Position numbers and translations under genes: made by a program | Assembly: GCA_023703535.1 (NCBI GenBank) | Contig: CP097967.1 | Location: 691,208 to 755,207 of the forward strand | Source of the DNA: SAR86 cluster bacterium | Lineage (GTDB): Bacteria > Pseudomonadota > Gammaproteobacteria > Magnimaribacterales > TMED112 | Length of the DNA: 64,000 nucleotides | Reading direction: 5' to 3' | Notes under the pieces: generated by a model | Told to the model about the DNA's origin: nothing | Databases searched by the model: none | Seen by the model: the letters and a program-made list of their open reading frames with translations, nothing else | Shown: positions 1 through 64,000 of the stretch, in pieces | Layout of the letters: each line of letters opens with the position of its first letter | How positions within the stretch are numbered: position 1 is the stretch's first letter

Positions 1-204
1 GTAGTTGGAGAAGAGGTTATTAAAAAGAAATTTGGAAATATTAATTGCATTAAAGTTAAAGCAACATCAAATGATGCGGGAGATATAACTTATTATATTT
101 CACCGGAGTATGATTTTATGATTATTGATAGTTTCATAGAGTTAAGAAATGGCAAAATTAATAAACTATCTCTAGTAGACGAACCTAAGTTTTTGGAAGA
201 GTGA
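1..204 (+). CDS. C-terminal fragment of an unidentified protein (gene begins left of the window)
   Basis: Hand translation of frame 1 is open from base 1 to TGA 202-204 (..[47 protein letters not shown]). It is absent from the ORF track only because there is no start codon in the window. It overlaps the dcd 3' end by 20 nt. Confidence 0.4.
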
Positions 205-751
205 CACCTGTTTGTCCCTGATATTTTCCTCCACGATCTTTATAGCTAGTCTTACAAACTTGGTCTGATTCAAAAAAAAGCATTTGAGCAACTCCTTCGT
301 TAGCGTAAATTTTTGCAGGTAAATTAGTTGTGTTTGAAAACTCTAGCGTCACATGACCCTCCCATTCAGGCTCTAGTGGAGTTACATTTACAATAATTCC
401 ACATCTAGCATAGGTTGATTTTCCAAGACATAGAGTAAGTATCGATCTTGGTATCTTGAAATATTCCACCGTTCTAGCAAGTGCAAAAGAATTGGGTGGA
501 ATAATACATTCACTATCTTGTATATCGACAAAACTTTTTTCATCAAAATTTTTAGGGTCAACTACTGACGAAAATGTATTTGTGAATATTTTAAATTCAT
601 TTGCACACCTTACATCGTAACCATAACTTGATACGCCATAGGAGATTACTTTTTTATTATCAACTTCTCTAATTTGCTCTTTTTCAAAAGGTTTAATGAG
701 CTGATTTTTTTCTGCCTGTTCAATAATCCAATTATCAGATTTAATGCTCAT
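185..751 (-). CDS. dcd: dCTP deaminase
   Basis: 188 aa, the typical Dcd length, with Dcd-like sequence ([23 protein letters not shown], GxYQGQ C-terminus). Overlaps the recR stop by 4 nt. Confidence 0.93.
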
Positions 752-1359
752 TCTTTGATTTCTCTTCTACCCTGAATAGCTCTACCTAAAGTAGTATTAT
801 CAACATACTCCAATTCCCCTCCCATTGGAACTCCATAGGCTATTCTAGTGACTTTAACTTCTTCTTTTGTGATCTGATCTCTAATATAGAATGATGTTGC
901 GTCCCCCTCCACTGTTGGACTTGTTGCAACTATTATTTCTTTTATATTCGAATTAGTAATTTGTTGGATTAATTTAGGAATGCCTAATTCTTCAGGCCCT
1001 AAGCCATCTATTGGAGAAAGTCTGCCCATCAAAACAAAATACTTTCCCTTAAAAGTTCCTGAATTTTCTATTGCAAGTACATCTGAAGGATTTTCAACTA
1101 TACATAGCATATTTTGATCTCTTTTTTCATCACTGCATATATTACAAATGCTTTGCTCAGTTAAATTTCTACATTGGTTACAATTCCTTATTTGTTCGGT
1201 TGCTAACCTTAATAGATCAGATAAATTTTTGGCTTTATCTCTGTTTTTTTCAAGTATATTAAACACCATCCTTTGCGCAGATTTGATGCCAACGCCAGGC
1301 AAAATAGTTAAAGCATTTATTAATTCATTTAACAGATCAGAGTCATTCTTCATGGTCAA
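748..1359 (-). CDS. recR: recombination protein RecR
   Basis: 203 aa with a HhH N-terminus ([12 protein letters not shown]), a C4 zinc finger ([18 protein letters not shown]) and a Toprim segment ([14 protein letters not shown]). Confidence 0.95.
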
Positions 1360-2917
1360 TAATTATTAGTTTCTCTTTATTTAAAGTCTTGTCATAGTTT
1401 TCTTGTAAATTTTTAATTAGAGAGCTGTTAATTATCTCTTTTTGAAAATCTTCAATTTGTTCTTTTCTTTTTTTCTTCCAGTTATTTGAGGGTGTATCAA
1501 TTACTTTATCTATCTCCTCAATTTCTATATCAAGGTTACCAAAACCTGCATTATCAAGAGATTTTTTTAATTCAGAAATATTATTTTCTTTTATTCTTTT
1601 TGCAAACATCTTCTCTCCAATAAAAATTACTTTGTTATCGGATGATTCTTTTATCTCGAGATTTGCAAAATGAGTTCTGGTAGGCCCAACAATATCAAGA
1701 CTTTCAAAAGTTTCCAACCAGATTTTAGGATCTAATTTTTTTTCTTCATTTGTTTGCTTTGATTCTTCTGTTTCAATTTTTTCCTCAGACTTTTGTGGTA
1801 TTTTAGATTTACTTTTCTTGGAATATTCTATTGATTGGTCTTCAGACTTTTTTTTTGAATCGTCTTTAATTTCTTCGGTAGAGTTTTTTCTGTTATCTCT
1901 GAATGATAAACATTTCAAAACACTTATTTCAAATGCTTCTCTTGTTCTTCCAGAAATTTGTGACTCATTAAATCCAGAATTGAAAAATTGATGATATAAA
2001 TGAGCGTCCTGAGAATCATTTCCTTTTAACATCTCTTGAATTATTTGTTTATGCAATTCAGCTAAAACTCTCTCAAAAAGAATTTGATAGTTTGTATCGA
2101 GGTCATAAAAACGTTTTAGTTCGTTGATAATATTTTCGACATTATTTTCTGAAATATCACTTAATAATTTATCTACAGATGATTTGTCTATTAGGCCATG
2201 AAATTTTGACATCTCTGCCTCAGTTATATTGTTATTGCATTGAAAAGCAGCCTGATCTGCAAGGGTAATTGAGTCTCTAATTGATCCGCCAGCTAATTCA
2301 ACTAATAAATCTATTGCACCATCATCAAATGAAATATTTTCTTTTTTAAAAATATTTTTTATATTCTCTGCAATAGAATTATCCGAAACAATCTTTAAGT
2401 TAAATTGTAAGCATCTCGATATAATTGTTTTAGGAATTTTATCTGACTCTGTAGTTGCCATTAAAAATACAACGTGTTCAGGGGGTTCCTCTAAAGTCTT
2501 AAGCATAGCATTCCAGGCATTTTTAGAGAGCATATGAACCTCATCTATGAGATAGATTTTGTATTTCCCATTTGAAGGACTGAATTGAACGCTGTCTAGA
2601 AGCTCTCTCATTTCCTCAACTTTGCTATTTGATGCTGCGTCTATTTCTATTAAATCTAAATGAGAATTATTTTGTATATCTATGCAGCTAGGACAGTTAT
2701 TGCAAACATCGCCGTTATCTAAATCATACTGATGGCAGTTTAGTGCTTTTGCAAATAGTCTAGCAAGCGATGTTTTACCAATTCCTCTTGTGCCAGAAAA
2801 GATATAACCGTTATGAATTTTTTGATTTTTAATAATATTTCTTAATGCAACCACTGCATGATCTTGTCCTATTACTTCTGAAAAAGATTTTGGTCTATAT
2901 TTTGTTGCTAAAGTCAT
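1343..2917 (-). CDS. dnaX: DNA polymerase III subunit tau/gamma
   Basis: 524 aa with Walker A GTRGIGKTS, a Zn module CHQYDLDNGDVCNNCPSC, a DEVHML box and the sensor motif ISRC. A Lys/Glu-rich linker is followed by a tau-like C-terminal domain. Confidence 0.95.
   Translation of the reverse strand: MTLATKYRPKSFSEVIGQDHAVVALRNIIKNQKIHNGYIFSGTRGIGKTSLARLFAKALNCHQYDLDNGDVCNNCPSCIDIQNNSHLDLIEIDAASNSKVEEMRELLDSVQFSPSNGKYKIYLIDEVHMLSKNAWNAMLKTLEEPPEHVVFLMATTESDKIPKTIISRCLQFNLKIVSDNSIAENIKNIFKKENISFDDGAIDLLVELAGGSIRDSITLADQAAFQCNNNITEAEMSKFHGLIDKSSVDKLLSDISENNVENIINELKRFYDLDTNYQILFERVLAELHKQIIQEMLKGNDSQDAHLYHQFFNSGFNESQISGRTREAFEISVLKCLSFRDNRKNSTEEIKDDSKKKSEDQSIEYSKKSKSKIPQKSEEKIETEESKQTNEEKKLDPKIWLETFESLDIVGPTRTHFANLEIKESSDNKVIFIGEKMFAKRIKENNISELKKSLDNAGFGNLDIEIEEIDKVIDTPSNNWKKKRKEQIEDFQKEIINSSLIKNLQENYDKTLNKEKLIIIDHEE
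1842..1857 (-). other. candidate -1 programmed frameshift / slippage cassette in dnaX (A AAA AAG GUC UGA)
   Basis: The coding strand reads TCA AAA AAA AAG TCT GAA (S K K K S E). The -1 frame after the heptamer reads GTC TGA. The position (codon ~357 of 524) matches the domain III/IV boundary used in E. coli dnaX. Confidence 0.45.
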
Positions 2918-3348
2918 ATATCAAGATTTGTTGACCCTTTTATTATTTCATAAGTGAAACCTCGGTAGGACAAAAATCTCAAAATCTTTTGCTTATCTTC
3001 GTAATTAAGTTTTTTGTTACCAATTTTTCTTTCTGAAACATTTTTACAAATAGCATGCCAATCAATATTGAGTGAATATAAATCGTAATCATTTTTTGAG
3101 ATTGAATTTTTCTGGAGAAGTTGTTCTATGTAATTTGGGCCATAACCTGCTTCACTTTTGGACTTTATTAGAGATTCAGCAAATCGCTTATCTGATAACA
3201 AATTTTTATCAATGAGTTTATTTATCAGCTCTTCAATTTGTTCTTCATTATCCTGAAACTTTTGAATTTTGCTTTTTAATTGCGAAATCGAGTGCTCCCT
3301 TCTTGATAGGATATCTAGCGCTTTATTCCAAAGGTTTACTTCTGGCAA
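2914..3348 (-). CDS. recX: RecX family regulatory protein
   Basis: 144 aa helical-repeat protein. The N-terminus ALDILSRREHSISQLKSKI and the motif LLSDKRFAESLIKSK are RecX-like. Overlaps the dnaX start by 4 nt. Confidence 0.75.
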   Translation of the reverse strand: MPEVNLWNKALDILSRREHSISQLKSKIQKFQDNEEQIEELINKLIDKNLLSDKRFAESLIKSKSEAGYGPNYIEQLLQKNSISKNDYDLYSLNIDWHAICKNVSERKIGNKKLNYEDKQKILRFLSYRGFTYEIIKGSTNLDI

Positions 3349-3351
3349 TTC

Positions 3352-3846
3352 TTATTCAAGTGGAACTACCCTCGTTCTGCCGGCAGACCTGATAATTCTA
3401 ACTTCATCTCCTTTACGGAAATTATAGTTTAGGTCTTCTGATATTTCTTGCACTACTGAAATTTCTTTTCCATTATTTTCAAGAAGAATTATTAACTCTA
3501 ACCCCTTCTTTCTTGATAGTGACTCTCCTACTTCACTTCCAACAACTGAACCAACCAGTCCTCCAACTAATCCACCAATTAACTCAGATGTTTCTCCATC
3601 ACCGTCAGCTGATCTTTTCGCAGCAGATCCTGTTACAATTGCACCAATTACAGCGCCCGATGCAGTTCCAGCATCCCTATCGCCCTCTATAATAACCTCT
3701 TTGACTGATACAACAGTGCCAGAGAGAACTATTTGAGATTTTCCTGCTGCATCTCTAGGCACAACGTTTGGCTTGAATCCACCAGTAGCACAGCTAGTTA
3801 GAAAGATTAGAGAAAAGGTTAAAAATATTTTAAGTTTATTGCTCAT
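3352..3846 (-). CDS. SlyB/PCP-like glycine-zipper outer-membrane lipoprotein
   Basis: 164 aa with a lipobox FLTSC and a central Gly-zipper (GAVIGAIVTGSAA..GGLVGGLVGSVVG). Beta segments flank the zipper as in SlyB (GTVVSVKEV.., ELIILLENNGKEISVVQE). Confidence 0.7.
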   Translation of the reverse strand: MSNKLKIFLTFSLIFLTSCATGGFKPNVVPRDAAGKSQIVLSGTVVSVKEVIIEGDRDAGTASGAVIGAIVTGSAAKRSADGDGETSELIGGLVGGLVGSVVGSEVGESLSRKKGLELIILLENNGKEISVVQEISEDLNYNFRKGDEVRIIRSAGRTRVVPLE

Positions 3847-4093
3847 ATTTACTTTGATTTATCATAAGAGGAAAAGTTCCCTCATGTAATTTAAATAAGT
3901 CCTCAACTTTACAATTCAATATTGTAGCAATCTTTAATGATAAGACTGTAGAGGGTATATAAACCCCATTCTCAATTGCATTGATACTTTTACGTGATAC
4001 CTGCACAGCTTCTGCTAAAACAGCTTGAGTTATGCCAGCCTCTTTTCTTTTAACCGTTAGTAGCACTTCTAAATCTCTATGATTTTTACCCAT
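3836..4093 (-). CDS. XRE-family helix-turn-helix transcriptional regulator
   Basis: 85 aa with the HTH_3-like core GITQAVLAEAVQVSRKSINAIENGVYIPSTVLSLKIA. It is the first gene of the minus-strand array that ends at dcd. Confidence 0.8.
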   Translation of the reverse strand: MGKNHRDLEVLLTVKRKEAGITQAVLAEAVQVSRKSINAIENGVYIPSTVLSLKIATILNCKVEDLFKLHEGTFPLMINQSKYEQ

Positions 4094-4116
4094 TTATATT
4101 ATCCTTAATAAACAAT

Positions 4117-4180
4117 AATGTAACTTATACTACTCATTATTTCAAAAAAAAACAACATTTTGAGAAGTATAAGTTACATT
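4117..4180. promoter_or_regulatory. perfect 15-bp inverted repeat (AATGTAACTTATACT N34 AGTATAAGTTACATT), candidate operator pair
   Basis: Arms at 4117-4131 and 4166-4180 are exact reverse complements. They lie 24-87 bp upstream of the XRE start, in the divergent XRE/ibpA spacer. Confidence 0.4.
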
Positions 4181-4286
4181 TATCAAAAAAAAACTTGATT
4201 TTTGAAAACTAATCTATAAATTATGTGATGTTGGTGCTCGGGTGAGGCCAGCAATTAATTAACTAGTCGCTTATAAGGAGGACATT

Positions 4287-4703
4287 ATGTTAATAAATTT
4301 TACTGATCCAATGTTTTCAAACCGAGTTTTAGGTTTTGAAACACTCGTAGATAGACTCGAAAGAATTTCTAATGAGTCTCAATCTGGTTACCCACCGTAT
4401 AATATTTTTAAGGATGGGCTTAAGTTTAAGATAGAAATTGCTCTAGCAGGCATCGATAAAAAAGATGTTGATATTGAGCTGTGTGATGGAGTGCTGACAA
4501 TTAAGCATGATGGTCCTAAGGAGGACAATTCTGCTGAAGAGGCATTGCACAAAGGCATAGCTAAAAGAGCATTCAAGCTAAAATTTACTTTAGCAGAAGA
4601 TCTTGAAGTTTTAGGTGCTGCAATAAAAAATGGTTTACTTACTGTTAACCTTGAAAGAGTAGTACCTGACCATAAAAAACCTCGTGTAATTGAGGTAAAA
4701 TAA
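4287..4703 (+). CDS. ibpA: small heat-shock protein, Hsp20/IbpA family
   Basis: 138 aa with an alpha-crystallin domain (YPPYNI..FKIEIALAGIDKKDVDIEL..GVLTI, GLLTVNLER). A strong SD (TAAGGAGG) lies 6 nt upstream of the ATG. Confidence 0.88.
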   Translation: MLINFTDPMFSNRVLGFETLVDRLERISNESQSGYPPYNIFKDGLKFKIEIALAGIDKKDVDIELCDGVLTIKHDGPKEDNSAEEALHKGIAKRAFKLKFTLAEDLEVLGAAIKNGLLTVNLERVVPDHKKPRVIEVK

Positions 4704-4708
4704 CTATA

Positions 4709-4732
4709 GGGCGGGAAACCGCCCTTCACTTT
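4709..4732 (+). terminator. rho-independent terminator-like hairpin after ibpA
   Basis: GGGCGG-GAAA-CCGCCC (GC stem, GNRA loop) followed by TTCACTTT. It begins 6 nt after the ibpA stop and ends at the dsbD ATG. Confidence 0.65.
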
Positions 4733-6715
4733 ATGAAATCTATAACTAAATTATTTTTATATCTTCTACTAACATTTAGTATAAGTGTTCAAAGTAGTGT
4801 TCAAAACGAATACTCTTCATTTTCAGTTATAGGTAACAACAATGTAATAAATAAACCTGGAGCAATCGAGCTCGGTTTTAAATTTGCCTTAAAAGATGGT
4901 TGGCATACGTATTGGTTAAATGCTGGTGATTCTGGAGGGCCTGCTGTATTTGAGTATAAAAATAATTCTAATTTAGTTATTTCTGACATAACCTGGCCTG
5001 GACCTCAAAAGATTCCATACCCTCCTCTCATGACATATGGATTTAAAAATGATTTGGTTATTCCTTTTAAATTAACTCTCAATAACTTAGAAGATTCTCA
5101 AATAGAAATAAAAACAAAATTTTTAGTTTGTGATGATATTTGCATACCACAAAATGATTCTTTCTCTTTAGAGTTAAAAAATGGGATTTTAAATATTAAA
5201 CAAGCCCCAAATGAGCTTTTGAAATGGAAATCTCTTATTCCTGCAAGAGGACCTCCGGTTGAGATAGTTTTTCCAAACCAAAATGGAGCCCTAGAGATAA
5301 TTTCAGATCAGATTGATGAAGGATCATATTTTTATCCGTACATGGATGGTGTAATCGATTATTCAGTTGCACAAAAAATTACAATTAAAAATCAAACACA
5401 AGAAGGTTCACTAGCTCTTTCCATGTTAGATACTTTTGATGGACAAATTTCTGGAGTTATATCCTCAAAAAACGGTTTTAGCGAAATTAATGAAACAATT
5501 AAGATTACGCCAACTGTTTTAGAAAGTTCTTTATCCGAGATAAGTTTAATAACAGCTTTATTGTTCGCATTTATTGGAGGTTTGATCCTTAACCTAATGC
5601 CATGCGTTCTGCCAGTAATTGCTTTAAAGGCCTTTTCTCTCATTAAAAATTCACAAAATTCTAATAGCTCAATTACTTTAAATGCTTCTCTGTATGTATT
5701 TGGTGTTTTAGCTACTTTTTTAGGTATTGCAGGAATTTTGATTGCATTGAAGGGAGCAGGAGAAAATATTGGTTGGGGCTATCAATTGCAATCTCCAATG
5801 ATTGTTGGTTTTCTAAGCACTTTAATGTTTGTAATAGGGCTTATCCTTTTTACAGATATTGATTTTGGCAGCAGCTTAACAAAACTAGAAAATCTTAATA
5901 ATACTTCTGGTGCATCGGGCTCATTTTTGACTGGAGTTTTATCAGTTTTAGTTGCTTCACCTTGTACTGCACCATTCATGGGTGCAGCGTTAGGATATGC
6001 ATTAGTGCAATCTAATACCTTCTCAATGCTGATTTTTCTATTCCTTGGACTTGGATTTGCATTACCATATTTTCTAATTGCAATTTTCCCAAGACTTGTT
6101 GAATTCTTACCAAAACCTGGAGAGTGGATGAAATATTTAAAACAATTTTTTTCATTCTTAATGTTTGGAACAGCAATCTGGTTATTTTGGGTATTATCAA
6201 ACCAAGTGGAGACAAACTCACTTCTTACAATACTAATAGTTTGGCTAGTCATTTCTTTTTTCATATGGTTTTTACCTCTCAAAATTTCAAAACCAATTAA
6301 ATACTTAACTTCTTTAGTAATTTTATTCTCCACTATAATTTTTCTTGACTGGGGTTTTAAGCAGAAAGGTGTAGAAACTATGGTTAATGAAAGCTCTTGG
6401 ACCAAAGAGAGAGAAATTTCCCTTAGAAATCAAGGTTCATCATATTTTATTAACTTTACTGCAGCTTGGTGCATTACTTGTCAGGTAAATGAGAGAGTTG
6501 CATTAACAGAAAGAACATTAAAAGAATTTGATAAAAGAAATATAAAATATTTCAAGGCTGACTGGACAAATAGAAGTGATGAAATTTTCCAAGAATTAAA
6601 AAAATATGGCAGATCTGGTGTTCCTGTATATGTATTTTGGAATAAAAATCTAGAACAGCCTATAATTTTAAATGAAGTTTTAACAGAAAAATATGTAATG
6701 GAGGTTACAAAATGA
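4733..6715 (+). CDS. dsbD: thiol:disulfide interchange protein DsbD family (N-terminal periplasmic domain + CcdA-type membrane core + C-terminal thioredoxin)
   Basis: 660 aa with a signal peptide. Membrane-core cysteines sit in LNLMPCVLP and ASPCTAPF, and the C-terminal domain carries AAWCITCQ. Confidence 0.9.
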   Translation: MKSITKLFLYLLLTFSISVQSSVQNEYSSFSVIGNNNVINKPGAIELGFKFALKDGWHTYWLNAGDSGGPAVFEYKNNSNLVISDITWPGPQKIPYPPLMTYGFKNDLVIPFKLTLNNLEDSQIEIKTKFLVCDDICIPQNDSFSLELKNGILNIKQAPNELLKWKSLIPARGPPVEIVFPNQNGALEIISDQIDEGSYFYPYMDGVIDYSVAQKITIKNQTQEGSLALSMLDTFDGQISGVISSKNGFSEINETIKITPTVLESSLSEISLITALLFAFIGGLILNLMPCVLPVIALKAFSLIKNSQNSNSSITLNASLYVFGVLATFLGIAGILIALKGAGENIGWGYQLQSPMIVGFLSTLMFVIGLILFTDIDFGSSLTKLENLNNTSGASGSFLTGVLSVLVASPCTAPFMGAALGYALVQSNTFSMLIFLFLGLGFALPYFLIAIFPRLVEFLPKPGEWMKYLKQFFSFLMFGTAIWLFWVLSNQVETNSLLTILIVWLVISFFIWFLPLKISKPIKYLTSLVILFSTIIFLDWGFKQKGVETMVNESSWTKEREISLRNQGSSYFINFTAAWCITCQVNERVALTERTLKEFDKRNIKYFKADWTNRSDEIFQELKKYGRSGVPVYVFWNKNLEQPIILNEVLTEKYVMEVTK

Positions 6716-7311
6716 AAGCTAAAATTATTCTAATTATTTTCTTTGCAATGAATATTTTTTCTCTTGCAAAAGTTGGAGAAACTGCACCTAACTTTTCACT
6801 AATTAATCAAGACAATAAAAAAATAAGCCTTGAGGAGTTTCGTGGCAAAAAAGTAGTCCTAGAGTGGACTAATCATGAATGTCCCTTTGTCAAAAGGCAT
6901 TATGAGACTGGTAACATGCAAAAACTTCAAAAGGAATTAGTTGAAGAGAATGTAATTTGGCTTTCTATTGTTTCTTCTGCAAAAGGAAAACAAGGATATA
7001 TAGATCAAGACCAAGCTAAGGAACTTACCCTAACAAGAGATGCATCCCCTAATCATGTTCTTCTTGACGAGGATGGTTCTGTAGGTAAAAAGTTTGTAGC
7101 TAAAACTACACCTCATATGTATGTAATCGATGAAGATGGCATGCTTAAATATCAGGGTGCAATAGATAACCTTGGGACAATGGGTGCTCTTTTTAGTACA
7201 GATCTATCCAAGGGAGTAAATTTTGTTAGAGAAGCAATTCAAAGTCTTAACGCAGGATTAGAAATTGAAAGTAGCAGCACAAGGCCTTATGGGTGCTCTA
7301 TAAAATACTAG
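6712..7311 (+). CDS. periplasmic thioredoxin-fold redoxin (AhpC/TSA-like), single-Cys active-site motif CPFV
   Basis: 199 aa with a signal peptide and the motif FRGKKVVLEWTNHECPFVKRHY. Overlaps the dsbD stop by 4 nt. Confidence 0.75.
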   Translation: MKAKIILIIFFAMNIFSLAKVGETAPNFSLINQDNKKISLEEFRGKKVVLEWTNHECPFVKRHYETGNMQKLQKELVEENVIWLSIVSSAKGKQGYIDQDQAKELTLTRDASPNHVLLDEDGSVGKKFVAKTTPHMYVIDEDGMLKYQGAIDNLGTMGALFSTDLSKGVNFVREAIQSLNAGLEIESSSTRPYGCSIKY

Positions 7312-7820
7312 AAAATATAGTCAGCCCAAGATTTGTCAGGAAAATCTGACCTCTTTAACTTATGTCCATTTAATAAATGAGCAAATGATGGTTTTTTAGG
7401 CTCTATTATTGGCTTGAGAGTTTTTGAACCTTTTTTTGTATTGCATGATTTGCAACATGTAACAATATTCTGCCACTCTGTCTGTCCTCCCTTAGATCTT
7501 GGTATTACATGGTCTAATGTAAGCTGATTTACATCAAAAATATCTAAACAATACTGGCATTTATACATGTCTCTGAGATAGACATTTGACCTGGAGAACT
7601 TTACGTAATTTTGAAATTTATGGAATCTCTTCAACATAATTATGCTTGGAACTTCTACCTCAACTGATGGTGAACGCACAACCCAATCTTCATGATTTTT
7701 TACAATAACTACGTTTCTTGTAAAGATTAGTTTGATAGCAGTTTTCCAATCTAAAGTTGATAAAGGAAAATAGCTCACAGGCTTACCATTTCCATTTAAA
7801 AGAAGACAATCTTTTGGCAT
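7308..7820 (-). CDS. HNH endonuclease
   Basis: 170 aa with an HNH/Zn core: CQYCLD..LTLDHVIPRSKGGQTEWQNIVTCCKSCNTKKG. Confidence 0.85.
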   Translation of the reverse strand: MPKDCLLLNGNGKPVSYFPLSTLDWKTAIKLIFTRNVVIVKNHEDWVVRSPSVEVEVPSIIMLKRFHKFQNYVKFSRSNVYLRDMYKCQYCLDIFDVNQLTLDHVIPRSKGGQTEWQNIVTCCKSCNTKKGSKTLKPIIEPKKPSFAHLLNGHKLKRSDFPDKSWADYIF

Positions 7821-7905
7821 ATTTCTTAAATTAATTTAATAATTCATCATAAATTATATTTTGCTTGTATCAACATAAGCTGTATGATTATTCTGTATAA
7901 ATTTT

Positions 7906-8616
7906 TTGCTTATGATTGAACCATTTATACTTTTTGGGGAACAACACATTGAGACTCTTACTTATACCTTCGGTATAATTGTTTTGATTTGTTTAATAAG
8001 TAATTTCATCAGCACTTCCCTGCAAAATATTGTCACAAAAATTATAGGAATCTCTCTTTTAGGCTTTGAAATTCTTAGGCCATTTTTATACATTTTTGTT
8101 TTTGAAAAACCTTGGGAGACTTACCTCCCCTTGCATATGTGTGCGTTTAGTGCATTTCTTATAGGTATTTTCTTGTTAAGCAAAAGCAGAAATCAAATGT
8201 TCTTTGAGCTCCCTTACTACTGGGGCGTAGGAGGTGCAACTATGGCGCTTGCAACACCAGATCTTACGCTTGGGTGGCCCGATGTTGAATACTTTTTCTT
8301 CTTCTATGGCCATGGCCAAATTTTATTGGGAGTGTTTTTTGCATTAACTGTTTTAAAATATCGTCCACATCTGCAAAATTTTTGGAGAATGGCAGTTATA
8401 ACTATTCTTCTTCTAATACCAATTTACGCAGCGAATATTCTAATTGGAGGAGATGCAAATTATTGGTATTTAATGGATAAACCTGCCGGAGACTCTCTAG
8501 CGGTTTTTATGCCTGAAGCTCCTTATCATATTTTGGGTATTGCACCCTTAGCACTAATTGTTTTTTTCATCACATACGTACCTTTCTTGTTGTGGGACAA
8601 ATTTAAAAAAGCATGA
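7906..8616 (+). CDS. polytopic membrane protein, TIGR02206 / YwaF / TMEM164-like (paralog 1)
   Basis: 236 aa, multi-TM, with the motifs LPLHMCAFS, YGHGQIL and FMPEAPYHI. The track start is TTG 7906; ATG at 7912 is an alternative. Confidence 0.65.
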   Translation: MLMIEPFILFGEQHIETLTYTFGIIVLICLISNFISTSLQNIVTKIIGISLLGFEILRPFLYIFVFEKPWETYLPLHMCAFSAFLIGIFLLSKSRNQMFFELPYYWGVGGATMALATPDLTLGWPDVEYFFFFYGHGQILLGVFFALTVLKYRPHLQNFWRMAVITILLLIPIYAANILIGGDANYWYLMDKPAGDSLAVFMPEAPYHILGIAPLALIVFFITYVPFLLWDKFKKA

Positions 8617-10283
8617 CAAAATTCGATTACATAATTGTTGGCGGCGGTTCAGCAGGTTGTGTCTTAGCCAATAGATTAACGGAAGACAAAGCAACTAATG
8701 TTTGTCTGATTGAAACTGGCCCGAAAGATAAAAATCCTTTAATTCATATACCTGCAATGTATGCATTTCTAAGAGGAGCAAATCTAATTTATGAGTACGA
8801 TACAGTTCCACAGAAAAATTTTAGTGATGTTACATTAGCTGAAGGGCCTGCAAAAATTTCAGATACATTTGGAAGAACTTACTCAGTTCCCCAAAGTTAT
8901 GAAGAAAAGAGAAAAGGCTACCAACCTAGAGGTAAAGTTCTAGGTGGCTCAAGCTCAGTTAATGGCATGCTTTATGTTAGAGGGCACAAATGGGACTACG
9001 ATCATTGGGCTGAATTAGGTAATGAAGGATGGTCTTTTAAAGATGTGCTTCCATATTTTAAGAAATCTGAAAATAATGAAGTTTTTTCAGATGATTTGCA
9101 TGGCCAAGGAGGACCGTTGAATGTTGCCGCTCAAAGACATGATAATCCATTCACAAGGTTTTTCGTTGAGGCAGGCTCAAAAGTACATAAATTAAATGAT
9201 GACTTCAATGGTGATGATCAAGAAGGTGTTGGAATATATCAAGTAACCCAAAAAAATGGTCTTAGATGCAGTAGTGCTGTAGCCTATCTAAACCCAATAA
9301 AAGATAGAGAAAACTTGACCATATTTACAGATACTATTGTTGAAAAAGTTGAATTTGAAAAATTAAGAGCAAAATCAGTTAAATGTATAAGTAAGGACAA
9401 ATATTTTTCTTTAGAGGCAAATAAGGAGATCATTCTATGTGGTGGAGCTTATGGTTCCCCTACCCTTTTGATGAGATCTGGAATTGGTGACAAAGATTTT
9501 TTAGCATCAAGACATATAGAGTGTCTTGTAGATTTAAAAGGAGTTGGTGAAAACCTACAAGATCATCTTGACTATATTACAACGCATCGAGTTGATGACT
9601 GGGAGCTTTTAGGTAGTTTCTTCAAATCATTAAAGTTTACTTTTAGAGCACCTATAGAATTTATGAAATTAATTTTTCAGAGGAATGGGATGTTTACTTC
9701 GCCGTTAGCTGAAGGAGGTGCTTTTATTAAATCTTCAAAAGATAAGGAAATTCCAGACATTCAATTACATTTTGTAGTAGCTATGGTTGAAGATCATGGG
9801 CGCCAAGACCTATGGGGAAATGGCTTTAGCTGCCATATGTGTCTTTTAAGACCTGAATCAAGAGGAACTGTAAAAATTGCAAGCAAAGACCCATTCGAAG
9901 ATCCTTTAATAGATCCCAACTACCTTTCGGTCCAATCCGATATTGACACAATGGTTGATGGATATAAAAGAATGATGGAAATTATGAATAGTGAGCCGTT
10001 GAGTAATTATAAAAATATCAGAAACCCAATAGACATAAATAATGATCAAGCGATAGTCAATGCACTAAGAGAAAGATCAGATACAATATACCATCCTGTA
10101 GGTACGTGTAAGATGGGCAATGATGAAATGGCTGTAGTGGATAGTGAGCTCAGAGTAAAAGGCGTTGAAAATCTTAGGGTTGTTGATGCCTCTATTATGC
10201 CGACGCTTGTAGGTGGAAATACAAATGCTCCTTCAATGATGATTGGTGAAAAAGCAGCTGATATGATAAGGAACTCAAAATGA
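8613..10283 (+). CDS. GMC-family FAD oxidoreductase (choline/alcohol dehydrogenase, AlkJ/BetA-like)
   Basis: 556 aa. N-terminal FAD fold DYIIVGGGSAGCVLANRLTED, GMC signature GKVLGGSSSVNGMLYVRG, and C-terminal HPVGTCKMG..VVDASIMP. Confidence 0.9.
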   Translation: MTKFDYIIVGGGSAGCVLANRLTEDKATNVCLIETGPKDKNPLIHIPAMYAFLRGANLIYEYDTVPQKNFSDVTLAEGPAKISDTFGRTYSVPQSYEEKRKGYQPRGKVLGGSSSVNGMLYVRGHKWDYDHWAELGNEGWSFKDVLPYFKKSENNEVFSDDLHGQGGPLNVAAQRHDNPFTRFFVEAGSKVHKLNDDFNGDDQEGVGIYQVTQKNGLRCSSAVAYLNPIKDRENLTIFTDTIVEKVEFEKLRAKSVKCISKDKYFSLEANKEIILCGGAYGSPTLLMRSGIGDKDFLASRHIECLVDLKGVGENLQDHLDYITTHRVDDWELLGSFFKSLKFTFRAPIEFMKLIFQRNGMFTSPLAEGGAFIKSSKDKEIPDIQLHFVVAMVEDHGRQDLWGNGFSCHMCLLRPESRGTVKIASKDPFEDPLIDPNYLSVQSDIDTMVDGYKRMMEIMNSEPLSNYKNIRNPIDINNDQAIVNALRERSDTIYHPVGTCKMGNDEMAVVDSELRVKGVENLRVVDASIMPTLVGGNTNAPSMMIGEKAADMIRNSK

Positions 10284-10975
10284 CTGCACAGGCATTAAAT
10301 TTACTAGACACATCTCATATCCTCACATTTATTTTTTGCATTTTTGTTATAGTTTTTCTACCAAGACTCTTCATAGGTTCAAGTGAGAGGACAATCAAGA
10401 TTTTACGCTATACACTTGCTTTTCTTATGATTTCTCATGAGATTTTCGATCCATTTTTTAAAGTTGAAGTCAGAAATTACGCAATGGTAGATGCGCTTCC
10501 ACTCCATATGTGTGCTTTTTCAACTTGGTGTATATCTATTTATCTTTTAGGTGGTCCTAGAATATTTTTCTTATTTGCATATTTTTGGGGAATAGTTGGT
10601 GCTGGGATGTCTTTATTAACTCCAGACACTGCACTTGGCTTCCCATCTCTTGAATATCTAAATCATATGTATGGACATTTGCTTATAATTTTGGGGGTAT
10701 CTGTAGCAATGGTCTTAATGGATCAAAGACCCTACTTTAAAGACTTTCTCAAAATAATGACTTACACAACTTTTGTTTTCTTGCCATTGATGTATGTACT
10801 AAATTTTGCTCTAGAAACTAATTATTGGTACATTTTAGAAAAGCCTAGTGGGGACAATATTACAAGCTTTATGCCAGATGCTCCCTATCATATCTTTGCA
10901 CTAATACCTGCTGCTTGGTTTTTCACTTATTTGGTGTATGTTCCGTATCATTTAAAGGATAGGAGAGCAAATTAG
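10280..10975 (+). CDS. polytopic membrane protein, TIGR02206 / YwaF / TMEM164-like (paralog 2)
   Basis: 231 aa sharing LPLHMCAFS, YGHLLIILGV, NYWY..KPSGD and FMPDAPYHI with the 7906-8616 product. Overlaps the GMC gene stop by 4 nt. Confidence 0.65.
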   Translation: MTAQALNLLDTSHILTFIFCIFVIVFLPRLFIGSSERTIKILRYTLAFLMISHEIFDPFFKVEVRNYAMVDALPLHMCAFSTWCISIYLLGGPRIFFLFAYFWGIVGAGMSLLTPDTALGFPSLEYLNHMYGHLLIILGVSVAMVLMDQRPYFKDFLKIMTYTTFVFLPLMYVLNFALETNYWYILEKPSGDNITSFMPDAPYHIFALIPAAWFFTYLVYVPYHLKDRRAN

Positions 10976-11663
10976 CATTTTAGAAGTTCACTTTCATTCA
11001 GTAACTTCAACTAACGAAATTTGTTTAGAAAAATTAGAAGAAAAAAAATATTCTTCAGTTCTCATTTCCAGTAATTCACAAACAAATGGAAGAGGAAGAA
11101 ATCAGAATAAGTGGCATAGCAAAGAAGGTAATATTTATTTTTCATTTGGTTTCATAAAAGATAATCTTTCAGAGAAAATACCTCTTAAAACAGCAGTAGT
11201 AGTTAGCGATGCAATAAAAGATTTCTTTGGTATTGATATTCAACTAAAGTGGCCTAATGATTTGGTGTACAAGAATAAAAAAATTGGTGGAATTTTAGTT
11301 GAGTCAGTTAATAGCGATGGCAAATTTTTTGTCGTAATTGGGGTAGGAATAAATCTAAAACTGGATGCACTAGAAGCTCACTGGGGAGATCTAAATCTGA
11401 CAATAAATGAAAAGGAAAGATTAAAATTTATTAAATTTGTTTTTAAAAGGTTATCGAAAATTAATGAGGATAATTTTCTTAGCGACTGGAAAGAAAGGTG
11501 GGAGAAAAAATGCTTCCATATGAATCAAGAGATACTAATCTTGCCTGATGAAAAAAAAGGTGTTTTTTTATGCATCGACACCTCAGGAAGAATGATTGTT
11601 CAGTTAGATAAGGAAAAGAAAGTTTTCAGCAGCTCGGAAGTTAAAATAAGAAATGCTTATTAG
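10971..11663 (+). CDS. birA: biotin--[acetyl-CoA-carboxylase] ligase (group I BirA, no HTH domain); start codon non-canonical or uncertain
   Basis: The track gives only 11262-11663 (TTG start). The same frame is open from 10956 and hand-translates to ISILEVHFHSVTSTNEICLEKL..SQTNGRGRNQNKWHSKEGNIYFSF..KWPNDLVYKNKKIGGILVE, i.e. the conserved BirA N-terminal and GRGRxxxxW motifs. Confidence 0.8.
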   Translation: MSILEVHFHSVTSTNEICLEKLEEKKYSSVLISSNSQTNGRGRNQNKWHSKEGNIYFSFGFIKDNLSEKIPLKTAVVVSDAIKDFFGIDIQLKWPNDLVYKNKKIGGILVESVNSDGKFFVVIGVGINLKLDALEAHWGDLNLTINEKERLKFIKFVFKRLSKINEDNFLSDWKERWEKKCFHMNQEILILPDEKKGVFLCIDTSGRMIVQLDKEKKVFSSSEVKIRNAY

Positions 11664-11678
11664 TTAACAAGCATTTCT
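11649..11678. terminator. 10-bp perfect hairpin between convergent genes (AGAAATGCTT N10 AAGCATTTCT)
   Basis: Exact inverted repeat enclosing the birA stop codon in its loop. It is the only convergent junction in the window with an intergenic gap. Flanking U-tracts are weak. Confidence 0.4.
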
Positions 11679-11686
11679 CATATTAA

Positions 11687-12418
11687 TTAATTCCAATTAG
11701 AAAAAATAAATTCTTCATAGAAGCTATTTTGCCCACTACATTTGGCAATCCTCTCAAATCTCTTTGAGTTTTCAGGGTATTTTGAAGAAAAATCTACATA
11801 TTGCTGTGCCATTGTTGCTCTGGATTCGAATGAGTCCCAGTGAAATACCTGAATAAAATCAAATTCAAATTCATCTTCCCAGCCAAGATATGGAAAAAGA
11901 TAATGATGCCTCCATCCTTTAAACCCATATTGAATGAGTTCAGATTCATTAAGTTTGGCGGCAGAAAATAGCTTTTCACTGTTGCCAGAGGCTGTAAATT
12001 TACATGCAGCAAACTGAACAGGTTTTTTCTCATCTTTTTTTTCAGATGAGATTTCACTTTTGCCAACTAAAAAGTTATATACAGCTCGCCACTTATTGCA
12101 GTCTGCTGCATCATCTGGTTTTTCGTAGTCATTTAAGTATGACCCCCACTCTTCATACATGGACTGCCCATCTGGCCAACTTCCCCACAGAACATAATCA
12201 TATTCAAATTCCCCTGCATGCATTGGAGCTAAAAATGATTGCTCATATTGCGAACCAACACTTTCCACAAACTCTCCGTATTTACTTGCAATATTTTTTG
12301 CATCATCAATCGAATTTCCCTCTTTTAAATTACACCAGGCAAATTCTGAACGGTATTGTTCCTCTTGCGAGAAAGAAAAAAATGAAATAAATAAAAGTAT
12401 TAAAATTTTCATAAGCAC
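11687..12418 (-). CDS. secreted protein of unknown function (apparent internal two-domain duplication)
   Basis: 243 aa with a signal peptide MLMKILILLFISFFSFSQ. It is rich in W/E/F/Y and I recognise no family motif. Confidence 0.6.
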   Translation of the reverse strand: MLMKILILLFISFFSFSQEEQYRSEFAWCNLKEGNSIDDAKNIASKYGEFVESVGSQYEQSFLAPMHAGEFEYDYVLWGSWPDGQSMYEEWGSYLNDYEKPDDAADCNKWRAVYNFLVGKSEISSEKKDEKKPVQFAACKFTASGNSEKLFSAAKLNESELIQYGFKGWRHHYLFPYLGWEDEFEFDFIQVFHWDSFESRATMAQQYVDFSSKYPENSKRFERIAKCSGQNSFYEEFIFSNWN

Positions 12419-12485
12419 TCCTTCTACAAACTTATCATAAATTTCTTAAAATAATTTTTTTTATCTCAAATAGTATAATTAAACT

Positions 12486-13103
12486 GTGATAAAGATTTAT
12501 GCCACAGAAAATTCAAGATCAGTAAGGCCAATTTGGACAGCAGAAGAACTTGGTATTGATTATGAACTTGAAATGATGCCATTCCCTCCAAGGGTTTTTA
12601 AAAAAGAGTATCTTGATGTGAATATGCTGGGTACTGTTCCATATCTGATTGATGGAGATATAAAAATGACTGAATCTGTTGCAATGTGCCAATATCTTAT
12701 AGAAAAGTTTGGACCTTCAGATTTACAGGTAATGCCAAATGAAGCTGATTATCCAAACTATTTAAATTGGCTTTTTCATGCTGATGCCACACTTACTTTT
12801 CCGCAAACTGTAGTACTAAGATATAAATTTCAAGAACCTGGTGTTGCCGATGGTGCAATTGAAGGTTATAGCAGGTGGTTCGTTTCACGCCTAAAGCTTC
12901 TAGAAAGTAGTTTGGCTGATAGAGAATTTCTTTGCTCAAATCGCTTCACAATAGCAGATATATGTGTAAGTTACGCAATAAATTTAGCAGAAGCTCTTGG
13001 CATTGAACAAGCAATGAAACCAAATATAAAGCGTTGGACAAAAAATTTATTTAAAAGAGAGGCTTTTCTGAAAGCTAAATCTTTAAAATTTGAAGAATCT
13101 TAG
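12486..13103 (+). CDS. glutathione S-transferase
   Basis: 205 aa, GTG start. N-terminal thioredoxin-like GST fold (SVRPIWTAEELGIDYEL, GTVPYLIDGDIKMTESVAMCQYL) followed by a helical C-domain. Confidence 0.85.
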   Translation: MIKIYATENSRSVRPIWTAEELGIDYELEMMPFPPRVFKKEYLDVNMLGTVPYLIDGDIKMTESVAMCQYLIEKFGPSDLQVMPNEADYPNYLNWLFHADATLTFPQTVVLRYKFQEPGVADGAIEGYSRWFVSRLKLLESSLADREFLCSNRFTIADICVSYAINLAEALGIEQAMKPNIKRWTKNLFKREAFLKAKSLKFEES

Positions 13104-15037
13104 TGATGGGAAGAATAGGTAAATATATTTCCTACCTATTAATTATCCCAATACTTTTGTGGGCTTTTAATATTTATTTTAAGCCAATAAGTCATGCTAA
13201 AGTTTTATTGAACTCAAGTGGTGAAGTGAATAAAAAATTAAAAGATAACTTCTCATACAGAGATCTTAATAAAAATGGGAAGCTTGATATTTATGAAGAC
13301 TCAAGACAGCCTGTTCACTTGAGGGTTGATGATTTGCTTTCTCAAATGACTTTAGAAGAGAAAGTTGGTCAAATGTTTCATCCCCCAGTTCTTATTAAAG
13401 CCGATCCTATCTTTAAATCTTTTTTAGATGCTATGCGTGGTGGTGTTTCAGTAGAGGAATTTATTTCTTTGAAACATATATCTCACTTTAATTTTTATGG
13501 GAATGCTTCCCCAATTGATATTGCAAAAAAGCTAAATCAACTACAAAAAGTTGCAGAAAAAAGTAGGCTTGGCATTCCAGTAACCTTTAGCACTGATCCT
13601 CTTCATGAAGTTCCGCGTGGAGGTGGCATAGCATCATTTTCATTAGAAGGAATATCGAAATGGCCATCACAACTTGGATTTGCAGCTACAAGAGATGCAG
13701 ATTTAATTTTTAAATTTGGCTAAATTGCTTCAGCTGAATATCGTGCAATGGGTTTTAGAACTGCACTTCATCCAATGGCTGATTTAGCTACGGAACCAAG
13801 ATGGGCTAGAAATTTTGGAACCTTTGGATCTAATGCTGATCTTTCTTCTGAGATGACGGTGGCCTATATAAAGGGGTTTCAGGGTGAAGAGATAAATGAA
13901 AAGAGTGTTCACACTATGGTCAAACATTTCCCTGGTGGAGGACCACAAGAAGGAGGGCTTGATCCTCATTTAAAATCTGGGGAGAATCAAATTTATCCGG
14001 GAAATAACTTTAATTATCATTTGAAACCTTTCCAAGCTTCAATTGATGAAGGAATAAAGGTAATAATGCCTTATTACGGAATACCTAAAGGACAAACAGA
14101 TGAAGATGTAGCAATGGCATTCAATAAATATATCCTTACCGAATTATTAAGAAAGCAAATGAACTTTAGTGGTGTAATTTGTACTGACTGGGGTGTTATA
14201 GAAGAAAGGCATTGGGGTGTTGATGATCTTTCAATAAGTCAAAGATATGAGAAATCAATCAATGCAGGAGTTGATCAGTATGGTGGTGAAGATAAACCAG
14301 AATATATTATTGATCTTGTTCAAAAACAAAGAATCTCAGAAAAAAGAATAGATGAATCTGTTAGACGAATCCTTACAAATAAATTTGAATTAGGTTTATT
14401 TGAAAATCCGTTTGTTAAAGAAAGTTTAGTCTCTGAACTTGTAAATAAAAAATCTTATATCGAGGAAGGTCTTGATGCACAAAGAAAATCTATAGTGTTG
14501 CTTTCAAACAAAGATAACACTCTTCCACTATCTAAAGATTTAAATATTTTTGTCGATGGAATGAGTAAAACTGAAGCATCAAAGTTCGGTAAAATTGTTA
14601 ATGACCCAAAAGATGCGGACTATATACTTCTTTTCCTCAATACTGTATTTAATGGAAATCAGCCATCTGGAATTGATAGAGTCCAAGATAATTTTCTAAG
14701 TAAAATGTTTCCAAATATGGATCTTAATTATGATGATGAAATAAATTCAAGAATTGAAGATTATTCAAAAAAGTCAAAGTTAATCATTATTTCAGATTTA
14801 AATAGACCGGCTATTTTGACAACAGCTGTAGAGAAAAGCATGAGTCTTATTGGTACGTTTGGCGTCCAAGATAAAGTTATTTTTGAAACTATCTTTGGAG
14901 ATAATAACCCGTTAGGACAACTACCTTTTGAAATTCCCTCTTCAATGGAAGAGGTTAAGAGTCAAAATTCTGATGTCGCAGATGATACAAAATCACCAAT
15001 CTTTAAATATGGACATGGTCTGAGTTATCCTGATTAA
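13103..15037 (+). pseudogene. glycoside hydrolase family 3 (BglX-like beta-glucosidase) interrupted by one in-frame TAA (13721-13723)
   Basis: ORFs 13103-13723 and 13748-15037 are in the same frame. Reading through gives ..DLIFKFG*IASAEYRAMGFRTALHPMADLATEPRWARNFGTFG, a continuous GH3 barrel. The nucleophile region GVICTDWG lies in the second piece. Confidence 0.8.
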
Positions 15038-15125
15038 ATCATAGCAATTATTTTTATTATATTATGCGAAGTTTTATAAATTTTTTTTCTTAATTTTTAA
15101 AAAATTTATTATATAATTTTCCTAA

Positions 15126-16769
15126 ATGTATAAAAATATCGCTCCAATTCTTAAGTCATTTATTGATAAAAAATCGAATTCTTTTATCAATAATAAAGAA
15201 ATGATGCTCCAGAAAATTGAGAAGCTTAATTCTCTATTAAGTGAAGCAGAGTTAGGTGGTGGTCAATATCATCTCGATAGATTAGCAAAACAAGGAAAGC
15301 TTCCAGTAAGGAAAAGGATAAAGCTTTTATTAGACCCTGACACACCTTTTCTTGAAATATCCCCTTTTGCTGCTCATGGTACAAGTTATACAGTTGGTGG
15401 TGGCTGTGTAGTTGGAGTTGGACTTGTTGCAGGTAAAGAATGTGTTATTTTCGCAAATGATCCATCAGTTTTAGGTGGTGCGATGACAGTGTATGTCCAA
15501 GAAAAATGGATGAGAGCAATTCAAATTTCTCGTGATAATAAAATTCCATTCATTAATTTTGTCGAGTCTGCTGGTGCTGATCTTAGAGGTGCCCAAGGTG
15601 GTGCAACAGAAACAAGACAACTTCAATATCCACATTTTGCCTCATCAGGGAGGTCTTTCTATGAAATGACAGAGTTATCAAAGTTAAAAATTCCAGTAAT
15701 TTCTGTAGTCTTTGGTTCTTCAACTGCAGGAGGAGCATATCAACCAGGCATGTCCGATTACAATATTTTTATAAGAAACCAATCTAAGGCTTTTCTAGCT
15801 GGCCCTCCTCTAGTTCAAATGGCTACCGGAGAAATTTCAGATGATGAAACGCTTGGTGGGGCAAAAATGCATTCTGAAATATCTGGTTTCTCTGACTATT
15901 TAGCAGAGAATGATAGCGATGCGATTAGGATTTGTAGAAATGTTGTTAATCATCTAAATATTTATAAAAAATCAAACTTCTCCTTAAAAACATCGTTTGA
16001 GCCTGCTTATGACTCAGAGGATCTTTTAGGTTTATTCAGCGATGATTTAAAAACTCAAGTTGATATTCGTGAAGTAATTATGAGAATTGTTGATGAATCA
16101 AGATTTGAGGAATATAAACCTCTTTATGACAGCTCTATGGTTTGTGGTTGGGCAAATGTCTTTGGTTATCCTATAGGTATTTTAGGAAATAATGGTCCTA
16201 TATATCCTCAAACAGCTGAAAAATCAGCAACATTCATTCAACTTTGCAACCAAACTAATACTCCTATTGTTTTTCTACACAACGTTACAGGGTTTCTTGT
16301 TGGCAAAGAGTTCGAGAGACAAGCAATTATAAAAAAAGGTTCTCAACTCATTAACGCAGTATCTAATTCAAATGTTCCTCATATAAGCTTCATTATTGGT
16401 GCTTCATATGGTGCAGGAACATATGCTATGTCAGGCAGAGCATTTAATAATAGATTTTTGTTCACATGGCCATCAGCAAAAATAGCTGTAATGGGGCCTA
16501 AACAATTTGCAGGTGTGATGTCTTTAGTAAGAAGAGCAAAGGCAAAAAGAAAGGGTGAAAAGTTTGATGAAAAACTAGATAAACAGCTCGTTGAAATGGT
16601 TGAAACATTAGCTGAAAAAGAATCTTTAGCTCTTTCAGCCAGCAGCATGGTAACTGATGATGGAATTATTGATCCAAGAGATACTAGAAATGTTTTAGGA
16701 TTTTCTCTTTCAATCTCAGACAATAATTTAATCAAAGGCGCTGATGGGTATGGAGTTTTTAGACTATGA
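15126..16769 (+). CDS. acyl-CoA carboxylase carboxyltransferase (beta) subunit, methylcrotonyl/geranyl-CoA carboxylase type
   Basis: 547 aa with MccB/AtuC-like sequence: QGKLPVRKRIKLLLDPDTPFLE, VFANDPSVLGGAM, tandem crotonase-like CT domains. Confidence 0.9.
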   Translation: MYKNIAPILKSFIDKKSNSFINNKEMMLQKIEKLNSLLSEAELGGGQYHLDRLAKQGKLPVRKRIKLLLDPDTPFLEISPFAAHGTSYTVGGGCVVGVGLVAGKECVIFANDPSVLGGAMTVYVQEKWMRAIQISRDNKIPFINFVESAGADLRGAQGGATETRQLQYPHFASSGRSFYEMTELSKLKIPVISVVFGSSTAGGAYQPGMSDYNIFIRNQSKAFLAGPPLVQMATGEISDDETLGGAKMHSEISGFSDYLAENDSDAIRICRNVVNHLNIYKKSNFSLKTSFEPAYDSEDLLGLFSDDLKTQVDIREVIMRIVDESRFEEYKPLYDSSMVCGWANVFGYPIGILGNNGPIYPQTAEKSATFIQLCNQTNTPIVFLHNVTGFLVGKEFERQAIIKKGSQLINAVSNSNVPHISFIIGASYGAGTYAMSGRAFNNRFLFTWPSAKIAVMGPKQFAGVMSLVRRAKAKRKGEKFDEKLDKQLVEMVETLAEKESLALSASSMVTDDGIIDPRDTRNVLGFSLSISDNNLIKGADGYGVFRL

Positions 16770-18703
16770 GACTTAAAAGAATCCTTGTAGCAAATAGAGG
16801 CGAAATTGCGCTCAGAATTATTAAAACTATTAAAGAAATGGGCTTAGAAGCTGTTGCTATGTATGTGGAAATTGATAAAAACTCTGTATATGTTCAGAAT
16901 TCTGATCATGCATTTAGACTTGATAATGGGTATATGGATCAAGATGAAATCATTAATAAAGCAAAGCAATTTAATGTAGATGCAATACATCCAGGCTATG
17001 GGTTTTTATCTGAAAATGCAGAGTTTTGCAAAAAAATAAAAAATGAAAAGATTGTTTGGATTGGGCCGGACGCAGAAACAATTGAATTAATGGGAGATAA
17101 AATCAATTCAAAAAATTTTTGTATAAAACAAAATATTCCAACACTCAGCAAGACCTCTAAACTCTCTGATGCAAAAAAAATAGGTTATCCAATCTTAGTA
17201 AAGGCTTCTGCAGGAGGTGGTGGCAAAGGAATGAGAGTAGTTAATTCGCCAAAAGAACTTGATGACTCTGTAGCAGCAGCCAAAAGAGAGGCTAAATCAA
17301 GCTTTGGAGATAACAGAGTTTTTTTAGAGAAGTTCATTGAAAAATCTAGGCATATTGAGGTGCAAATATTAGGTGATAATTTCGGGAATGTAATACATCT
17401 TGGTGAGAGAGAATGTTCAATTCAAAGAAGGCACCAAAAAATTATAGAAGAAAGTCCCTCTTTAAGACTGACTGAAGATTTAAGGCAAAATATTACAAGT
17501 ACAGCTGTTGAGTTAGCTAAAAAGTTAAACTACAAATCTGCAGGAACAGTTGAATTTATTTTTGATGAAAATACAAACGAATTTTGGTTTTTAGAGGTAA
17601 ATACTCGTCTCCAAGTTGAGCATCCAGTTACAGAAATGGTAACAGGCATCGATCTTGTTAGAGAACAAATAAAGGTTGCTAGTGGAAAAAGACTTTCATT
17701 CCAACAATCAGATATAGTCTTTAAAGGTCATGCTATTGAGGCAAGACTTTATGCAGAGAATCCCAATAATGACTTTCTTCCTGAAACTGGAACTATTGCT
17801 AACTTATCTTTTTCAAACTCAGCAAATATCAGATGGGACACAGGAATCAAAAAAGGAGATAAAGTTACTCCAGACTTTGACCCCATGCTTGCAAAAGTAA
17901 TTTCGTTTTCAGAAACTAGGGAAGAATCAGCGAAAATCTTATCAAAAGAGCTTAAATCTATTCATCTACCAGGTGTTATAACAAATAAAGATTTTTTGAT
18001 TGGATGTCTAGAAAATAAATCATTTCTTAGCGGCAAAACTACTTCAGATTTCATTGAGCGGGAAAACAAGAAGCTATTTCCTCTGAAAGATAAGGGAAAT
18101 ATAGATAGATGCATGAAAGCTGCGGTTGCATGGTTACAGTTTTACCAAAAAACTTATAACAGCAATCTTAATTTTTTACCACGAAATTGGACAAATGGAA
18201 TATTGCCAAAGTCCACTCTGGCTTTTCTCTTGAATGATGAGGAATATATTTTTAAATATTCAAATACTGGAAATTTTTTAGAAATTTATAGAGAGCACTT
18301 TGAACGAATTTCACTCTCAAAAATTGAAATGGTAGAAGTTAGTGAGAATTTAATAATCTGTGAGATTGATGGAATAATCCTAAATGCCACTATTACCAAA
18401 TTTGGAGAAAGTATCTCAATAAATTCTGGTCAAGGAGATTTGATATTAAAAATTTTACCAACTTTTAATGATCTAACTGAGGTAGCTGCTGAGGGAAGCT
18501 TAACAGCACCTATGCCAGGTAAAATCATTAAGATTAATGCAAAATTAAATAAAACTGTAAAAGCTGGTGAGACACTTTTAATACTTGAAGCTATGAAGAT
18601 GGAACATGCTGTAAAAGCTGTATCTGATGGTAAAATTTCCGAAATGTATGTAAAAACAGGGGATCAGGTCGAAAGTGGTGCAAACCTACTTAAGATTGAT
18701 TGA
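16766..18703 (+). CDS. acyl-CoA carboxylase biotin carboxylase + BCCP (alpha) subunit
   Basis: 645 aa with the ATP-grasp BC domain (ILVANRGEIALRIIKT, GGGGKGMR, EVNTRLQVEHPVTE) and the C-terminal biotinyl motif EAMKMEH. Confidence 0.92.
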   Translation: MRLKRILVANRGEIALRIIKTIKEMGLEAVAMYVEIDKNSVYVQNSDHAFRLDNGYMDQDEIINKAKQFNVDAIHPGYGFLSENAEFCKKIKNEKIVWIGPDAETIELMGDKINSKNFCIKQNIPTLSKTSKLSDAKKIGYPILVKASAGGGGKGMRVVNSPKELDDSVAAAKREAKSSFGDNRVFLEKFIEKSRHIEVQILGDNFGNVIHLGERECSIQRRHQKIIEESPSLRLTEDLRQNITSTAVELAKKLNYKSAGTVEFIFDENTNEFWFLEVNTRLQVEHPVTEMVTGIDLVREQIKVASGKRLSFQQSDIVFKGHAIEARLYAENPNNDFLPETGTIANLSFSNSANIRWDTGIKKGDKVTPDFDPMLAKVISFSETREESAKILSKELKSIHLPGVITNKDFLIGCLENKSFLSGKTTSDFIERENKKLFPLKDKGNIDRCMKAAVAWLQFYQKTYNSNLNFLPRNWTNGILPKSTLAFLLNDEEYIFKYSNTGNFLEIYREHFERISLSKIEMVEVSENLIICEIDGIILNATITKFGESISINSGQGDLILKILPTFNDLTEVAAEGSLTAPMPGKIIKINAKLNKTVKAGETLLILEAMKMEHAVKAVSDGKISEMYVKTGDQVESGANLLKID

Positions 18704-20472
18704 TGAGTAAAAATACAATCAAAATTGCTAACTGTAGTGGATTCTATGGTGATAGGCTATCTGCTGCAAAAGAAATGGTTGATGGTGGTCCAATTGATGT
18801 TCTTACAGGTGACTACCTTGCAGAGCTAACCATGGCTATTCTATATGGTCAAAAAATACAAAGAGGAGAAAAAGCTGGTTATGTAGGAACTTTCCTTAAG
18901 CAATTGAAACAAATTGCCTCTTCTTGTTCAGAAAAAAATATTAAAGTCATCTCTAATGCTGGCGGACTCAATCCAAAAAGTATGGCCGATGAAGTAAAAA
19001 ATATACTTGATTCCGAAGGGCTGAATCTAAAAGTTGCATACATAGATGGTGACGATTTTATGGATAAATTTGATGAGCTAAAAAAAAATGGAGAAGAGCT
19101 TAAAAATTTAGATACTGGAGCTTCACTATTCAAACAAAGTCTTCCAGCAGTTTCTGCAAATTATTATTTAGGATGTTGGGGCATTAAAAAGGCTCTTGAT
19201 GAGGGTGCAGATATAGTAATTTGTCCGAGAGTTACAGACGCAGCACTAGTTATGGGGCCTGCAGCTTGGAAATTTAATTGGTCTAGAGATGACTATGATA
19301 AATTGGCTGGTTCACTGGCCGCTGGACATATTATAGAGTGTGGAGCTCAAGCTACAGGTGGCAACTATTCTTTTTTTAAAGAAGTTCCCTCATTTCAAAA
19401 TGTTGGATTCCCAATTGCAGAAATTGAAGAATCAGGCAATTTTAAAATATACAAACACAAAGGGACTGGTGGATTAGTATCAACCGGAACAGTTACAGCT
19501 CAATTACTTTATGAAATTTCATCGCCAAAATATCTTAGCCCAGATGTAATAGCTCACTTTGACTCATTAAAAATTGAAGATTTAGGTGATGACAAAGTAT
19601 TTATTTCAAACGTCAAAGGATCTCCTCCAACAAACAAACACAAGGCATGTATAAATCTGGCTGGCGGCTATAAAAATAGTATGGAGCTCATTGTTACAGG
19701 TTTAGATATTGAAGAAAAAGCAAAAATATTTACCGATGAATTGTTTCGCTCTCTCGGAGGTAAGGATGAATTCGATGATGTCTCCATCCAATTAATTAGA
19801 ACAGACAAGAAGGAGCCATTAACTAATGAAGAGGCTATGGCAATTTTAAAGATTGACGTAAAATCCTCTTCACCAGAAAAAGTTGGCAGAATATTTAGTG
19901 CAAAAGTAATAGAACTTGCTCTCGCTAACTATCCCGGGTGGACTGCTCAAAGTGAGATTAAACAAGCTTCGCCCTTCATTTCATATTGGCCTGCCTTAGT
20001 TGATTCAAAGAATGTGAAAGAAAAACTTCATTTCAATAATGAATCTAAAGTTATAGAAATCGAAAAGCATCAAGAACAACCAATTAACTTTGAAAAAATC
20101 AACATTGATGAATATGTTGCAAAGGATATTGAAAAAATAAATTTTGGAAGAATTTTTGGAACACGTTCGGGTGACAAAGGTGGGTGTGCAAATTTAGGTG
20201 TATGGGCAAAAGATGCTTCAAGTTATTCTTATCTCTACCATTTTTTAACCGTAGAACAATTAAAAAAATTATTACCTGATCTTGAGTGTTTTGAAATTGA
20301 AAGATATGAACTGCCTAACATTTTTGCACTAAATTTTTATGTCAAAGGAATACTTGAAAATGGGGTATCATCTAATAATAGGAAAGATGGGCAGGCCAAA
20401 AGTCTTGGAGAATATCTAGGCACAAAGCTCATTGACTGTCCTAAAGAATTTATTGAAAAATATGCAAATTAA
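18700..20472 (+). CDS. AtuA-like acyclic terpene utilisation family protein (DUF1446 with C-terminal extension)
   Basis: 590 aa. The N-terminus IKIANCSGFYGDRLSAAKEMVDGGPIDVLTGDYLAELTMAIL is characteristic of the AtuA/DUF1446 family. Overlaps the carboxylase alpha stop by 4 nt. Confidence 0.75.
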   Translation: MMSKNTIKIANCSGFYGDRLSAAKEMVDGGPIDVLTGDYLAELTMAILYGQKIQRGEKAGYVGTFLKQLKQIASSCSEKNIKVISNAGGLNPKSMADEVKNILDSEGLNLKVAYIDGDDFMDKFDELKKNGEELKNLDTGASLFKQSLPAVSANYYLGCWGIKKALDEGADIVICPRVTDAALVMGPAAWKFNWSRDDYDKLAGSLAAGHIIECGAQATGGNYSFFKEVPSFQNVGFPIAEIEESGNFKIYKHKGTGGLVSTGTVTAQLLYEISSPKYLSPDVIAHFDSLKIEDLGDDKVFISNVKGSPPTNKHKACINLAGGYKNSMELIVTGLDIEEKAKIFTDELFRSLGGKDEFDDVSIQLIRTDKKEPLTNEEAMAILKIDVKSSSPEKVGRIFSAKVIELALANYPGWTAQSEIKQASPFISYWPALVDSKNVKEKLHFNNESKVIEIEKHQEQPINFEKINIDEYVAKDIEKINFGRIFGTRSGDKGGCANLGVWAKDASSYSYLYHFLTVEQLKKLLPDLECFEIERYELPNIFALNFYVKGILENGVSSNNRKDGQAKSLGEYLGTKLIDCPKEFIEKYAN

Positions 20473-21247
20473 TGACTTAGAATTTAAAACTACGTTAGTC
20501 ACTCAAACTAATAACATCTTAGAAATTGTCTTAAACAGACCAGATAAAAAAAATGCCATTAATCCTACCATGACAAATGAACTGTTGTATGCCTTAAGTT
20601 TTGCCGAAAAAACACATGAAATCCGAGTGGTGAAATTTAGTGCTAATGGTGATGTTTTTTGCTCTGGTGGTGATTTGAGCGTTATGAAAGAAGAAAAAAA
20701 TGACCTTATTCCTGATATGAAAGGAGGTATAGCCGATATAGTCAAATCAATAAGAAAATTATGTAAACCAATAGTTATTGAGGTTAGGGGCAATGTTTAT
20801 GCAGGTGCTTTACTGCTTATAGCAAATGCTACTCATGTATTTGCTTCAGATCATGTAAAGTTTTCAGCGCCTGAAATTAAAAGAGGTATATGGCCTTTTA
20901 TGGTAATGGCTGGTTTATTTAGAGTAATGAACAGAAGAGCTGGTTTAGATTTTATTATGAGAGGAAACCAAATTAATGCTGTCGAAGCAAAAGAACAAGG
21001 ATTAATAACAGAGTTTTATTCTGAAAAGGATATTGGTAAAAAGGTTCAGGAAGTAGTTGATGAGCTAGCCGCATTACCTCCAAAAGCAATGAAAAAAGGT
21101 TTAAATGCCTTTTATAAACAAGAATTTAAGGATTTTGATGAAGCAATGGATTTTTTAGAAAAGCAAATTGCTGAAAGTCTTCAAAGTGAAGAGGCTCAAG
21201 AGGGTATAACTGCATTTCTTGAAAAAAGACCACCCAACTGGAAATAA
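20462..21247 (+). CDS. enoyl-CoA hydratase/isomerase (crotonase) family
   Basis: Crotonase fold: LNRPDKKNAI, FCSGGDL, APEIKRGIWP. The track start is 20432; the in-frame ATG at 20462 (MQINDLEF..) gives a shorter overlap with the upstream gene. Confidence 0.85.
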   Translation: MQINDLEFKTTLVTQTNNILEIVLNRPDKKNAINPTMTNELLYALSFAEKTHEIRVVKFSANGDVFCSGGDLSVMKEEKNDLIPDMKGGIADIVKSIRKLCKPIVIEVRGNVYAGALLLIANATHVFASDHVKFSAPEIKRGIWPFMVMAGLFRVMNRRAGLDFIMRGNQINAVEAKEQGLITEFYSEKDIGKKVQEVVDELAALPPKAMKKGLNAFYKQEFKDFDEAMDFLEKQIAESLQSEEAQEGITAFLEKRPPNWK

Positions 21248-21318
21248 GGTTAAGGTATAATTGTTATGTATTTTAAGGAATCTGATCTAATACGAGAATT
21301 ATCTAAAAGGGGTAAAAA

Positions 21319-22455
21319 ATGAAGTCAAAAATTTGTGAAATACTTAATATAGAGTTTCCATTGCTAGCATTCAGTCATTGTAAGGATGTTGTTGCTCAGG
21401 TCTCAAAAGCAGGTGGCATGGGTGTCTTAGGAGCTGTTGGAATGACTCCTGAAATATTAGAACAAGAATTAAACTGGATAGATCAAAATGTAGATGGAAA
21501 ACCTTATGGTCTAGATCTGCTTGTACCAAATAATTTTGTTGGAAAAGAAGGAAGTGTTGATCCCAAAGATTTAGCGGAAATGATTCCACAAGAGTATCGT
21601 GATTTTAGAGCTGATGTCTTAGATAAATATGAAATTGAAAGTGATGGATTGAGAGAACAAACTCAAGATTATTCAAATTGGGGTGCGAATATGAAAGAAG
21701 ATGGAGCAACTGAAATGCTACAAATAGGCTTTGATCACGGTGTAAAACTTTATGCAAACGCTCTAGGAGTACCACCTAAGTGGATGTTAGATCTTTGTAA
21801 AAAGAATAATGTCCCTGTTGCAGCGCTTGTTGGGAAAAAAGAACATGCTGTTAAACAAGTAGAAGCAGGTGTAGATATTCTGGTTGTATCTGGAACTGAG
21901 GGTGGTGGTCATTGTGGAAGTGTATCAACTATGGTTTTAGTTCCTGAAGTTCACAGGGCAATTCAGCCAATTAAAGATGTTCCAATTTTGGCAGCAGGTG
22001 GAATTTGTACTGGAGAGCAAATGGCAGGTGCCATGGCAATGGGAGCATCAGGTGCTTGGTGCGCATCTGTTTTTTTAACAACCTCTGAAGCTGAAACTTC
22101 TGAAGTCGTAAAAGAAAAAATGCTTCATGCTTCATCAGATCAGACAGTTAGATCAAGGAGCAGAACAGGAAAGCATTCAAGACAATTAAAATCTGACTGG
22201 ACTGATGCATGGGAATCTCCTGATGCACCGGATCCCTTACCAATGCCTCTGCAGACAATGGTCAGCGAACCCGCTTTAGCAAAGATTGATAAAGCCTCAG
22301 ATGTGGGTCATGAAGGGGCAAAAAAACTTGCCACCTATTGGGTGGGTCAAGGGATTGGTCTTGTTAATGAAAAGCTCACAGCTGGGCAAACAGTACAAAA
22401 ATTTAAAGAAGAGTTTATAGATGCTTACGAAAGATTGAACTCGTTTATGGAGTAA
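21319..22455 (+). CDS. nitronate monooxygenase / NAD(P)H-dependent flavin oxidoreductase (NMO, 2-nitropropane dioxygenase-like)
   Basis: 378 aa TIM-barrel FMN enzyme with the motifs FPLLAFSHC, VVSGTEGGGHCG and PILAAGGI. Confidence 0.8.
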   Translation: MKSKICEILNIEFPLLAFSHCKDVVAQVSKAGGMGVLGAVGMTPEILEQELNWIDQNVDGKPYGLDLLVPNNFVGKEGSVDPKDLAEMIPQEYRDFRADVLDKYEIESDGLREQTQDYSNWGANMKEDGATEMLQIGFDHGVKLYANALGVPPKWMLDLCKKNNVPVAALVGKKEHAVKQVEAGVDILVVSGTEGGGHCGSVSTMVLVPEVHRAIQPIKDVPILAAGGICTGEQMAGAMAMGASGAWCASVFLTTSEAETSEVVKEKMLHASSDQTVRSRSRTGKHSRQLKSDWTDAWESPDAPDPLPMPLQTMVSEPALAKIDKASDVGHEGAKKLATYWVGQGIGLVNEKLTAGQTVQKFKEEFIDAYERLNSFME

Positions 22456-22458
22456 TGT

Positions 22459-23739
22459 ATCTTAAAATTAAATAACACTTACTTCCTTCTTTTAGTCACT
22501 GTACTCAATATCTTAAATATTGCTGATAGACATTTTCTGATAGCTTTTTCAGATGATATTATCCCTGCCCTTAATCTAACAAACGCAGAGTTTGGTTTGC
22601 TTACTGGAATTATATTCACTCTGATATATACAATCTCTGGAATTTTTGTTGGCTCATTAGCTGATCGTTTTAATAGATCAAGAATAATAGGTTGTGGAGT
22701 AATAATTTGGAGCTTTTTCACAGCTTTATCAGGCTTAGCAAAAAACTTTGTTCAACTAGCAATTCCAAGATTTTTTATAGGAGTAGGAGAATCAAGTATT
22801 ACACCAAGCACAATGTCAGTTTTGGCAGATAGATTTGGCAAACAAAGACTAGGTTTTGCTGCTGGTTTTTATTATATGGGTGTGCCTGTTGGGGTTGGGG
22901 TTGCCCTTTTGATTGCAGGCTTCTTGGGTCCAGTTATTGGATGGCGGGGTTCTTTTTACTTGCTAGGTGGAATTGGTGTTGCACTTGGCTTATTAATGTT
23001 ATTTGTAAAAGATCACCCCAGAACAAAACTGCCACGAAAGACTGAAACTAACAAAAGATCATTTAAAGAGGTTATTGCCCTCCTCTTTGAGGTGTTAGGC
23101 AAATCTAAATCTTTAGGCTTAACAATTTTAGCAGGAACTCTGTATCACTTCGTATTGGGAGCAGCAGCATTTGATATTAGATGGGCAGTAGTAGATAAAG
23201 GATTTGAAGCAGATTTCTATCTGCAGATTAATTCATTGGTATTTCTAGTTTTTGGGGTTGCTGGTAGTGTTTTTGGTGGAGCTATGAGCGATTGGGCTTT
23301 GAAAAAATACAATTTACCAAGAACTTGGTTCTTATTAATTCTTACCTTTGTGCTTATGCCTCTAGCCTTTACTAGATATGCAGATCCAACTTCTGTGATA
23401 TTTTGGATTGGTATTGTTAGCAGTGCCTTCAGTACTGGATGTTTCTATGGGCCAGTTTTTTCAGCGATTCAAGAAGTCGTTCCAGCAAATATCAGGGGTA
23501 GTGTAGTTGCTTTTAATCTTCTTTGTATAAACTTAGTTGGTTACAGTCTTGGCAGTTACACAGCCGGACTAAGCATTGACTACTTGCTTGATATGGGAGT
23601 GAGCCAACCCTATACCCATGTTTTAGTTGCTTCAGTAGTAATTTATTTACTAACAGGACCAATTTGTTATTACCTGGCTGGGAAACATTATGATGCTGAC
23701 AAAAAAGCACTTGAAATACAGTTTTCTAAAGAGACCTAA
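22459..23739 (+). CDS. MFS transporter; start codon non-canonical or frameshifted
   Basis: The track starts at TTG 22597. The same frame is open straight from the upstream TAA (22453-22455) and encodes TM1 plus ..FLLLVTVLNILNIADRHFLIAFSDDIIPALNLTNAEFGLLTG, the conserved MFS N-terminus. The MFS motif GSLADRFNRSRII follows. Confidence 0.78.
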   Translation: MLKLNNTYFLLLVTVLNILNIADRHFLIAFSDDIIPALNLTNAEFGLLTGIIFTLIYTISGIFVGSLADRFNRSRIIGCGVIIWSFFTALSGLAKNFVQLAIPRFFIGVGESSITPSTMSVLADRFGKQRLGFAAGFYYMGVPVGVGVALLIAGFLGPVIGWRGSFYLLGGIGVALGLLMLFVKDHPRTKLPRKTETNKRSFKEVIALLFEVLGKSKSLGLTILAGTLYHFVLGAAAFDIRWAVVDKGFEADFYLQINSLVFLVFGVAGSVFGGAMSDWALKKYNLPRTWFLLILTFVLMPLAFTRYADPTSVIFWIGIVSSAFSTGCFYGPVFSAIQEVVPANIRGSVVAFNLLCINLVGYSLGSYTAGLSIDYLLDMGVSQPYTHVLVASVVIYLLTGPICYYLAGKHYDADKKALEIQFSKET

Positions 23740-24704
23740 GGGTTTAAAACATTTTTCTTAAAAAAATTATAAATTTCTGATACTCCATCAATATCCATAT
23801 TAACCGAGTTACTTCCTGCCTTATTACCAGTACCTGGCCAGGTATGCCCTGCCCCATCAAAGAGAAAAAATTCAACACTAGTTCCTTTATCGCAATTTAA
23901 ATAAGAAGTTTTAACACCAGTGCTGCCATCATTTGGAGCGAGATCATCAACTAAGCTAATATCTGGTTGAGAGTTACAATTGTTATGAGCTGCCCAAAAT
24001 TCCATTAAATCTGTCTGGGATAAACCAAGACTAGGAAAGCCTAAAAAAGGAACCACTGAATCTTGCAAGCCATGCATTTGCATTACTGAAATAGGGCGAG
24101 TTGGTGAACAGCTACTATAAGTCTGAGGGGACATAGTCCCTGTCACAGATGCAACAGCTGCAATTCTTGCTCCTAAATTACATGCTAAGTGATAACTAAA
24201 AAATCCCCCATTAGACATGCCAGTTGAATAGATCCTTTGGTCATCAATATTATAAAGTGTCTGCAAGAGCGATATTAATTGATCTATAAATCCAATATCA
24301 TCTTGATTACTTGTTCCACCATCACCATTCCAATTATTCCAATGTGGGCCATTTCCATAGGTTGTTGTACCCTGAGGATGAGCAATAATAAATCCATTCT
24401 CGTCAGCTAAATTTCTAAAATCACCATAATTCATTTGCTCAAAAGCATTACTCCCAAAACCATGAAAGTTAAAAATTACAGAGGTAGGATTGCTTTGATT
24501 ATACGACTGAGGTACGTAAAGAATAAATTCTCTTCTTATACCATTATGTTGCAAATAACCGTCTAAAGTGCCTTTTTGATTTGGATTAATTCCTGAAGGG
24601 GGCATTTGATTTATTGGGCTTTGGCTGGAATCGTTCCCACTCCCACCACCACAACTGGATATTAAAATGATGACAAATAATTTAAGAATTAGTTTAGTTC
24701 TCAT
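23736..24704 (-). CDS. secreted lipoprotein esterase, PHB-depolymerase / feruloyl esterase (LpqC-like) family
   Basis: 322 aa counted from MRTKLILKLFVIILISSCGGG (lipobox), with the serine hydrolase motif GMSNGG and FNFHGFGSNA. The 15-codon N-terminal extension in the track runs into tRNA-Val and is rejected. Confidence 0.8.
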   Translation of the reverse strand: MRTKLILKLFVIILISSCGGGSGNDSSQSPINQMPPSGINPNQKGTLDGYLQHNGIRREFILYVPQSYNQSNPTSVIFNFHGFGSNAFEQMNYGDFRNLADENGFIIAHPQGTTTYGNGPHWNNWNGDGGTSNQDDIGFIDQLISLLQTLYNIDDQRIYSTGMSNGGFFSYHLACNLGARIAAVASVTGTMSPQTYSSCSPTRPISVMQMHGLQDSVVPFLGFPSLGLSQTDLMEFWAAHNNCNSQPDISLVDDLAPNDGSTGVKTSYLNCDKGTSVEFFLFDGAGHTWPGTGNKAGSNSVNMDIDGVSEIYNFFKKNVLNP

Positions 24705-24709
24705 GCTAC

Positions 24710-24786
24710 TGGTAGACCCGATTGGACTTGAACCAACGACCTCTGCCATGTCAAGACAGCGCTCTAACCAGCTGAGCTACGGGTCT
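24710..24786 (-). tRNA. tRNA-Val (anticodon GAC), CCA encoded
   Basis: Hand-folded. Acceptor AGACCCG/CGGGTCT, D arm GCTC-AGCTGGTTA-GAGC, anticodon stem CTGTC/GGCAG with loop TTGACAT, T arm GTTGG-TTCAAGT-CCAAT, 3' ACCA. 77 nt. Confidence 0.9.
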
Positions 24787-24817
24787 ATTTTTATAATTAT
24801 ATATTGTTTGAATTAAA

Positions 24818-25501
24818 CTAGACGTCAATAACTAATAATTCTGATTCTTCTTGAGTGGTTATCTTCAATTCGTTAGTATCTGTTATCTCTAAAGCATCGC
24901 CCTTTTTTAGCTCTATACCATTTACTTCGAACACTCCGAAAGAGGCTAAGACATACCCTGATCTTTTAAGCTTATGATTTAATTCTTTTTTAGCATTAAT
25001 TTTACCTGCATAAATATCAGCATCAGCATGAATAAATAATGGAGCTTCATCAGACCCACCAACTATAAGGTTCAGCCTATTTTCAACATGTTCTTTTGGA
25101 AACTCCATAGCATCCCACCTAGGTTCAACATTTAAAGCATTAGGTTTTATCCATATTTGATATAGGCTAGTTGTTTCATCCTCTAGATTATGTTCTGAAT
25201 GTTTTACTCCGGTACCAGCACTCATGACTTGAACATCTCCAGCATTTGTCTTTCCTTTATTCCCAAGGCTATCTTCATGCGTAATTGCTCCTTTCCTGAC
25301 ATAAGTAATAATTTCCATATTGTCGTGACCATGGGTTGCAAAGCCACTTTGAGCAGCTATTAAGTCATCATTTATTACCACTAAGTCACCAAATCCTGTA
25401 CGGTTTGGATCTTGATAAGAGCCAAAACTGAAGTGATGTCTTGCTTCCAGCCAGCCATGATTTACATGACCTAAACTTTCGTAGGAAATTTTATTTGTCA
25501 T
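24818..25501 (-). CDS. pirin family protein (cupin)
   Basis: 227 aa with the pirin N-terminal cupin motifs HHFSFGSY, GFATHGHDNMEIITYV..G and HSEHN. Confidence 0.9.
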   Translation of the reverse strand: MTNKISYESLGHVNHGWLEARHHFSFGSYQDPNRTGFGDLVVINDDLIAAQSGFATHGHDNMEIITYVRKGAITHEDSLGNKGKTNAGDVQVMSAGTGVKHSEHNLEDETTSLYQIWIKPNALNVEPRWDAMEFPKEHVENRLNLIVGGSDEAPLFIHADADIYAGKINAKKELNHKLKRSGYVLASFGVFEVNGIELKKGDALEITDTNELKITTQEESELLVIDV

Positions 25502-25514
25502 AAAGTCTATTTAG

Positions 25515-27974
25515 CTATGAATCTAAAAATTTCGAGATCTTTTTATTTAAATATCTGAAATGAGTTTTTGTATCTTTATCACTCACACCAGATTTTGTAA
25601 ATTTTTGAATCTTTTCAAGACTTTCCATGATTGCTGCTTTGGATATCTCATCGTGTTGTGGAATTTCACCGCCACCACGAGGACCTCTTGGCATTGCAGG
25701 TGCAAATGCACTCATTAAAGCATCAACATAATTTGATTGTAGGTTTCTTTTAAAAGTATTGGGCACTTCTCCTCTAATAAAGATTCCATTAAAGAGATCG
25801 TCCAAAACTTCTGAAGGCATATATTTGTTACCATATTTTGATGAATCAACAAGTCTTGTCATTACTTCAGGGTTCAAAATTTCAACTAATATTTGCCCTT
25901 GCATTTCTAAAACCATTTCGTGAAGTTGTGGTACATCATCACGATCGAAGTCTGTAAGTCTTTTCTCGGTATGAAGATTCTTAACAATTTCTGAATCAAA
26001 TTCCCAAGCATCATTTGATAGGTATCTTTTCACTATTAAATCCATTGCTTCTTTTTGTATTTCATATGGCACAGGCTCAAAAGTATTGATACTTTGTCCA
26101 TTTAGAGATCGTGTAACGTACACTCCTCCAATGTGACCTGCCACACCAGCCATAAATCTACCTTTTGATCTCATTAATCTGTAAAAAGCATTTGTGAAAT
26201 CATGTTTAGTCTCACCCTCAACATTAAATATTTCATCCAACTCTTTTATTTTCTTATCAATAGTATCGAATCTTTCAGAGGTATAAGTAATCACATCATT
26301 TGAAAGGTCCCAAGTTCTAAACCTTGGATCAATCCCATATGCCCAGTTCCAAATATAAGGAGCTTCAACTGATTTGGATAGAAGTATTTCTCTTTCTTCA
26401 TCAGTCATATTAGGCTTATAGCCAAATTCAATGGCCCATTTATCATATTCACCAGGCTCAATAGAAAAGAACCTACCTTGTTTAACTCCCTCTGGAGCAA
26501 TATTTGGAGGATCGTAGTCCATTATTGAAGATAGAGTGGCATTTCCTGTTATTGATACATCATGAATTTCTCTGGGTCCATGAAGATAACTTGCGTTAAA
26601 GTTGTGTATTAAAGCTAAAGTGTGACCAACTTCATGAAGTGTGAGATTAATGATCCATTGTTCTAAAGGGTCATTTTCTTCATCATATCCCCATAATTTT
26701 CTCAAAAGATATCCAGATTTAATCGCTGAGAATTCAAGCATTATATCTGAAGCAATAATTTCACCGGTTTTTGGGTTTGCAATACTTGGCCCATAACCAG
26801 CTAGACCGGAAGGCTCGGGTGAATGAGCCCATCTGACAACGTTATATTGAACGTCACCCGCATCCCACTCAGCATCATCAGGCTGAATCTTAGCAACAAT
26901 AGCATTTTTAAAACCAGCTCTTTCAAATGCTATATTCCATCTTTCTATTCCCTCTACAACAAATGGTTTAATTTCTTCAGGAGTTGAATTTTCTACCCAA
27001 AAAACTATTGGTTCAACCGGTTCAGAAAGTTCTACCTCTGGGTCTTTTTTCACAAGTCTCCATTTATTAATGACGTCTCTTGCGGGATAAGAGTCATAAG
27101 AGGATAAATCAGTTATTCTTGCAGAATAGAAGCCTACTCTTTCATCAGCTAGTCTAGGTACGAAATTGTCATCAGGCATTTCAACAAAGAGATGACTCAT
27201 TTTGACAGATGTATATCTATCATCAGCTACAGAATATATATCTGACGATCCTGAAGGCATTGGGTTAAAAAATCCAAAATTTACCTCGATATTTGTATTC
27301 TTCTCATAATTCTTTACTTTTTCGACAAAAGTTTTACTTGGGTCAGGTTTGCCAAGATCAAGCTCAAGAAAATCTCTGTATTCAGGTGGAATATTTGGCG
27401 ATACAGCGGTAAGCATTTCGGATAGAAAAACTTTTGAAAAAGGCAGAAGATACCTTCCCTCCTCTTCAACTACACTTTTGAATCTACCAATAAAGGCATC
27501 AAAAATTGCAGTCAATTTTCTTTTGGAAATATTATTTTCTGTTTCGTTCGAAAAATTTGTATTTTTCTTGTAGAGGGCGAGCCCATCCTTAAATTTCCTA
27601 AATTCCAATACTATTCCATTACCTATTAATCTATCGCCTTTCATTTCTCCTGACATTACACCGGAACCTGTTGGAGCATTAAGAATATAAGCGAAGTAGA
27701 GAAACTCTTTATTTAAATCATTTTCACTAAGCTCTAAAAAATATGTATCTTTTTCAGTATCTTTATAAAGTTTTAAAAAACCATCAATTTCCTCAAATTC
27801 ACCATCTTCAAGAAAGTCTTCAACAGTTTCAAATTCATTCATCTCTTTCATTGCTTTTTTCATTTCTTCAGGTGAAAGAGGCTTACCATCATCTCCTCTG
27901 GGCATTGCGCTAAGAGAATTAGTAAAAAATAAAATTGTTGTGAATATAAATATTATTAAATTGATTTTTTTCAT
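25515..27974 (-). CDS. secreted zinc-dependent metalloprotease (large DUF5117/DUF4953-type)
   Basis: 819 aa with a signal peptide and the HExxH site TLHEVGHTLALIHNF. Confidence 0.75.
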   Translation of the reverse strand: MKKINLIIFIFTTILFFTNSLSAMPRGDDGKPLSPEEMKKAMKEMNEFETVEDFLEDGEFEEIDGFLKLYKDTEKDTYFLELSENDLNKEFLYFAYILNAPTGSGVMSGEMKGDRLIGNGIVLEFRKFKDGLALYKKNTNFSNETENNISKRKLTAIFDAFIGRFKSVVEEEGRYLLPFSKVFLSEMLTAVSPNIPPEYRDFLELDLGKPDPSKTFVEKVKNYEKNTNIEVNFGFFNPMPSGSSDIYSVADDRYTSVKMSHLFVEMPDDNFVPRLADERVGFYSARITDLSSYDSYPARDVINKWRLVKKDPEVELSEPVEPIVFWVENSTPEEIKPFVVEGIERWNIAFERAGFKNAIVAKIQPDDAEWDAGDVQYNVVRWAHSPEPSGLAGYGPSIANPKTGEIIASDIMLEFSAIKSGYLLRKLWGYDEENDPLEQWIINLTLHEVGHTLALIHNFNASYLHGPREIHDVSITGNATLSSIMDYDPPNIAPEGVKQGRFFSIEPGEYDKWAIEFGYKPNMTDEEREILLSKSVEAPYIWNWAYGIDPRFRTWDLSNDVITYTSERFDTIDKKIKELDEIFNVEGETKHDFTNAFYRLMRSKGRFMAGVAGHIGGVYVTRSLNGQSINTFEPVPYEIQKEAMDLIVKRYLSNDAWEFDSEIVKNLHTEKRLTDFDRDDVPQLHEMVLEMQGQILVEILNPEVMTRLVDSSKYGNKYMPSEVLDDLFNGIFIRGEVPNTFKRNLQSNYVDALMSAFAPAMPRGPRGGGEIPQHDEISKAAIMESLEKIQKFTKSGVSDKDTKTHFRYLNKKISKFLDS

Positions 27975-28055
27975 TTCTGCTCCATTTACTAAGTAGCTAA
28001 AAAGTTATTTGAACAATCTTTTTAAAGCGATGTAAGATTAACATATTTAAGGCAT

Positions 28056-29147
28056 ATGAAAAAAATTTTATTAATAGCAGTCTTGATTTTCTCAGCTCAA
28101 ATAATTGCATTATCAGATAGACTTTCAGTTCCTGAGGGCTTCCAGGTAGATGTTTTCTCTAGCGACATTAAAAATCCTAGACAAATGGCCTTGGGCAGTG
28201 ATTTTCTTTTTGTTGGAACGAAAGAGGCTGGTGTTGTGTATGCGCTTCCAAAATCAAACCCTGAAGAAAAAATTGAAATACTAACGGAGTTAAATTCACC
28301 TACCGGTGTTGCCCTTCACAATGGAGACCTATATGTTGCAGAAATAGATAAGATTATCAAAATCGATAACATCGAAATGTCATTAAAGACTGGCGATATT
28401 AAATCAGAAATTTATTTTGAAAACCTACCAAGAAAGAAGATGTTTAACCCATTAAAAAAAATGTGGCATGGGTGGAAATGGATAGCTTTTGGGCCAGATG
28501 ACAAACTTTATTTATCTGAAGGTGTTCCATGCAATGTGTGTGAGGAAAAAGATGAAAGATTTGGTTCTATCCTGCAGATTCATGATGGAAATTATGAAAT
28601 TTATGCAGATGGTGTAAGAAACAGCGTTGGTTTTGCCTGGCACCCAATTAGTGAAAAAATGTATTTTACAGATAACGGAAGAGATTGGATGGGTGATGAT
28701 ATTCCTCCGTGTGAACTCAATAAAGTTTCTTATAAAGGTGAACATTTTGGATTTCCATATTTTCATGGAAATGATATTCCTGATGATAGCTTTAATGCAC
28801 CTGATGACTTTAGCTATACAAAGCCAGTCTGGGGCTTCCAAGCTCATACTGCTCCATTAGGAATTGATTTTTACACAGGAAATATGTTTCCTGAAAAATA
28901 TAAGAATGGTGCATTTATTGCACAACGTGGCTCTTGGAATCGATCAAAGAAAGTTGGTTACAGAGTTCTTTTTGCAGAATTTAAAGATGATGAAATTGCA
29001 TCTATGGAGGTTTTTGTTGATGGGTGGCTGGATGGCGAAACTTCTCTAGGTAGGCCGTCTTCAGTTTTGATGTATGATGATGGTTCTTTATTAGTATCAG
29101 ATGATACTGCTAATAAAATTTTTAAGATTTCTTACTCTGTTAATTAA
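28056..29147 (+). CDS. PQQ-dependent sugar (sorbosone/aldose) dehydrogenase family beta-propeller
   Basis: 363 aa with a signal peptide. Sequence is GSDH-like (PEGFQVDVF, NPRQMA, DNGRDWMGDDIPPCELN, GFPYFHG). Confidence 0.7.
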   Translation: MKKILLIAVLIFSAQIIALSDRLSVPEGFQVDVFSSDIKNPRQMALGSDFLFVGTKEAGVVYALPKSNPEEKIEILTELNSPTGVALHNGDLYVAEIDKIIKIDNIEMSLKTGDIKSEIYFENLPRKKMFNPLKKMWHGWKWIAFGPDDKLYLSEGVPCNVCEEKDERFGSILQIHDGNYEIYADGVRNSVGFAWHPISEKMYFTDNGRDWMGDDIPPCELNKVSYKGEHFGFPYFHGNDIPDDSFNAPDDFSYTKPVWGFQAHTAPLGIDFYTGNMFPEKYKNGAFIAQRGSWNRSKKVGYRVLFAEFKDDEIASMEVFVDGWLDGETSLGRPSSVLMYDDGSLLVSDDTANKIFKISYSVN

Positions 29148-30195
29148 TCTCACTAATCAAAATTTCTTTTGAATTTGAAGGTAAAACTACCATGGTACCG
29201 TCTGTTGAAGCTGTCCAATTTTCAATAGCCTCATCGACGCCTTCAAAAAAGAATTTATCAGACAAAAACCTGATTTCAGTTGGCAGTGTAGGAGTAAGAT
29301 GATAATAAACAAGGTGCCTTACACCTGCTTTATTTGCCAAATCTACGGCATCAAGAGGAGAAATATGATAATCAAGAATATCTACAAGAATTTTTTTAAG
29401 TTTCGCGTCATTTTGTTGTTCAGCAACCTTAATGAATCTGTCCACTATATCTGGAGAGATTACCTCGCAAAAAAGGACATCAGCATCTTTAAAAGATTTG
29501 ATAAGCTCAGAATCGTACCTCGTATCACCACTTATGACTAGGACTCTTTCTTTATATTCAAATTTATAACCTAGAGCAGGTTCAATTGGCTCATGAAAAA
29601 CTTTAAATGCTGATATTTTTAAATTATCATCCTCAAAAATTACCGAGCCATCTTCAATCTCTTTAGCTGTCATGCCACCAGTTAATGGATCAGCAATTTG
29701 ATTACCATGATGTAAATATCTGAAATTACTATCTCGAGAAAAGGCTAGGTTGTATCCTGAAACAACATCATTAATACCCTCAGGTCCAAATACTTCTAAT
29801 TGCTGCTTTCTATCTCTTGTAACCCATGTGACTAAATTTAGATCGCCTAAATCTGCAATATGATCAGAATGGAGGTGAGTAATCAAAACTCCATTAATAT
29901 CCTCTAATAGGTCACTACTCCATGTCATTAGGTTATTTACACTCCCATTGCCAATATCTACTACATATTTTTTATCACCTGCTTTAACAAGCAAGCAAGT
30001 TTGTGCAACAGCAGTTCCTAATGGTGAGCCCGAACCACAAACTAAAACTGACAAAGCATCTTCTTCAGGAAATATCTGATTATTTTCAATTCCACTCTTT
30101 ATCAACATATTTAGTATGTTGCTCTGAACATATGAGGAGCTAAAAATACCAAAAGTAATAATGAGTACAAAAATTGTGATTAGAATTTTTTTCAT
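29140..30195 (-). CDS. MBL-fold metallo-hydrolase (RNase Z/ElaC-like), secreted or membrane anchored
   Basis: 351 aa with an N-terminal hydrophobic segment and the metal motif ITHLHSDHIADLGD. Confidence 0.8.
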   Translation of the reverse strand: MKKILITIFVLIITFGIFSSSYVQSNILNMLIKSGIENNQIFPEEDALSVLVCGSGSPLGTAVAQTCLLVKAGDKKYVVDIGNGSVNNLMTWSSDLLEDINGVLITHLHSDHIADLGDLNLVTWVTRDRKQQLEVFGPEGINDVVSGYNLAFSRDSNFRYLHHGNQIADPLTGGMTAKEIEDGSVIFEDDNLKISAFKVFHEPIEPALGYKFEYKERVLVISGDTRYDSELIKSFKDADVLFCEVISPDIVDRFIKVAEQQNDAKLKKILVDILDYHISPLDAVDLANKAGVRHLVYYHLTPTLPTEIRFLSDKFFFEGVDEAIENWTASTDGTMVVLPSNSKEILISEIN

Positions 30196-30653
30196 TTTGT
30201 TTTAACTTTAAAAAGAGAAATCATAAAAAATAAAGATAATAAAACTAATACTATCCATGCATATTCTTGGCCTGGAGTAATTCCAGTTTGATAAATTGGT
30301 TCAAGTGGATGTATTTTCCCGACCACTCCTACTCTGAGTATCCACTCCAGAAGCCATATTAGATAAAAAAAGGGTATAAAAACTTTATATCTGAAGATCA
30401 CTATCCAGCTGATTAAACACAATAAAACCTGCATCTCGCCCCACAGAGACCCAAACAAATAAATTAAATTATCTGGATCAGGACTTCCTTCAAAAGTGAT
30501 TATGTTTGCTATTGAATTTATACCTGCATCTTCTGAAAGGAAATGCACGAAACTTCTCCATGTATTCACAATCATGAAAATAATAAAAAAGTATAAAGCT
30601 ATCTTTGGTCCTTGGTAATTGTCATCAATTACTTTCGGCAAAAGTTTATTCAT
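30192..30653 (-). CDS. 4-TM membrane protein of unknown function
   Basis: 153 aa with four hydrophobic segments. Overlaps both neighbours by 4 nt, so it fits the operon architecture. Confidence 0.55.
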   Translation of the reverse strand: MNKLLPKVIDDNYQGPKIALYFFIIFMIVNTWRSFVHFLSEDAGINSIANIITFEGSPDPDNLIYLFGSLWGEMQVLLCLISWIVIFRYKVFIPFFYLIWLLEWILRVGVVGKIHPLEPIYQTGITPGQEYAWIVLVLLSLFFMISLFKVKTK

Positions 30654-31051
30654 TGCGTAATTATATTTAGCTGACCTTTAAGTCCTGCGCTTCTATGTTT
30701 TTCGCTTTCTATGTAATCCGAGTCAGTAAACATTTTATACATAGCAGATGCAGAGGGGTATTCTGCAATTGCAACCCATTCCCAACTCTCCTCAATTTCA
30801 CCTATTAAAAGTCCTTTAACTTCACCAAAAAATACAGTCTTCCCGCCAACTTTTTCAAGATGATTTACAACTTCAGTAGCATATATCGAGTAGGCTTCTA
30901 CTCCTGATAAGTCTGTTTTTCGACCATCTTCATATACAGCTTTATCTTTGAACTTCAACAAATTTACCATTTTTATAGGCTTATCTGTTGGAAAGTTTTT
31001 GAAGTCTTCTATTTGTGTTTTTGAGGGATATAGCTGATTAATTACTTCCAT
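30650..31051 (-). CDS. DUF1330-like dimeric alpha/beta-barrel protein
   Basis: 133 aa. Sequence resembles DUF1330 (MVNLLKFKDKAVY.., WEWVAIAEYPSASAMYKMFTDSDY). Confidence 0.65.
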   Translation of the reverse strand: MEVINQLYPSKTQIEDFKNFPTDKPIKMVNLLKFKDKAVYEDGRKTDLSGVEAYSIYATEVVNHLEKVGGKTVFFGEVKGLLIGEIEESWEWVAIAEYPSASAMYKMFTDSDYIESEKHRSAGLKGQLNIITQ

Positions 31052-32117
31052 TCATTATTCCATTTGACTTCATAAAGCTAACAATGATTTCTGAAATTTC
31101 TTTTGGTTGTGTTTCTTGACAAAAATGCCCTGCACCTTTCAAGACAGTATGATTTTGTCCCTTTGTTCCTGGACACTTTTTCAAAAACGGCTTATCCATT
31201 CCAACTGTAACAGGATCATTGTCTGCAAAGGCACACAGTAATGGTTTATCAAATTTCTCAAAAAATTTCCAAGCTTTTTTTTGTGCTTCGACTGCCGCAT
31301 CGTCAGGTAAAGTTGGAACTTGACTAGGCATTGCCCTACAAACCATTTTATAGGAACTATTTGGGAAGGGAGCATTGTATGCTTTTTCTAGATCTGAAAC
31401 TAAAGGAGAAATTCCCTCTAACCCTAATTCGTAAAACAGGCCTGATATTTTCATTTGCATTCGTGTTCTTTTTTCAAACATTGGCGCAACAAGTAGACCA
31501 GCAGGAAAATTTTTCTTGTTCAATGACCACTTTTGCCAATAAGCAAAAGCCATTGGACCAGGTTTTTTAAAGGCTCTAACAAACTCACTAGTTGTTGGAA
31601 CGTATTTAGAAGCTTTAAATTCCTTTATTTTTCTATGTGTTTCTGGATCCATATTTCTAGATAAAGGAACGCCTGTATTTGATATCACAGCTCCAGAAAA
31701 TCTATCGCCGTTATCAGCAATAACTCTTAATCCTATTAGACCGCCCCAATCTTGGCCAAAAAATGTTAATTTTTTGAAATCATTTTGTCTTATCCAGGTA
31801 TTCATCCAATCAACTTGGGTTTGATATGTGTAATCTTCAATTGAACTTGGTTTATCTGATCGACCATATCCAACTAAATCAGGTGCAATTATTCTCACTC
31901 CTGCTTTGGTGAGGTATGGAATCATTTTTCTGTAGAGATAGGACCAAACTGGCTGTCCATGCATCAAAAGTACAATGGGTCCATCTTTGGGGCCTTCATC
32001 CAAATGATGAATTCTTAGCTCAACTCCGCTCTTGTCTTTAATATTTGTATAGTTAGGCTCAAAAGGAAAGTCTTTGAGATTTTTAAATCTGTGATCTGGA
32101 GTTCTTAAAACTTTCAT
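31038..32117 (-). CDS. haloalkane dehalogenase, HLD-I (DhlA-like) alpha/beta hydrolase with enlarged cap region
   Basis: 359 aa. Closely parallels DhlA as I recall it: RTPDHRFKNLKDFPFEPNY, HHLDEG, HGQPVWSYLYRKMIP, nucleophile elbow GQDWGG, AYNAPFP..SY, AGHFCQE. Confidence 0.78.
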   Translation of the reverse strand: MKVLRTPDHRFKNLKDFPFEPNYTNIKDKSGVELRIHHLDEGPKDGPIVLLMHGQPVWSYLYRKMIPYLTKAGVRIIAPDLVGYGRSDKPSSIEDYTYQTQVDWMNTWIRQNDFKKLTFFGQDWGGLIGLRVIADNGDRFSGAVISNTGVPLSRNMDPETHRKIKEFKASKYVPTTSEFVRAFKKPGPMAFAYWQKWSLNKKNFPAGLLVAPMFEKRTRMQMKISGLFYELGLEGISPLVSDLEKAYNAPFPNSSYKMVCRAMPSQVPTLPDDAAVEAQKKAWKFFEKFDKPLLCAFADNDPVTVGMDKPFLKKCPGTKGQNHTVLKGAGHFCQETQPKEISEIIVSFMKSNGIMNGSN

Positions 32118-33340
32118 TATTTTGACTCTTGTAAAAATTTTGCAAATTCTAATCTAGCAACACTTCTTCTGTGGACCTCATCTGGACCATCTGCTAGTCG
32201 CAAGCATCTCATGAATGCGTACATCTTCGCTAAAGGAAAATCTTGTGATACACCTCCTCCGCCATGCATTTGTATCGCTCTATCAATTACATCGCATGCA
32301 ACATTTGGAGCTACAACTTTAATTTGTGCAATCTCGCTGGCAGCAACTTTATTGCCGTACTTATCCATTGCCCAAGCAGCATGCAAGGTAAGAAGTCTTG
32401 CTTGATTTATTTCCATCCTTGAATTGGCAATAACATCATAATTTCCACCCAGTTTTGCTAATTCTTTTCCGAATGCTGTTCTCTCCATTGATCGTTTACA
32501 CATGAGCTCAAAAGCAACTTCAGCAGCCCCAACTGAACGCATGCAATGGTGAATTCTGCCTGGACCTAATCTCCCTTGGGCAATTTCAAAACCTCTGCCC
32601 TCTCCTAGTACAACATTTTCATATGGTACTTTCACATTATTGAATTTAATATGTGCATGCCCATGTGGAGCATCGTCATATCCAAAGACATGCATCATTC
32701 TTTGCACTTCAACTCCTGGAGTATCTGTAGGAACTAGAATCATTGAGTGTCTTTGATGTCTCTCATTTTCTGGATTTGTGACACACATAAAAATAATTAA
32801 TTTACATCTCGGGTCTCCTGCACCAGAGGTCCACCACTTTTCACCATTAATTACCCATTCTCCATTAACCAGTTCTGCCGTTGCTTCCATATTAGTCGCG
32901 TCTGAGGAAGCTACATTAGGTTCAGTCATTCCAAATGCGGATCTTATTTCGCCACCTAAAAGAGGCTTTAACCAAGTATCTTTTTGTTCATCTGAACCAT
33001 ATCTAACCAGCACTTCCATATTTCCTGTATCTGGTGCGCTACAGTTCATAGCTTCTGAAGCAAAAACGGTTCGCCCCATTTCTTCAGCTAGATGTGCATA
33101 TTCAAAATTTGATAGCCCAGCTCCAAATTCACTATCTGGCAAAAATAGGTTCCAAAGACCCCTTTTACGTGCTTCTTTCTTAAGTTCCTCTAACTCTGGG
33201 TGTGGCTTCCATCTGTCTTTTTCAGGTATTTCTTTTCCATGAATTTTCGCTTCTACAGGCAAAACTACTTCTTCAACAAATTCCTTTACTTTTGGAAGGT
33301 AAAAATCGATTTTTTCTGTGGTTTCAAATTGCATTTTCAA
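32117..33340 (-). CDS. acyl-CoA dehydrogenase (ACAD10/11-like subfamily)
   Basis: 407 aa with the motifs [31 protein letters not shown] and [19 protein letters not shown]. The track start is TTG 33340; ATG at 33334 is an alternative. Confidence 0.9.
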
Positions 33341-33366
33341 TATATAAAAAAAATTTCTTAAATACT

Positions 33367-33396
33367 ATAAATGTTATTTATAATATGTAATTACAT
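33367..33396. promoter_or_regulatory. two palindromes in the LysR/ACAD divergent spacer (ATAAAT-GTT-ATTTAT = T-N11-A box; ATGTAATTACAT)
   Basis: 33367-33381 fits the LysR T-N11-A dyad and 33385-33396 is a perfect 12-bp palindrome. Both sit 22-51 bp upstream of the LysR ATG. The background is AT-rich, so chance is not excluded. Confidence 0.3.
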
Positions 33397-33417
33397 TTAT
33401 AATTATAATTCATACTT

Positions 33418-34323
33418 ATGAAGTTAAATAATTTAGACCTAAATTTATTAGTAGTATTTAATGCCATTTATACAGAAGGCAGCCTTACAAAAGCAGGTGA
33501 GATTGTAGGCATAACCCAACCAGCAGTAAGTAGTGCTCTTTCAAAACTCCGTGAATATTTTGATGATCAGCTTTTCATAAGAGTTGGTCAGGGAGTGAAG
33601 CCAACTGCAAAGACTGAAAATATCATTATTCATGTGAGAGATGCCCTGTCTATACTTCAAAAAAGTATTGAGAGGCCAGAGTCTTTTGATCCAGCTGTAT
33701 CTAGTAGAACTTTTCGCTTATCACTCAATGATGTTTCTGAAGGTCGAGTGCTACCAATTCTAATGACAAAGATTAGGAAAGTAGCACCTAATGTAAAGGT
33801 ATCGAGTTATTACACAATGAGAGAAGATTTACTTCATTCGTTGGCAGCAAATGAAGTTAATTTTGCTGTTGATCCTTTTCCTCCATCTGAAACAGATATT
33901 AAAAAAGAAATAATATTTGAAGATGAATTTGTTTGTGGATTTAGGAAGGATCATCCTTTAGCCAGTTCAAAAAATTTGTCTATTGACCAGTACCTAGAGT
34001 TAGATCATATCCATATTTCAGGAAGAAGAACTGGAGGAGCTTTAGTTGATAATGCACTCTCAAAATTACAAGTTGAAAGGAGAGTTATTCTTCGTGCACA
34101 ACATTACTTAATCACACCTGAAATACTTAAAAATTCAGATATGGTTTTAACATGTACTAAGGCATTCGCTAAGAAACATAAACTTGCTTTTAAAACTCTT
34201 CCATTCGAGGTTGCGCCTTCACAGTTTTTTCTTGCATGGCACGAATCAAATGATAATGACCCTGGTCATATATGGCTTAAATCTTTAATAAAAGAATCTT
34301 TCCAAGAAGCAAAACTAAAGTAA
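33418..34323 (+). CDS. LysR-family transcriptional regulator
   Basis: 301 aa with an N-terminal wHTH (LNLLVVFNAIYTEGSLTKAGEIVGITQPAVSSALSKLR) and a LysR substrate-binding domain. Confidence 0.9.
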   Translation: MKLNNLDLNLLVVFNAIYTEGSLTKAGEIVGITQPAVSSALSKLREYFDDQLFIRVGQGVKPTAKTENIIIHVRDALSILQKSIERPESFDPAVSSRTFRLSLNDVSEGRVLPILMTKIRKVAPNVKVSSYYTMREDLLHSLAANEVNFAVDPFPPSETDIKKEIIFEDEFVCGFRKDHPLASSKNLSIDQYLELDHIHISGRRTGGALVDNALSKLQVERRVILRAQHYLITPEILKNSDMVLTCTKAFAKKHKLAFKTLPFEVAPSQFFLAWHESNDNDPGHIWLKSLIKESFQEAKLK

Positions 34324-34340
34324 AAACGGTTTAGTAATCC

Positions 34341-34414
34341 AACATTTTTCAAGAAGAAAAGTTAAAATATCCCTGCTAACATTTTTCAAGAAGAAAAGTT
34401 AAAATATCCCTGCT
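34341..34414 (+). repeat. perfect 2 x 37-bp tandem direct repeat ending at the putA ATG
   Basis: AACATTTTTCAAGAAGAAAAGTTAAAATATCCCTGCT occurs at 34341-34377 and again at 34378-34414 with no mismatch. The ATG follows at 34415. Confidence 0.95.
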
Positions 34415-37400
34415 ATGTCAAGCGATAAATATTATAAAGAACTTCAAAGCTTGAAGTATTTTGATGAAGAAAAATTGATTGAAAAAATCATCAATGAAAG
34501 TAATTGGTTGAATGATGAAGAGATTTCAATTAATGCTGAATCTATTGTTGAAAAGTGCAGAAGCGATAGAAATAAGACAAAGCTTGATAATTTTTTTCTT
34601 GAATACGGATTAAGCAATCAGGAGGGTGTTGCTCTAATGTGCTTAGCTGAGTCACTTCTTCGGATTCCAGATAATTCTACATGTGATGAGATTATTGAAG
34701 AAAAAATAGGCGGCAAAAGCTGGCTGAATCATTTAAATAATTCTCCATCTCTTTTTGTGAACGCGACTACATTTGGTCTTTTTTTGGCTGAACAAGTTGT
34801 AGAACTAGATCCAAAAATTGGCTCAAATCCAATTAGTTGGCTGTCCGGCATGACTTCAAAAATTGGAGAACCAGTTTTAAGAGAAGCAATTAAAAAAGGT
34901 ATGGATATTTTGAGTGAAGAATTTGTTTCAGGAACAAGTATTGAAAAAGCATTAACAAAGTTTGATTCACCAAATACTCCATGCTCTTTTGATATGCTCG
35001 GTGAAGCAGCTCGAACTAAATCTGATGTAGATTTCTTTTTTGAGGCCTATGAAAATGCAATTAGGTGTGTTGGAGAAAAAAATGCTCTTCTGTCTAAATC
35101 CTTTCATGAAATTTCTATAAAACTCTCTGCATTACATCCTCGTTATGAGGCATTAAAAGAGGAAAGAGTTATGAACGAACTTTATGAAAGTGTTTATGAA
35201 CTATCTTTACAAGCAGCTAATCAAGATATTGCTTTAACAATAGATGCTGAAGAACAAGATAGACTTGAACTTAGTCTAAAAATTATTGAAAAGCTTGCAG
35301 AAAATAAAAAGCTTAAAGATTGGGGTGGATTAGGTTTAGCAATTCAAGGTTACGGAAGAAGATCCTCCTCTGTAGTGAAATTCATTGATTATCTTGGAGG
35401 CCGAAGAAATGGACTCATGATGCGATTAGTAAAAGGTGCTTACTGGGATCAAGAAGTCAAAATTCATCAAACAAAAGGTTCAATTGATTTGCCTGTTTTT
35501 ACTGCAAAATCCTTCACTGATTTGAATTATTTACACACAGCTAAAGTTATTTCGGAAAGTAAAAATCTCAAGCCTTATTTTGCTACTCACAATGCTCATA
35601 CGATAGCTGCAATAATGAGCATTTTTAAAGGGCAGGAAGAAAAAATCGAGTTTCAAAGAATATTTGGAATGGGCGATCTAGTTTATACAAACGCTAAAAA
35701 ATGCTTTAAAGATTTCCCAACAACAAGAATATATGCTCCTGTTGGCTCTAAGAAAGAATTGCTGCCTTATCTTGTTAGAAGGTTGATTGAGAATGGAGCA
35801 AATAATTCATTTGTAAATAAGTATTTAGATAAGAAAATTCCTATTACTGAAGTTGTAAAAAATCCCCTTCTCAATTGCAAAGATCAGTTAATAAATAAAA
35901 CTTTCCTTAATAACGTAAAAAGACCGAAAGAAATTTTTAAAGGAAGAGAAAATTCTTTAGGTTTTGATTTTGGCGATCTTTATGAAATTAAAACACTGCA
36001 AAATGATGTTAAAAATATGAGAAAGCGTGATTATAAAGCTAGCTCAATTTTAGGTAATCATGAATTTACTGGGGAGTCTATCAAAAGACTTTCTCCTCAT
36101 GAATTAAAAAAAGAAATTGGTTCAGTTACGTACTTAAAAACAAAAGAAATTAAGCATGTTTTTGAAGATTTTGATAATTCTGATTGGTCCAAAACTTCTT
36201 TGAAAAAAAGAATTGAGATTTTGTCAAAGGTTGGAGAGTTGCTATCTAACAATAGGGCAATGCTTTTCCATCTTTTGATAAATGAGGCTGGAAAAACATT
36301 GAAAGATTGCGACGCAGAATTAAGAGAGGCAATTGATTTTATTAATTACTACAATGCCCAGGCAAAAAAAATCTTCAAAAGAAAAAGAATGCCTGGTCCT
36401 TCAGGTGAAGAAAACTATCTTGAACACGCCCCTAAAGGGACATTCCTCTGTATAAGTCCATGGAATTTTCCCTTAGCAATATTTGTGGGGCAAATTACAG
36501 CAGCGCTAGTAACAGGAAATAATGTTATTGCAAAACCTGCTGAAGATACTTCTATCATTGGGTGTGAAGTTGTAAAAATCTTCCATGAATCTGGTGTGCC
36601 GAAATCAGCATTAAAACTAGTACTTGGTGACAAAAAAATTGGCAATGAATTAACTAAAAACCCTCTTATTGCCGGTGTTGCTTTTACAGGGTCAAGTTTT
36701 GCTGCAAAGCAAATAAATAAGAATCTTGCTGACTCAAATGGTCCTATAAAAAGTCTTATTGCAGAAACAGGTGGTCAGAATGCAATGATCGTTGATTCAT
36801 CTTCCCTCAAGGAGCAAGTTATAGATGATGTTATCAGATCAGCATTTTTGAGTGCTGGTCAAAGATGTAGTGCATTGAGAGTTTTGTATGTTCAAAATGA
36901 AATTGCTGACGAATATTGGGATTATCTTAATGAGGCATTGCAAGAATATACTATTGGAGATCCAAATCTACCAAAAGTTGATATTGGTCCCATTATTAAC
37001 AAAAATTCGAAAGATAGATTGTTGAAACATATATCAGCTTTGAAAAAATCAGCGAAAAGAGCTATTGAACATCATCATAAACAAGATAAAGGTAATTTAT
37101 TTATCGCACCGATTGTTTTTGAAATAGACAGCATTAATCAAATTGATGAGGAAAATTTTGGACCAATCCTTCACTTTATACGATATAAAAATGAAAACTT
37201 GCAACAAGTCATCGATGAGATTAATGATACGGGCTATGGGCTAACAATGGGTGTTCACTCCAGAATTGTAAGTAAGGCTAGAAGAATATTTGAGGCAGCA
37301 AATGTCGGAAATTTTTATTTTAATCGGGATATTGTTGGAGCTGTTGTTGGAGTGCAGCCTTTTGGTGGTCAAGGTTTAAGTGGTACAGGTCCAAAGGCTG

Positions 37401-37504
37401 GAGGACCAGGCTACCTTTATAATTTCGTTACTGAAAAAACTTATACTGACAATGTTATGGCTACTGGTGGTAATATAGAATTACTAAATAAAAATGCAAT
37501 GTAA
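34415..37504 (+). CDS. putA: bifunctional proline dehydrogenase / L-glutamate gamma-semialdehyde (P5C) dehydrogenase
   Basis: 1029 aa. PRODH barrel (SFDMLGEAA, VRLVKGAYWD, ATHNAH) followed by an ALDH domain (SPWNFPLAI, ETGGQNA, GQRCSA). There is no N-terminal RHH DNA-binding domain. Confidence 0.95.
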   Translation: MSSDKYYKELQSLKYFDEEKLIEKIINESNWLNDEEISINAESIVEKCRSDRNKTKLDNFFLEYGLSNQEGVALMCLAESLLRIPDNSTCDEIIEEKIGGKSWLNHLNNSPSLFVNATTFGLFLAEQVVELDPKIGSNPISWLSGMTSKIGEPVLREAIKKGMDILSEEFVSGTSIEKALTKFDSPNTPCSFDMLGEAARTKSDVDFFFEAYENAIRCVGEKNALLSKSFHEISIKLSALHPRYEALKEERVMNELYESVYELSLQAANQDIALTIDAEEQDRLELSLKIIEKLAENKKLKDWGGLGLAIQGYGRRSSSVVKFIDYLGGRRNGLMMRLVKGAYWDQEVKIHQTKGSIDLPVFTAKSFTDLNYLHTAKVISESKNLKPYFATHNAHTIAAIMSIFKGQEEKIEFQRIFGMGDLVYTNAKKCFKDFPTTRIYAPVGSKKELLPYLVRRLIENGANNSFVNKYLDKKIPITEVVKNPLLNCKDQLINKTFLNNVKRPKEIFKGRENSLGFDFGDLYEIKTLQNDVKNMRKRDYKASSILGNHEFTGESIKRLSPHELKKEIGSVTYLKTKEIKHVFEDFDNSDWSKTSLKKRIEILSKVGELLSNNRAMLFHLLINEAGKTLKDCDAELREAIDFINYYNAQAKKIFKRKRMPGPSGEENYLEHAPKGTFLCISPWNFPLAIFVGQITAALVTGNNVIAKPAEDTSIIGCEVVKIFHESGVPKSALKLVLGDKKIGNELTKNPLIAGVAFTGSSFAAKQINKNLADSNGPIKSLIAETGGQNAMIVDSSSLKEQVIDDVIRSAFLSAGQRCSALRVLYVQNEIADEYWDYLNEALQEYTIGDPNLPKVDIGPIINKNSKDRLLKHISALKKSAKRAIEHHHKQDKGNLFIAPIVFEIDSINQIDEENFGPILHFIRYKNENLQQVIDEINDTGYGLTMGVHSRIVSKARRIFEAANVGNFYFNRDIVGAVVGVQPFGGQGLSGTGPKAGGPGYLYNFVTEKTYTDNVMATGGNIELLNKNAM

Positions 37505-37890
37505 TGATTAATAAGATTTTTCTTGGTTTTACTGCAGCAACTTATGGATACTTGGGAGGATGGGCCCTTTTTGATCCAAGTAGTTACGTAACTGCAGTGG
37601 GTCTAACAATTAATACTGACTTGGGCTCCGCTGAAATTAGAGCTGTATATGGCGGTATAAATTTTTTAGTTGGTATCTCAGCTTTCGTTGCTTTGATAAA
37701 TTCTAGAAATGAAAAAACTTTCTTTACTATTTTATTATTTTTAATATCAGGAATACTTTTAGGAAGAATTATCTCACTTATCTATGGAGAATATACTTCT
37801 CCATTTATAGGGTACTTCACAGCTTTTGAGATTGTATATTTTGTATTTTTGGTTAGTGCTTTAAGGAAATTGAGAAATAGGATTTTTTAA
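37504..37890 (+). CDS. small 4-TM membrane protein (DUF4345-like)
   Basis: 128 aa, hydrophobic. The start overlaps the putA stop by 1 nt (TAATG). Confidence 0.55.
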   Translation: MINKIFLGFTAATYGYLGGWALFDPSSYVTAVGLTINTDLGSAEIRAVYGGINFLVGISAFVALINSRNEKTFFTILLFLISGILLGRIISLIYGEYTSPFIGYFTAFEIVYFVFLVSALRKLRNRIF

Positions 37891-38183
37891 TGGATGGTCT
37901 CATTCAGTTTTTTTCAGAATATAACTATGATGGAATAGTTTATGGTCTGATTGATAACGGCGTTCTTGGATTTTCAACTCTCCTTGGCATTGATATTGAT
38001 AGATATTTTCGAGGGAGCGGAATACATGGAGCCATTTATGGAGCACTTCTAGGAAACACTTTATCTGACTTTCTAGGCGCAATAGTTGATTTTCCTCTTC
38101 TTCTTACAATAAATATAACAGCAGGATGCTTAATAATAATTCCATTAGTCTGGTTATATTTATCAATTTCAAAGAGACACTAA
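37890..38183 (+). CDS. small membrane protein of unknown function
   Basis: 97 aa with Gly-rich hydrophobic segments. The start overlaps the upstream stop by 1 nt. Confidence 0.5.
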   Translation: MDGLIQFFSEYNYDGIVYGLIDNGVLGFSTLLGIDIDRYFRGSGIHGAIYGALLGNTLSDFLGAIVDFPLLLTINITAGCLIIIPLVWLYLSISKRH

Positions 38184-38593
38184 CCTTTGATTGCTAATAG
38201 AACTTCTTGAAGATTGCTTAAATCAAACCCGGCGCTTTTGCACTTATCTAATATTATTTTGGCATCAAGATCTTTTGCATTTGCAAAAGCCCATTGAGTA
38301 ATACTTCTATTTCCAGTTCTGCAATAAGCCAAAGTCTTTTTTTCTTCCTGAATAATAGAATTAAGTTCAAAAACTTTTGCTGGATCTATTTCACCTGGTG
38401 AAATTGGAATAAAAAAGCATTTGATATCATTTTCTTTGCACGTTTTCTCTATTTCTTCATAGATAGGTTGGCTCTCTTCTTCTCCATTAGGTCTATTACA
38501 AACAATAGTCTGAAAGCCTTGTTCTTTTAGATTTTTTATATCGCTTGAAAAAATTTGGCCAGATACAAAAAATTTTTCTTCTACTTTATGCAA
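38180..38593 (-). CDS. TIGR01244 / DUF442 family protein (PTP-loop sulfur-transferase/phosphatase-like)
   Basis: 137 aa with FFVSGQI, IVCNRPNGEE and the CX5R loop YCRTGNRS. It starts immediately after the IOR stop with a zero gap. Confidence 0.72.
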   Translation of the reverse strand: MHKVEEKFFVSGQIFSSDIKNLKEQGFQTIVCNRPNGEEESQPIYEEIEKTCKENDIKCFFIPISPGEIDPAKVFELNSIIQEEKKTLAYCRTGNRSITQWAFANAKDLDAKIILDKCKSAGFDLSNLQEVLLAIKG

Positions 38594-41500
38594 TCACTTA
38601 TCTCCCTTAATTGCATTTTTAAAAGCTTGAAAAGATTCATCTTTTACTGGCCCATAACCCCTTACAGAACTTGAGCTATCAACTAGTGCCTCAAGATATT
38701 TTCCCCTCAGACCTGATGGAGTTTTGGTAATTTTGTCTAACTCACTAAAAAATATTTTTCTGTGTGCATTATCCCTTCTTCTATCATGTGTAATTTGGAA
38801 AGGATCAAAAAAGCTTCCTCTTAGGAACTTAAAGCTTTTGAGAAGTTTAAACATCGGTATTGCGAAAGTACCTGGAATTTTAATTTTAAGTGGTCGACCA
38901 GTTCTTTTGTCTTTAATAAATGACATAAAAGGTGGCGATAGATAAAAACCTAAATTTTTCCACTCACCAAATTGTTTGCTCACCATTTCTTTTGATGTTT
39001 CAAGATGCATTCTTGCAACTTCATACTCATCTTTAACTGCAATAACACGGTAAATTTCTTTTATGGTTTTCTTTAATAGCTCTTCTGTTTCTAATTCATT
39101 TTTAATTAAGTCTTTCGTAAAATTAACTTTGCTATTGAAGAAATCTATTTCTTTTTTATCGTAAATAGCTAGCCTTTCAAGTCTGTCCTTAAGAACACTC
39201 TCGGTGGTTTGTTCTTTCTCTTTAAATGAATTTAAGAATTTAAAAATCTTATCTTTTGGATTGAATGCATAAAGTCTTCCGAGATTAAAACTATAGATAT
39301 TTTTTTCTACACCAATGCCATTTAACTTAATAGCATATTTAATACTCTCTTCTTTTAGTGGAATATGACCAAGCTGATAAGCTGCGCCAAGCATCATAAT
39401 ATTCGCTGCAATTGCATCGCCACATAAATTTTCTGCAATCTTAATTGCTGGTACTGTGATATCAATATCTTTAGTAGTTTTATCAATTACTTTTAAAACT
39501 TCATCATCCTTAAAATCTAAATCTCTATTGGTTACAAAATCAGCAACTGGAATAGTATCTGAATTAATAATCGAATATGTTTTTTTATCAGATAAAACTT
39601 CTTGAATTTCTGGCTTTGTTCCGACCACTGCATCACATGCTAAGAAAAGGTTAGCTGAGGCAGGTGCAATTTTATGACTAAATGTTTTTACATTCTTTTC
39701 ATAGATTTTTATGTGAGACCAAACTGCTCCCCCTTTCTGAGCTAGTCCTGTCATATCTAATATTGTTGATTCTTTACCCTCATAATGAGCAGCCATAGCT
39801 GTTATTGCCGATACTGTTAAAACACCAGTTCCCCCAATTCCAGTAAGAATAATATTGGAAACACCATCAGAAACTTTATGTTTTGGATCTGGAAGTCCAT
39901 CTATTTTATGTGATGTTGTTCTTGCTTGAAGTTGAGCGTCTACAGAGACAAAAGATGGACAGAAACCTTTAAGACATGTGTAATCTTTGTTACAAGTGGA
40001 TTGATTAATTTTTCTTTTTCTTCCAAGTTTTGTTTCAAGTGGCTCAATTGATACACAGCTGGATTGCATTGAGCAATCTCCACATCCCTCACACACATCT
40101 GGGTTTATCATTATTCTTTGCAGAGGATCATGCATTTGGCCTCTTTTTCTTCTTCTTCTTTTTTCAGCTGCACATGTTTGATCAAATATTAAAACACTTA
40201 CACCCTTATGTTTGCTAAGGTTTACCTGTTCACTAATAATGTGATCGCGATGGACACTCTTCACGTATTTTGATGATAAATACTTATACTTTTTTGGATC
40301 TTGCGAGAGAACTGAAATCTTCTTTACACCTTCAGCTAAAACTTGCTTAATAATTCCATCGACATTCCAATTATCCCCAATTTCTTGGCCTCCTGTCATT
40401 GCAACAGCATCGTTATAGAGAATTTTATATGTGATATTAACTTCAGCATCAAGAGCAGCTCTAATTGCTAAAATACCCGAATGTTTGTAAGTTCCATCAC
40501 CAAGATTTGCATAAATATGTTTTTCTTTTGAAAAGGGTGATATTCCTATCCAAGGTGTTCCCTCACCTCCCATCTGAGTAAAAAATTCTGTCCCTTTCAC
40601 AGTATTTACTGCCATGTAATGACACCCAATTCCACCTAATGCACGTTTTCCCTCAGGAACCATTAATGAAGTGTTGTGAGGGCAACCAGAGCAAAAGAAT
40701 GGTTTTCGATTTAGTGGAGCATTTATATTTTCTTGTGACTTATTTCGTTTTTGAAACCAATCAAGCTGATTAATAACAGCACTATCACTGTTAAATTTCG
40801 AAATTCTTTCAGCAATAACTTCAATTATTGTTTGCATTGGAAGGTCATTTTCTGCAGGCAGTAACCACTTTCCATTTTCATCTTGTTTTCCAATAACTGT
40901 TGGTCTTACGTTTTCTTTCCAATTGTATAGCTGCCATTTTACCTGGTGTTCAATTAATTCTCTTTTCTCTTCAACAACTAGAACAGTATCAAGACCTCTA
41001 CAAAATTCTCTTATACCTTGTGGCTCAAGAGGCCATGGCATTCCAACTTTATATAAAGCAATGCCCATACTTTTTGCTTTTTCTTCGTCTATTCCAAGCC
41101 ATCTGAAGGCTTCAAGAACATCATTATATGATTTACCTGCAGAAATTATTCCAAGTTTTGCATTGTTGTTCTTCCAAATTACTTTATCAATTTGATTCGC
41201 CCTAACGAATTCTTGTGCAGCAAAACCTTTTGCCCTCTGCAGTCTAAAATCTTGCTCTCTGGGAGTATCTGAGAAGAGGATATTTCTTGGTAAGTCTTTG
41301 TATTCTCCTAAAAATGCACCGCTAGGCACAATGATCTCTTCGTTTTCTATCGAAGTATCATAAGTCCTACCAGAATCTGCTACGTCGGATACGATTTTTA
41401 AACCTACCCAACAGCCACTATATCTGCTCATTGCAAAACCTAATAAACCAAACCTTACGATTTCACTGACTCCACTTGGATATAAATAAGGCATGAAAGC

Positions 41501-41992
41501 ACTCATAAAGTTGTGATCTGATTGATGAGGTAATGTTGAGGACTTAGCTGCATGATCATCTCCAGCAACTGCTAGCACTCCACCAAATTTTGAGGATCCT
41601 GCTGCGTTTGCATGTTTAAAAACATCCATAGAACGATCCATGCCCGGACCTTTTCCATACCAGATTCCGAATACACCATCTTTAACTCCTCTTCCATGAA
41701 ATTCTCCCTGTTGTGAGCCCCAAACGGCGGTTGCACCTAATTCTTCATTTAGACCAGGTTGATGGACGATATCATTTTGATCTAGAAATTTTTTTGCACG
41801 GTGCAACTCTAAATCATAACCACCAAGAGGTGAGCCTTTGTAACCAGAAATAAACCCACCAGTATCTAGATTTCTTTGAATATCTAGTTCTTTTTGAATA
41901 AGAGGTAGCCTGACGAGTGCCTGTATTCCTGTAAGAAATACAGTGCCATCTCTTTTTCTATATTTATCATCTAAAGATATACCCTTGCTCAA
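38594..41992 (-). CDS. indolepyruvate/2-oxoacid:ferredoxin oxidoreductase, fused alpha-beta form
   Basis: 1132 aa with an N-terminal TPP domain (GYKGSPLGG, GDGTYKHSG) and a ferredoxin-like Cys cluster (CEGCGDCSMQSSC). Confidence 0.88.
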   Translation of the reverse strand: MSKGISLDDKYRKRDGTVFLTGIQALVRLPLIQKELDIQRNLDTGGFISGYKGSPLGGYDLELHRAKKFLDQNDIVHQPGLNEELGATAVWGSQQGEFHGRGVKDGVFGIWYGKGPGMDRSMDVFKHANAAGSSKFGGVLAVAGDDHAAKSSTLPHQSDHNFMSAFMPYLYPSGVSEIVRFGLLGFAMSRYSGCWVGLKIVSDVADSGRTYDTSIENEEIIVPSGAFLGEYKDLPRNILFSDTPREQDFRLQRAKGFAAQEFVRANQIDKVIWKNNNAKLGIISAGKSYNDVLEAFRWLGIDEEKAKSMGIALYKVGMPWPLEPQGIREFCRGLDTVLVVEEKRELIEHQVKWQLYNWKENVRPTVIGKQDENGKWLLPAENDLPMQTIIEVIAERISKFNSDSAVINQLDWFQKRNKSQENINAPLNRKPFFCSGCPHNTSLMVPEGKRALGGIGCHYMAVNTVKGTEFFTQMGGEGTPWIGISPFSKEKHIYANLGDGTYKHSGILAIRAALDAEVNITYKILYNDAVAMTGGQEIGDNWNVDGIIKQVLAEGVKKISVLSQDPKKYKYLSSKYVKSVHRDHIISEQVNLSKHKGVSVLIFDQTCAAEKRRRRKRGQMHDPLQRIMINPDVCEGCGDCSMQSSCVSIEPLETKLGRKRKINQSTCNKDYTCLKGFCPSFVSVDAQLQARTTSHKIDGLPDPKHKVSDGVSNIILTGIGGTGVLTVSAITAMAAHYEGKESTILDMTGLAQKGGAVWSHIKIYEKNVKTFSHKIAPASANLFLACDAVVGTKPEIQEVLSDKKTYSIINSDTIPVADFVTNRDLDFKDDEVLKVIDKTTKDIDITVPAIKIAENLCGDAIAANIMMLGAAYQLGHIPLKEESIKYAIKLNGIGVEKNIYSFNLGRLYAFNPKDKIFKFLNSFKEKEQTTESVLKDRLERLAIYDKKEIDFFNSKVNFTKDLIKNELETEELLKKTIKEIYRVIAVKDEYEVARMHLETSKEMVSKQFGEWKNLGFYLSPPFMSFIKDKRTGRPLKIKIPGTFAIPMFKLLKSFKFLRGSFFDPFQITHDRRRDNAHRKIFFSELDKITKTPSGLRGKYLEALVDSSSSVRGYGPVKDESFQAFKNAIKGDK

Positions 41993-42029
41993 AATAGCCT
42001 CTTATTTTTAAATCATTATTATAACAGTT

Positions 42030-42758
42030 TTAGAATTTTTCCATGTAAGGTCTAAGATCAATTTCATGTGTCCAAACAGACCTTTTTTGATTATGCAAAT
42101 CAAGATAAACCTGAGCAATTTCATCTGGTTTTAAAATTCCATCTTTTTTCTTCAATTTATAAATATCTGGAAAGTTCTCTTTAATCCAAGGATGATCAAT
42201 TGCTCCGTCAATAACTGTATGAGCAACATGAATCCCTTTAGGACCAAGTTCTCTTGCCATTGATTGAGCAACTGCTCTTAATCCAAATTTTGCTGATGCG
42301 AAAGCACTGAATCCAGAACTGCCTCTCATCGATGCTGTTGCTCCTGTAAAAATAATTGTTCCCTTTTTATTTTTCAACATATATTTAGCTGCTTCTTTTC
42401 CTGTTAGAAAACCTGCAAATGTAGCCATTTCCCAAACTTTTTTAAAAACTCTAGAAGTTGTTTTGCTTATAGGAAAAAATACATTCGCACCAATGTTGAA
42501 AATTACACATTCAATTTTTCCCTGTTTGGCTGCAGTTTTGAAGAGTTCTTGAATTTCTGCTTCATTTCTTGCATCCATTGGGTATGGTGTGCATTTAAAG
42601 CCTTTTTTATTTATGCCTTTTGCAAGATTTTGAAGATCTTTCTTATTTCTTTCTCTTCTAGATGCAAAAACATGATATCCAGATTGTGAGAATTTTTGTG
42701 CTAGAGATGAGCCTAATCCTGGACCAGCTCCGATAATTAAAACTATTTTATCTTTCAT
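42030..42758 (-). CDS. short-chain dehydrogenase/reductase (SDR)
   Basis: 242 aa with the Rossmann motif IIGAGPGLG and the catalytic region SAFASAKFGLR. Confidence 0.88.
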   Translation of the reverse strand: MKDKIVLIIGAGPGLGSSLAQKFSQSGYHVFASRRERNKKDLQNLAKGINKKGFKCTPYPMDARNEAEIQELFKTAAKQGKIECVIFNIGANVFFPISKTTSRVFKKVWEMATFAGFLTGKEAAKYMLKNKKGTIIFTGATASMRGSSGFSAFASAKFGLRAVAQSMARELGPKGIHVAHTVIDGAIDHPWIKENFPDIYKLKKKDGILKPDEIAQVYLDLHNQKRSVWTHEIDLRPYMEKF

Positions 42759-42799
42759 GAATTGTATTTGAATTATATCAATAAGGTTAGAATGAGAGA

Positions 42800-43390
42800 A
42801 TGCAAATAAAATTCATTTTTGATATCGCAAGTCCAAATGCATATTTATCTCATAAAGTAATTCCTGATTTTGAGAAAAAATATGATGTCAAATTTGATTA
42901 TTTTGTTTGTTTGCTAGGAGGTATTTTTAAATTATCAAATAATAAACCTCCTATGATTGCTAATGCAGAAATACCTCTCAAATATAATTACTTTGGCCAA
43001 GAGATCACAAGATTTGCAAAATTCCATCAATTAATAAACTTTAAAATGAATCCTCACTTCCCAATAAATACTTTGATTATTCAAAGAGGGGCTTTAGCAG
43101 CACAAGAGAGAGGGAATTTTGCAGAATATGTAGACTGTATAGCCAAAGGAATGTGGGAAGAAGAGAAAAATTTCAATGACATTGAAATTTTAAAGAGTTA
43201 TTTATTGCAGAATAAAATCAACGGTGAAGAAATTTTAGAACAAGCCGCAACTCCTGAAATTAAACAAAAGCTTATAGACAATACATCTAAAGCATACGAA
43301 ATGGGTGCTTTTGGAGTTCCAACTTTTTTTGTTGGGAAGGAAATGTTTTTTGGTAAGGAAGCATTTAGAGAAATGCCAGACTTTCTTTAA
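42800..43390 (+). CDS. DsbA-fold 2-hydroxychromene-2-carboxylate isomerase family protein
   Basis: 196 aa. The N-terminus IKFIFDIASPNAYL and the C-terminal GAFGVPTFFV are typical of the HCCA isomerase / GST-kappa family. Confidence 0.78.
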   Translation: MQIKFIFDIASPNAYLSHKVIPDFEKKYDVKFDYFVCLLGGIFKLSNNKPPMIANAEIPLKYNYFGQEITRFAKFHQLINFKMNPHFPINTLIIQRGALAAQERGNFAEYVDCIAKGMWEEEKNFNDIEILKSYLLQNKINGEEILEQAATPEIKQKLIDNTSKAYEMGAFGVPTFFVGKEMFFGKEAFREMPDFL

Positions 43391-44031
43391 TTAAAATCCT
43401 TATGTGAAAAGTAACTCACACCAGTTTTATTATTGAATGCCTCAGTTACCATATTTTTTGCAAGAGTCCTCGCTTCAACATTTTTAAAATCCTTTAGCTG
43501 TGATGGCAGCACTTGCCCAAAGATATTTGTTACTTTCTCAAAAATTTGAACATCTAGGCCAATTTTATTCTCCCTTTCTCCTAAAAGATGACTTGGTCTA
43601 AATATATTAATTTTATTAAATGATAACTTTTTAATTTCTTCTTCCATCTCCCCTTTTATCTTTAGATAGTGATTAAGCGAGTTTTTATCTGCCATTACCG
43701 AAGAAATTACAGATATATCTTTTATTCCGGTATCAAGCGCCATTTTAGCTAGTTTGATGACTAATCCAAAATCAACTTCTTCAAATTTAGGCTTAATTTT
43801 ATCGCGCATATAAATAAGATCTAAAAGCTCCAATGGGTATCCCAAGCATATAAAGAAATGTTCTGCAGGTTTTAAACTGAAATCTTTATTGAAATCTATA
43901 AGCTCTTGCTTAACATTGTTTGGAAATTTGAAAGGTCTTCTTGAAATTGCAATTACTTCATGCTCTTGGAGGAAATCAGTAATGAGTGTTTTGCCAACGA
44001 GTCCAGTTGAGCCAGCAACTAATATTTTCAT
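43387..44031 (-). CDS. NAD(P)H-binding (atypical SDR / HTATIP2-like) protein
   Basis: 214 aa with an N-terminal Rossmann motif, MKILVAGSTGLVG. Confidence 0.72.
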   Translation of the reverse strand: MKILVAGSTGLVGKTLITDFLQEHEVIAISRRPFKFPNNVKQELIDFNKDFSLKPAEHFFICLGYPLELLDLIYMRDKIKPKFEEVDFGLVIKLAKMALDTGIKDISVISSVMADKNSLNHYLKIKGEMEEEIKKLSFNKINIFRPSHLLGERENKIGLDVQIFEKVTNIFGQVLPSQLKDFKNVEARTLAKNMVTEAFNNKTGVSYFSHKDFN

Positions 44032-44044
44032 AAATTTAATTGAA

Positions 44045-44191
44045 TTATTTGGAAGTTTTATTCTCTAAAGCACTTATTTTATCCTCTATTTTCTCAAGCT
44101 TATCTAAGATTTGATGAAAAAAATTTCGCGCCTCTGTTGGGCACTTTTCAAAAAAATGCTCTGTTAACTTTTCTAAATCTTTATTATCCAT
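44045..44191 (-). CDS. possible 48-aa helical protein (below the ORF-track size cutoff)
   Basis: Hand translation: MDNKDLEKLTEHFFEKCPTEARNFFHQILDKLEKIEDKISALENKTSK*. It fills an otherwise empty 166-bp gap, on the same strand as both neighbours. I see no SD. Confidence 0.3.
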   Translation of the reverse strand: MDNKDLEKLTEHFFEKCPTEARNFFHQILDKLEKIEDKISALENKTSK

Positions 44192-44197
44192 CAGAAA

Positions 44198-44629
44198 TTA
44201 TTCTACTAGATTTAGATAGTTTGATAACCTTTCGGGATTTACAGCAAATGTTAGCTTTCCAACATTAGCTTTGACTTCATTTAAATTTACCGCTTCACCT
44301 ACTTGTATTACTCCAATCATTCCTAAGATTAGATGAGGTGTACATTGATAAACATATACTCCCTCTTCATTTAAAGTAACGCTAATGTTTTCATTAATTT
44401 CACCTTTCCATGGACTAGCTCCAGCAGGAATGAGCCCTTCTACTGATTCTGAGTTGTGTGCTAAATCAACAGATTTAAAATGGATAGTATCTCCTTTATT
44501 AACTTTTAAAAATCCTGGCTCAAAGATCATTGATCCGCCATCACCAAAATTTAGCATTTTCACTTCATGTTCGGCAGCACTAAGATTTAATGCCACTCCC
44601 ATTATTAAGCCTATAAATATTTTCTTCAT
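44198..44629 (-). CDS. pseudoazurin (type-1 blue copper protein), periplasmic
   Basis: 143 aa with a signal peptide. Close parallel to Alcaligenes/Paracoccus pseudoazurin as I recall it: HEVKMLN, MIFEPGF, Cu ligands in AHNSES and CTPHLILGM. Confidence 0.85.
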   Translation of the reverse strand: MKKIFIGLIMGVALNLSAAEHEVKMLNFGDGGSMIFEPGFLKVNKGDTIHFKSVDLAHNSESVEGLIPAGASPWKGEINENISVTLNEEGVYVYQCTPHLILGMIGVIQVGEAVNLNEVKANVGKLTFAVNPERLSNYLNLVE

Positions 44630-45234
44630 CCTATCTCCTCATCTGCATATTTATGATTAACTTCACTGTGATGCTCTTCATCTGCCTTTACACATTTAAC
44701 AAGATCTATTAGTCGAGCATTGCTTTTCAAATCGTAGTATTCAATTGCTATTTGTGGGGCTTTTACATTTTCAATTTCACCATCTTCAATCATCTTTAAG
44801 TATTCTGTATAACTTTTGACAGCTTCATCTTCAAAAAAACCTATCATTCTATGAGCTGTTTTAGTGAAGAAAACATACATAAAGAAGTAAAATGCGCCAA
44901 ACAAAAACTGTGAAAATAATACTAGACTTCTCTCGAATATATTCGGTTTAGCAATTTCAATAAAGAACATTAAATGCATTCTTTCATTTTCTGCCTCTGC
45001 TAACATTTCTCTTATGTGTTTGCCATAGCCTGCTTTCATTGATCTTAAGCTTTTAAAGTGCATCCACATCCCTGCGACCATACCAGGAACACCTGCAATA
45101 GTTTCGAGCACTACTGCTCTGTGGCCATATCTTTTTGCAAAAAAAGTATCTGCTATGAACCTAAAGAAAATGGTCATTGAATAGGCAAACCTATCAGAAA
45201 GTGTATGTAGGGAATTATTTTCAAATATATTCAT
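44626..45234 (-). CDS. aox: alternative oxidase (di-iron ubiquinol oxidase, AOX)
   Basis: 202 aa with the AOX iron-ligand helices: LETIAGVPGMV, ENERMHLM, EDEAVKSYTEYL, ADEEHHSEVNH. Confidence 0.9.
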   Translation of the reverse strand: MNIFENNSLHTLSDRFAYSMTIFFRFIADTFFAKRYGHRAVVLETIAGVPGMVAGMWMHFKSLRSMKAGYGKHIREMLAEAENERMHLMFFIEIAKPNIFERSLVLFSQFLFGAFYFFMYVFFTKTAHRMIGFFEDEAVKSYTEYLKMIEDGEIENVKAPQIAIEYYDLKSNARLIDLVKCVKADEEHHSEVNHKYADEEIG

Positions 45235-45319
45235 AATATAAGATTTATTTATAAGCTATTATATGAATTATTTATACTTAAACAAGGTTTTGGTAAGGAG
45301 TTTGCTAAAGATGTTCTTA

Positions 45320-45347
45320 GAAAAATGCAGGAGGATTTAATTCCTCC
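45320..45347 (-). terminator. rho-independent terminator after the 101-aa gene
   Basis: On the minus strand GGAGGA-ATTAAA-TCCTCC is followed by TGCATTTTTCT. It starts 6 nt after the stop codon at 45354. Confidence 0.55.
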
Positions 45348-45353
45348 AACATT

Positions 45354-45659
45354 TTATGGATTCTTATTAATCTCTGGAAAATTAACCAAAGGATTTTCGT
45401 TTAGAATTGTTGCTTCTGTAGTCTCAACATGTGCTCCTGCTGCTGCTCTAATATCTGTAAACTCCTGATCCTCTTTGAAAGATTTAAGACCTTCCATGCT
45501 CTGATAATGGATAATGGCAAACATACTTGTATCATCATCCTTCTCAGTTCCGGCAAAGATAATTGTTCCACCGTGTTTTTGAAGACGGTGGCCATTTTCA
45601 AGCGCCATTTCCATCCATTTCGCAAATGAATCACATTTTTGTGTAAGTTTTACGTACAT
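45354..45659 (-). CDS. small cytoplasmic protein of unknown function (possibly ABM-like alpha/beta barrel)
   Basis: 101 aa with its own terminator. An SD-like AGGAGGAAAT precedes the ATG (plus-strand TTTCCTCCT at 45662-45670). Confidence 0.6.
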   Translation of the reverse strand: MYVKLTQKCDSFAKWMEMALENGHRLQKHGGTIIFAGTEKDDDTSMFAIIHYQSMEGLKSFKEDQEFTDIRAAAGAHVETTEATILNENPLVNFPEINKNP

Positions 45660-45721
45660 ATTTCCTCCTAAAGAAAGAGTAACAAATAATTTGTTAAATT
45701 AAATTAAGTTTCTAATAAAAA

Positions 45722-45806
45722 TGGTAGGGATGGAGGGAGTCGAACCCCCACGCCTTACGGCACTGGAACCTAAATCCAGCGTGTCTGCCAGTTCCACCAC
45801 ATCCCC
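45722..45806 (-). tRNA. tRNA-Leu (anticodon UAG), long variable arm, CCA encoded
   Basis: Hand-folded. Acceptor GGGGATG/CATCCCT (G1-U72), D region GTGGAACTGGCAGACAC, anticodon stem CTGGA/TCCAG with loop TTTAGGT, variable arm GTGCCGTAAGGCGT, T loop TTCGACT, 3' ACCA. 85 nt. Confidence 0.88.
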
Positions 45807-45821
45807 AGCTGAAACGTTATT

Positions 45822-46037
45822 TTATATGACAAAAGCTAGGATTAAACCTAAAACAGCAAAAATTAACCACATAATTGCTTCCTTTTGGCTTCCTTTTTTA
45901 AAAGCCATATATGAGAGAATCCAAAAAATAACAGGTGAAACAAGTAAAAATGCTTTACCGATTAATATTACAGCTGGAACTAAACAAACAATTAAGAAAA
46001 CTTTGTAAAAAGTCTCATTTAGAATCTTATCCATCAT
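45822..46037 (-). CDS. small 2-3 TM membrane protein
   Basis: 71 aa, hydrophobic. It starts directly after the sulfatase stop with a zero gap. Confidence 0.5.
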   Translation of the reverse strand: MMDKILNETFYKVFLIVCLVPAVILIGKAFLLVSPVIFWILSYMAFKKGSQKEAIMWLIFAVLGLILAFVI

Positions 46038-47747
46038 TTAATTTCTGAACCTTGCAACAAATCCTAGAAAGCCTGCTTTATTTTCTCCTGTTGCTAAGCT
46101 GCTAGACAACAAAATATCTACAACAGGATTTAATTTTTGTGTTAAAAGTTTTTTAAACGTCAGCGATTCCATCTCAATATCTATATCATCAAGAGTTTCA
46201 ACTACTTTATAGGTCAGCACTGAATTATGTAATCTTAGTTCCCAAATCTCATTTAGGTCATTAAATTTAATTTTCACAGTTTCACTTAGCTCCTCGGTGT
46301 CCTTTGGATCAAGACGTATAGCCATAATATCTAAAAACATTAAAATACTAAGTTCGCGAAGCATCTTATCTGTAATGCTTGATTCAGCAGTCACAAATCC
46401 TTTACTTGTCTCTATATCAGATATTGCCGCATATTCACTAAGATAGTAGCTTTTTGCATTAGGGTTATAAGCCTCTTCTCCCAAGATTCTAAGAGTTTCC
46501 GCTCTAAGATTTCTTACCTCTATATTTTCCTCAGAAAATAAATCAGTTAAAAAAAGCGTCCATTGATAATCTTTTTTCTCAAAAGAACCTTTAATTTCTT
46601 CAAGTAATTTTTCATCAGAAATTAGCCCTCTAAGCCTTGATGAAAATTCTTTTTTTTCCAAAGGATGTAAATTAGAGGGATTACCGTCAAACCATCCAAA
46701 ATAGCCATTAAATAGATTTCTTGAACTCCATTCTACTGAGCCATATAGTTCAAATAAATAAGGGTTTTCTCTTAAGCTTTTTGGCAATTTAATTGATTGC
46801 GCAACATCTATTGGGTTGCCTCCAAGATTAAGTTTACGCATGGTCTGATCATGCACATACTTAATTGCATCTCTATAGTTTTTAAGAATTTCGAGAATAT
46901 TTTCTTTACCTATTATGGGGACGCCGTGACTTGGCACTAAAACTTCTGGCTCAAGAGCAATCATTTTTTCTATGCTTTGATACCAAGATCTAAAACTTCT
47001 AAAAGACGTGCCTCTGATTGTATAAATATTTGGAAATGCTTTGTAGATATTATCTCCAGAAAACAATGTCTTCATTTCTTCAATCCAAACAAAAATTTGA
47101 TCATCCGTTTCTCCAGGTGCATGAAAGAAATCTACTTTTAGACCACCTACTTCTTCAGAGTGTGTTTTATCAAATACTATATCTGGTTTCAGATAGCCTG
47201 ATGTATCAACTCCTGCCTCAAGCTTTATTCCAATTCCATCTGAAAAGTTTTTATCTTTTAAAATTAAACCGAACATCTTTTGTGATCTTTCGCCGATTAA
47301 TGTTCTTTTAATACCCATAAAATTTTCAAACTCTGCCTCAAGATCTCTATGACCAATAACGCCATTGATTTGGAAATTTTCCTTGAAAGCTCCAGCTCCT
47401 AAAGTATGGTCAGCATGGAAGTGGGTATAAGCAATTTTAATTTCTTTGTTAGGATTAAAATTACCCATATCTTTTATCACTCTATTAGCTGTTTCTATTC
47501 CTCCCATCGTGTCGATTATCAGACTTTCACCATCACCAACAACTAGAATGCTGTTCGCCAATCCATAGCCCACAGCAACATGCAGATTAGGTAATGGAGA
47601 ATAAATTTTTTCCTGAAAATCTTCACTGAGAAGTGAAAGATCTTCATTATTTTCACCTCTTGAAACAGATGAAATGTCTCTTTTTTCTTCTTCATTTGAA
47701 CAAGACAACAGCACTAATAAGATTAGTAAAATCCTTAAATTTTGCAT
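46038..47747 (-). CDS. alkyl/aryl-sulfatase, MBL-fold type III (SdsA1/YjcS/BDS1-like), lipoprotein
   Basis: 569 aa with the lipobox LLSCS, the MBL motif YTHFHADH, the dimerisation-domain motif FGWFDGNPSNL and an SCP2-like C-terminus. Confidence 0.82.
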   Translation of the reverse strand: MQNLRILLILLVLLSCSNEEEKRDISSVSRGENNEDLSLLSEDFQEKIYSPLPNLHVAVGYGLANSILVVGDGESLIIDTMGGIETANRVIKDMGNFNPNKEIKIAYTHFHADHTLGAGAFKENFQINGVIGHRDLEAEFENFMGIKRTLIGERSQKMFGLILKDKNFSDGIGIKLEAGVDTSGYLKPDIVFDKTHSEEVGGLKVDFFHAPGETDDQIFVWIEEMKTLFSGDNIYKAFPNIYTIRGTSFRSFRSWYQSIEKMIALEPEVLVPSHGVPIIGKENILEILKNYRDAIKYVHDQTMRKLNLGGNPIDVAQSIKLPKSLRENPYLFELYGSVEWSSRNLFNGYFGWFDGNPSNLHPLEKKEFSSRLRGLISDEKLLEEIKGSFEKKDYQWTLFLTDLFSEENIEVRNLRAETLRILGEEAYNPNAKSYYLSEYAAISDIETSKGFVTAESSITDKMLRELSILMFLDIMAIRLDPKDTEELSETVKIKFNDLNEIWELRLHNSVLTYKVVETLDDIDIEMESLTFKKLLTQKLNPVVDILLSSSLATGENKAGFLGFVARFRN

Positions 47748-47803
47748 ATGGGTATTTTAGTCTATATCTTTCTGTTTATCTCAAATTTAATTAGACTCAA
47801 GTC

Positions 47804-48385
47804 ATGGATATGAATAAAAAAGAGGAACTGCTTGAAAGAGCAAATTTTATTCTGCAAGATGGTGTAAAAAATCGTGATTCACTTTTTCATACTCTTGTAC
47901 TAAGTTCTTTGTGCGATGGAGAAATCGAATCCCGAGTCATGGTTTTAAGAGAATTCAACGAAAAAAAAAGAATCTTAAGATTCCATTCTGACTTCAGATC
48001 AAACAAGATTAAAGAGTTAGAAAAAGATAATAAAACAACGGTTATTGGTTATGATCCCAATCTTAAAGTGCAAATAAGACTTATTGGAGAAACAAAAATA
48101 AATTATCAAAATGAAGATACACAGAAAAGTTGGGAATCCTCTCAAGCAATTTCAAAAAAATGTTATTCCGTGAAAGAAGGCTCAAGTGCAAAAATTGAAA
48201 ATCCAAAAGATGTAGATTTTGATATCAAATCAATAAATGTTGAAGATGGGTATGAGAATTTTTGTACATTAAATTTCAACTACAATATTCTTGAATTCCT
48301 TTACTTACAGAGAAGTGGACATAGGAGATGTAGGTTTTCTTGGAATGCTATGAATGAAGTTAAGAGTGTCTGGCTTGTACCCTAA
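47804..48385 (+). CDS. pyridoxamine 5'-phosphate oxidase-like FMN-binding family protein
   Basis: 193 aa with split-barrel-like sequence (RVMVLREF..RILRFHSDFRSNKIKEL, VQIRLIGE). Confidence 0.65.
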   Translation: MDMNKKEELLERANFILQDGVKNRDSLFHTLVLSSLCDGEIESRVMVLREFNEKKRILRFHSDFRSNKIKELEKDNKTTVIGYDPNLKVQIRLIGETKINYQNEDTQKSWESSQAISKKCYSVKEGSSAKIENPKDVDFDIKSINVEDGYENFCTLNFNYNILEFLYLQRSGHRRCRFSWNAMNEVKSVWLVP

Positions 48386-48903
48386 CTGTTGAGCAGTTCA
48401 AGCATAAAGCTATCTATATATTTGCTCACTTCTTCTTCAGAGAGTCTTAATTCATTTCTTACATTTTTTATCGGCCTTATACCAGTCCAAAGAGTTTTTC
48501 CAGTTTCTACAGAATAAGCTGTGACTCTTAGGAATGATCTATCAAGATCGTTGTAGAAATCATTATAGAAGGGATCGTAATATGGATAGTAAGCTCCTCT
48601 TCTTGCGTAAAACCTTGAGCTTCTAAAAGTATCTTCATCAATAGAAAGAGAGATTTTAAAAGCAATTTCAGCTTCTTTGCTCAAAGACAGTCCTAAAGCT
48701 TGCAACTCATCTGATAGCTCTACTTCTAAAAGCTCAGATGTAAATGGACTTACTCTTACATCATCTGATTGAGCAAAAGCTGATACTTGGAATGTGCTGT
48801 AATCTTGTATGTCAAAATCACTTAACCTTTCAGTGCTTACAGGATTTGAACTACATCCACCTAGTGTGGCTAAAAATATAATTGTTAAAATTTTTCTCAA
48901 CAT
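48382..48903 (-). CDS. DUF4136-like lipoprotein
   Basis: 173 aa with the lipobox LGGCSS. Confidence 0.6.
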   Translation of the reverse strand: MLRKILTIIFLATLGGCSSNPVSTERLSDFDIQDYSTFQVSAFAQSDDVRVSPFTSELLEVELSDELQALGLSLSKEAEIAFKISLSIDEDTFRSSRFYARRGAYYPYYDPFYNDFYNDLDRSFLRVTAYSVETGKTLWTGIRPIKNVRNELRLSEEEVSKYIDSFMLELLNS

Positions 48904-48959
48904 ACTTTATTTATGACTCATAATATATATATATATTAGTTCCCTGAAAGAAATTCAAG

Positions 48960-51842
48960 ATGCGTGGTTTTAAACTTTTAGATAAAAAACAAAATAAATC
49001 TCTAGGATTTGAGGCAGAAAGATATTTGCTTGATGATTACGGCTCTGAACACATTCACCTTAAAAATGATTCAAAAGAACTGGTTTTCATGGTTATGTTT
49101 CGTACAATCCCTGAAAATTCAACAGGTGTAGCTCATATCCTTGAGCACACAACACTATGTGGTTCTGAAAAATTTAAGGTACGAGATCCCTTTTTCATGA
49201 TGCTCAGAAGGTCAATGAGCACTTTTATGAACGCATTTACATCCAGTGACTGGACTGCATATCCTTTTGCTACTCAAAATAAAAAAGATTTTTACAATCT
49301 TCTGGATGTTTACCTTGATGCAGCTTATTTCCCTGTTCTTGAAGAAGAAGATTTCAAACAGGAAGGACATAGACTTGAATTTTCAAAGCTAGATAAAAGT
49401 AGCTCTGATCTTGAATATAAAGGAGTTGTGTTCAATGAAATGAAGGGCTCAATGAGCAATATTTCAAGTGTGACATGGCAGGCTTTAACAAAAAATTTGT
49501 TTCCAGATCTGACTTACAGACACAATAGTGGTGGAGAGCCAAAAGAGATAATTGAATTAACTCATGACTATCTCAAGAATTTCCATAGTAAGTTTTATCA
49601 TCCGTCTAATGCTACTTATTTCACATGGGGAGACATTGATGCAAAAGAAATTCAAAAATTTATAACAGATAAATTAAAAAATAAATTTGAAAATATCTCA
49701 CAAGATAAAATCGAAATAGTGGAGCCTCAAAAGTCGTTTGTAAAAAGTGTGAATGCTGAGGAAGCCTTCAATCCGGTATCAAAAGAGCAAAGCAGCCATC
49801 AAAATTATTGTGCATGGGTTTTGGGTGAAAGTTCCAATATAGACGAACTGCTAGAATCTCATCTTGTTGCACTTCTTTTGCTTGGAAATTCTGCAACACC
49901 CCTTTACAAAGCATTAGAGTCGAATGATATAGGGAAATCACCTGCTCAGATTCTAGGCTTAGAAGATAGCATGAGACATTTAATGTTCATATGCGGTATT
50001 GAAGGGAGTGAAGAAAACTCCCAATCAAAATTTAACGCACTGATTGATAAAACTTTTGCAGATATAGTCAAAAATGGCTTCAAGGATGAGCAAATTGATG
50101 CGGCCCTTTACCAATTAGAGCTAAACAGAAGAGAAATTTCTGCAGGATCATTGCCTTATGGATTACAAATTCTTCTTTCACTTGCACCTGGTTCACTGTA
50201 TAAATCAGATCCGCTTATCCTTTCAAATGTTGATGAAGCTCTAAAAAGACTCAAAGAGAATGCTAAGAAGAAGAATTACTTACAAAACATTGTCAAAAGA
50301 AACTTCGTAGATAATCAACATCGTGTGAATCTTGAAATGGTTCCTGATCTTGAGCTCATAAATAAGAAAGAATCTGAACTAAGAAAAATTCTTGATAACT
50401 TGAAAGCATCAATGAGCAGCAAGGAAAAACTGGACCTTGTAAATGAATCAAAAATCCTTGCAGATAGACAAAACGCAAAACCAAATAAAGATGTATTGCC
50501 AAAACTTGAACTATCAGATGTACCAAAAAATTTAACTTATCCTAAATCAAAGAAACTGGTTACTTTTGGATACTCTCCTACATTCTATGAACAACCAACT
50601 AACGGACTTACATACCAATCAATTACTAGAGATGTGAATATTGAGGGACTTGATCAAGTTGGTGATTTAATGATCTTATCCTCACTTCTAGGAAGAATTG
50701 ACACCAAAAATAAGGACTACTTAAAACTTCAGGAAGCAATTTCAAAAATATCAGGCGGAATAAATGCCTCTTCGCATTTTTATCTTGATAAGAACGAGGA
50801 GATAAAAGGCAAACTTTCTCTTTCTTCTAAATCATTACCAGAGAACTCGCTTGAAGTTACAAAATTGATGTTTGAGATTCTTAATGAAACAAAATTTGAT
50901 AACGATAAGAGAATTAAAGAATTAGTTTTTCAAAATTTTATGGGCCTTCAGCAAACAATTGTTGAAAATGGACATAGATTTGCGATGTTAGCAGCATCCT
51001 CAAGTCACAATAAATTATCTCTCATGCAAGAATTAAGCTCTGGGCTTAGTTCTCTTTATAAATTTGCACCTTTTGTTTCAAATAATGAGGAAATGCTTAA
51101 AGCTGAACTTGAAAAACAAGTTAAGTTTTTCGACGCAAACAAGAACTCTGCAAATGAATTGATGTTTGTATCAAATGTTCTACTAACTAAAGATGAGGTA
51201 AAAGATATTAGATCATTAGATTTCAAAATGGAGGGAGATTCAAAAGTGGAACTTCCATTTAAACAAGAATTTCACAAAATTGCGATGCCTATTAATACAC
51301 AAGTAAATTTCTCAGCGTTATCGATGGATGCACCGATTTATGATCCAAAGGAATCTGCAAAGTATCTTCTTTTATCCAGTCTTTTAAGAAATGAGTATCT
51401 TCATAAAAGAGTAAGAGAACAAGGAGGAGCATATGGTGGTGGAGCAGTATATGATCCTTTCTCTGGAACATTTAAAATGTTTTCATACAGAGATCCTCGC
51501 TTCATAGACACAATTCAAGATTTTGAAGATTCATTAGAATGGGCTTTAAAAGGTGATTTCAGTGAAGAAATTCTTTTAGAGGCAAAGCTTTCAGTCTTAT
51601 CAGATATCGATAAACCTTCCTCTCCAGCAGGTGAAGCTTTTAAGGATTACAGATTAAATCTTGAAGGGAAGTCCCAAAAGGATAGATCTGCATATAGAAA
51701 TAATATTTTAGAAATCAAAACAGATGAAATTGTAGAGGCTGCAAAAAATCTAAAGGACAGAAAAAAATCAATTTTCTCTATCATTAACCCTAATTTTGAA
51801 AAAACTGCTCAAGATAACGGTTTTCAAATTAGAAAAATCTAG
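48960..51842 (+). CDS. M16C insulinase-family metalloprotease (PreP/presequence-protease-like)
   Basis: 960 aa with the inverted zinc motif HILEHTTLCGS and downstream FNEMKG. The four-domain length is typical of PreP. Confidence 0.88.
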   Translation: MRGFKLLDKKQNKSLGFEAERYLLDDYGSEHIHLKNDSKELVFMVMFRTIPENSTGVAHILEHTTLCGSEKFKVRDPFFMMLRRSMSTFMNAFTSSDWTAYPFATQNKKDFYNLLDVYLDAAYFPVLEEEDFKQEGHRLEFSKLDKSSSDLEYKGVVFNEMKGSMSNISSVTWQALTKNLFPDLTYRHNSGGEPKEIIELTHDYLKNFHSKFYHPSNATYFTWGDIDAKEIQKFITDKLKNKFENISQDKIEIVEPQKSFVKSVNAEEAFNPVSKEQSSHQNYCAWVLGESSNIDELLESHLVALLLLGNSATPLYKALESNDIGKSPAQILGLEDSMRHLMFICGIEGSEENSQSKFNALIDKTFADIVKNGFKDEQIDAALYQLELNRREISAGSLPYGLQILLSLAPGSLYKSDPLILSNVDEALKRLKENAKKKNYLQNIVKRNFVDNQHRVNLEMVPDLELINKKESELRKILDNLKASMSSKEKLDLVNESKILADRQNAKPNKDVLPKLELSDVPKNLTYPKSKKLVTFGYSPTFYEQPTNGLTYQSITRDVNIEGLDQVGDLMILSSLLGRIDTKNKDYLKLQEAISKISGGINASSHFYLDKNEEIKGKLSLSSKSLPENSLEVTKLMFEILNETKFDNDKRIKELVFQNFMGLQQTIVENGHRFAMLAASSSHNKLSLMQELSSGLSSLYKFAPFVSNNEEMLKAELEKQVKFFDANKNSANELMFVSNVLLTKDEVKDIRSLDFKMEGDSKVELPFKQEFHKIAMPINTQVNFSALSMDAPIYDPKESAKYLLLSSLLRNEYLHKRVREQGGAYGGGAVYDPFSGTFKMFSYRDPRFIDTIQDFEDSLEWALKGDFSEEILLEAKLSVLSDIDKPSSPAGEAFKDYRLNLEGKSQKDRSAYRNNILEIKTDEIVEAAKNLKDRKKSIFSIINPNFEKTAQDNGFQIRKI

Positions 51843-52441
51843 TCAAATATATTCCAGTTTCTTTTTTTGACAACAATCTCACAGTTTTTAAGTTGTCTCT
51901 CATATTTCGCTGCATTTAGTTTTACTTTTTTTGCTACTGAAAGGAGCCAATCTTTTTCTTTAAATGTCCCTCTTTTATAACCACCATAACCCTCATGGTA
52001 GGCTAAATATAATTTTTCTACCTCATAGTTTTGTATTCCTGATGATCTTGCTTTTGAAAGGTACCAGCCAATAAAATCAACTGAATTCTTAAAACTTGCT
52101 CTCCTTGCCCAATTGTTTCCAGTTTCGTTTTGATACTCTTCCCAAGTAGATTTTACTGCTTGAGAGTAGCCTCGTGCTGAGGAAGGTCTTTTTCCAGGAA
52201 AAACCCAAAGAATTTTTTCCCTGTCAGGTGCAGCCCTAGAATCGAATGAGGACTCCTGCCTTATAATTGCCATTACAGTGCTTGGTTTTGCTCCCCATTT
52301 TTTCTCAGTATCTAAAAGCGGCTTTTTCCATGATGGATTATCATCAAGCATCTTACAAATATCATCCTGATTTAATGGAATTTCATTTGAACAATTAGTT
52401 AGAAGAATTAACAGAATACTTGATAATATTACTCTTATCAT
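51839..52441 (-). CDS. lytic transglycosylase (SLT-domain) lipoprotein
   Basis: 200 aa with the lipobox LLTNCS and the catalytic-Glu region MAIIRQESSFDSRA, then GYSQAV. Confidence 0.68.
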   Translation of the reverse strand: MIRVILSSILLILLTNCSNEIPLNQDDICKMLDDNPSWKKPLLDTEKKWGAKPSTVMAIIRQESSFDSRAAPDREKILWVFPGKRPSSARGYSQAVKSTWEEYQNETGNNWARRASFKNSVDFIGWYLSKARSSGIQNYEVEKLYLAYHEGYGGYKRGTFKEKDWLLSVAKKVKLNAAKYERQLKNCEIVVKKRNWNIFD

Positions 52442-54414
52442 ATTTTTAAAAACTCTTTTAAGTTTTCCTCTTTAACTAATTCTATGCCAAATTCTTCTGC
52501 CTTTCTCAATTTAGAACCAGGATTTTCACCACAAATCAAATAATTTGTTTTTGAACTCACGCTGCTTGATGGAATGCCACCTTTATCTTTAATTATATCT
52601 TTTAGCTCTTCTCTGCTATATTCCTCAAAAGTGCCTGTAATAACAATCTTTTTGTTATCTAAATGGCTATCTTCAGTAACTATAAAATCTTTAATGCTTA
52701 ATTCATTTACTAGATCATCAATGCCAATCGGATCAGTAGAAAGGAAATTTATAATCTTTTGAGCAACGATATCTCCAATATTATCCATTTGTAACAATTC
52801 ATCTAGATTTGTATTTTTAAAATTAGAAAAAGTTTTAAAGTATCTTGCTAAACTAGATGCGGTTGTCTCACCAACCTCTGGTATGCCAAGCGAATATATA
52901 AACATTGCAAGACTTGGCTCTCTTGAGCTCTCAATGCTCTGAAAAAGATTCTCAATCGATTTCTCACCGAAGCCTTCTAATGATTTAAGCTCACTTTCAT
53001 ATTTTTTTAATCTGAATAAATCTGCAGCTGATTTCATGTATCCCAAATTGATTAAAGTTTTATTTATTTTGTATCCAAGACCCTCAATATTCATTGCCTT
53101 TCTCGAAACAAAATGTTCAAAAAAACCAAAAAGTTGTTTTTTACATTTCATTCCAGCACCACATTTCAAGAAAGGACCATCAAGAAAAAGTTCTGATTCA
53201 CATGATGGACATTTGTCTGGAATTTTTACTGGGGTTTCATCACCTGAGCGTAACTCTTTATTAACCTTAACAAGCTGTGGGATAACATCTCCTGCTCTCC
53301 TAACAAGAACACTATCATTATCCATTATTTCAAGACGTTTTAGTTCATCCATATTATGCAAAGAAATATTTGAAATATTTGCTCCTGCAATTAACACTGG
53401 TTCAATTGTTGCAAACGGTGTAATTACTCCTGTTCTGCCGACAGAGAAAAGAACTTTCTTTACTTTGGAAACCTTTTCTGTCGCTGGAAATTTCCACGCT
53501 ACAGCCCATCTTGGAGCCTTAGAAACAAAGCCAAGTTTTTCTTGTTTAGAAAAATCATCTACTTTTACTACTGCTCCATCAATTTCGTAATCTAAATCTT
53601 CACGAGAAGATAAAATTTTATCAACATAATCTTTTACCCCACTTTTATTAGAAAAATTTGTAAATTCATTGGTTGAAAAATTATTTTCTTTAAGAAAATT
53701 TAAAAAATCTCTCTGATTTCGCTTTGTAAAATCACTGCTATGTCCACCCAAACCATAAAAAAATACATCTAGTGGTCTACTTGCAACAACCTCTCTATCA
53801 AGATTTCTAAGAGTTCCAGCCGCTGCATTTCTTGGGCTCAAAAACTTCTTTCCATTTTTGCTCTCAATTTCTTCATTTATATTTTTAAAGTGTTTTAATC
53901 TGAAAAATACCTCTCCCCTTATTTCGATTACTTCTGGATAATCTTTTAGTGTAAGTGGTATATGTTTGATGGTTTTAACATTTTCAGTAATAACTTCACC
54001 TGTTATGCCATCACCTCTCGTTACGGCCTTGGATAATTTTCCTTTCTCGTAGGTAAGTGATACTCCAATACCATCAAATTTTGGCTCAATGGAATAAATT
54101 ATTTCTTGGCTTCCTACCCTTTTTAGAACTCTTTCTTCAAATTTTTCAAACTCCTCTTCATTAAAGACATTATTTAAAGAAAGCATTGGCTTGATGTGAT
54201 CATGTTTTTCAAAATTTCTAGCAGGCTTTGCACCGACTTTATCGGTTGGTGATAGTTTTTCTTTCTTGTTTTGTTTTGCCTCTAAATCTTTAAATCTTTG
54301 ATATAAAGCATCGTACTCTGCATCAGATATTTCTGGATTATCGTCTTGATGATAAAGCTTATTATGACGTTCAAGTTCCGCTTTTAACTTATTTATTTCT
54401 TCTTCAGGTGCCAT
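52438..54414 (-). CDS. ligA: NAD-dependent DNA ligase
   Basis: Adenylation motif EPKFDGIGVS, Zn finger CPSCESELF..CGAGMKC, then HhH and a C-terminal BRCT. The likely start is MAPEEEINKL (54414) rather than the track start at 54468. Confidence 0.95.
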   Translation of the reverse strand: MAPEEEINKLKAELERHNKLYHQDDNPEISDAEYDALYQRFKDLEAKQNKKEKLSPTDKVGAKPARNFEKHDHIKPMLSLNNVFNEEEFEKFEERVLKRVGSQEIIYSIEPKFDGIGVSLTYEKGKLSKAVTRGDGITGEVITENVKTIKHIPLTLKDYPEVIEIRGEVFFRLKHFKNINEEIESKNGKKFLSPRNAAAGTLRNLDREVVASRPLDVFFYGLGGHSSDFTKRNQRDFLNFLKENNFSTNEFTNFSNKSGVKDYVDKILSSREDLDYEIDGAVVKVDDFSKQEKLGFVSKAPRWAVAWKFPATEKVSKVKKVLFSVGRTGVITPFATIEPVLIAGANISNISLHNMDELKRLEIMDNDSVLVRRAGDVIPQLVKVNKELRSGDETPVKIPDKCPSCESELFLDGPFLKCGAGMKCKKQLFGFFEHFVSRKAMNIEGLGYKINKTLINLGYMKSAADLFRLKKYESELKSLEGFGEKSIENLFQSIESSREPSLAMFIYSLGIPEVGETTASSLARYFKTFSNFKNTNLDELLQMDNIGDIVAQKIINFLSTDPIGIDDLVNELSIKDFIVTEDSHLDNKKIVITGTFEEYSREELKDIIKDKGGIPSSSVSSKTNYLICGENPGSKLRKAEEFGIELVKEENLKEFLKI

Positions 54415-55057
54415 ATCCCATATCTGTTTGTGAAACTTCTTCTCTAAGATATTCCAAAGTCTGAGCATCTACTTTATTTAAATTCTCATCAAAAAGCCCC
54501 ATATCAAAATTGCTTTTGATTGAATTTGCTAAATCAATCATTTCATTGAAAACTGTCAATCCTTCAGTTTTCTTTTTAATACTATTAGGCATTTCAAGAG
54601 TTAGATTTATTGCCTCTACTTCCTGATTTTCTAAAAATGTACCAGGCGTTTTAAGATTAATGACATAAAACTTGTTGTCACCCTCATCATGTTTTGAAGT
54701 AAAAAAATACCCATCTTCTTCTGGGTGTTTTCTTTCGTAAAGGCCTGCACTATTTAACTTTGCTTTCAACATTTCGTACATCGGAGAAGTATTGATTCTT
54801 GCCTTCAGAATCAAGGAAATTGTTTTAGCACTGAAATCTATTTGCACTTGTTCAGGAGGTCCTCCGCTAGAATTCTGATTTTTCGGAGTTACGCTCCCGT
54901 TATCATTTTTTTTATTTTTATTATTATTTAAGTCTTTTGAAAATTTCAAACCATTCTTATTTTTGATGATTGAATAGGCCTTTATGGCAATTAGTGCGAG
55001 AATTATTAATCCAAAAATAATGTAAATTGAATATTGAATATAAGGATTATCAATCAA
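54404..55057 (-). CDS. zipA: cell division protein ZipA (short form)
   Basis: 217 aa with an N-terminal TM anchor, an Asn/Lys-rich linker and a C-terminal ZipA_C-like domain. The smc-zipA-ligA synteny is conserved. Confidence 0.72.
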   Translation of the reverse strand: MIDNPYIQYSIYIIFGLIILALIAIKAYSIIKNKNGLKFSKDLNNNKNKKNDNGSVTPKNQNSSGGPPEQVQIDFSAKTISLILKARINTSPMYEMLKAKLNSAGLYERKHPEEDGYFFTSKHDEGDNKFYVINLKTPGTFLENQEVEAINLTLEMPNSIKKKTEGLTVFNEMIDLANSIKSNFDMGLFDENLNKVDAQTLEYLREEVSQTDMGYGT

Positions 55058-57258
55058 GATTGTGCAAGCTCCATTGCCTGTTCTACGTCCACAGAAACAA
55101 CTTTTGAAACTCCTAGATCTCTCATAGTCACTCCAAGGAGATGAGTGCTTTTTTCCATTGATATTTTATTATGTGTTACAAAAATAAATTGAACTTTAGA
55201 AGACATTTCAGACACTAAATTAATAAACCTTACAGTGTTTTCATCATCTAATGGGGCATCCACCTCGTCAAGCAAACAAAATGGAGCAGGATTTATAGAA
55301 AACAATGAAAAAACTAAAGCAAGAGCAGTTAATGCCTTTTCACCACCTGATAACTGAGATAGTTTTGTGTTCTTTTTTCCAGGTAATCTAGCCATTAAGA
55401 TTAGTCCGGAGTCTTCGGAACTATCAACAGGATTTAATTTACAAAATCCACCATCAAAAAGTTTTGGAAAAATTTCCTCTAAAAACTTATTAGTTGAATT
55501 TAAGCAATCATTGAAAGACTTATTAGATTCTCTATCTATCTTTTTAATTGCCTCGTCTAGTTTTGATAATGATTCAACTAATTCCTCAATCTGACTAGTT
55601 AAAACCTCTTTTCTTTGCTTTTCCGCTTCTAGTGTTTCAGGTGCTGCAAAATTGATAGGCCCTAGATTCATAATTTTCTGTTGCAGCTTTTCTAATTCAA
55701 TACTTATGTCCTCTTCTTCTCCTTGAATATCTTTCACATCCTTATAGGTATCGAGTTTCTCAGTCTTTTCCTTGATTTCGTTTTCCAAACTTCTTTTATT
55801 AACTTCTTCTTCGTTTCTTTTTTGTGATATTGCTTCTTTCTGTGTTTCAAGTCTTGTGATTTCTGCCTCAAATTTTCTGACTTCTTCGTTTAAGTTATCT
55901 TGATTTGCTCTAAGAGTAGTAATTTTTCCTTCTTGCTCCTTTCTATTTTCCACAAGATCAGAAAGTCCTGATTTTTCATTTTTAAGATCTTTTTTTATGT
56001 CTTCAATTTCTTTGATGATTGCTTTGTTTCTCTCAACAAATTGTTCTTTAAGAGAGTTAATAGTTTCTGAATTATCAGAGCCCTTCCCTTTTCCAAAATC
56101 AAAACCTTTTTTCCAAAATTTAATTAATGACTGTTTCAAAATTTCGAATACGCTTTCATCAATCTTTCCTTGAAACTTTTTGATTTCAATAGAAACTTCA
56201 CTTTCTATTACTTTTTCAACATCAGATTCAGCAGATGATGTTTCGACAGCTCCATCATCATCACTCAAATCAGCTAAATTCTTTTTATTTTTTTCTTGTT
56301 CAAGCTCTAATTCAGAAATTCTTATATTCGAAGATTTTTCTTTCTCCTCTATCAATGAAATCTTTGCACCAAGTTCAAAAAATACTCTCTGCTGATCCTC
56401 TAAATCTTTTAGACCCTCCATTAGCTTTGTTTTACTCACATCTCTTTTTGAAGTAAAAGCTAATCTTTCCCCATCAAGTTTTTCTATTCCATCTTCAGTA
56501 CTTTTATTTTCTTTCTCAGCAGATTTAAGCTGATCTGTTAATGTATTGATTTCAGAGTTAATTAAAAATTTTGAAAGTTCTTTCTCTTTCTCTCTAAGTT
56601 TTTTGTATTTAGTAGTTAAATTTGCTTCTGCATTAAGTCTCCTTATAGATCTTTTTACTTCATCCTCAAGATCTTTGAGCCTATCAATATTTTCTGAAGT
56701 TCTTTTAATTCTTGATTCAGTTTCTCTTTTTCTCTCTTTGTATTTTGTTATTCCAGCGGCTTCTTCTACATAACTTCTTAGCTCCTCTGGCTTTGCACTA
56801 ACTAGACTAGATATTATTCCTTGCTCAATAATGGCATAACTATTAGCACCTAACCCTGTCCCAAGGAATAAATCTTGAACATCTCTTCTTCTTGCTGAAG
56901 CATTATTTATAAAATAAGTTGATTGTCCATCTCTTCCCATTTCTCTTTTAACACTTACTTCATCAAATTTGAGATATTCTCCACCCAAAAAATTTTCAGA
57001 ATTATCAAAAAAGAGTTCAACAGAGCAATGGCTTACCGGCTTTCTATTATCTGAGCCATTAAAAATGACGTCTTGAAGACTTTCACTACGTAGACTTTTC
57101 GCTGACAGCTCTCCTTTAACCCATTTGATTGCATCAATTATGTTTGACTTTCCACAACCATTTGGACCAACAATGCCACACATTATTCCAGGGAAGTCTA
57201 CTTGAATCGGATCAACGAAACTTTTAAATCCAGAGAGTTTTAAGCTTTTAAGTCTCAT
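55054..57258 (-). CDS. smc: SMC-family chromosome partition ATPase, unusually short (734 aa) with no recognisable hinge
   Basis: N-terminal head SGFKSFVD..GPNGCGKSNIIDAIKWV and C-terminal head LSGGEKALTALALVFSLF..LLDEVDAPLDD. Only about 390 aa of coiled-coil/linker separate them. Confidence 0.85.
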   Translation of the reverse strand: MRLKSLKLSGFKSFVDPIQVDFPGIMCGIVGPNGCGKSNIIDAIKWVKGELSAKSLRSESLQDVIFNGSDNRKPVSHCSVELFFDNSENFLGGEYLKFDEVSVKREMGRDGQSTYFINNASARRRDVQDLFLGTGLGANSYAIIEQGIISSLVSAKPEELRSYVEEAAGITKYKERKRETESRIKRTSENIDRLKDLEDEVKRSIRRLNAEANLTTKYKKLREKEKELSKFLINSEINTLTDQLKSAEKENKSTEDGIEKLDGERLAFTSKRDVSKTKLMEGLKDLEDQQRVFFELGAKISLIEEKEKSSNIRISELELEQEKNKKNLADLSDDDGAVETSSAESDVEKVIESEVSIEIKKFQGKIDESVFEILKQSLIKFWKKGFDFGKGKGSDNSETINSLKEQFVERNKAIIKEIEDIKKDLKNEKSGLSDLVENRKEQEGKITTLRANQDNLNEEVRKFEAEITRLETQKEAISQKRNEEEVNKRSLENEIKEKTEKLDTYKDVKDIQGEEEDISIELEKLQQKIMNLGPINFAAPETLEAEKQRKEVLTSQIEELVESLSKLDEAIKKIDRESNKSFNDCLNSTNKFLEEIFPKLFDGGFCKLNPVDSSEDSGLILMARLPGKKNTKLSQLSGGEKALTALALVFSLFSINPAPFCLLDEVDAPLDDENTVRFINLVSEMSSKVQFIFVTHNKISMEKSTHLLGVTMRDLGVSKVVSVDVEQAMELAQS

Positions 57259-57631
57259 TTCGTTTTTTTATAGTATAGATGGTTACAAGGCCAATAGACA
57301 GAATTAAAACAATTAATGGAAGATAAATAAGCAAATTATTTTTACCAATTTCTTCATTCAAAATAATGTAATTTCCGTACCTTTCTCTCATCAGATCATA
57401 GATTTCTTTATCTGACTTCCCATTACTAATCAAATATGAAATTTCTTTTTTAAGATCTTTTGAAATTGGAGCATTTGAACTATTTATATTTCCATAATCA
57501 CATTTAGGACATCTTATGTTTTCCGAAATTGTATCAAGACGTAAAATTTCTTCTTCTGTTAAATTGGAATAAAGTTTTTCAGCAAAAATAAGACTTGAAC
57601 TAAGAAGAATTAAACTAAAAAAAACTTTCAA
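57248..57631 (-). CDS. ccmH: cytochrome c-type biogenesis protein CcmH (CycL-type)
   Basis: 127 aa with a signal peptide, the motif IRCPKCDYGNINSSNAP and a C-terminal TM segment. Confidence 0.8.
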   Translation of the reverse strand: MKVFFSLILLSSSLIFAEKLYSNLTEEEILRLDTISENIRCPKCDYGNINSSNAPISKDLKKEISYLISNGKSDKEIYDLMRERYGNYIILNEEIGKNNLLIYLPLIVLILSIGLVTIYTIKKRNET

Positions 57632-58145
57632 AGTCCCTCTCCCAAATTTTTCTATTCAGTTCTCCAACCCTATGACTTACAATTTTCCCATCGATTACTA
57701 AAAATGTTTCTGGTGCGCCAATTACGCCTAGTTTTAGCGAGTAATCACCACCTAAGTCAAAGATTGAATTATCGTAAGGATCTCCATTATCTTCCAAATA
57801 TGAAATTGCATCACTGAGTTGGTCTTTGTAGTTAATACCAACAATTTTTAGATTGTTTTCTTCTGAGATTTTTTTTAAAAAAGGATGTTCTACTTTGCAT
57901 GTAATACACCAACTAGCCCACACATTTAATAAAACTTTCCCTTTAAGCAACTCTTCTTGATCAAAAATTTCTTGATTTAAGTCGACTAGATTTTCAAATT
58001 CAGGCAAGTCCTTTCCAGTTTGATTATTAATCCTTGAGATTTCTGGTTTAGACAATGAATAAGAAAATAAATAAATCATGCCAATGATTAAAAAACTTAC
58101 AAAAACAATAAAAATTCTATTCATTTGATCTTTTAATAATTCCAT
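57615..58145 (-). CDS. ccmG: thiol:disulfide oxidoreductase CcmG/DsbE
   Basis: 176 aa with a TM anchor, WASWCITCKVEHP and GAPETFLV. The likely start is MNRIFIV at 58124. Confidence 0.9.
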   Translation of the reverse strand: MELLKDQMNRIFIVFVSFLIIGMIYLFSYSLSKPEISRINNQTGKDLPEFENLVDLNQEIFDQEELLKGKVLLNVWASWCITCKVEHPFLKKISEENNLKIVGINYKDQLSDAISYLEDNGDPYDNSIFDLGGDYSLKLGVIGAPETFLVIDGKIVSHRVGELNRKIWERDFESFF

Positions 58146-59949
58146 AAAGCATGGATAACATCAACAGGACAGAGGATAGCCAAATTGTCATAATTCCATA
58201 CTTTATAGAAAAGGATAGTGTCCAGGAGCCATCAGAATATCTATCGCCTAAGACTATTAAATAATCCTTTAAAAAGCTTGGACTTATACCTGTTTCCGAA
58301 GTTATTTGTCCGCCTATCCTGTAAATTCTTCTTTCACTTTGTATCAAAGATTCATTTCCTTGATAATCAACCAAAAAATTAGCTTTAATTGAGTCAAAAT
58401 TATCCTGATTCTCTAGCTCAATAGATTCAAATGAAACTGTTCTATCAAAAACTTGTATCCTCTCATTTGGTGCCAGTTTAAGATCAACATTTTTCGAATA
58501 AAAATGATTACAAAGAACACTAAAGGTTAATAATATTACTGAAAAGTGTCCTAATATTTTATGTGTTTCTCTATTACTCTTATCAAAAACAATTTTGTAT
58601 CCGCCCCTTAAAATAAAAACTACGAGTATTAATCCTGTGAAGAGAATGCCAATATTTTTTACAAAACCATATATAAAAAATAATAATGGAACAATTAAAA
58701 ATAATGAGACTAGAATCAAGCCTTTATTTCTCACCCCAAGAAAAATTTCGAATGAGAATATACTAATTAAAGCAATTACAAGAGGTGTAATTAAGTCTGA
58801 GAAATATTTGGGACCAACGCTCAGAGGTTGTTGATAAATTGATTCATAAAATAATGGATATAAAGTTCCAATAAATACAATTAAAAGAATTGTCATCATT
58901 ATTAAATTATTCAAAAGAATTAAATATGTTCTTGAAAAAAGATTAGGCCATTTGCTGCTCAAATTATTTGTTTTAGCAAAGAAAGCTACAAAAGATATAA
59001 ATGAAAACAATGAAAAGATACTTAATAAATAAATGCCACGTGTTGGATCGGCTGCAAATGTATGAACACTGTTAAGTACGCCTGATCTCACTATGAAAGA
59101 GCCCAAAATTGAAAGTAGAAAAGTCAAAATTCCTAAAAAAACCATCCAAGATAATAAAATTTTATTTCTGCTAAATATCAAAGAGTGGCTGAATGCTGTT
59201 CCAGCAAGCCATGGCATTAATGCAACGTTCTCAACAGGGTCCCAAAACCAATATCCGCCCCAACCCAGTTCGTAATAAGCCCATATAGAGCCTAGAAGTA
59301 TGCCCAATGTAAGAGTAAACCATGAAATGCCGCCCCAAACTTTTAAGACATTAAAGAGTTTATTGTCAAATTTGGTAAACATCCCAGAAATAACAAGACT
59401 AAAGGTGATTGCGTATAAAACGTAACCAGTAAATAAGATAGGAGGATGAATAATTAGCAATGGATCTTGTAAAAGTGGATTTAAGTCAACCCCATTTGGT
59501 GGAGGATTTGCAATCTTGAGGAATGGGTTTGATGTAAAAATCACAAAAAGTAGATATAAAAAAATTATCCCAGCAACAATTTGGTTAGAAATATTAATAA
59601 AAGGTTTGCCAATATTTGTTAGGTTATTTATGAACATTGCCAAAGATAAAATCAAAGTCATTAATAAAAATGAACCCTCGTGAGCAGACCAGGAAGCAGA
59701 AAACTTATAGAAAGTTGGAAGAAAGATATTTGAATTACTGGCTACATATAAAAATGCAAAATTATCAATTAAAAATTGTGTGATCAAATAGATAAATGAT
59801 GTAAACAGAGCAAATAAATTAAATGAAATTAAATTATTATTAAAATTAACAATTCTTTTAAAAATAGATGAAAGAAGTACAAGAAAAATAGAAAAACAAG
59901 CTAGAGAAAGCAAAATATTTCCCAATAAATCAAAACTTATATTAATCAT
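58117..59949 (-). CDS. ccmF: cytochrome c heme lyase subunit CcmF
   Basis: 610 aa, polytopic, with the WWD motif WGGYWFWDPVEN. Confidence 0.92.
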   Translation of the reverse strand: MINISFDLLGNILLSLACFSIFLVLLSSIFKRIVNFNNNLISFNLFALFTSFIYLITQFLIDNFAFLYVASNSNIFLPTFYKFSASWSAHEGSFLLMTLILSLAMFINNLTNIGKPFINISNQIVAGIIFLYLLFVIFTSNPFLKIANPPPNGVDLNPLLQDPLLIIHPPILFTGYVLYAITFSLVISGMFTKFDNKLFNVLKVWGGISWFTLTLGILLGSIWAYYELGWGGYWFWDPVENVALMPWLAGTAFSHSLIFSRNKILLSWMVFLGILTFLLSILGSFIVRSGVLNSVHTFAADPTRGIYLLSIFSLFSFISFVAFFAKTNNLSSKWPNLFSRTYLILLNNLIMMTILLIVFIGTLYPLFYESIYQQPLSVGPKYFSDLITPLVIALISIFSFEIFLGVRNKGLILVSLFLIVPLLFFIYGFVKNIGILFTGLILVVFILRGGYKIVFDKSNRETHKILGHFSVILLTFSVLCNHFYSKNVDLKLAPNERIQVFDRTVSFESIELENQDNFDSIKANFLVDYQGNESLIQSERRIYRIGGQITSETGISPSFLKDYLIVLGDRYSDGSWTLSFSIKYGIMTIWLSSVLLMLSMLYGIIKRSNE

Positions 59950-60400
59950 TATTATTTAGTTCGACTGGAGAATAGTTTTCATCATGTTTGGCTAAAATTT
60001 CTTTTGCTACAAATATTTCTTCGTTAGTATCAAAATAACCTAAAGCAACTACTCCACTGTTTTCTTTAAACAAATTTGGAAGAACGCCTCTAAATGTTAC
60101 TAGTGTCTCATTGTCATAATCAGTTACGTAAAATTTTGTGTTCAAACCCTCTTTTTGAACACTATTCACTTTTACCATTCCACCTAATTTAAATGTATTT
60201 AAATTTTCATATCCCTTTTCAATTGCTTGTGTTGGTGTCAGATAGAAATTAATATTTGATTGAAGCGCCTTTAAAACAAAGAATGTAATCATTCCCAAAG
60301 CGCTTAATGTTACTAGTATTACCCCAAGCCTATTTAATCTGTTTTGTCTAATCATCTGAACGTTCAATAAAATATTTTTTTTGTTTAGCATATTTGTCAT
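59942..60400 (-). CDS. ccmE: heme chaperone CcmE
   Basis: TM anchor plus OB fold, with the heme-binding His in LAKHDENYSP. The real start is probably the internal MIRQNRLN, about 45 nt downstream of the track start. Confidence 0.9.
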   Translation of the reverse strand: MTNMLNKKNILLNVQMIRQNRLNRLGVILVTLSALGMITFFVLKALQSNINFYLTPTQAIEKGYENLNTFKLGGMVKVNSVQKEGLNTKFYVTDYDNETLVTFRGVLPNLFKENSGVVALGYFDTNEEIFVAKEILAKHDENYSPVELNNND

Positions 60401-60476
60401 GTGCCAACCAATAACTTAAAAGTATAAAAAATAAAAAAACTAAGTAGGAAATGTAAACCAACATTAAATTATCCAT
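60348..60476 (-). CDS. ccmD: heme exporter protein CcmD
   Basis: 42 aa counted from MDNLMLVYISYLVFLFFILLSYWL (single TM). Its position between ccmC and ccmE supports the call. The upstream part of the track ORF overlaps ccmC. Confidence 0.7.
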   Translation of the reverse strand: MDNLMLVYISYLVFLFFILLSYWLAHDKYAKQKKYFIERSDD

Positions 60477-61200
60477 TGATCTCTCCTTGTAACCGCTTTG
60501 ATTGCCTTGTTCTAAGCAATATTTCAGACTGAATATTTCTTGCAAAAATAGCATACGATAAAAACAATAATGAAATCACCATTAAAATTAGAATTGTAAG
60601 AAATTCTCCAGCAATAGTACTGCCTGATGAAGTTATGCTGGGTCCTTGATGTAAAGTATTCCACCAATTAACTGAGAATTTAATTATTGGGATATTAATT
60701 GCCCCTATTATTGCAAAGATACTAATCACAGTATCTGAAGTCGATATAGAATTAAAAGATGTTCTAAGGACGTACAATCCTATATATTGAAGCAAAAGTA
60801 TAAAAGTTGACGTAATTCTTGCGTCCCAAACCCAATAAGTTCCCCATGTTGGCTTTCCCCACAATGAGCCTGTAATTAAAACTAACAATGTTACAGCAAT
60901 TCCTATAGGCACAGCAGAATTCAGATAGATTGTAGAAATTTTTGTTTTCCAAACAAGAAAAATCAAACCGCAATTTGCCAGAAAAAGATAAATTAGCTCA
61001 GAAAGTATTGCAGAAGGAACATGTATATAAATGATCCTATAAACCTCATCTTGCTGTACATCAGCTGAGGCAATAAATAGAGCTTGAAATGCGCCAAAAG
61101 CAAATAGCACTAAACCGATTAATAACGATGGAAAAGACGTAACTTCACAAAATTTATACACCTTTTCAAGCATTAAATATTTGGCAACATATTTATACAT
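60469..61200 (-). CDS. ccmC: heme exporter / heme handling protein CcmC
   Basis: WWD motif WGKPTWGTYWVWDARIT. The likely start is MYKYVAKYL (61200), overlapping the ccmB stop by 1 nt (TAATG). Confidence 0.9.
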   Translation of the reverse strand: MYKYVAKYLMLEKVYKFCEVTSFPSLLIGLVLFAFGAFQALFIASADVQQDEVYRIIYIHVPSAILSELIYLFLANCGLIFLVWKTKISTIYLNSAVPIGIAVTLLVLITGSLWGKPTWGTYWVWDARITSTFILLLQYIGLYVLRTSFNSISTSDTVISIFAIIGAINIPIIKFSVNWWNTLHQGPSITSSGSTIAGEFLTILILMVISLLFLSYAIFARNIQSEILLRTRQSKRLQGEING

Positions 61201-61841
61201 TATCTTGATTGAATCCTTAGTACTTTCAGAGTAATTAGATTGCAGAATACGTCTGAAAAAATGAAATACGCAATCATTAGATAGATGCTTGAGCCCCAAT
61301 TATAGTTTGTAAGTAAAACGTCATTAGAGATTATGAAATAAGGTATAAGTAAGGGCATTATCACAAGGGCATTTAGAGCATTATTTCTTTTAAGAGAAAC
61401 AGCGCTTCCAAGATAAAAAAAGTTTTTAAGTGTTATCAAAAAAAGCAGATATGAAAAAACAAACTTTTCAATACTGATTTCTTCAAATACTTCACTATTT
61501 ACACCTATGTAAAGCATTGAAATTAAAACCATTGGTAAAAAGACCAATATTATTTGAGTTAAACTTTTTCCTATTAAATAAAATTCAAGATCATTTGTTT
61601 CACAAATTTTTTTCTCAATAAAACCACTTTTGTAATCATCAAGATATGTGCTCTCCGACATTAAGAAAACTGTAAAAAGACTTGCTATAAAAACATTTGA
61701 AAACCCTAACAAGTAGTTTGAATCTATGATCGTAAAAATTACAAAAATAATACTAAAAATTGAGATTGGCATATAAATATTTTTTGGAATACCCCAAAAA
61801 ATTAAAAATTCTCTTCTTACGTTTTTAACTAGTCTTTTCAT
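61200..61841 (-). CDS. ccmB: heme exporter permease CcmB
   Basis: 213 aa with six hydrophobic segments, positioned between ccmA and ccmC. Confidence 0.8.
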   Translation of the reverse strand: MKRLVKNVRREFLIFWGIPKNIYMPISIFSIIFVIFTIIDSNYLLGFSNVFIASLFTVFLMSESTYLDDYKSGFIEKKICETNDLEFYLIGKSLTQIILVFLPMVLISMLYIGVNSEVFEEISIEKFVFSYLLFLITLKNFFYLGSAVSLKRNNALNALVIMPLLIPYFIISNDVLLTNYNWGSSIYLMIAYFIFSDVFCNLITLKVLRIQSR

Positions 61842-62397
61842 CTAAATTTACTTTTTTAGTATCAGGTATTTCAGTCTGATGATTGGTCAAAAGAATGGTT
61901 CCACCACTACGTATATGTTGTTTAAAAGCTTTCACTAAAAAATCATAGGAAACAGCATCTAAGCCAGCAAAAGGTTCATCCAATACCCATATTTTCTTTT
62001 TTGCTTGAAGTAATTTAGCAATAGCAAACTTTCTTTTTTCACCAAAGGAAAGATTGGCACACAGCTCGTCATATAGTTCTTTAATCTCAAAATTTTTTGC
62101 AATATCGCTATCAAGGGCAAGATCTTCAAGTTCAAAATTTCGTCTGATTGAAAGTTCTTCAACTAAAGAATTTTTATGGCCTAGATAATCTATATGTTCT
62201 TTAAAATTATCTCTATATTCACAAGCTTTTGAAGGAATTAATTTACAAAATATCTTTAGTAAAGTAGATTTACCCGAGCCATTTGAACCTCTAATTTCAA
62301 TGAAATCATTTTTTTCAATTTCCATTGAAAAGTTATTTAGAATTACATTCCCATCTATTGCATAGGACAAGTTTTTAATTGAACAAATTGTTGTCAT
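61825..62397 (-). CDS. ccmA: heme exporter ATP-binding protein CcmA
   Basis: 190 aa with Walker A GSNGSGKST, the signature LSFGEKRK and Walker B IWVLDEPFAGLD. Confidence 0.85.
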   Translation of the reverse strand: MTTICSIKNLSYAIDGNVILNNFSMEIEKNDFIEIRGSNGSGKSTLLKIFCKLIPSKACEYRDNFKEHIDYLGHKNSLVEELSIRRNFELEDLALDSDIAKNFEIKELYDELCANLSFGEKRKFAIAKLLQAKKKIWVLDEPFAGLDAVSYDFLVKAFKQHIRSGGTILLTNHQTEIPDTKKVNLDEKTS

Positions 62398-62429
62398 TTT
62401 ATAAATATTGATGATGCAGAAATTCTATG

Positions 62430-62454
62430 CATAAAGCTTGTAATAAGCTTTATG
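62430..62454. promoter_or_regulatory. 10-bp perfect hairpin/palindrome (CATAAAGCTT GTAAT AAGCTTTATG) in the divergent spacer
   Basis: Exact inverted repeat 33-57 bp upstream of the ccmA start. On the plus strand it is followed by GGGGCTTTTATT. Confidence 0.3.
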
Positions 62455-62551
62455 GGGCTTTTATTAATGAAATCAATTACTTTAATAACTTGCCACCAAA
62501 TTGAATTTAATTTTCATATAATAGTATTTTATCAATGCTTAGGAAAATGTT

Positions 62552-63748
62552 ATGAGATTATTAATAATTTTATTTTGCTCGAATTTTATATTTTCAGACT
62601 CGTACTTCCCAAATGAAACTTGGGAAAAGAAAAGCGCATCTGAATTAGGTTTAAGTGAAGAAAAAGTTAACTTACTAATTGAAAAGTCCTTTGAGGATAA
62701 GGCCACAATGGGTGCAGTGATTATAAAGGATGGATATATTGTTTCTGAAAAATATGCCAGAGGCTTTAATGAAAATTCATATGGAACTTCTTGGTCTACT
62801 GCCAAAAGTTTCTATGCTGCACTGATCGGAATCTCTTTAGATAAAGGAGAGATAAAAAGCCTAGATGAGCCAGTTGCAAATTATGTTGATTCATATAACA
62901 GTCAATCAAAAAAAGATATCACAATAAGAGAAATTCTGAATATGACTAGTGGACTTGAATTCCCAAGTCATGAACACGAGATGATGTTTTTTGAAGAGGA
63001 TCATCTTAAGTATGCATTAGAAGTTGAGGTTGAAAACCCTCCTGGAGAAAAGTTTCAATATAACAATGTTAATTCAATGCTTATTGGAGAAATATTAAAG
63101 GGAGCAACTGGGAAAACAGCCAAACAATTAATTGAAGAAAGAATATTTAGCAAAATTGGTATAAAAAATTACACAGCTTGGGAAGATGCTGCGGGAAATA
63201 CTATGACTTATTGTTGCTTAGATATGTCAGCGAGAGATTATTCTAAGTTTGGCTTGCTTTTTTCTAGAGATGGAAACTGGGATGGAGAGCAAGTTGTCTC
63301 AAAAAGTTATGTTGATGAATCTCTGCAATTGTATTGGGGCAAGACACCGAGCATGGGATGGACCCATAGCGATACAAGAGGATATAGTTTGCAATGGTGG
63401 ATCTCTAAATATGATGATGAAGCACAAATCTACAACACCAGTGGTAAATTTGGTCAATTTGTCTTTATCGATAAAGAAAGAGATATCATTTTCACAAGAA
63501 TTACGAAGTATTACCCAAGTGGTGGAGAAGTACAAAAATTTGGTCCTTTAACTTATCTTAAGTTTCTTGGCAGTGTAAACGCAGCATTAAATGTATCAAG
63601 ATTTCTTTATGACATTGGTTTAATAAATTTTGAGGACGGTAATGTTCAAACACCTTACACCCTAGCAGAAGGTGAATCAAAAGAATTCTATGAAAATTAT
63701 GTAGATATCGTAGATCTCATGGCAGACCTTGAAAATGTTGAAAAATAA
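62552..63748 (+). CDS. beta-lactamase-family (class C / esterase EstB-like) serine hydrolase, secreted
   Basis: 398 aa with a signal peptide and the SxxK motif in SWSTAKSF. YNN and Y..SG-type motifs lie downstream. Confidence 0.82.
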   Translation: MRLLIILFCSNFIFSDSYFPNETWEKKSASELGLSEEKVNLLIEKSFEDKATMGAVIIKDGYIVSEKYARGFNENSYGTSWSTAKSFYAALIGISLDKGEIKSLDEPVANYVDSYNSQSKKDITIREILNMTSGLEFPSHEHEMMFFEEDHLKYALEVEVENPPGEKFQYNNVNSMLIGEILKGATGKTAKQLIEERIFSKIGIKNYTAWEDAAGNTMTYCCLDMSARDYSKFGLLFSRDGNWDGEQVVSKSYVDESLQLYWGKTPSMGWTHSDTRGYSLQWWISKYDDEAQIYNTSGKFGQFVFIDKERDIIFTRITKYYPSGGEVQKFGPLTYLKFLGSVNAALNVSRFLYDIGLINFEDGNVQTPYTLAEGESKEFYENYVDIVDLMADLENVEK

Positions 63749-64000
63749 ATTTCTTTATTTATTAATTTTTTCCACAACCTTATTAGGGCAAGAAATTAAT
63801 AAAGAAACTTTATCTCAACTAGAAGAGATGATAATGAGTGATCCTGCAACTCAAGCTCTTATTGTTTCTCATAAAGGCGAAATAGTTCTGGAAAGCTATG
63901 GAGAAGAAGATTCAAGGGAAGATTTTGTTACCTCCCAATCAATTGCAAAGGCATTCTATGCATCTTTGTTTGGTGTGGCAATTAAAAAGGGGTTAATTGA
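63735..64000 (+). CDS. second beta-lactamase-family serine hydrolase (5' partial, continues past the window)
   Basis: Hand translation from ATG 63735: MLKNKFLYLLIFSTTLLGQE..VTSQSIAKAFYASLFGVAIKKGLI (signal peptide plus SxxK). Overlaps the upstream paralog by 14 nt. Confidence 0.72.
   Translation, partial: MLKNKFLYLLIFSTTLLGQEINKETLSQLEEMIMSDPATQALIVSHKGEIVLESYGEEDSREDFVTSQSIAKAFYASLFGVAIKKGLI

Follow-up and report, generated by a model that had tools for sequence, protein, structure and literature searches.

Introduction

Alternative oxidases (AOX) are widespread in planktonic marine bacteria. The enzymes of Novosphingobium aromaticivorans and Vibrio fischeri are the closest described counterparts of the AOX discussed here, with which they have in common membership of PF01786, four di-iron motifs and a short form of ~200 aa. 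Like these bacterial enzymes, the SAR86 AOX is without the eukaryotic N-terminal extension and is presumably a non-proton-pumping ubiquinol oxidase. The V. fischeri AOX is under the control of NsrR and provides NO- and ROS-tolerant respiration. To our knowledge, the bacterial AOX genes described so far are either monocistronic or co-regulated with NO-detoxification genes, and none has been described that is co-transcribed with a cupredoxin. Pseudoazurins (PAZ) are best known from denitrifiers (Achromobacter cycloclastes 1bqk, Alcaligenes faecalis 1paz, Paracoccus pantotrophus 3erx). Docking of the Achromobacter, Alcaligenes and Paracoccus proteins makes use of a basic lysine ring around a hydrophobic patch, and Paracoccus pseudoazurin is an electron donor to cytochrome c peroxidase (CCP).

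SAR86 bacteria are uncultured and rank among the most abundant bacteria of surface seawater, where they account for a sizeable share of the community. The window analysed here is a stretch of 64 kb from a SAR86 gammaproteobacterium, in which an AOX gene and a pseudoazurin gene were confirmed as a pair on the minus strand. The pairing is real and conserved, and apparently undescribed: as the preliminary description of this DNA had maintained, no functional link is on record, and a searchable library yielded no relevant paper that joins AOX with pseudoazurin or SAR86 with either.

Results

Identity of the oxidase and the cupredoxin

The AOX protein matches positions 15-216 of the 216 positions of the PF01786 profile (E=6e-68, 229 bits), that is, the whole catalytic core, and trypanosomal AOX structures are recovered from the PDB at E~1e-37 (3vv9/9kun; 3vv9 E=2e-37). 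The four di-iron motifs read LET (E44), NERMH (E84, H87), EDEA (E135, E137) and DEEHH (E186, H189), and the Fe ligands E44, E84/H87, E135(/E137) and E186/H189 occupy columns that are invariant or at least 90% conserved (alignments A2 and A3). Inspection of the AOX sequence revealed no N-terminal signal peptide. In the protein index the identical protein occurs on 107 contigs named SAR86 cluster bacterium.

The cupredoxin passes the TIGR02375 'pseudoazurin' equivalog cutoff (125.6 bits vs 109.85) and matches PF00127 at E=6e-16; it scores far under the cutoffs of the plastocyanin, halocyanin and amicyanin models. Its top PDB match is the pseudoazurin 1bqk (E=6e-29). The mature N-terminus starts at residue 19, between NLSA and AEHEV, and aligns with residue 1 of 1bqk, and PAZ is predicted to be exported to the periplasm via this cleavable signal peptide. 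Core identity to the denitrifier pseudoazurins is ~50%, and like them the SAR86 protein has the H40/C78/H81/M86 site, a C-terminal extension and a Sec signal peptide; the Cu ligands (1bqk numbering) are intact in the window protein and in 10/10 SAR86-type relatives. The assignments made in the preliminary description, an AOX with all four di-iron motifs and a signal-peptide-bearing pseudoazurin with intact H, C, H and M ligands, thus hold against profiles and structures. No sign of foreign composition was found, with GC at 0.30-0.35 along the locus.

Table 1. Features of the AOX-PAZ locus and of the tRNA-Val region, in coordinates of the 64-kb window
Feature	Position	Strand	Description
tRNA-Leu(TAG)	45722..45806	-	ARAGORN; Rfam tRNA 51.8 bits; upstream edge of variable island
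DUF1330-like gene, weak	45354..45659	-	101 aa; upstream neighbour of AOX; PF07045 E=1e-3, under cutoff
Hairpin with T-run, terminator-like	45330..45347	-	GGAGGAATTAAATCCTCC then TGCATTTTTC; insulates AOX from upstream gene
AOX promoter/leader	45246..45285	-	sigma70-type; conserved element TATAAT-N3-TTATAAATA
AOX -35	45285..45280	-	TTGTTT, then 16-nt spacer containing TATAAATA
AOX -10	45263..45258	-	TATAAT, then AGC-TTATAAATA
AOX (di-iron ubiquinol oxidase)	44626..45234	-	202 aa; PF01786; without signal peptide
Coupling junction	44626..44640	-	GAGGAG Shine-Dalgarno 44640..44635, 5-nt spacer, ATGA 44626-44629
Pseudoazurin (PAZ) precursor	44198..44629	-	143 aa; TIGR02375; mature type-1 Cu protein acidic
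PAZ signal peptide	44629..44576	-	residues 1-18; MKKIFIGLIMGVALNLSA then AEHEV
ORF48	44045..44191	-	48-aa small ORF; 6 nt after PAZ; first gene of conserved downstream flank
TIP30/PA4017-like gene	43387..44031	-	214 aa; atypical SDR, NAD(P)-binding; 13 nt after ORF48
GSDH	28056..29147		
DUF5117/DUF4953	25515..27974		
Pirin	24818..25501		
tRNA-Val(GAC)	24710..24786	-	ARAGORN; alternative PAZ site, empty here

A two-gene operon with its own promoter

The start ATG of PAZ (44629..44627) overlaps the stop TGA of AOX (44628..44626) by 4 bp within an ATGA, the Shine-Dalgarno sequence of PAZ lies within the 3' end of AOX, and a terminator scan placed no terminator between the two genes (Table 1). From the overlap we infer co-transcription, and together with the shared strand, the internal Shine-Dalgarno sequence and the uninterrupted junction it supports the assignment of AOX and PAZ to one transcription unit. 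The unit would be read from its own sigma70-like promoter behind a hairpin terminator. The ATGA junction and the two-gene operon put forward in the preliminary description were both recovered. Overlaps of 4 bp are routine throughout this streamlined window, and the AOX/PAZ overlap is therefore unremarkable by itself. Their frequency is one argument for a neutral origin of the adjacency, in which small flexible-genome genes in tRNA-linked islands come to overlap by default as a streamlined genome sheds its intergenic space, and no selected link exists. We consider such an origin unlikely on the comparative evidence given below.

The genes downstream of PAZ may belong to the same unit. ORF48 had no match in Pfam or NCBIfam, but counterparts with 67-76% amino acid identity were found in other lineages, in some relatives at another place. 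Because of this conservation, the 48-aa ORF that had been suggested to follow PAZ is probably a real gene, and it is probably co-transcribed with PAZ. The TIP30-like gene is possibly the last gene of the unit; its product resembles PDB entries 2fmu/2bka (E~1e-14) and PA4017 (3e-11), with weak matches to HIM1 and NAD_binding_10. That the TIP30-like product feeds AOX by acting as an NAD(P)H:quinone reductase is a tentative possibility at most, as the similarities are remote and sub-threshold only. A transcript from the AOX promoter could continue into both ORF48 and the gene for the TIP30-like NAD(P)-binding protein.

Conservation of the pair in two opposite gene orders

Uniqueness of the adjacency to this genome had been named beforehand as a possibility, and it does not hold: at least five lineages have the pair, and both gene orders occur among them. 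The order AOX-PAZ with the ATGA overlap is present in lineages L091-93 and L232 (AOX 87% identical), L094-96 (83-84%) and L028 (75%), with different flanks each time, and the same ATGA junction was read in L091, L094 and L028. The reversed order PAZ-AOX, with a TAATG overlap, occurs in L034 and in an independent lineage, L233-236, with a PAZ that is 64% identical. The persistence of two opposite orders, each with a stop/start overlap, while the flanks are reshuffled argues against neutral adjacency.

In favour of neutral adjacency, AOX contexts are highly variable. A survey of AOX neighbourhoods for cupredoxins was positive in several SAR86 lineages, but no cupredoxin adjoined AOX at 77/80 of the best loci from other species, many SAR86 among them. 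These 80 loci are the best of 600 stretches in a GTDB scan that missed the 84-87% lineages, which came from the protein index, and 3/80 is accordingly no frequency for all AOX. Given that most AOX-bearing species, including many SAR86, are without the adjacency, the link between the two genes is dispensable. No pair was found outside SAR86-type genomes among the best 80 GTDB loci or the metagenome matches listed. A degenerate junction pattern used for the latter was specific on test loci (18/18 true pairs and no other match); of at least 120 metagenome matches listed, 113 were chance and 6 were real, all 6 of SAR86 type. One match, in L214, proved to be a eukaryotic tandem AOX and was rejected as an AOX-PAZ pair, and an apparent loss of PAZ in L001 and L008 was traced to N-gaps in the scaffolds and not to deletions.

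Most of the AOX homologs retrieved in this work belong to lineages of surface waters (SAR86, Pelagibacteraceae, Polynucleobacter, Methylophilaceae, Halieaceae and Erythrobacter). The AOX neighbours seen elsewhere are of redox or stress type and include a ferritin-like protein, an NAD(P)H quinone reductase and an OYE fusion.

Apparent capture of PAZ by the AOX control region

The AOX leader contains the 18-nt element TATAAT-N3-TTATAAATA, for which 21 matches were found in 1.05 Mb x2, across six independent lineages. Each of the 21 is followed after 8-21 nt by the start codon of AOX or by the first ATG of a PAZ-AOX operon, and no match was found at any other place in the 2.1 Mb. In the reversed operons PAZ is placed exactly behind this conserved AOX leader motif, a position that speaks against a neutral origin of the pair. 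A second motif of 16 nt that covers the -35 and spacer region, TT[GT]A[CT][AT]TAATATA[AGT]AT, is common only to AOX-alone and PAZ-alone promoters. Both motifs were defined post hoc from these sequences in AT-rich DNA. A broader similarity ranking of upstream regions was confounded by the coding sequence that precedes operon-internal genes and serves as a hint only. A search with Rfam for a riboswitch or sRNA in the AOX leader matched the tRNA only. The confinement of the 18-nt motif to AOX or PAZ-AOX operons suggests that the control region of AOX has captured PAZ.

An alternative site of PAZ is seen in sister SAR86-type lineages, in which the order is GSDH, DUF5117/DUF4953, tRNA-Val and then a stand-alone PAZ with its own promoter. 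The presence of such stand-alone genes in sister lineages counts in favour of neutral adjacency. The window retains GSDH, DUF5117/DUF4953 and a Pirin gene (Table 1), no PAZ stands beside its tRNA-Val, and the AOX-linked copy is the one PAZ match in the 64 kb. Since the tRNA-Val site is empty here, PAZ would be a single-copy gene that was relocated. The stand-alone PAZs form a clade that, in the tree, is nested among AOX-linked clades. SAR86-type PAZ genes occur either alone by tRNA-Val or joined to AOX, in the latter case behind AOX or else in front of AOX and after its leader.

The cassette is the constant part of a variable island

Comparison of the window with L232 delimited a variable island linked to tRNA-Leu. 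The island flanks are 96.3% and 94.1% identical between the two, and the cassette of promoter, AOX and PAZ is 77.2% identical at the nucleotide level. The 96% homology stops at 45717, the end of tRNA-Leu; the 77% homology begins exactly at 45286, the edge of the AOX promoter; and the 94% homology starts at 44190, the start of ORF48. The island measures 1.5 kb in the window vs 7.75 kb in L232, and of its components the two share the cassette and its promoter alone. No integrase was seen. On these identities the cassette can be read as the diverged core of a tRNA-linked variable island, and the step from 94-96% in the flanks to 77% in the core suggests that promoter, AOX and PAZ move as a unit.

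Cassette and stand-alone PAZ both adjoin tRNA genes (Leu, Arg, Val), as would be anticipated for neutral traffic through flexible islands; tRNA-Leu(TAG) stands directly upstream of AOX in L094 as well. Against a neutral origin, nothing in the island is constant apart from the AOX-PAZ pair. The DUF1330-like gene upstream of AOX has an 82% identical copy at 4369-4671 of L094, after DUF4149. By this placement it is an island accessory, which in L094-96 lies downstream of the cassette instead.

PAZ lacks the lysine ring of denitrifier pseudoazurins

No NirK, NosZ or CCP was found among Pfam-assigned gene calls that span nearly the whole 64-kb window, which agrees with the absence of these partners nearby in the preliminary description. 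The ccmA-H genes are present in the window, and a cytochrome branch therefore exists. At positions 10, 12, 38, 46, 57, 59 and 77 of 1bqk, all of which are Lys, the window PAZ has F, D, L, E, K, E and Q, that is, the ring KKKKKKK has become FDLEKEQ. The core carries a net charge of -8 vs -2 for 1bqk and has a pI of 4.8 (~4.5 across the SAR86 PAZs, all of which are without the Lys ring). Because the ring is replaced and the core is acidic, the docking partner of SAR86 PAZ is predicted to differ from the denitrification enzymes that denitrifier pseudoazurins serve. Published SAR86 genomes are without nitrate and nitrite reductases (PMC3358033).

These properties bear on a possible stress function, in which AOX would keep the quinone pool oxidised or allow NO/ROS-tolerant respiration, PAZ would feed a periplasmic peroxidase, and both would be co-induced in sunlit, H2O2-rich surface water. 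The surface-water origin of most AOX homologs and the redox- and stress-type AOX neighbours described above are consistent with such a pair. We nevertheless regard it as very unlikely, since neither a peroxidase nor an NsrR- or OxyR-type element turned up in the vicinity of the operon and the Paracoccus-type lysine ring for docking to CCP is absent from PAZ.

The tight translational coupling in both gene orders could also be taken as a sign that PAZ and AOX form a single trans-membrane electron path, possibly via a DUF4149 membrane protein with 4 TM helices, whose gene begins 2 nt after PAZ in L091-96 and has a homolog near the reversed operon in L233/234. Such a path is extremely improbable. 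AOX is without a signal peptide and is predicted to be a monotopic enzyme of the cytoplasmic face, and PAZ is predicted to be exported; moreover, because the potentials of type-1 Cu sites are well above that of ubiquinone (established knowledge), PAZ cannot feed AOX through quinol. DUF4149 has one conserved His and is absent from the window, L028 and L034, and was rejected as an obligatory redox partner. Shared regulation of AOX and PAZ is thus more likely than direct electron transfer between them.

Candidate iron-regulated elements in sister lineages

AOX contains two non-haem Fe, and AOX and PAZ both reduce the haem demand of respiration according to established family biochemistry. The cassette might hence be an iron-sparing module, induced upon iron scarcity, with AOX bypassing the haem- and FeS-rich bc1/cytochrome oxidase segment and PAZ replacing soluble haem cytochrome c. 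Sister lineages give this idea some substance. There, a cluster for a TonB-dependent receptor, Peripla_BP_2, FecCD, an ABC ATPase and a HugZ-like protein is located 55 nt upstream of the cassette, with no terminator between AOX and the HugZ-like gene. The divergent promoter of the iron-uptake cluster contains a good match to the Fur consensus (AAATGATTATCATTT, 14/19); in L232 this TBDR/ABC promoter, with its AATGATTATCATT core, served as the positive control.

The window itself offers little of this. The iron-uptake cluster is absent (no tblastn matches), a terminator stands upstream of AOX, and a scan with the E. coli Fur consensus gave 0 matches with at most 3 mismatches. The AOX and PAZ promoters scored at background against the consensus (10-13/19), and the best match upstream of the window AOX reached 11/19 in PWM-free scoring. 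The HugZ match is also weak (39 bits vs a cutoff of 240). Given the background-level scores, iron control of the AOX/PAZ operon is unsupported by a cis element, and we judge the iron-sparing module to be decidedly unlikely. The iron part of the stress response envisaged in the preliminary description likewise finds no support in a Fur box of this genome.

Discussion

The reading that we favour, and to which we give an even chance, is that of an AOX-led operon that captured the cell's single PAZ gene and now provides two co-regulated outlets of the quinol pool without direct electron exchange. AOX would oxidise ubiquinol directly on the cytoplasmic face and form water without contributing to the proton-motive force. 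Exported PAZ would serve the cytochrome branch as a one-electron carrier based on copper. It would accept electrons from bc1 or from periplasmic dehydrogenases, hand them to a peroxidase or a cytochrome-c-type oxidase and take over the part of a soluble haem cytochrome c. AOX and PAZ would be parallel outlets that pass no electrons to each other, and selection may repeatedly have placed them under one switch that rewires respiration as a whole. Plausible triggers would be situations in which the coupled, haem-rich chain is expensive to run or is over-reduced, namely iron scarcity, or light and proteorhodopsin back-pressure together with ROS. The 'uncharacterised overflow or branch route' hypothesised from the pairing in the preliminary description could take this form. 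A more specific version is offered as a tentative proposal: the AOX leader would define a SAR86 'rewiring' regulon in which an uncoupled oxidase is co-induced with an acidic PAZ that replaces soluble cytochrome c, minimising the demand for haem and iron or relieving proteorhodopsin-driven over-reduction, and which was hard-wired at least twice by insertion of PAZ into an AOX operon.

The exchange between plastocyanin and cytochrome c6 in cyanobacteria and algae serves as a working analogy, in that a soluble haem carrier between a bc-type complex and a terminal acceptor could be exchanged for a small acidic cupredoxin in an iron-poor ocean. That switch, however, is regulated by copper and chooses between two alternative carriers, whereas the SAR86 cupredoxin is predicted to be co-expressed with the quinol oxidase of the other branch. 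AOX is likewise joined to a small redox protein in other streamlined planktonic bacteria, namely Pelagibacteraceae (NAD(P)H:quinone reductase) and Methylophilaceae (AOX-OYE fusion). The partners in those groups are cytoplasmic flavoproteins able to feed the quinone pool, which would give an NAD(P)H-to-quinone-to-O2 overflow. Unlike them, SAR86 PAZ is predicted to be periplasmic and would work downstream of the quinol pool, in the competing branch.

The genetic joining of AOX and PAZ, built twice, offers the concrete hypothesis that two electron-transport branches are switched together, with a copper carrier in place of a haem carrier. It bears on the role of AOX in planktonic marine bacteria and on that of pseudoazurin in strictly aerobic non-denitrifiers. 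If true, it would inform the redox balance of streamlined photoheterotrophs and the iron cost of their respiration, as well as the share of respiration that is uncoupled from energy conservation, which is relevant to estimates of bacterial growth efficiency. The conserved leader motif provides a culture-free handle on a SAR86 regulon.

A predicted AOX-pseudoazurin operon

The alternative oxidase (AOX) and the pseudoazurin (PAZ) are each ordinary members of known families. Trypanosomal AOX structures match the former (E~1e-37), and aligning it with ten short, diverse AOX proteins places its iron ligands (E44, E84/H87, E135, E186/H189) in columns that are invariant or nearly so, which bears out the four di-iron motifs of the preliminary description; no signal peptide was read from its sequence. 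The pseudoazurin exceeds the 109.85-bit cutoff of its NCBIfam equivalog model, is ~50% identical to crystallised pseudoazurins and, as had been claimed, keeps all four Cu ligands (His40, Cys78, His81, Met86). Its predicted mature end (…NLSA/AEHEV) pairs with residue 1 of 1bqk. The AOX protein is identical on 107 public contigs, under the name 'SAR86 cluster bacterium', and single-cell genomes and Tara metagenomes contribute near-identical loci. The GC content of the window is 33%.

All relevant genes lie on the minus strand. The ATGA overlap first described was found at the junction, GAGGAG-ATAGG-ATGA, where the stop codon of AOX and the start codon of PAZ share bases and the ribosome-binding site for PAZ falls within AOX, with the caveat that 4-bp overlaps are frequent across this compact genome. 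The 48-aa ORF noticed earlier (ORF48) is present and conserved, starting 6 nt after PAZ, and 13 nt beyond it is the gene for a TIP30/PA4017-like NAD(P)-binding protein. A 95-aa ORF at 45721..46008(+), called on all public contigs, lies antisense over tRNA-Leu(TAG) and is almost certainly spurious.

Features of the window around the AOX-PAZ operon and related sites
Feature	Position	Strand	Remarks
Hairpin + T-run	45347..45330	minus	upstream of AOX
Sigma70-like promoter	45285..45258	minus	TTGTTT-16 nt-TATAAT, upstream of AOX
AOX	44626..45234	minus	202 aa; Pfam AOX over whole core, E=6e-68
PAZ	44198..44629	minus	143 aa; NCBIfam pseudoazurin equivalog model, 125.6 bits
ORF48	44045..44191	minus	48 aa
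tRNA-Leu(TAG)	45722..45806	minus	beside variable island
tRNA-Val	24710..24786		counterpart of stand-alone-PAZ site
Pirin gene	24818..25501	minus	inserted between DUF5117/DUF4953 and tRNA-Val at 'empty' PAZ site
DUF5117/DUF4953	25515..27974		counterpart of stand-alone-PAZ site
GSDH	28056..29147	plus	counterpart of stand-alone-PAZ site
ccmA, B, C, D, E, F, G, H	57248..62397	minus	complete System I cytochrome c maturation operon

Conservation of the pairing

The AOX alignment was used to scan one genome per GTDB species, and the best 80 loci were taken (SAR86, Porticoccaceae, Pelagibacteraceae, Polynucleobacter, Methylophilaceae, Halieaceae, Erythrobacter and others). PAZ adjoined AOX in only three of them: L011 (the species of the window itself), L028 (AOX→PAZ, with an ATGA overlap) and L034 (the reverse order, PAZ→AOX). 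Looking up PAZ homologs in the contig index yielded further pairs. AOX→PAZ with identical 4-bp geometry is present in L091-93 and L232 (AOX 87%, PAZ 79% identical to the window) and in L094-96 (83-84% and 65%), and L233-236 have PAZ→AOX with the TAATG overlap of L034, different flanks and a PAZ that shares just 64% identity with L034's. Because this second lineage shares the overlap between other flanks, an assembly error does not explain the reversed order. With pairs in all of these loci, the adjacency is not unique to this genome.

A degenerate AOX→PAZ junction pattern matched 18/18 true pairs and nothing else among the comparison loci; on the metagenome collection it recovered SAR86-type pairs alone, among many chance matches. 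Across the best 80 GTDB species loci, the PAZ contig look-up and the metagenome pattern matches listed, the pairing was not found outside SAR86-type lineages, within which it is, as judged from these alignments, conserved. One chance match, the metagenome contig L214, was rejected as a pair; this contig bears two long-form AOX genes in tandem (307-2761; 300 and 284 aa), both N-terminally extended, and a protist is its probable source.

A cassette in a variable island

Compared with L232, identity is 96.3% along the left flank, which stops at the tRNA-Leu(TAG) gene (window 45717), and 94.1% along the right flank, which begins at ORF48 (44190). The cassette of promoter, AOX and PAZ is only 77.2% identical, its homology beginning at 45286, directly upstream of the −35 element. 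Between its flanks L232 also encodes a TonB-dependent receptor, a Peripla_BP_2/FecCD/ABC transporter, a HugZ-like protein and a DUF4149 membrane protein, all missing from the window; the window island has a DUF1330-like gene instead, which in L094-96 lies on the cassette's other side. Directly before AOX stands tRNA-Leu in L094 and tRNA-Arg in L028. Since gene content between the flanks differs among lineages, AOX–PAZ with its promoter is, on this comparison, the sole shared component of an island whose surroundings are shuffled. A serious rival explanation is that the two genes adjoin neutrally, within a compact island linked to a tRNA; it has to be weighed against this constancy of the cassette, and we consider it rather unlikely.

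The DUF4149 gene (TMEM205-like, 4 TM, 128-129 aa) starts 2 nt after PAZ in L091 (3934-4320) and L094 (3934-4323), and a 50% identical copy (L233 344-730) lies 2.6 kb from the reversed operon; one His is conserved, and no more.

Promoter and leader motifs

In 1.05 Mb (both strands) of window and comparison sequence, TATAAT-N3-TTATAAATA occurs 21 times, in every case 8-21 nt before the first ATG of an AOX-alone (L013, L014, L019, L021), AOX→PAZ (window type) or PAZ→AOX unit. In the reversed operons of L233-236 it precedes PAZ, not AOX, and PAZ is therefore under the AOX promoter/leader in both orders. The −35 element and spacer TT[GT]A[CT][AT]TAATATA[AGT]AT, found only before some AOX-alone genes and stand-alone PAZs, hints that the two genes may be regulated in common also where they are apart. 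Both motifs were drawn up once the AT-rich DNA had been inspected; the first is good evidence of shared control and the second suggestive. An Rfam search gave no element in the cassette control region.

The stand-alone PAZ promoter (L097 3449-3480; equivalent in L103 and L106) has an operator-like perfect 9-5-9 palindrome, TAATATAAA-TATCG-TTTATATTA, from −35 to −10. A similar palindrome, TATAAAT-AACA-TTTATA, lies at about 33341-33417 of the window between divergent acyl-CoA dehydrogenase and LysR regulator genes.

Relocation of PAZ

Four other PAZ lineages (59-67% identical) are stand-alone, in the order GSDH – DUF5117/DUF4953 – tRNA-Val(GAC) – PAZ, with no AOX within 3.5 kb; neighbouring proteins on their contigs carry Gammaproteobacteria labels. 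The corresponding window site has no PAZ, and the whole 64 kb holds one PAZ only. In a neighbour-joining tree the SAR86-type PAZs form one group relative to crystallised pseudoazurins, and the stand-alone clade nests among AOX-linked branches. The empty site, the single PAZ and the tree speak for relocation of one orthologous single-copy gene rather than for a specialised paralog. The GSDH-family protein near the empty site is PQQ-type soluble sugar dehydrogenase-like and could conceivably be a periplasmic electron source for PAZ.

Partner of PAZ and proposed role

As described initially, no NirK, NosZ or cytochrome c peroxidase is present among Pfam-assigned gene calls covering nearly all of the window. 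Positions 10, 12, 38, 46, 57, 59 and 77 of 1bqk are all lysine, which we take to be the ring on which nitrite reductase and peroxidase dock. The window PAZ instead has F, D, L, E, K, E, Q, with similar replacements in all SAR86-type relatives, AOX-linked or not, and core pI is 4.4-4.8 in SAR86-type PAZs versus about 6. The missing enzymes, replaced ring and acidic core suggest that the partner is likely different from denitrification/peroxidase enzymes. SAR86 have been described as aerobic proteorhodopsin heterotrophs with genomes lacking nitrate and nitrite reductases (Dupont et al., PMC3358033). The window holds the full ccmA-H, so the organism makes c-type cytochromes, from which a cytochrome branch follows.

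As a family, alternative oxidases take electrons from ubiquinol on the cytoplasmic side and pump no protons, and pseudoazurins are high-potential periplasmic one-electron carriers that cannot reduce quinone. As PAZ would, on family knowledge, also be unable to reach AOX, the two would drain the quinol pool side by side and not in sequence; direct AOX-PAZ coupling seems very improbable. Starting from what the comparisons demonstrate at sequence level (one predicted promoter, a coupled pair, two conserved orders, a relocated single-copy gene and a cassette travelling with its promoter), our preferred reading, given about even credence, is a regulatory fusion, in which selection would have brought the cytochrome branch's copper carrier under the same switch as the uncoupled oxidase.

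Iron scarcity is an attractive trigger for such a switch: in sister lineages the cassette lies 55 nt behind an uptake cluster bearing a Fur box. In L232 (5879-5963) this near-perfect palindromic box, AAATGATTATCATTT, occupies the divergent promoter between the receptor and transporter genes, and a five-gene uptake cluster plus the HugZ-like gene stands directly upstream of AOX. The whole set is missing from the window, however, whose genome offers no supporting cis element; Fur consensus matching of the window and the AOX/PAZ promoters gave no box above background. Light, ROS or redox back-pressure is an equally possible trigger.

The searchable literature contains no described AOX-pseudoazurin link, as had been supposed, and no description of a conserved AOX-PAZ operon, its double origin, the AOX leader motif or an acidic pseudoazurin subfamily in a non-denitrifier. 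The operon is a specific, testable lead into uncoupled respiration of a dominant ocean bacterium, its mechanism being at the proposal stage.

Other AOX neighbours

A Methylophilaceae MAG (L050 4001-5755; P0123) encodes a 584-aa fusion protein in which residues 4-195 form a complete AOX domain, joined to an Old Yellow Enzyme/N-ethylmaleimide-reductase-like NADH:flavin oxidoreductase (NF007899, E=8e-107); the protein may pass electrons from NAD(P)H to oxygen on its own. In Pelagibacteraceae (SAR11-type; L075 4672-5280, L084, L085), a Flavodoxin_2-family gene resembling NAD(P)H quinone reductase (PF02525, E=5e-18) lies 7-16 nt after AOX and shares its strand, an arrangement suggestive of a pair for overflow along NAD(P)H->quinone->O2. 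In Porticoccus/Cellvibrionales (L025, L027 4694-5134) the same-strand gene after AOX encodes a 146-aa ferritin-like/rubrerythrin-like protein (PF00210, E=1e-17), another AOX neighbour of iron or oxidative-stress flavour.
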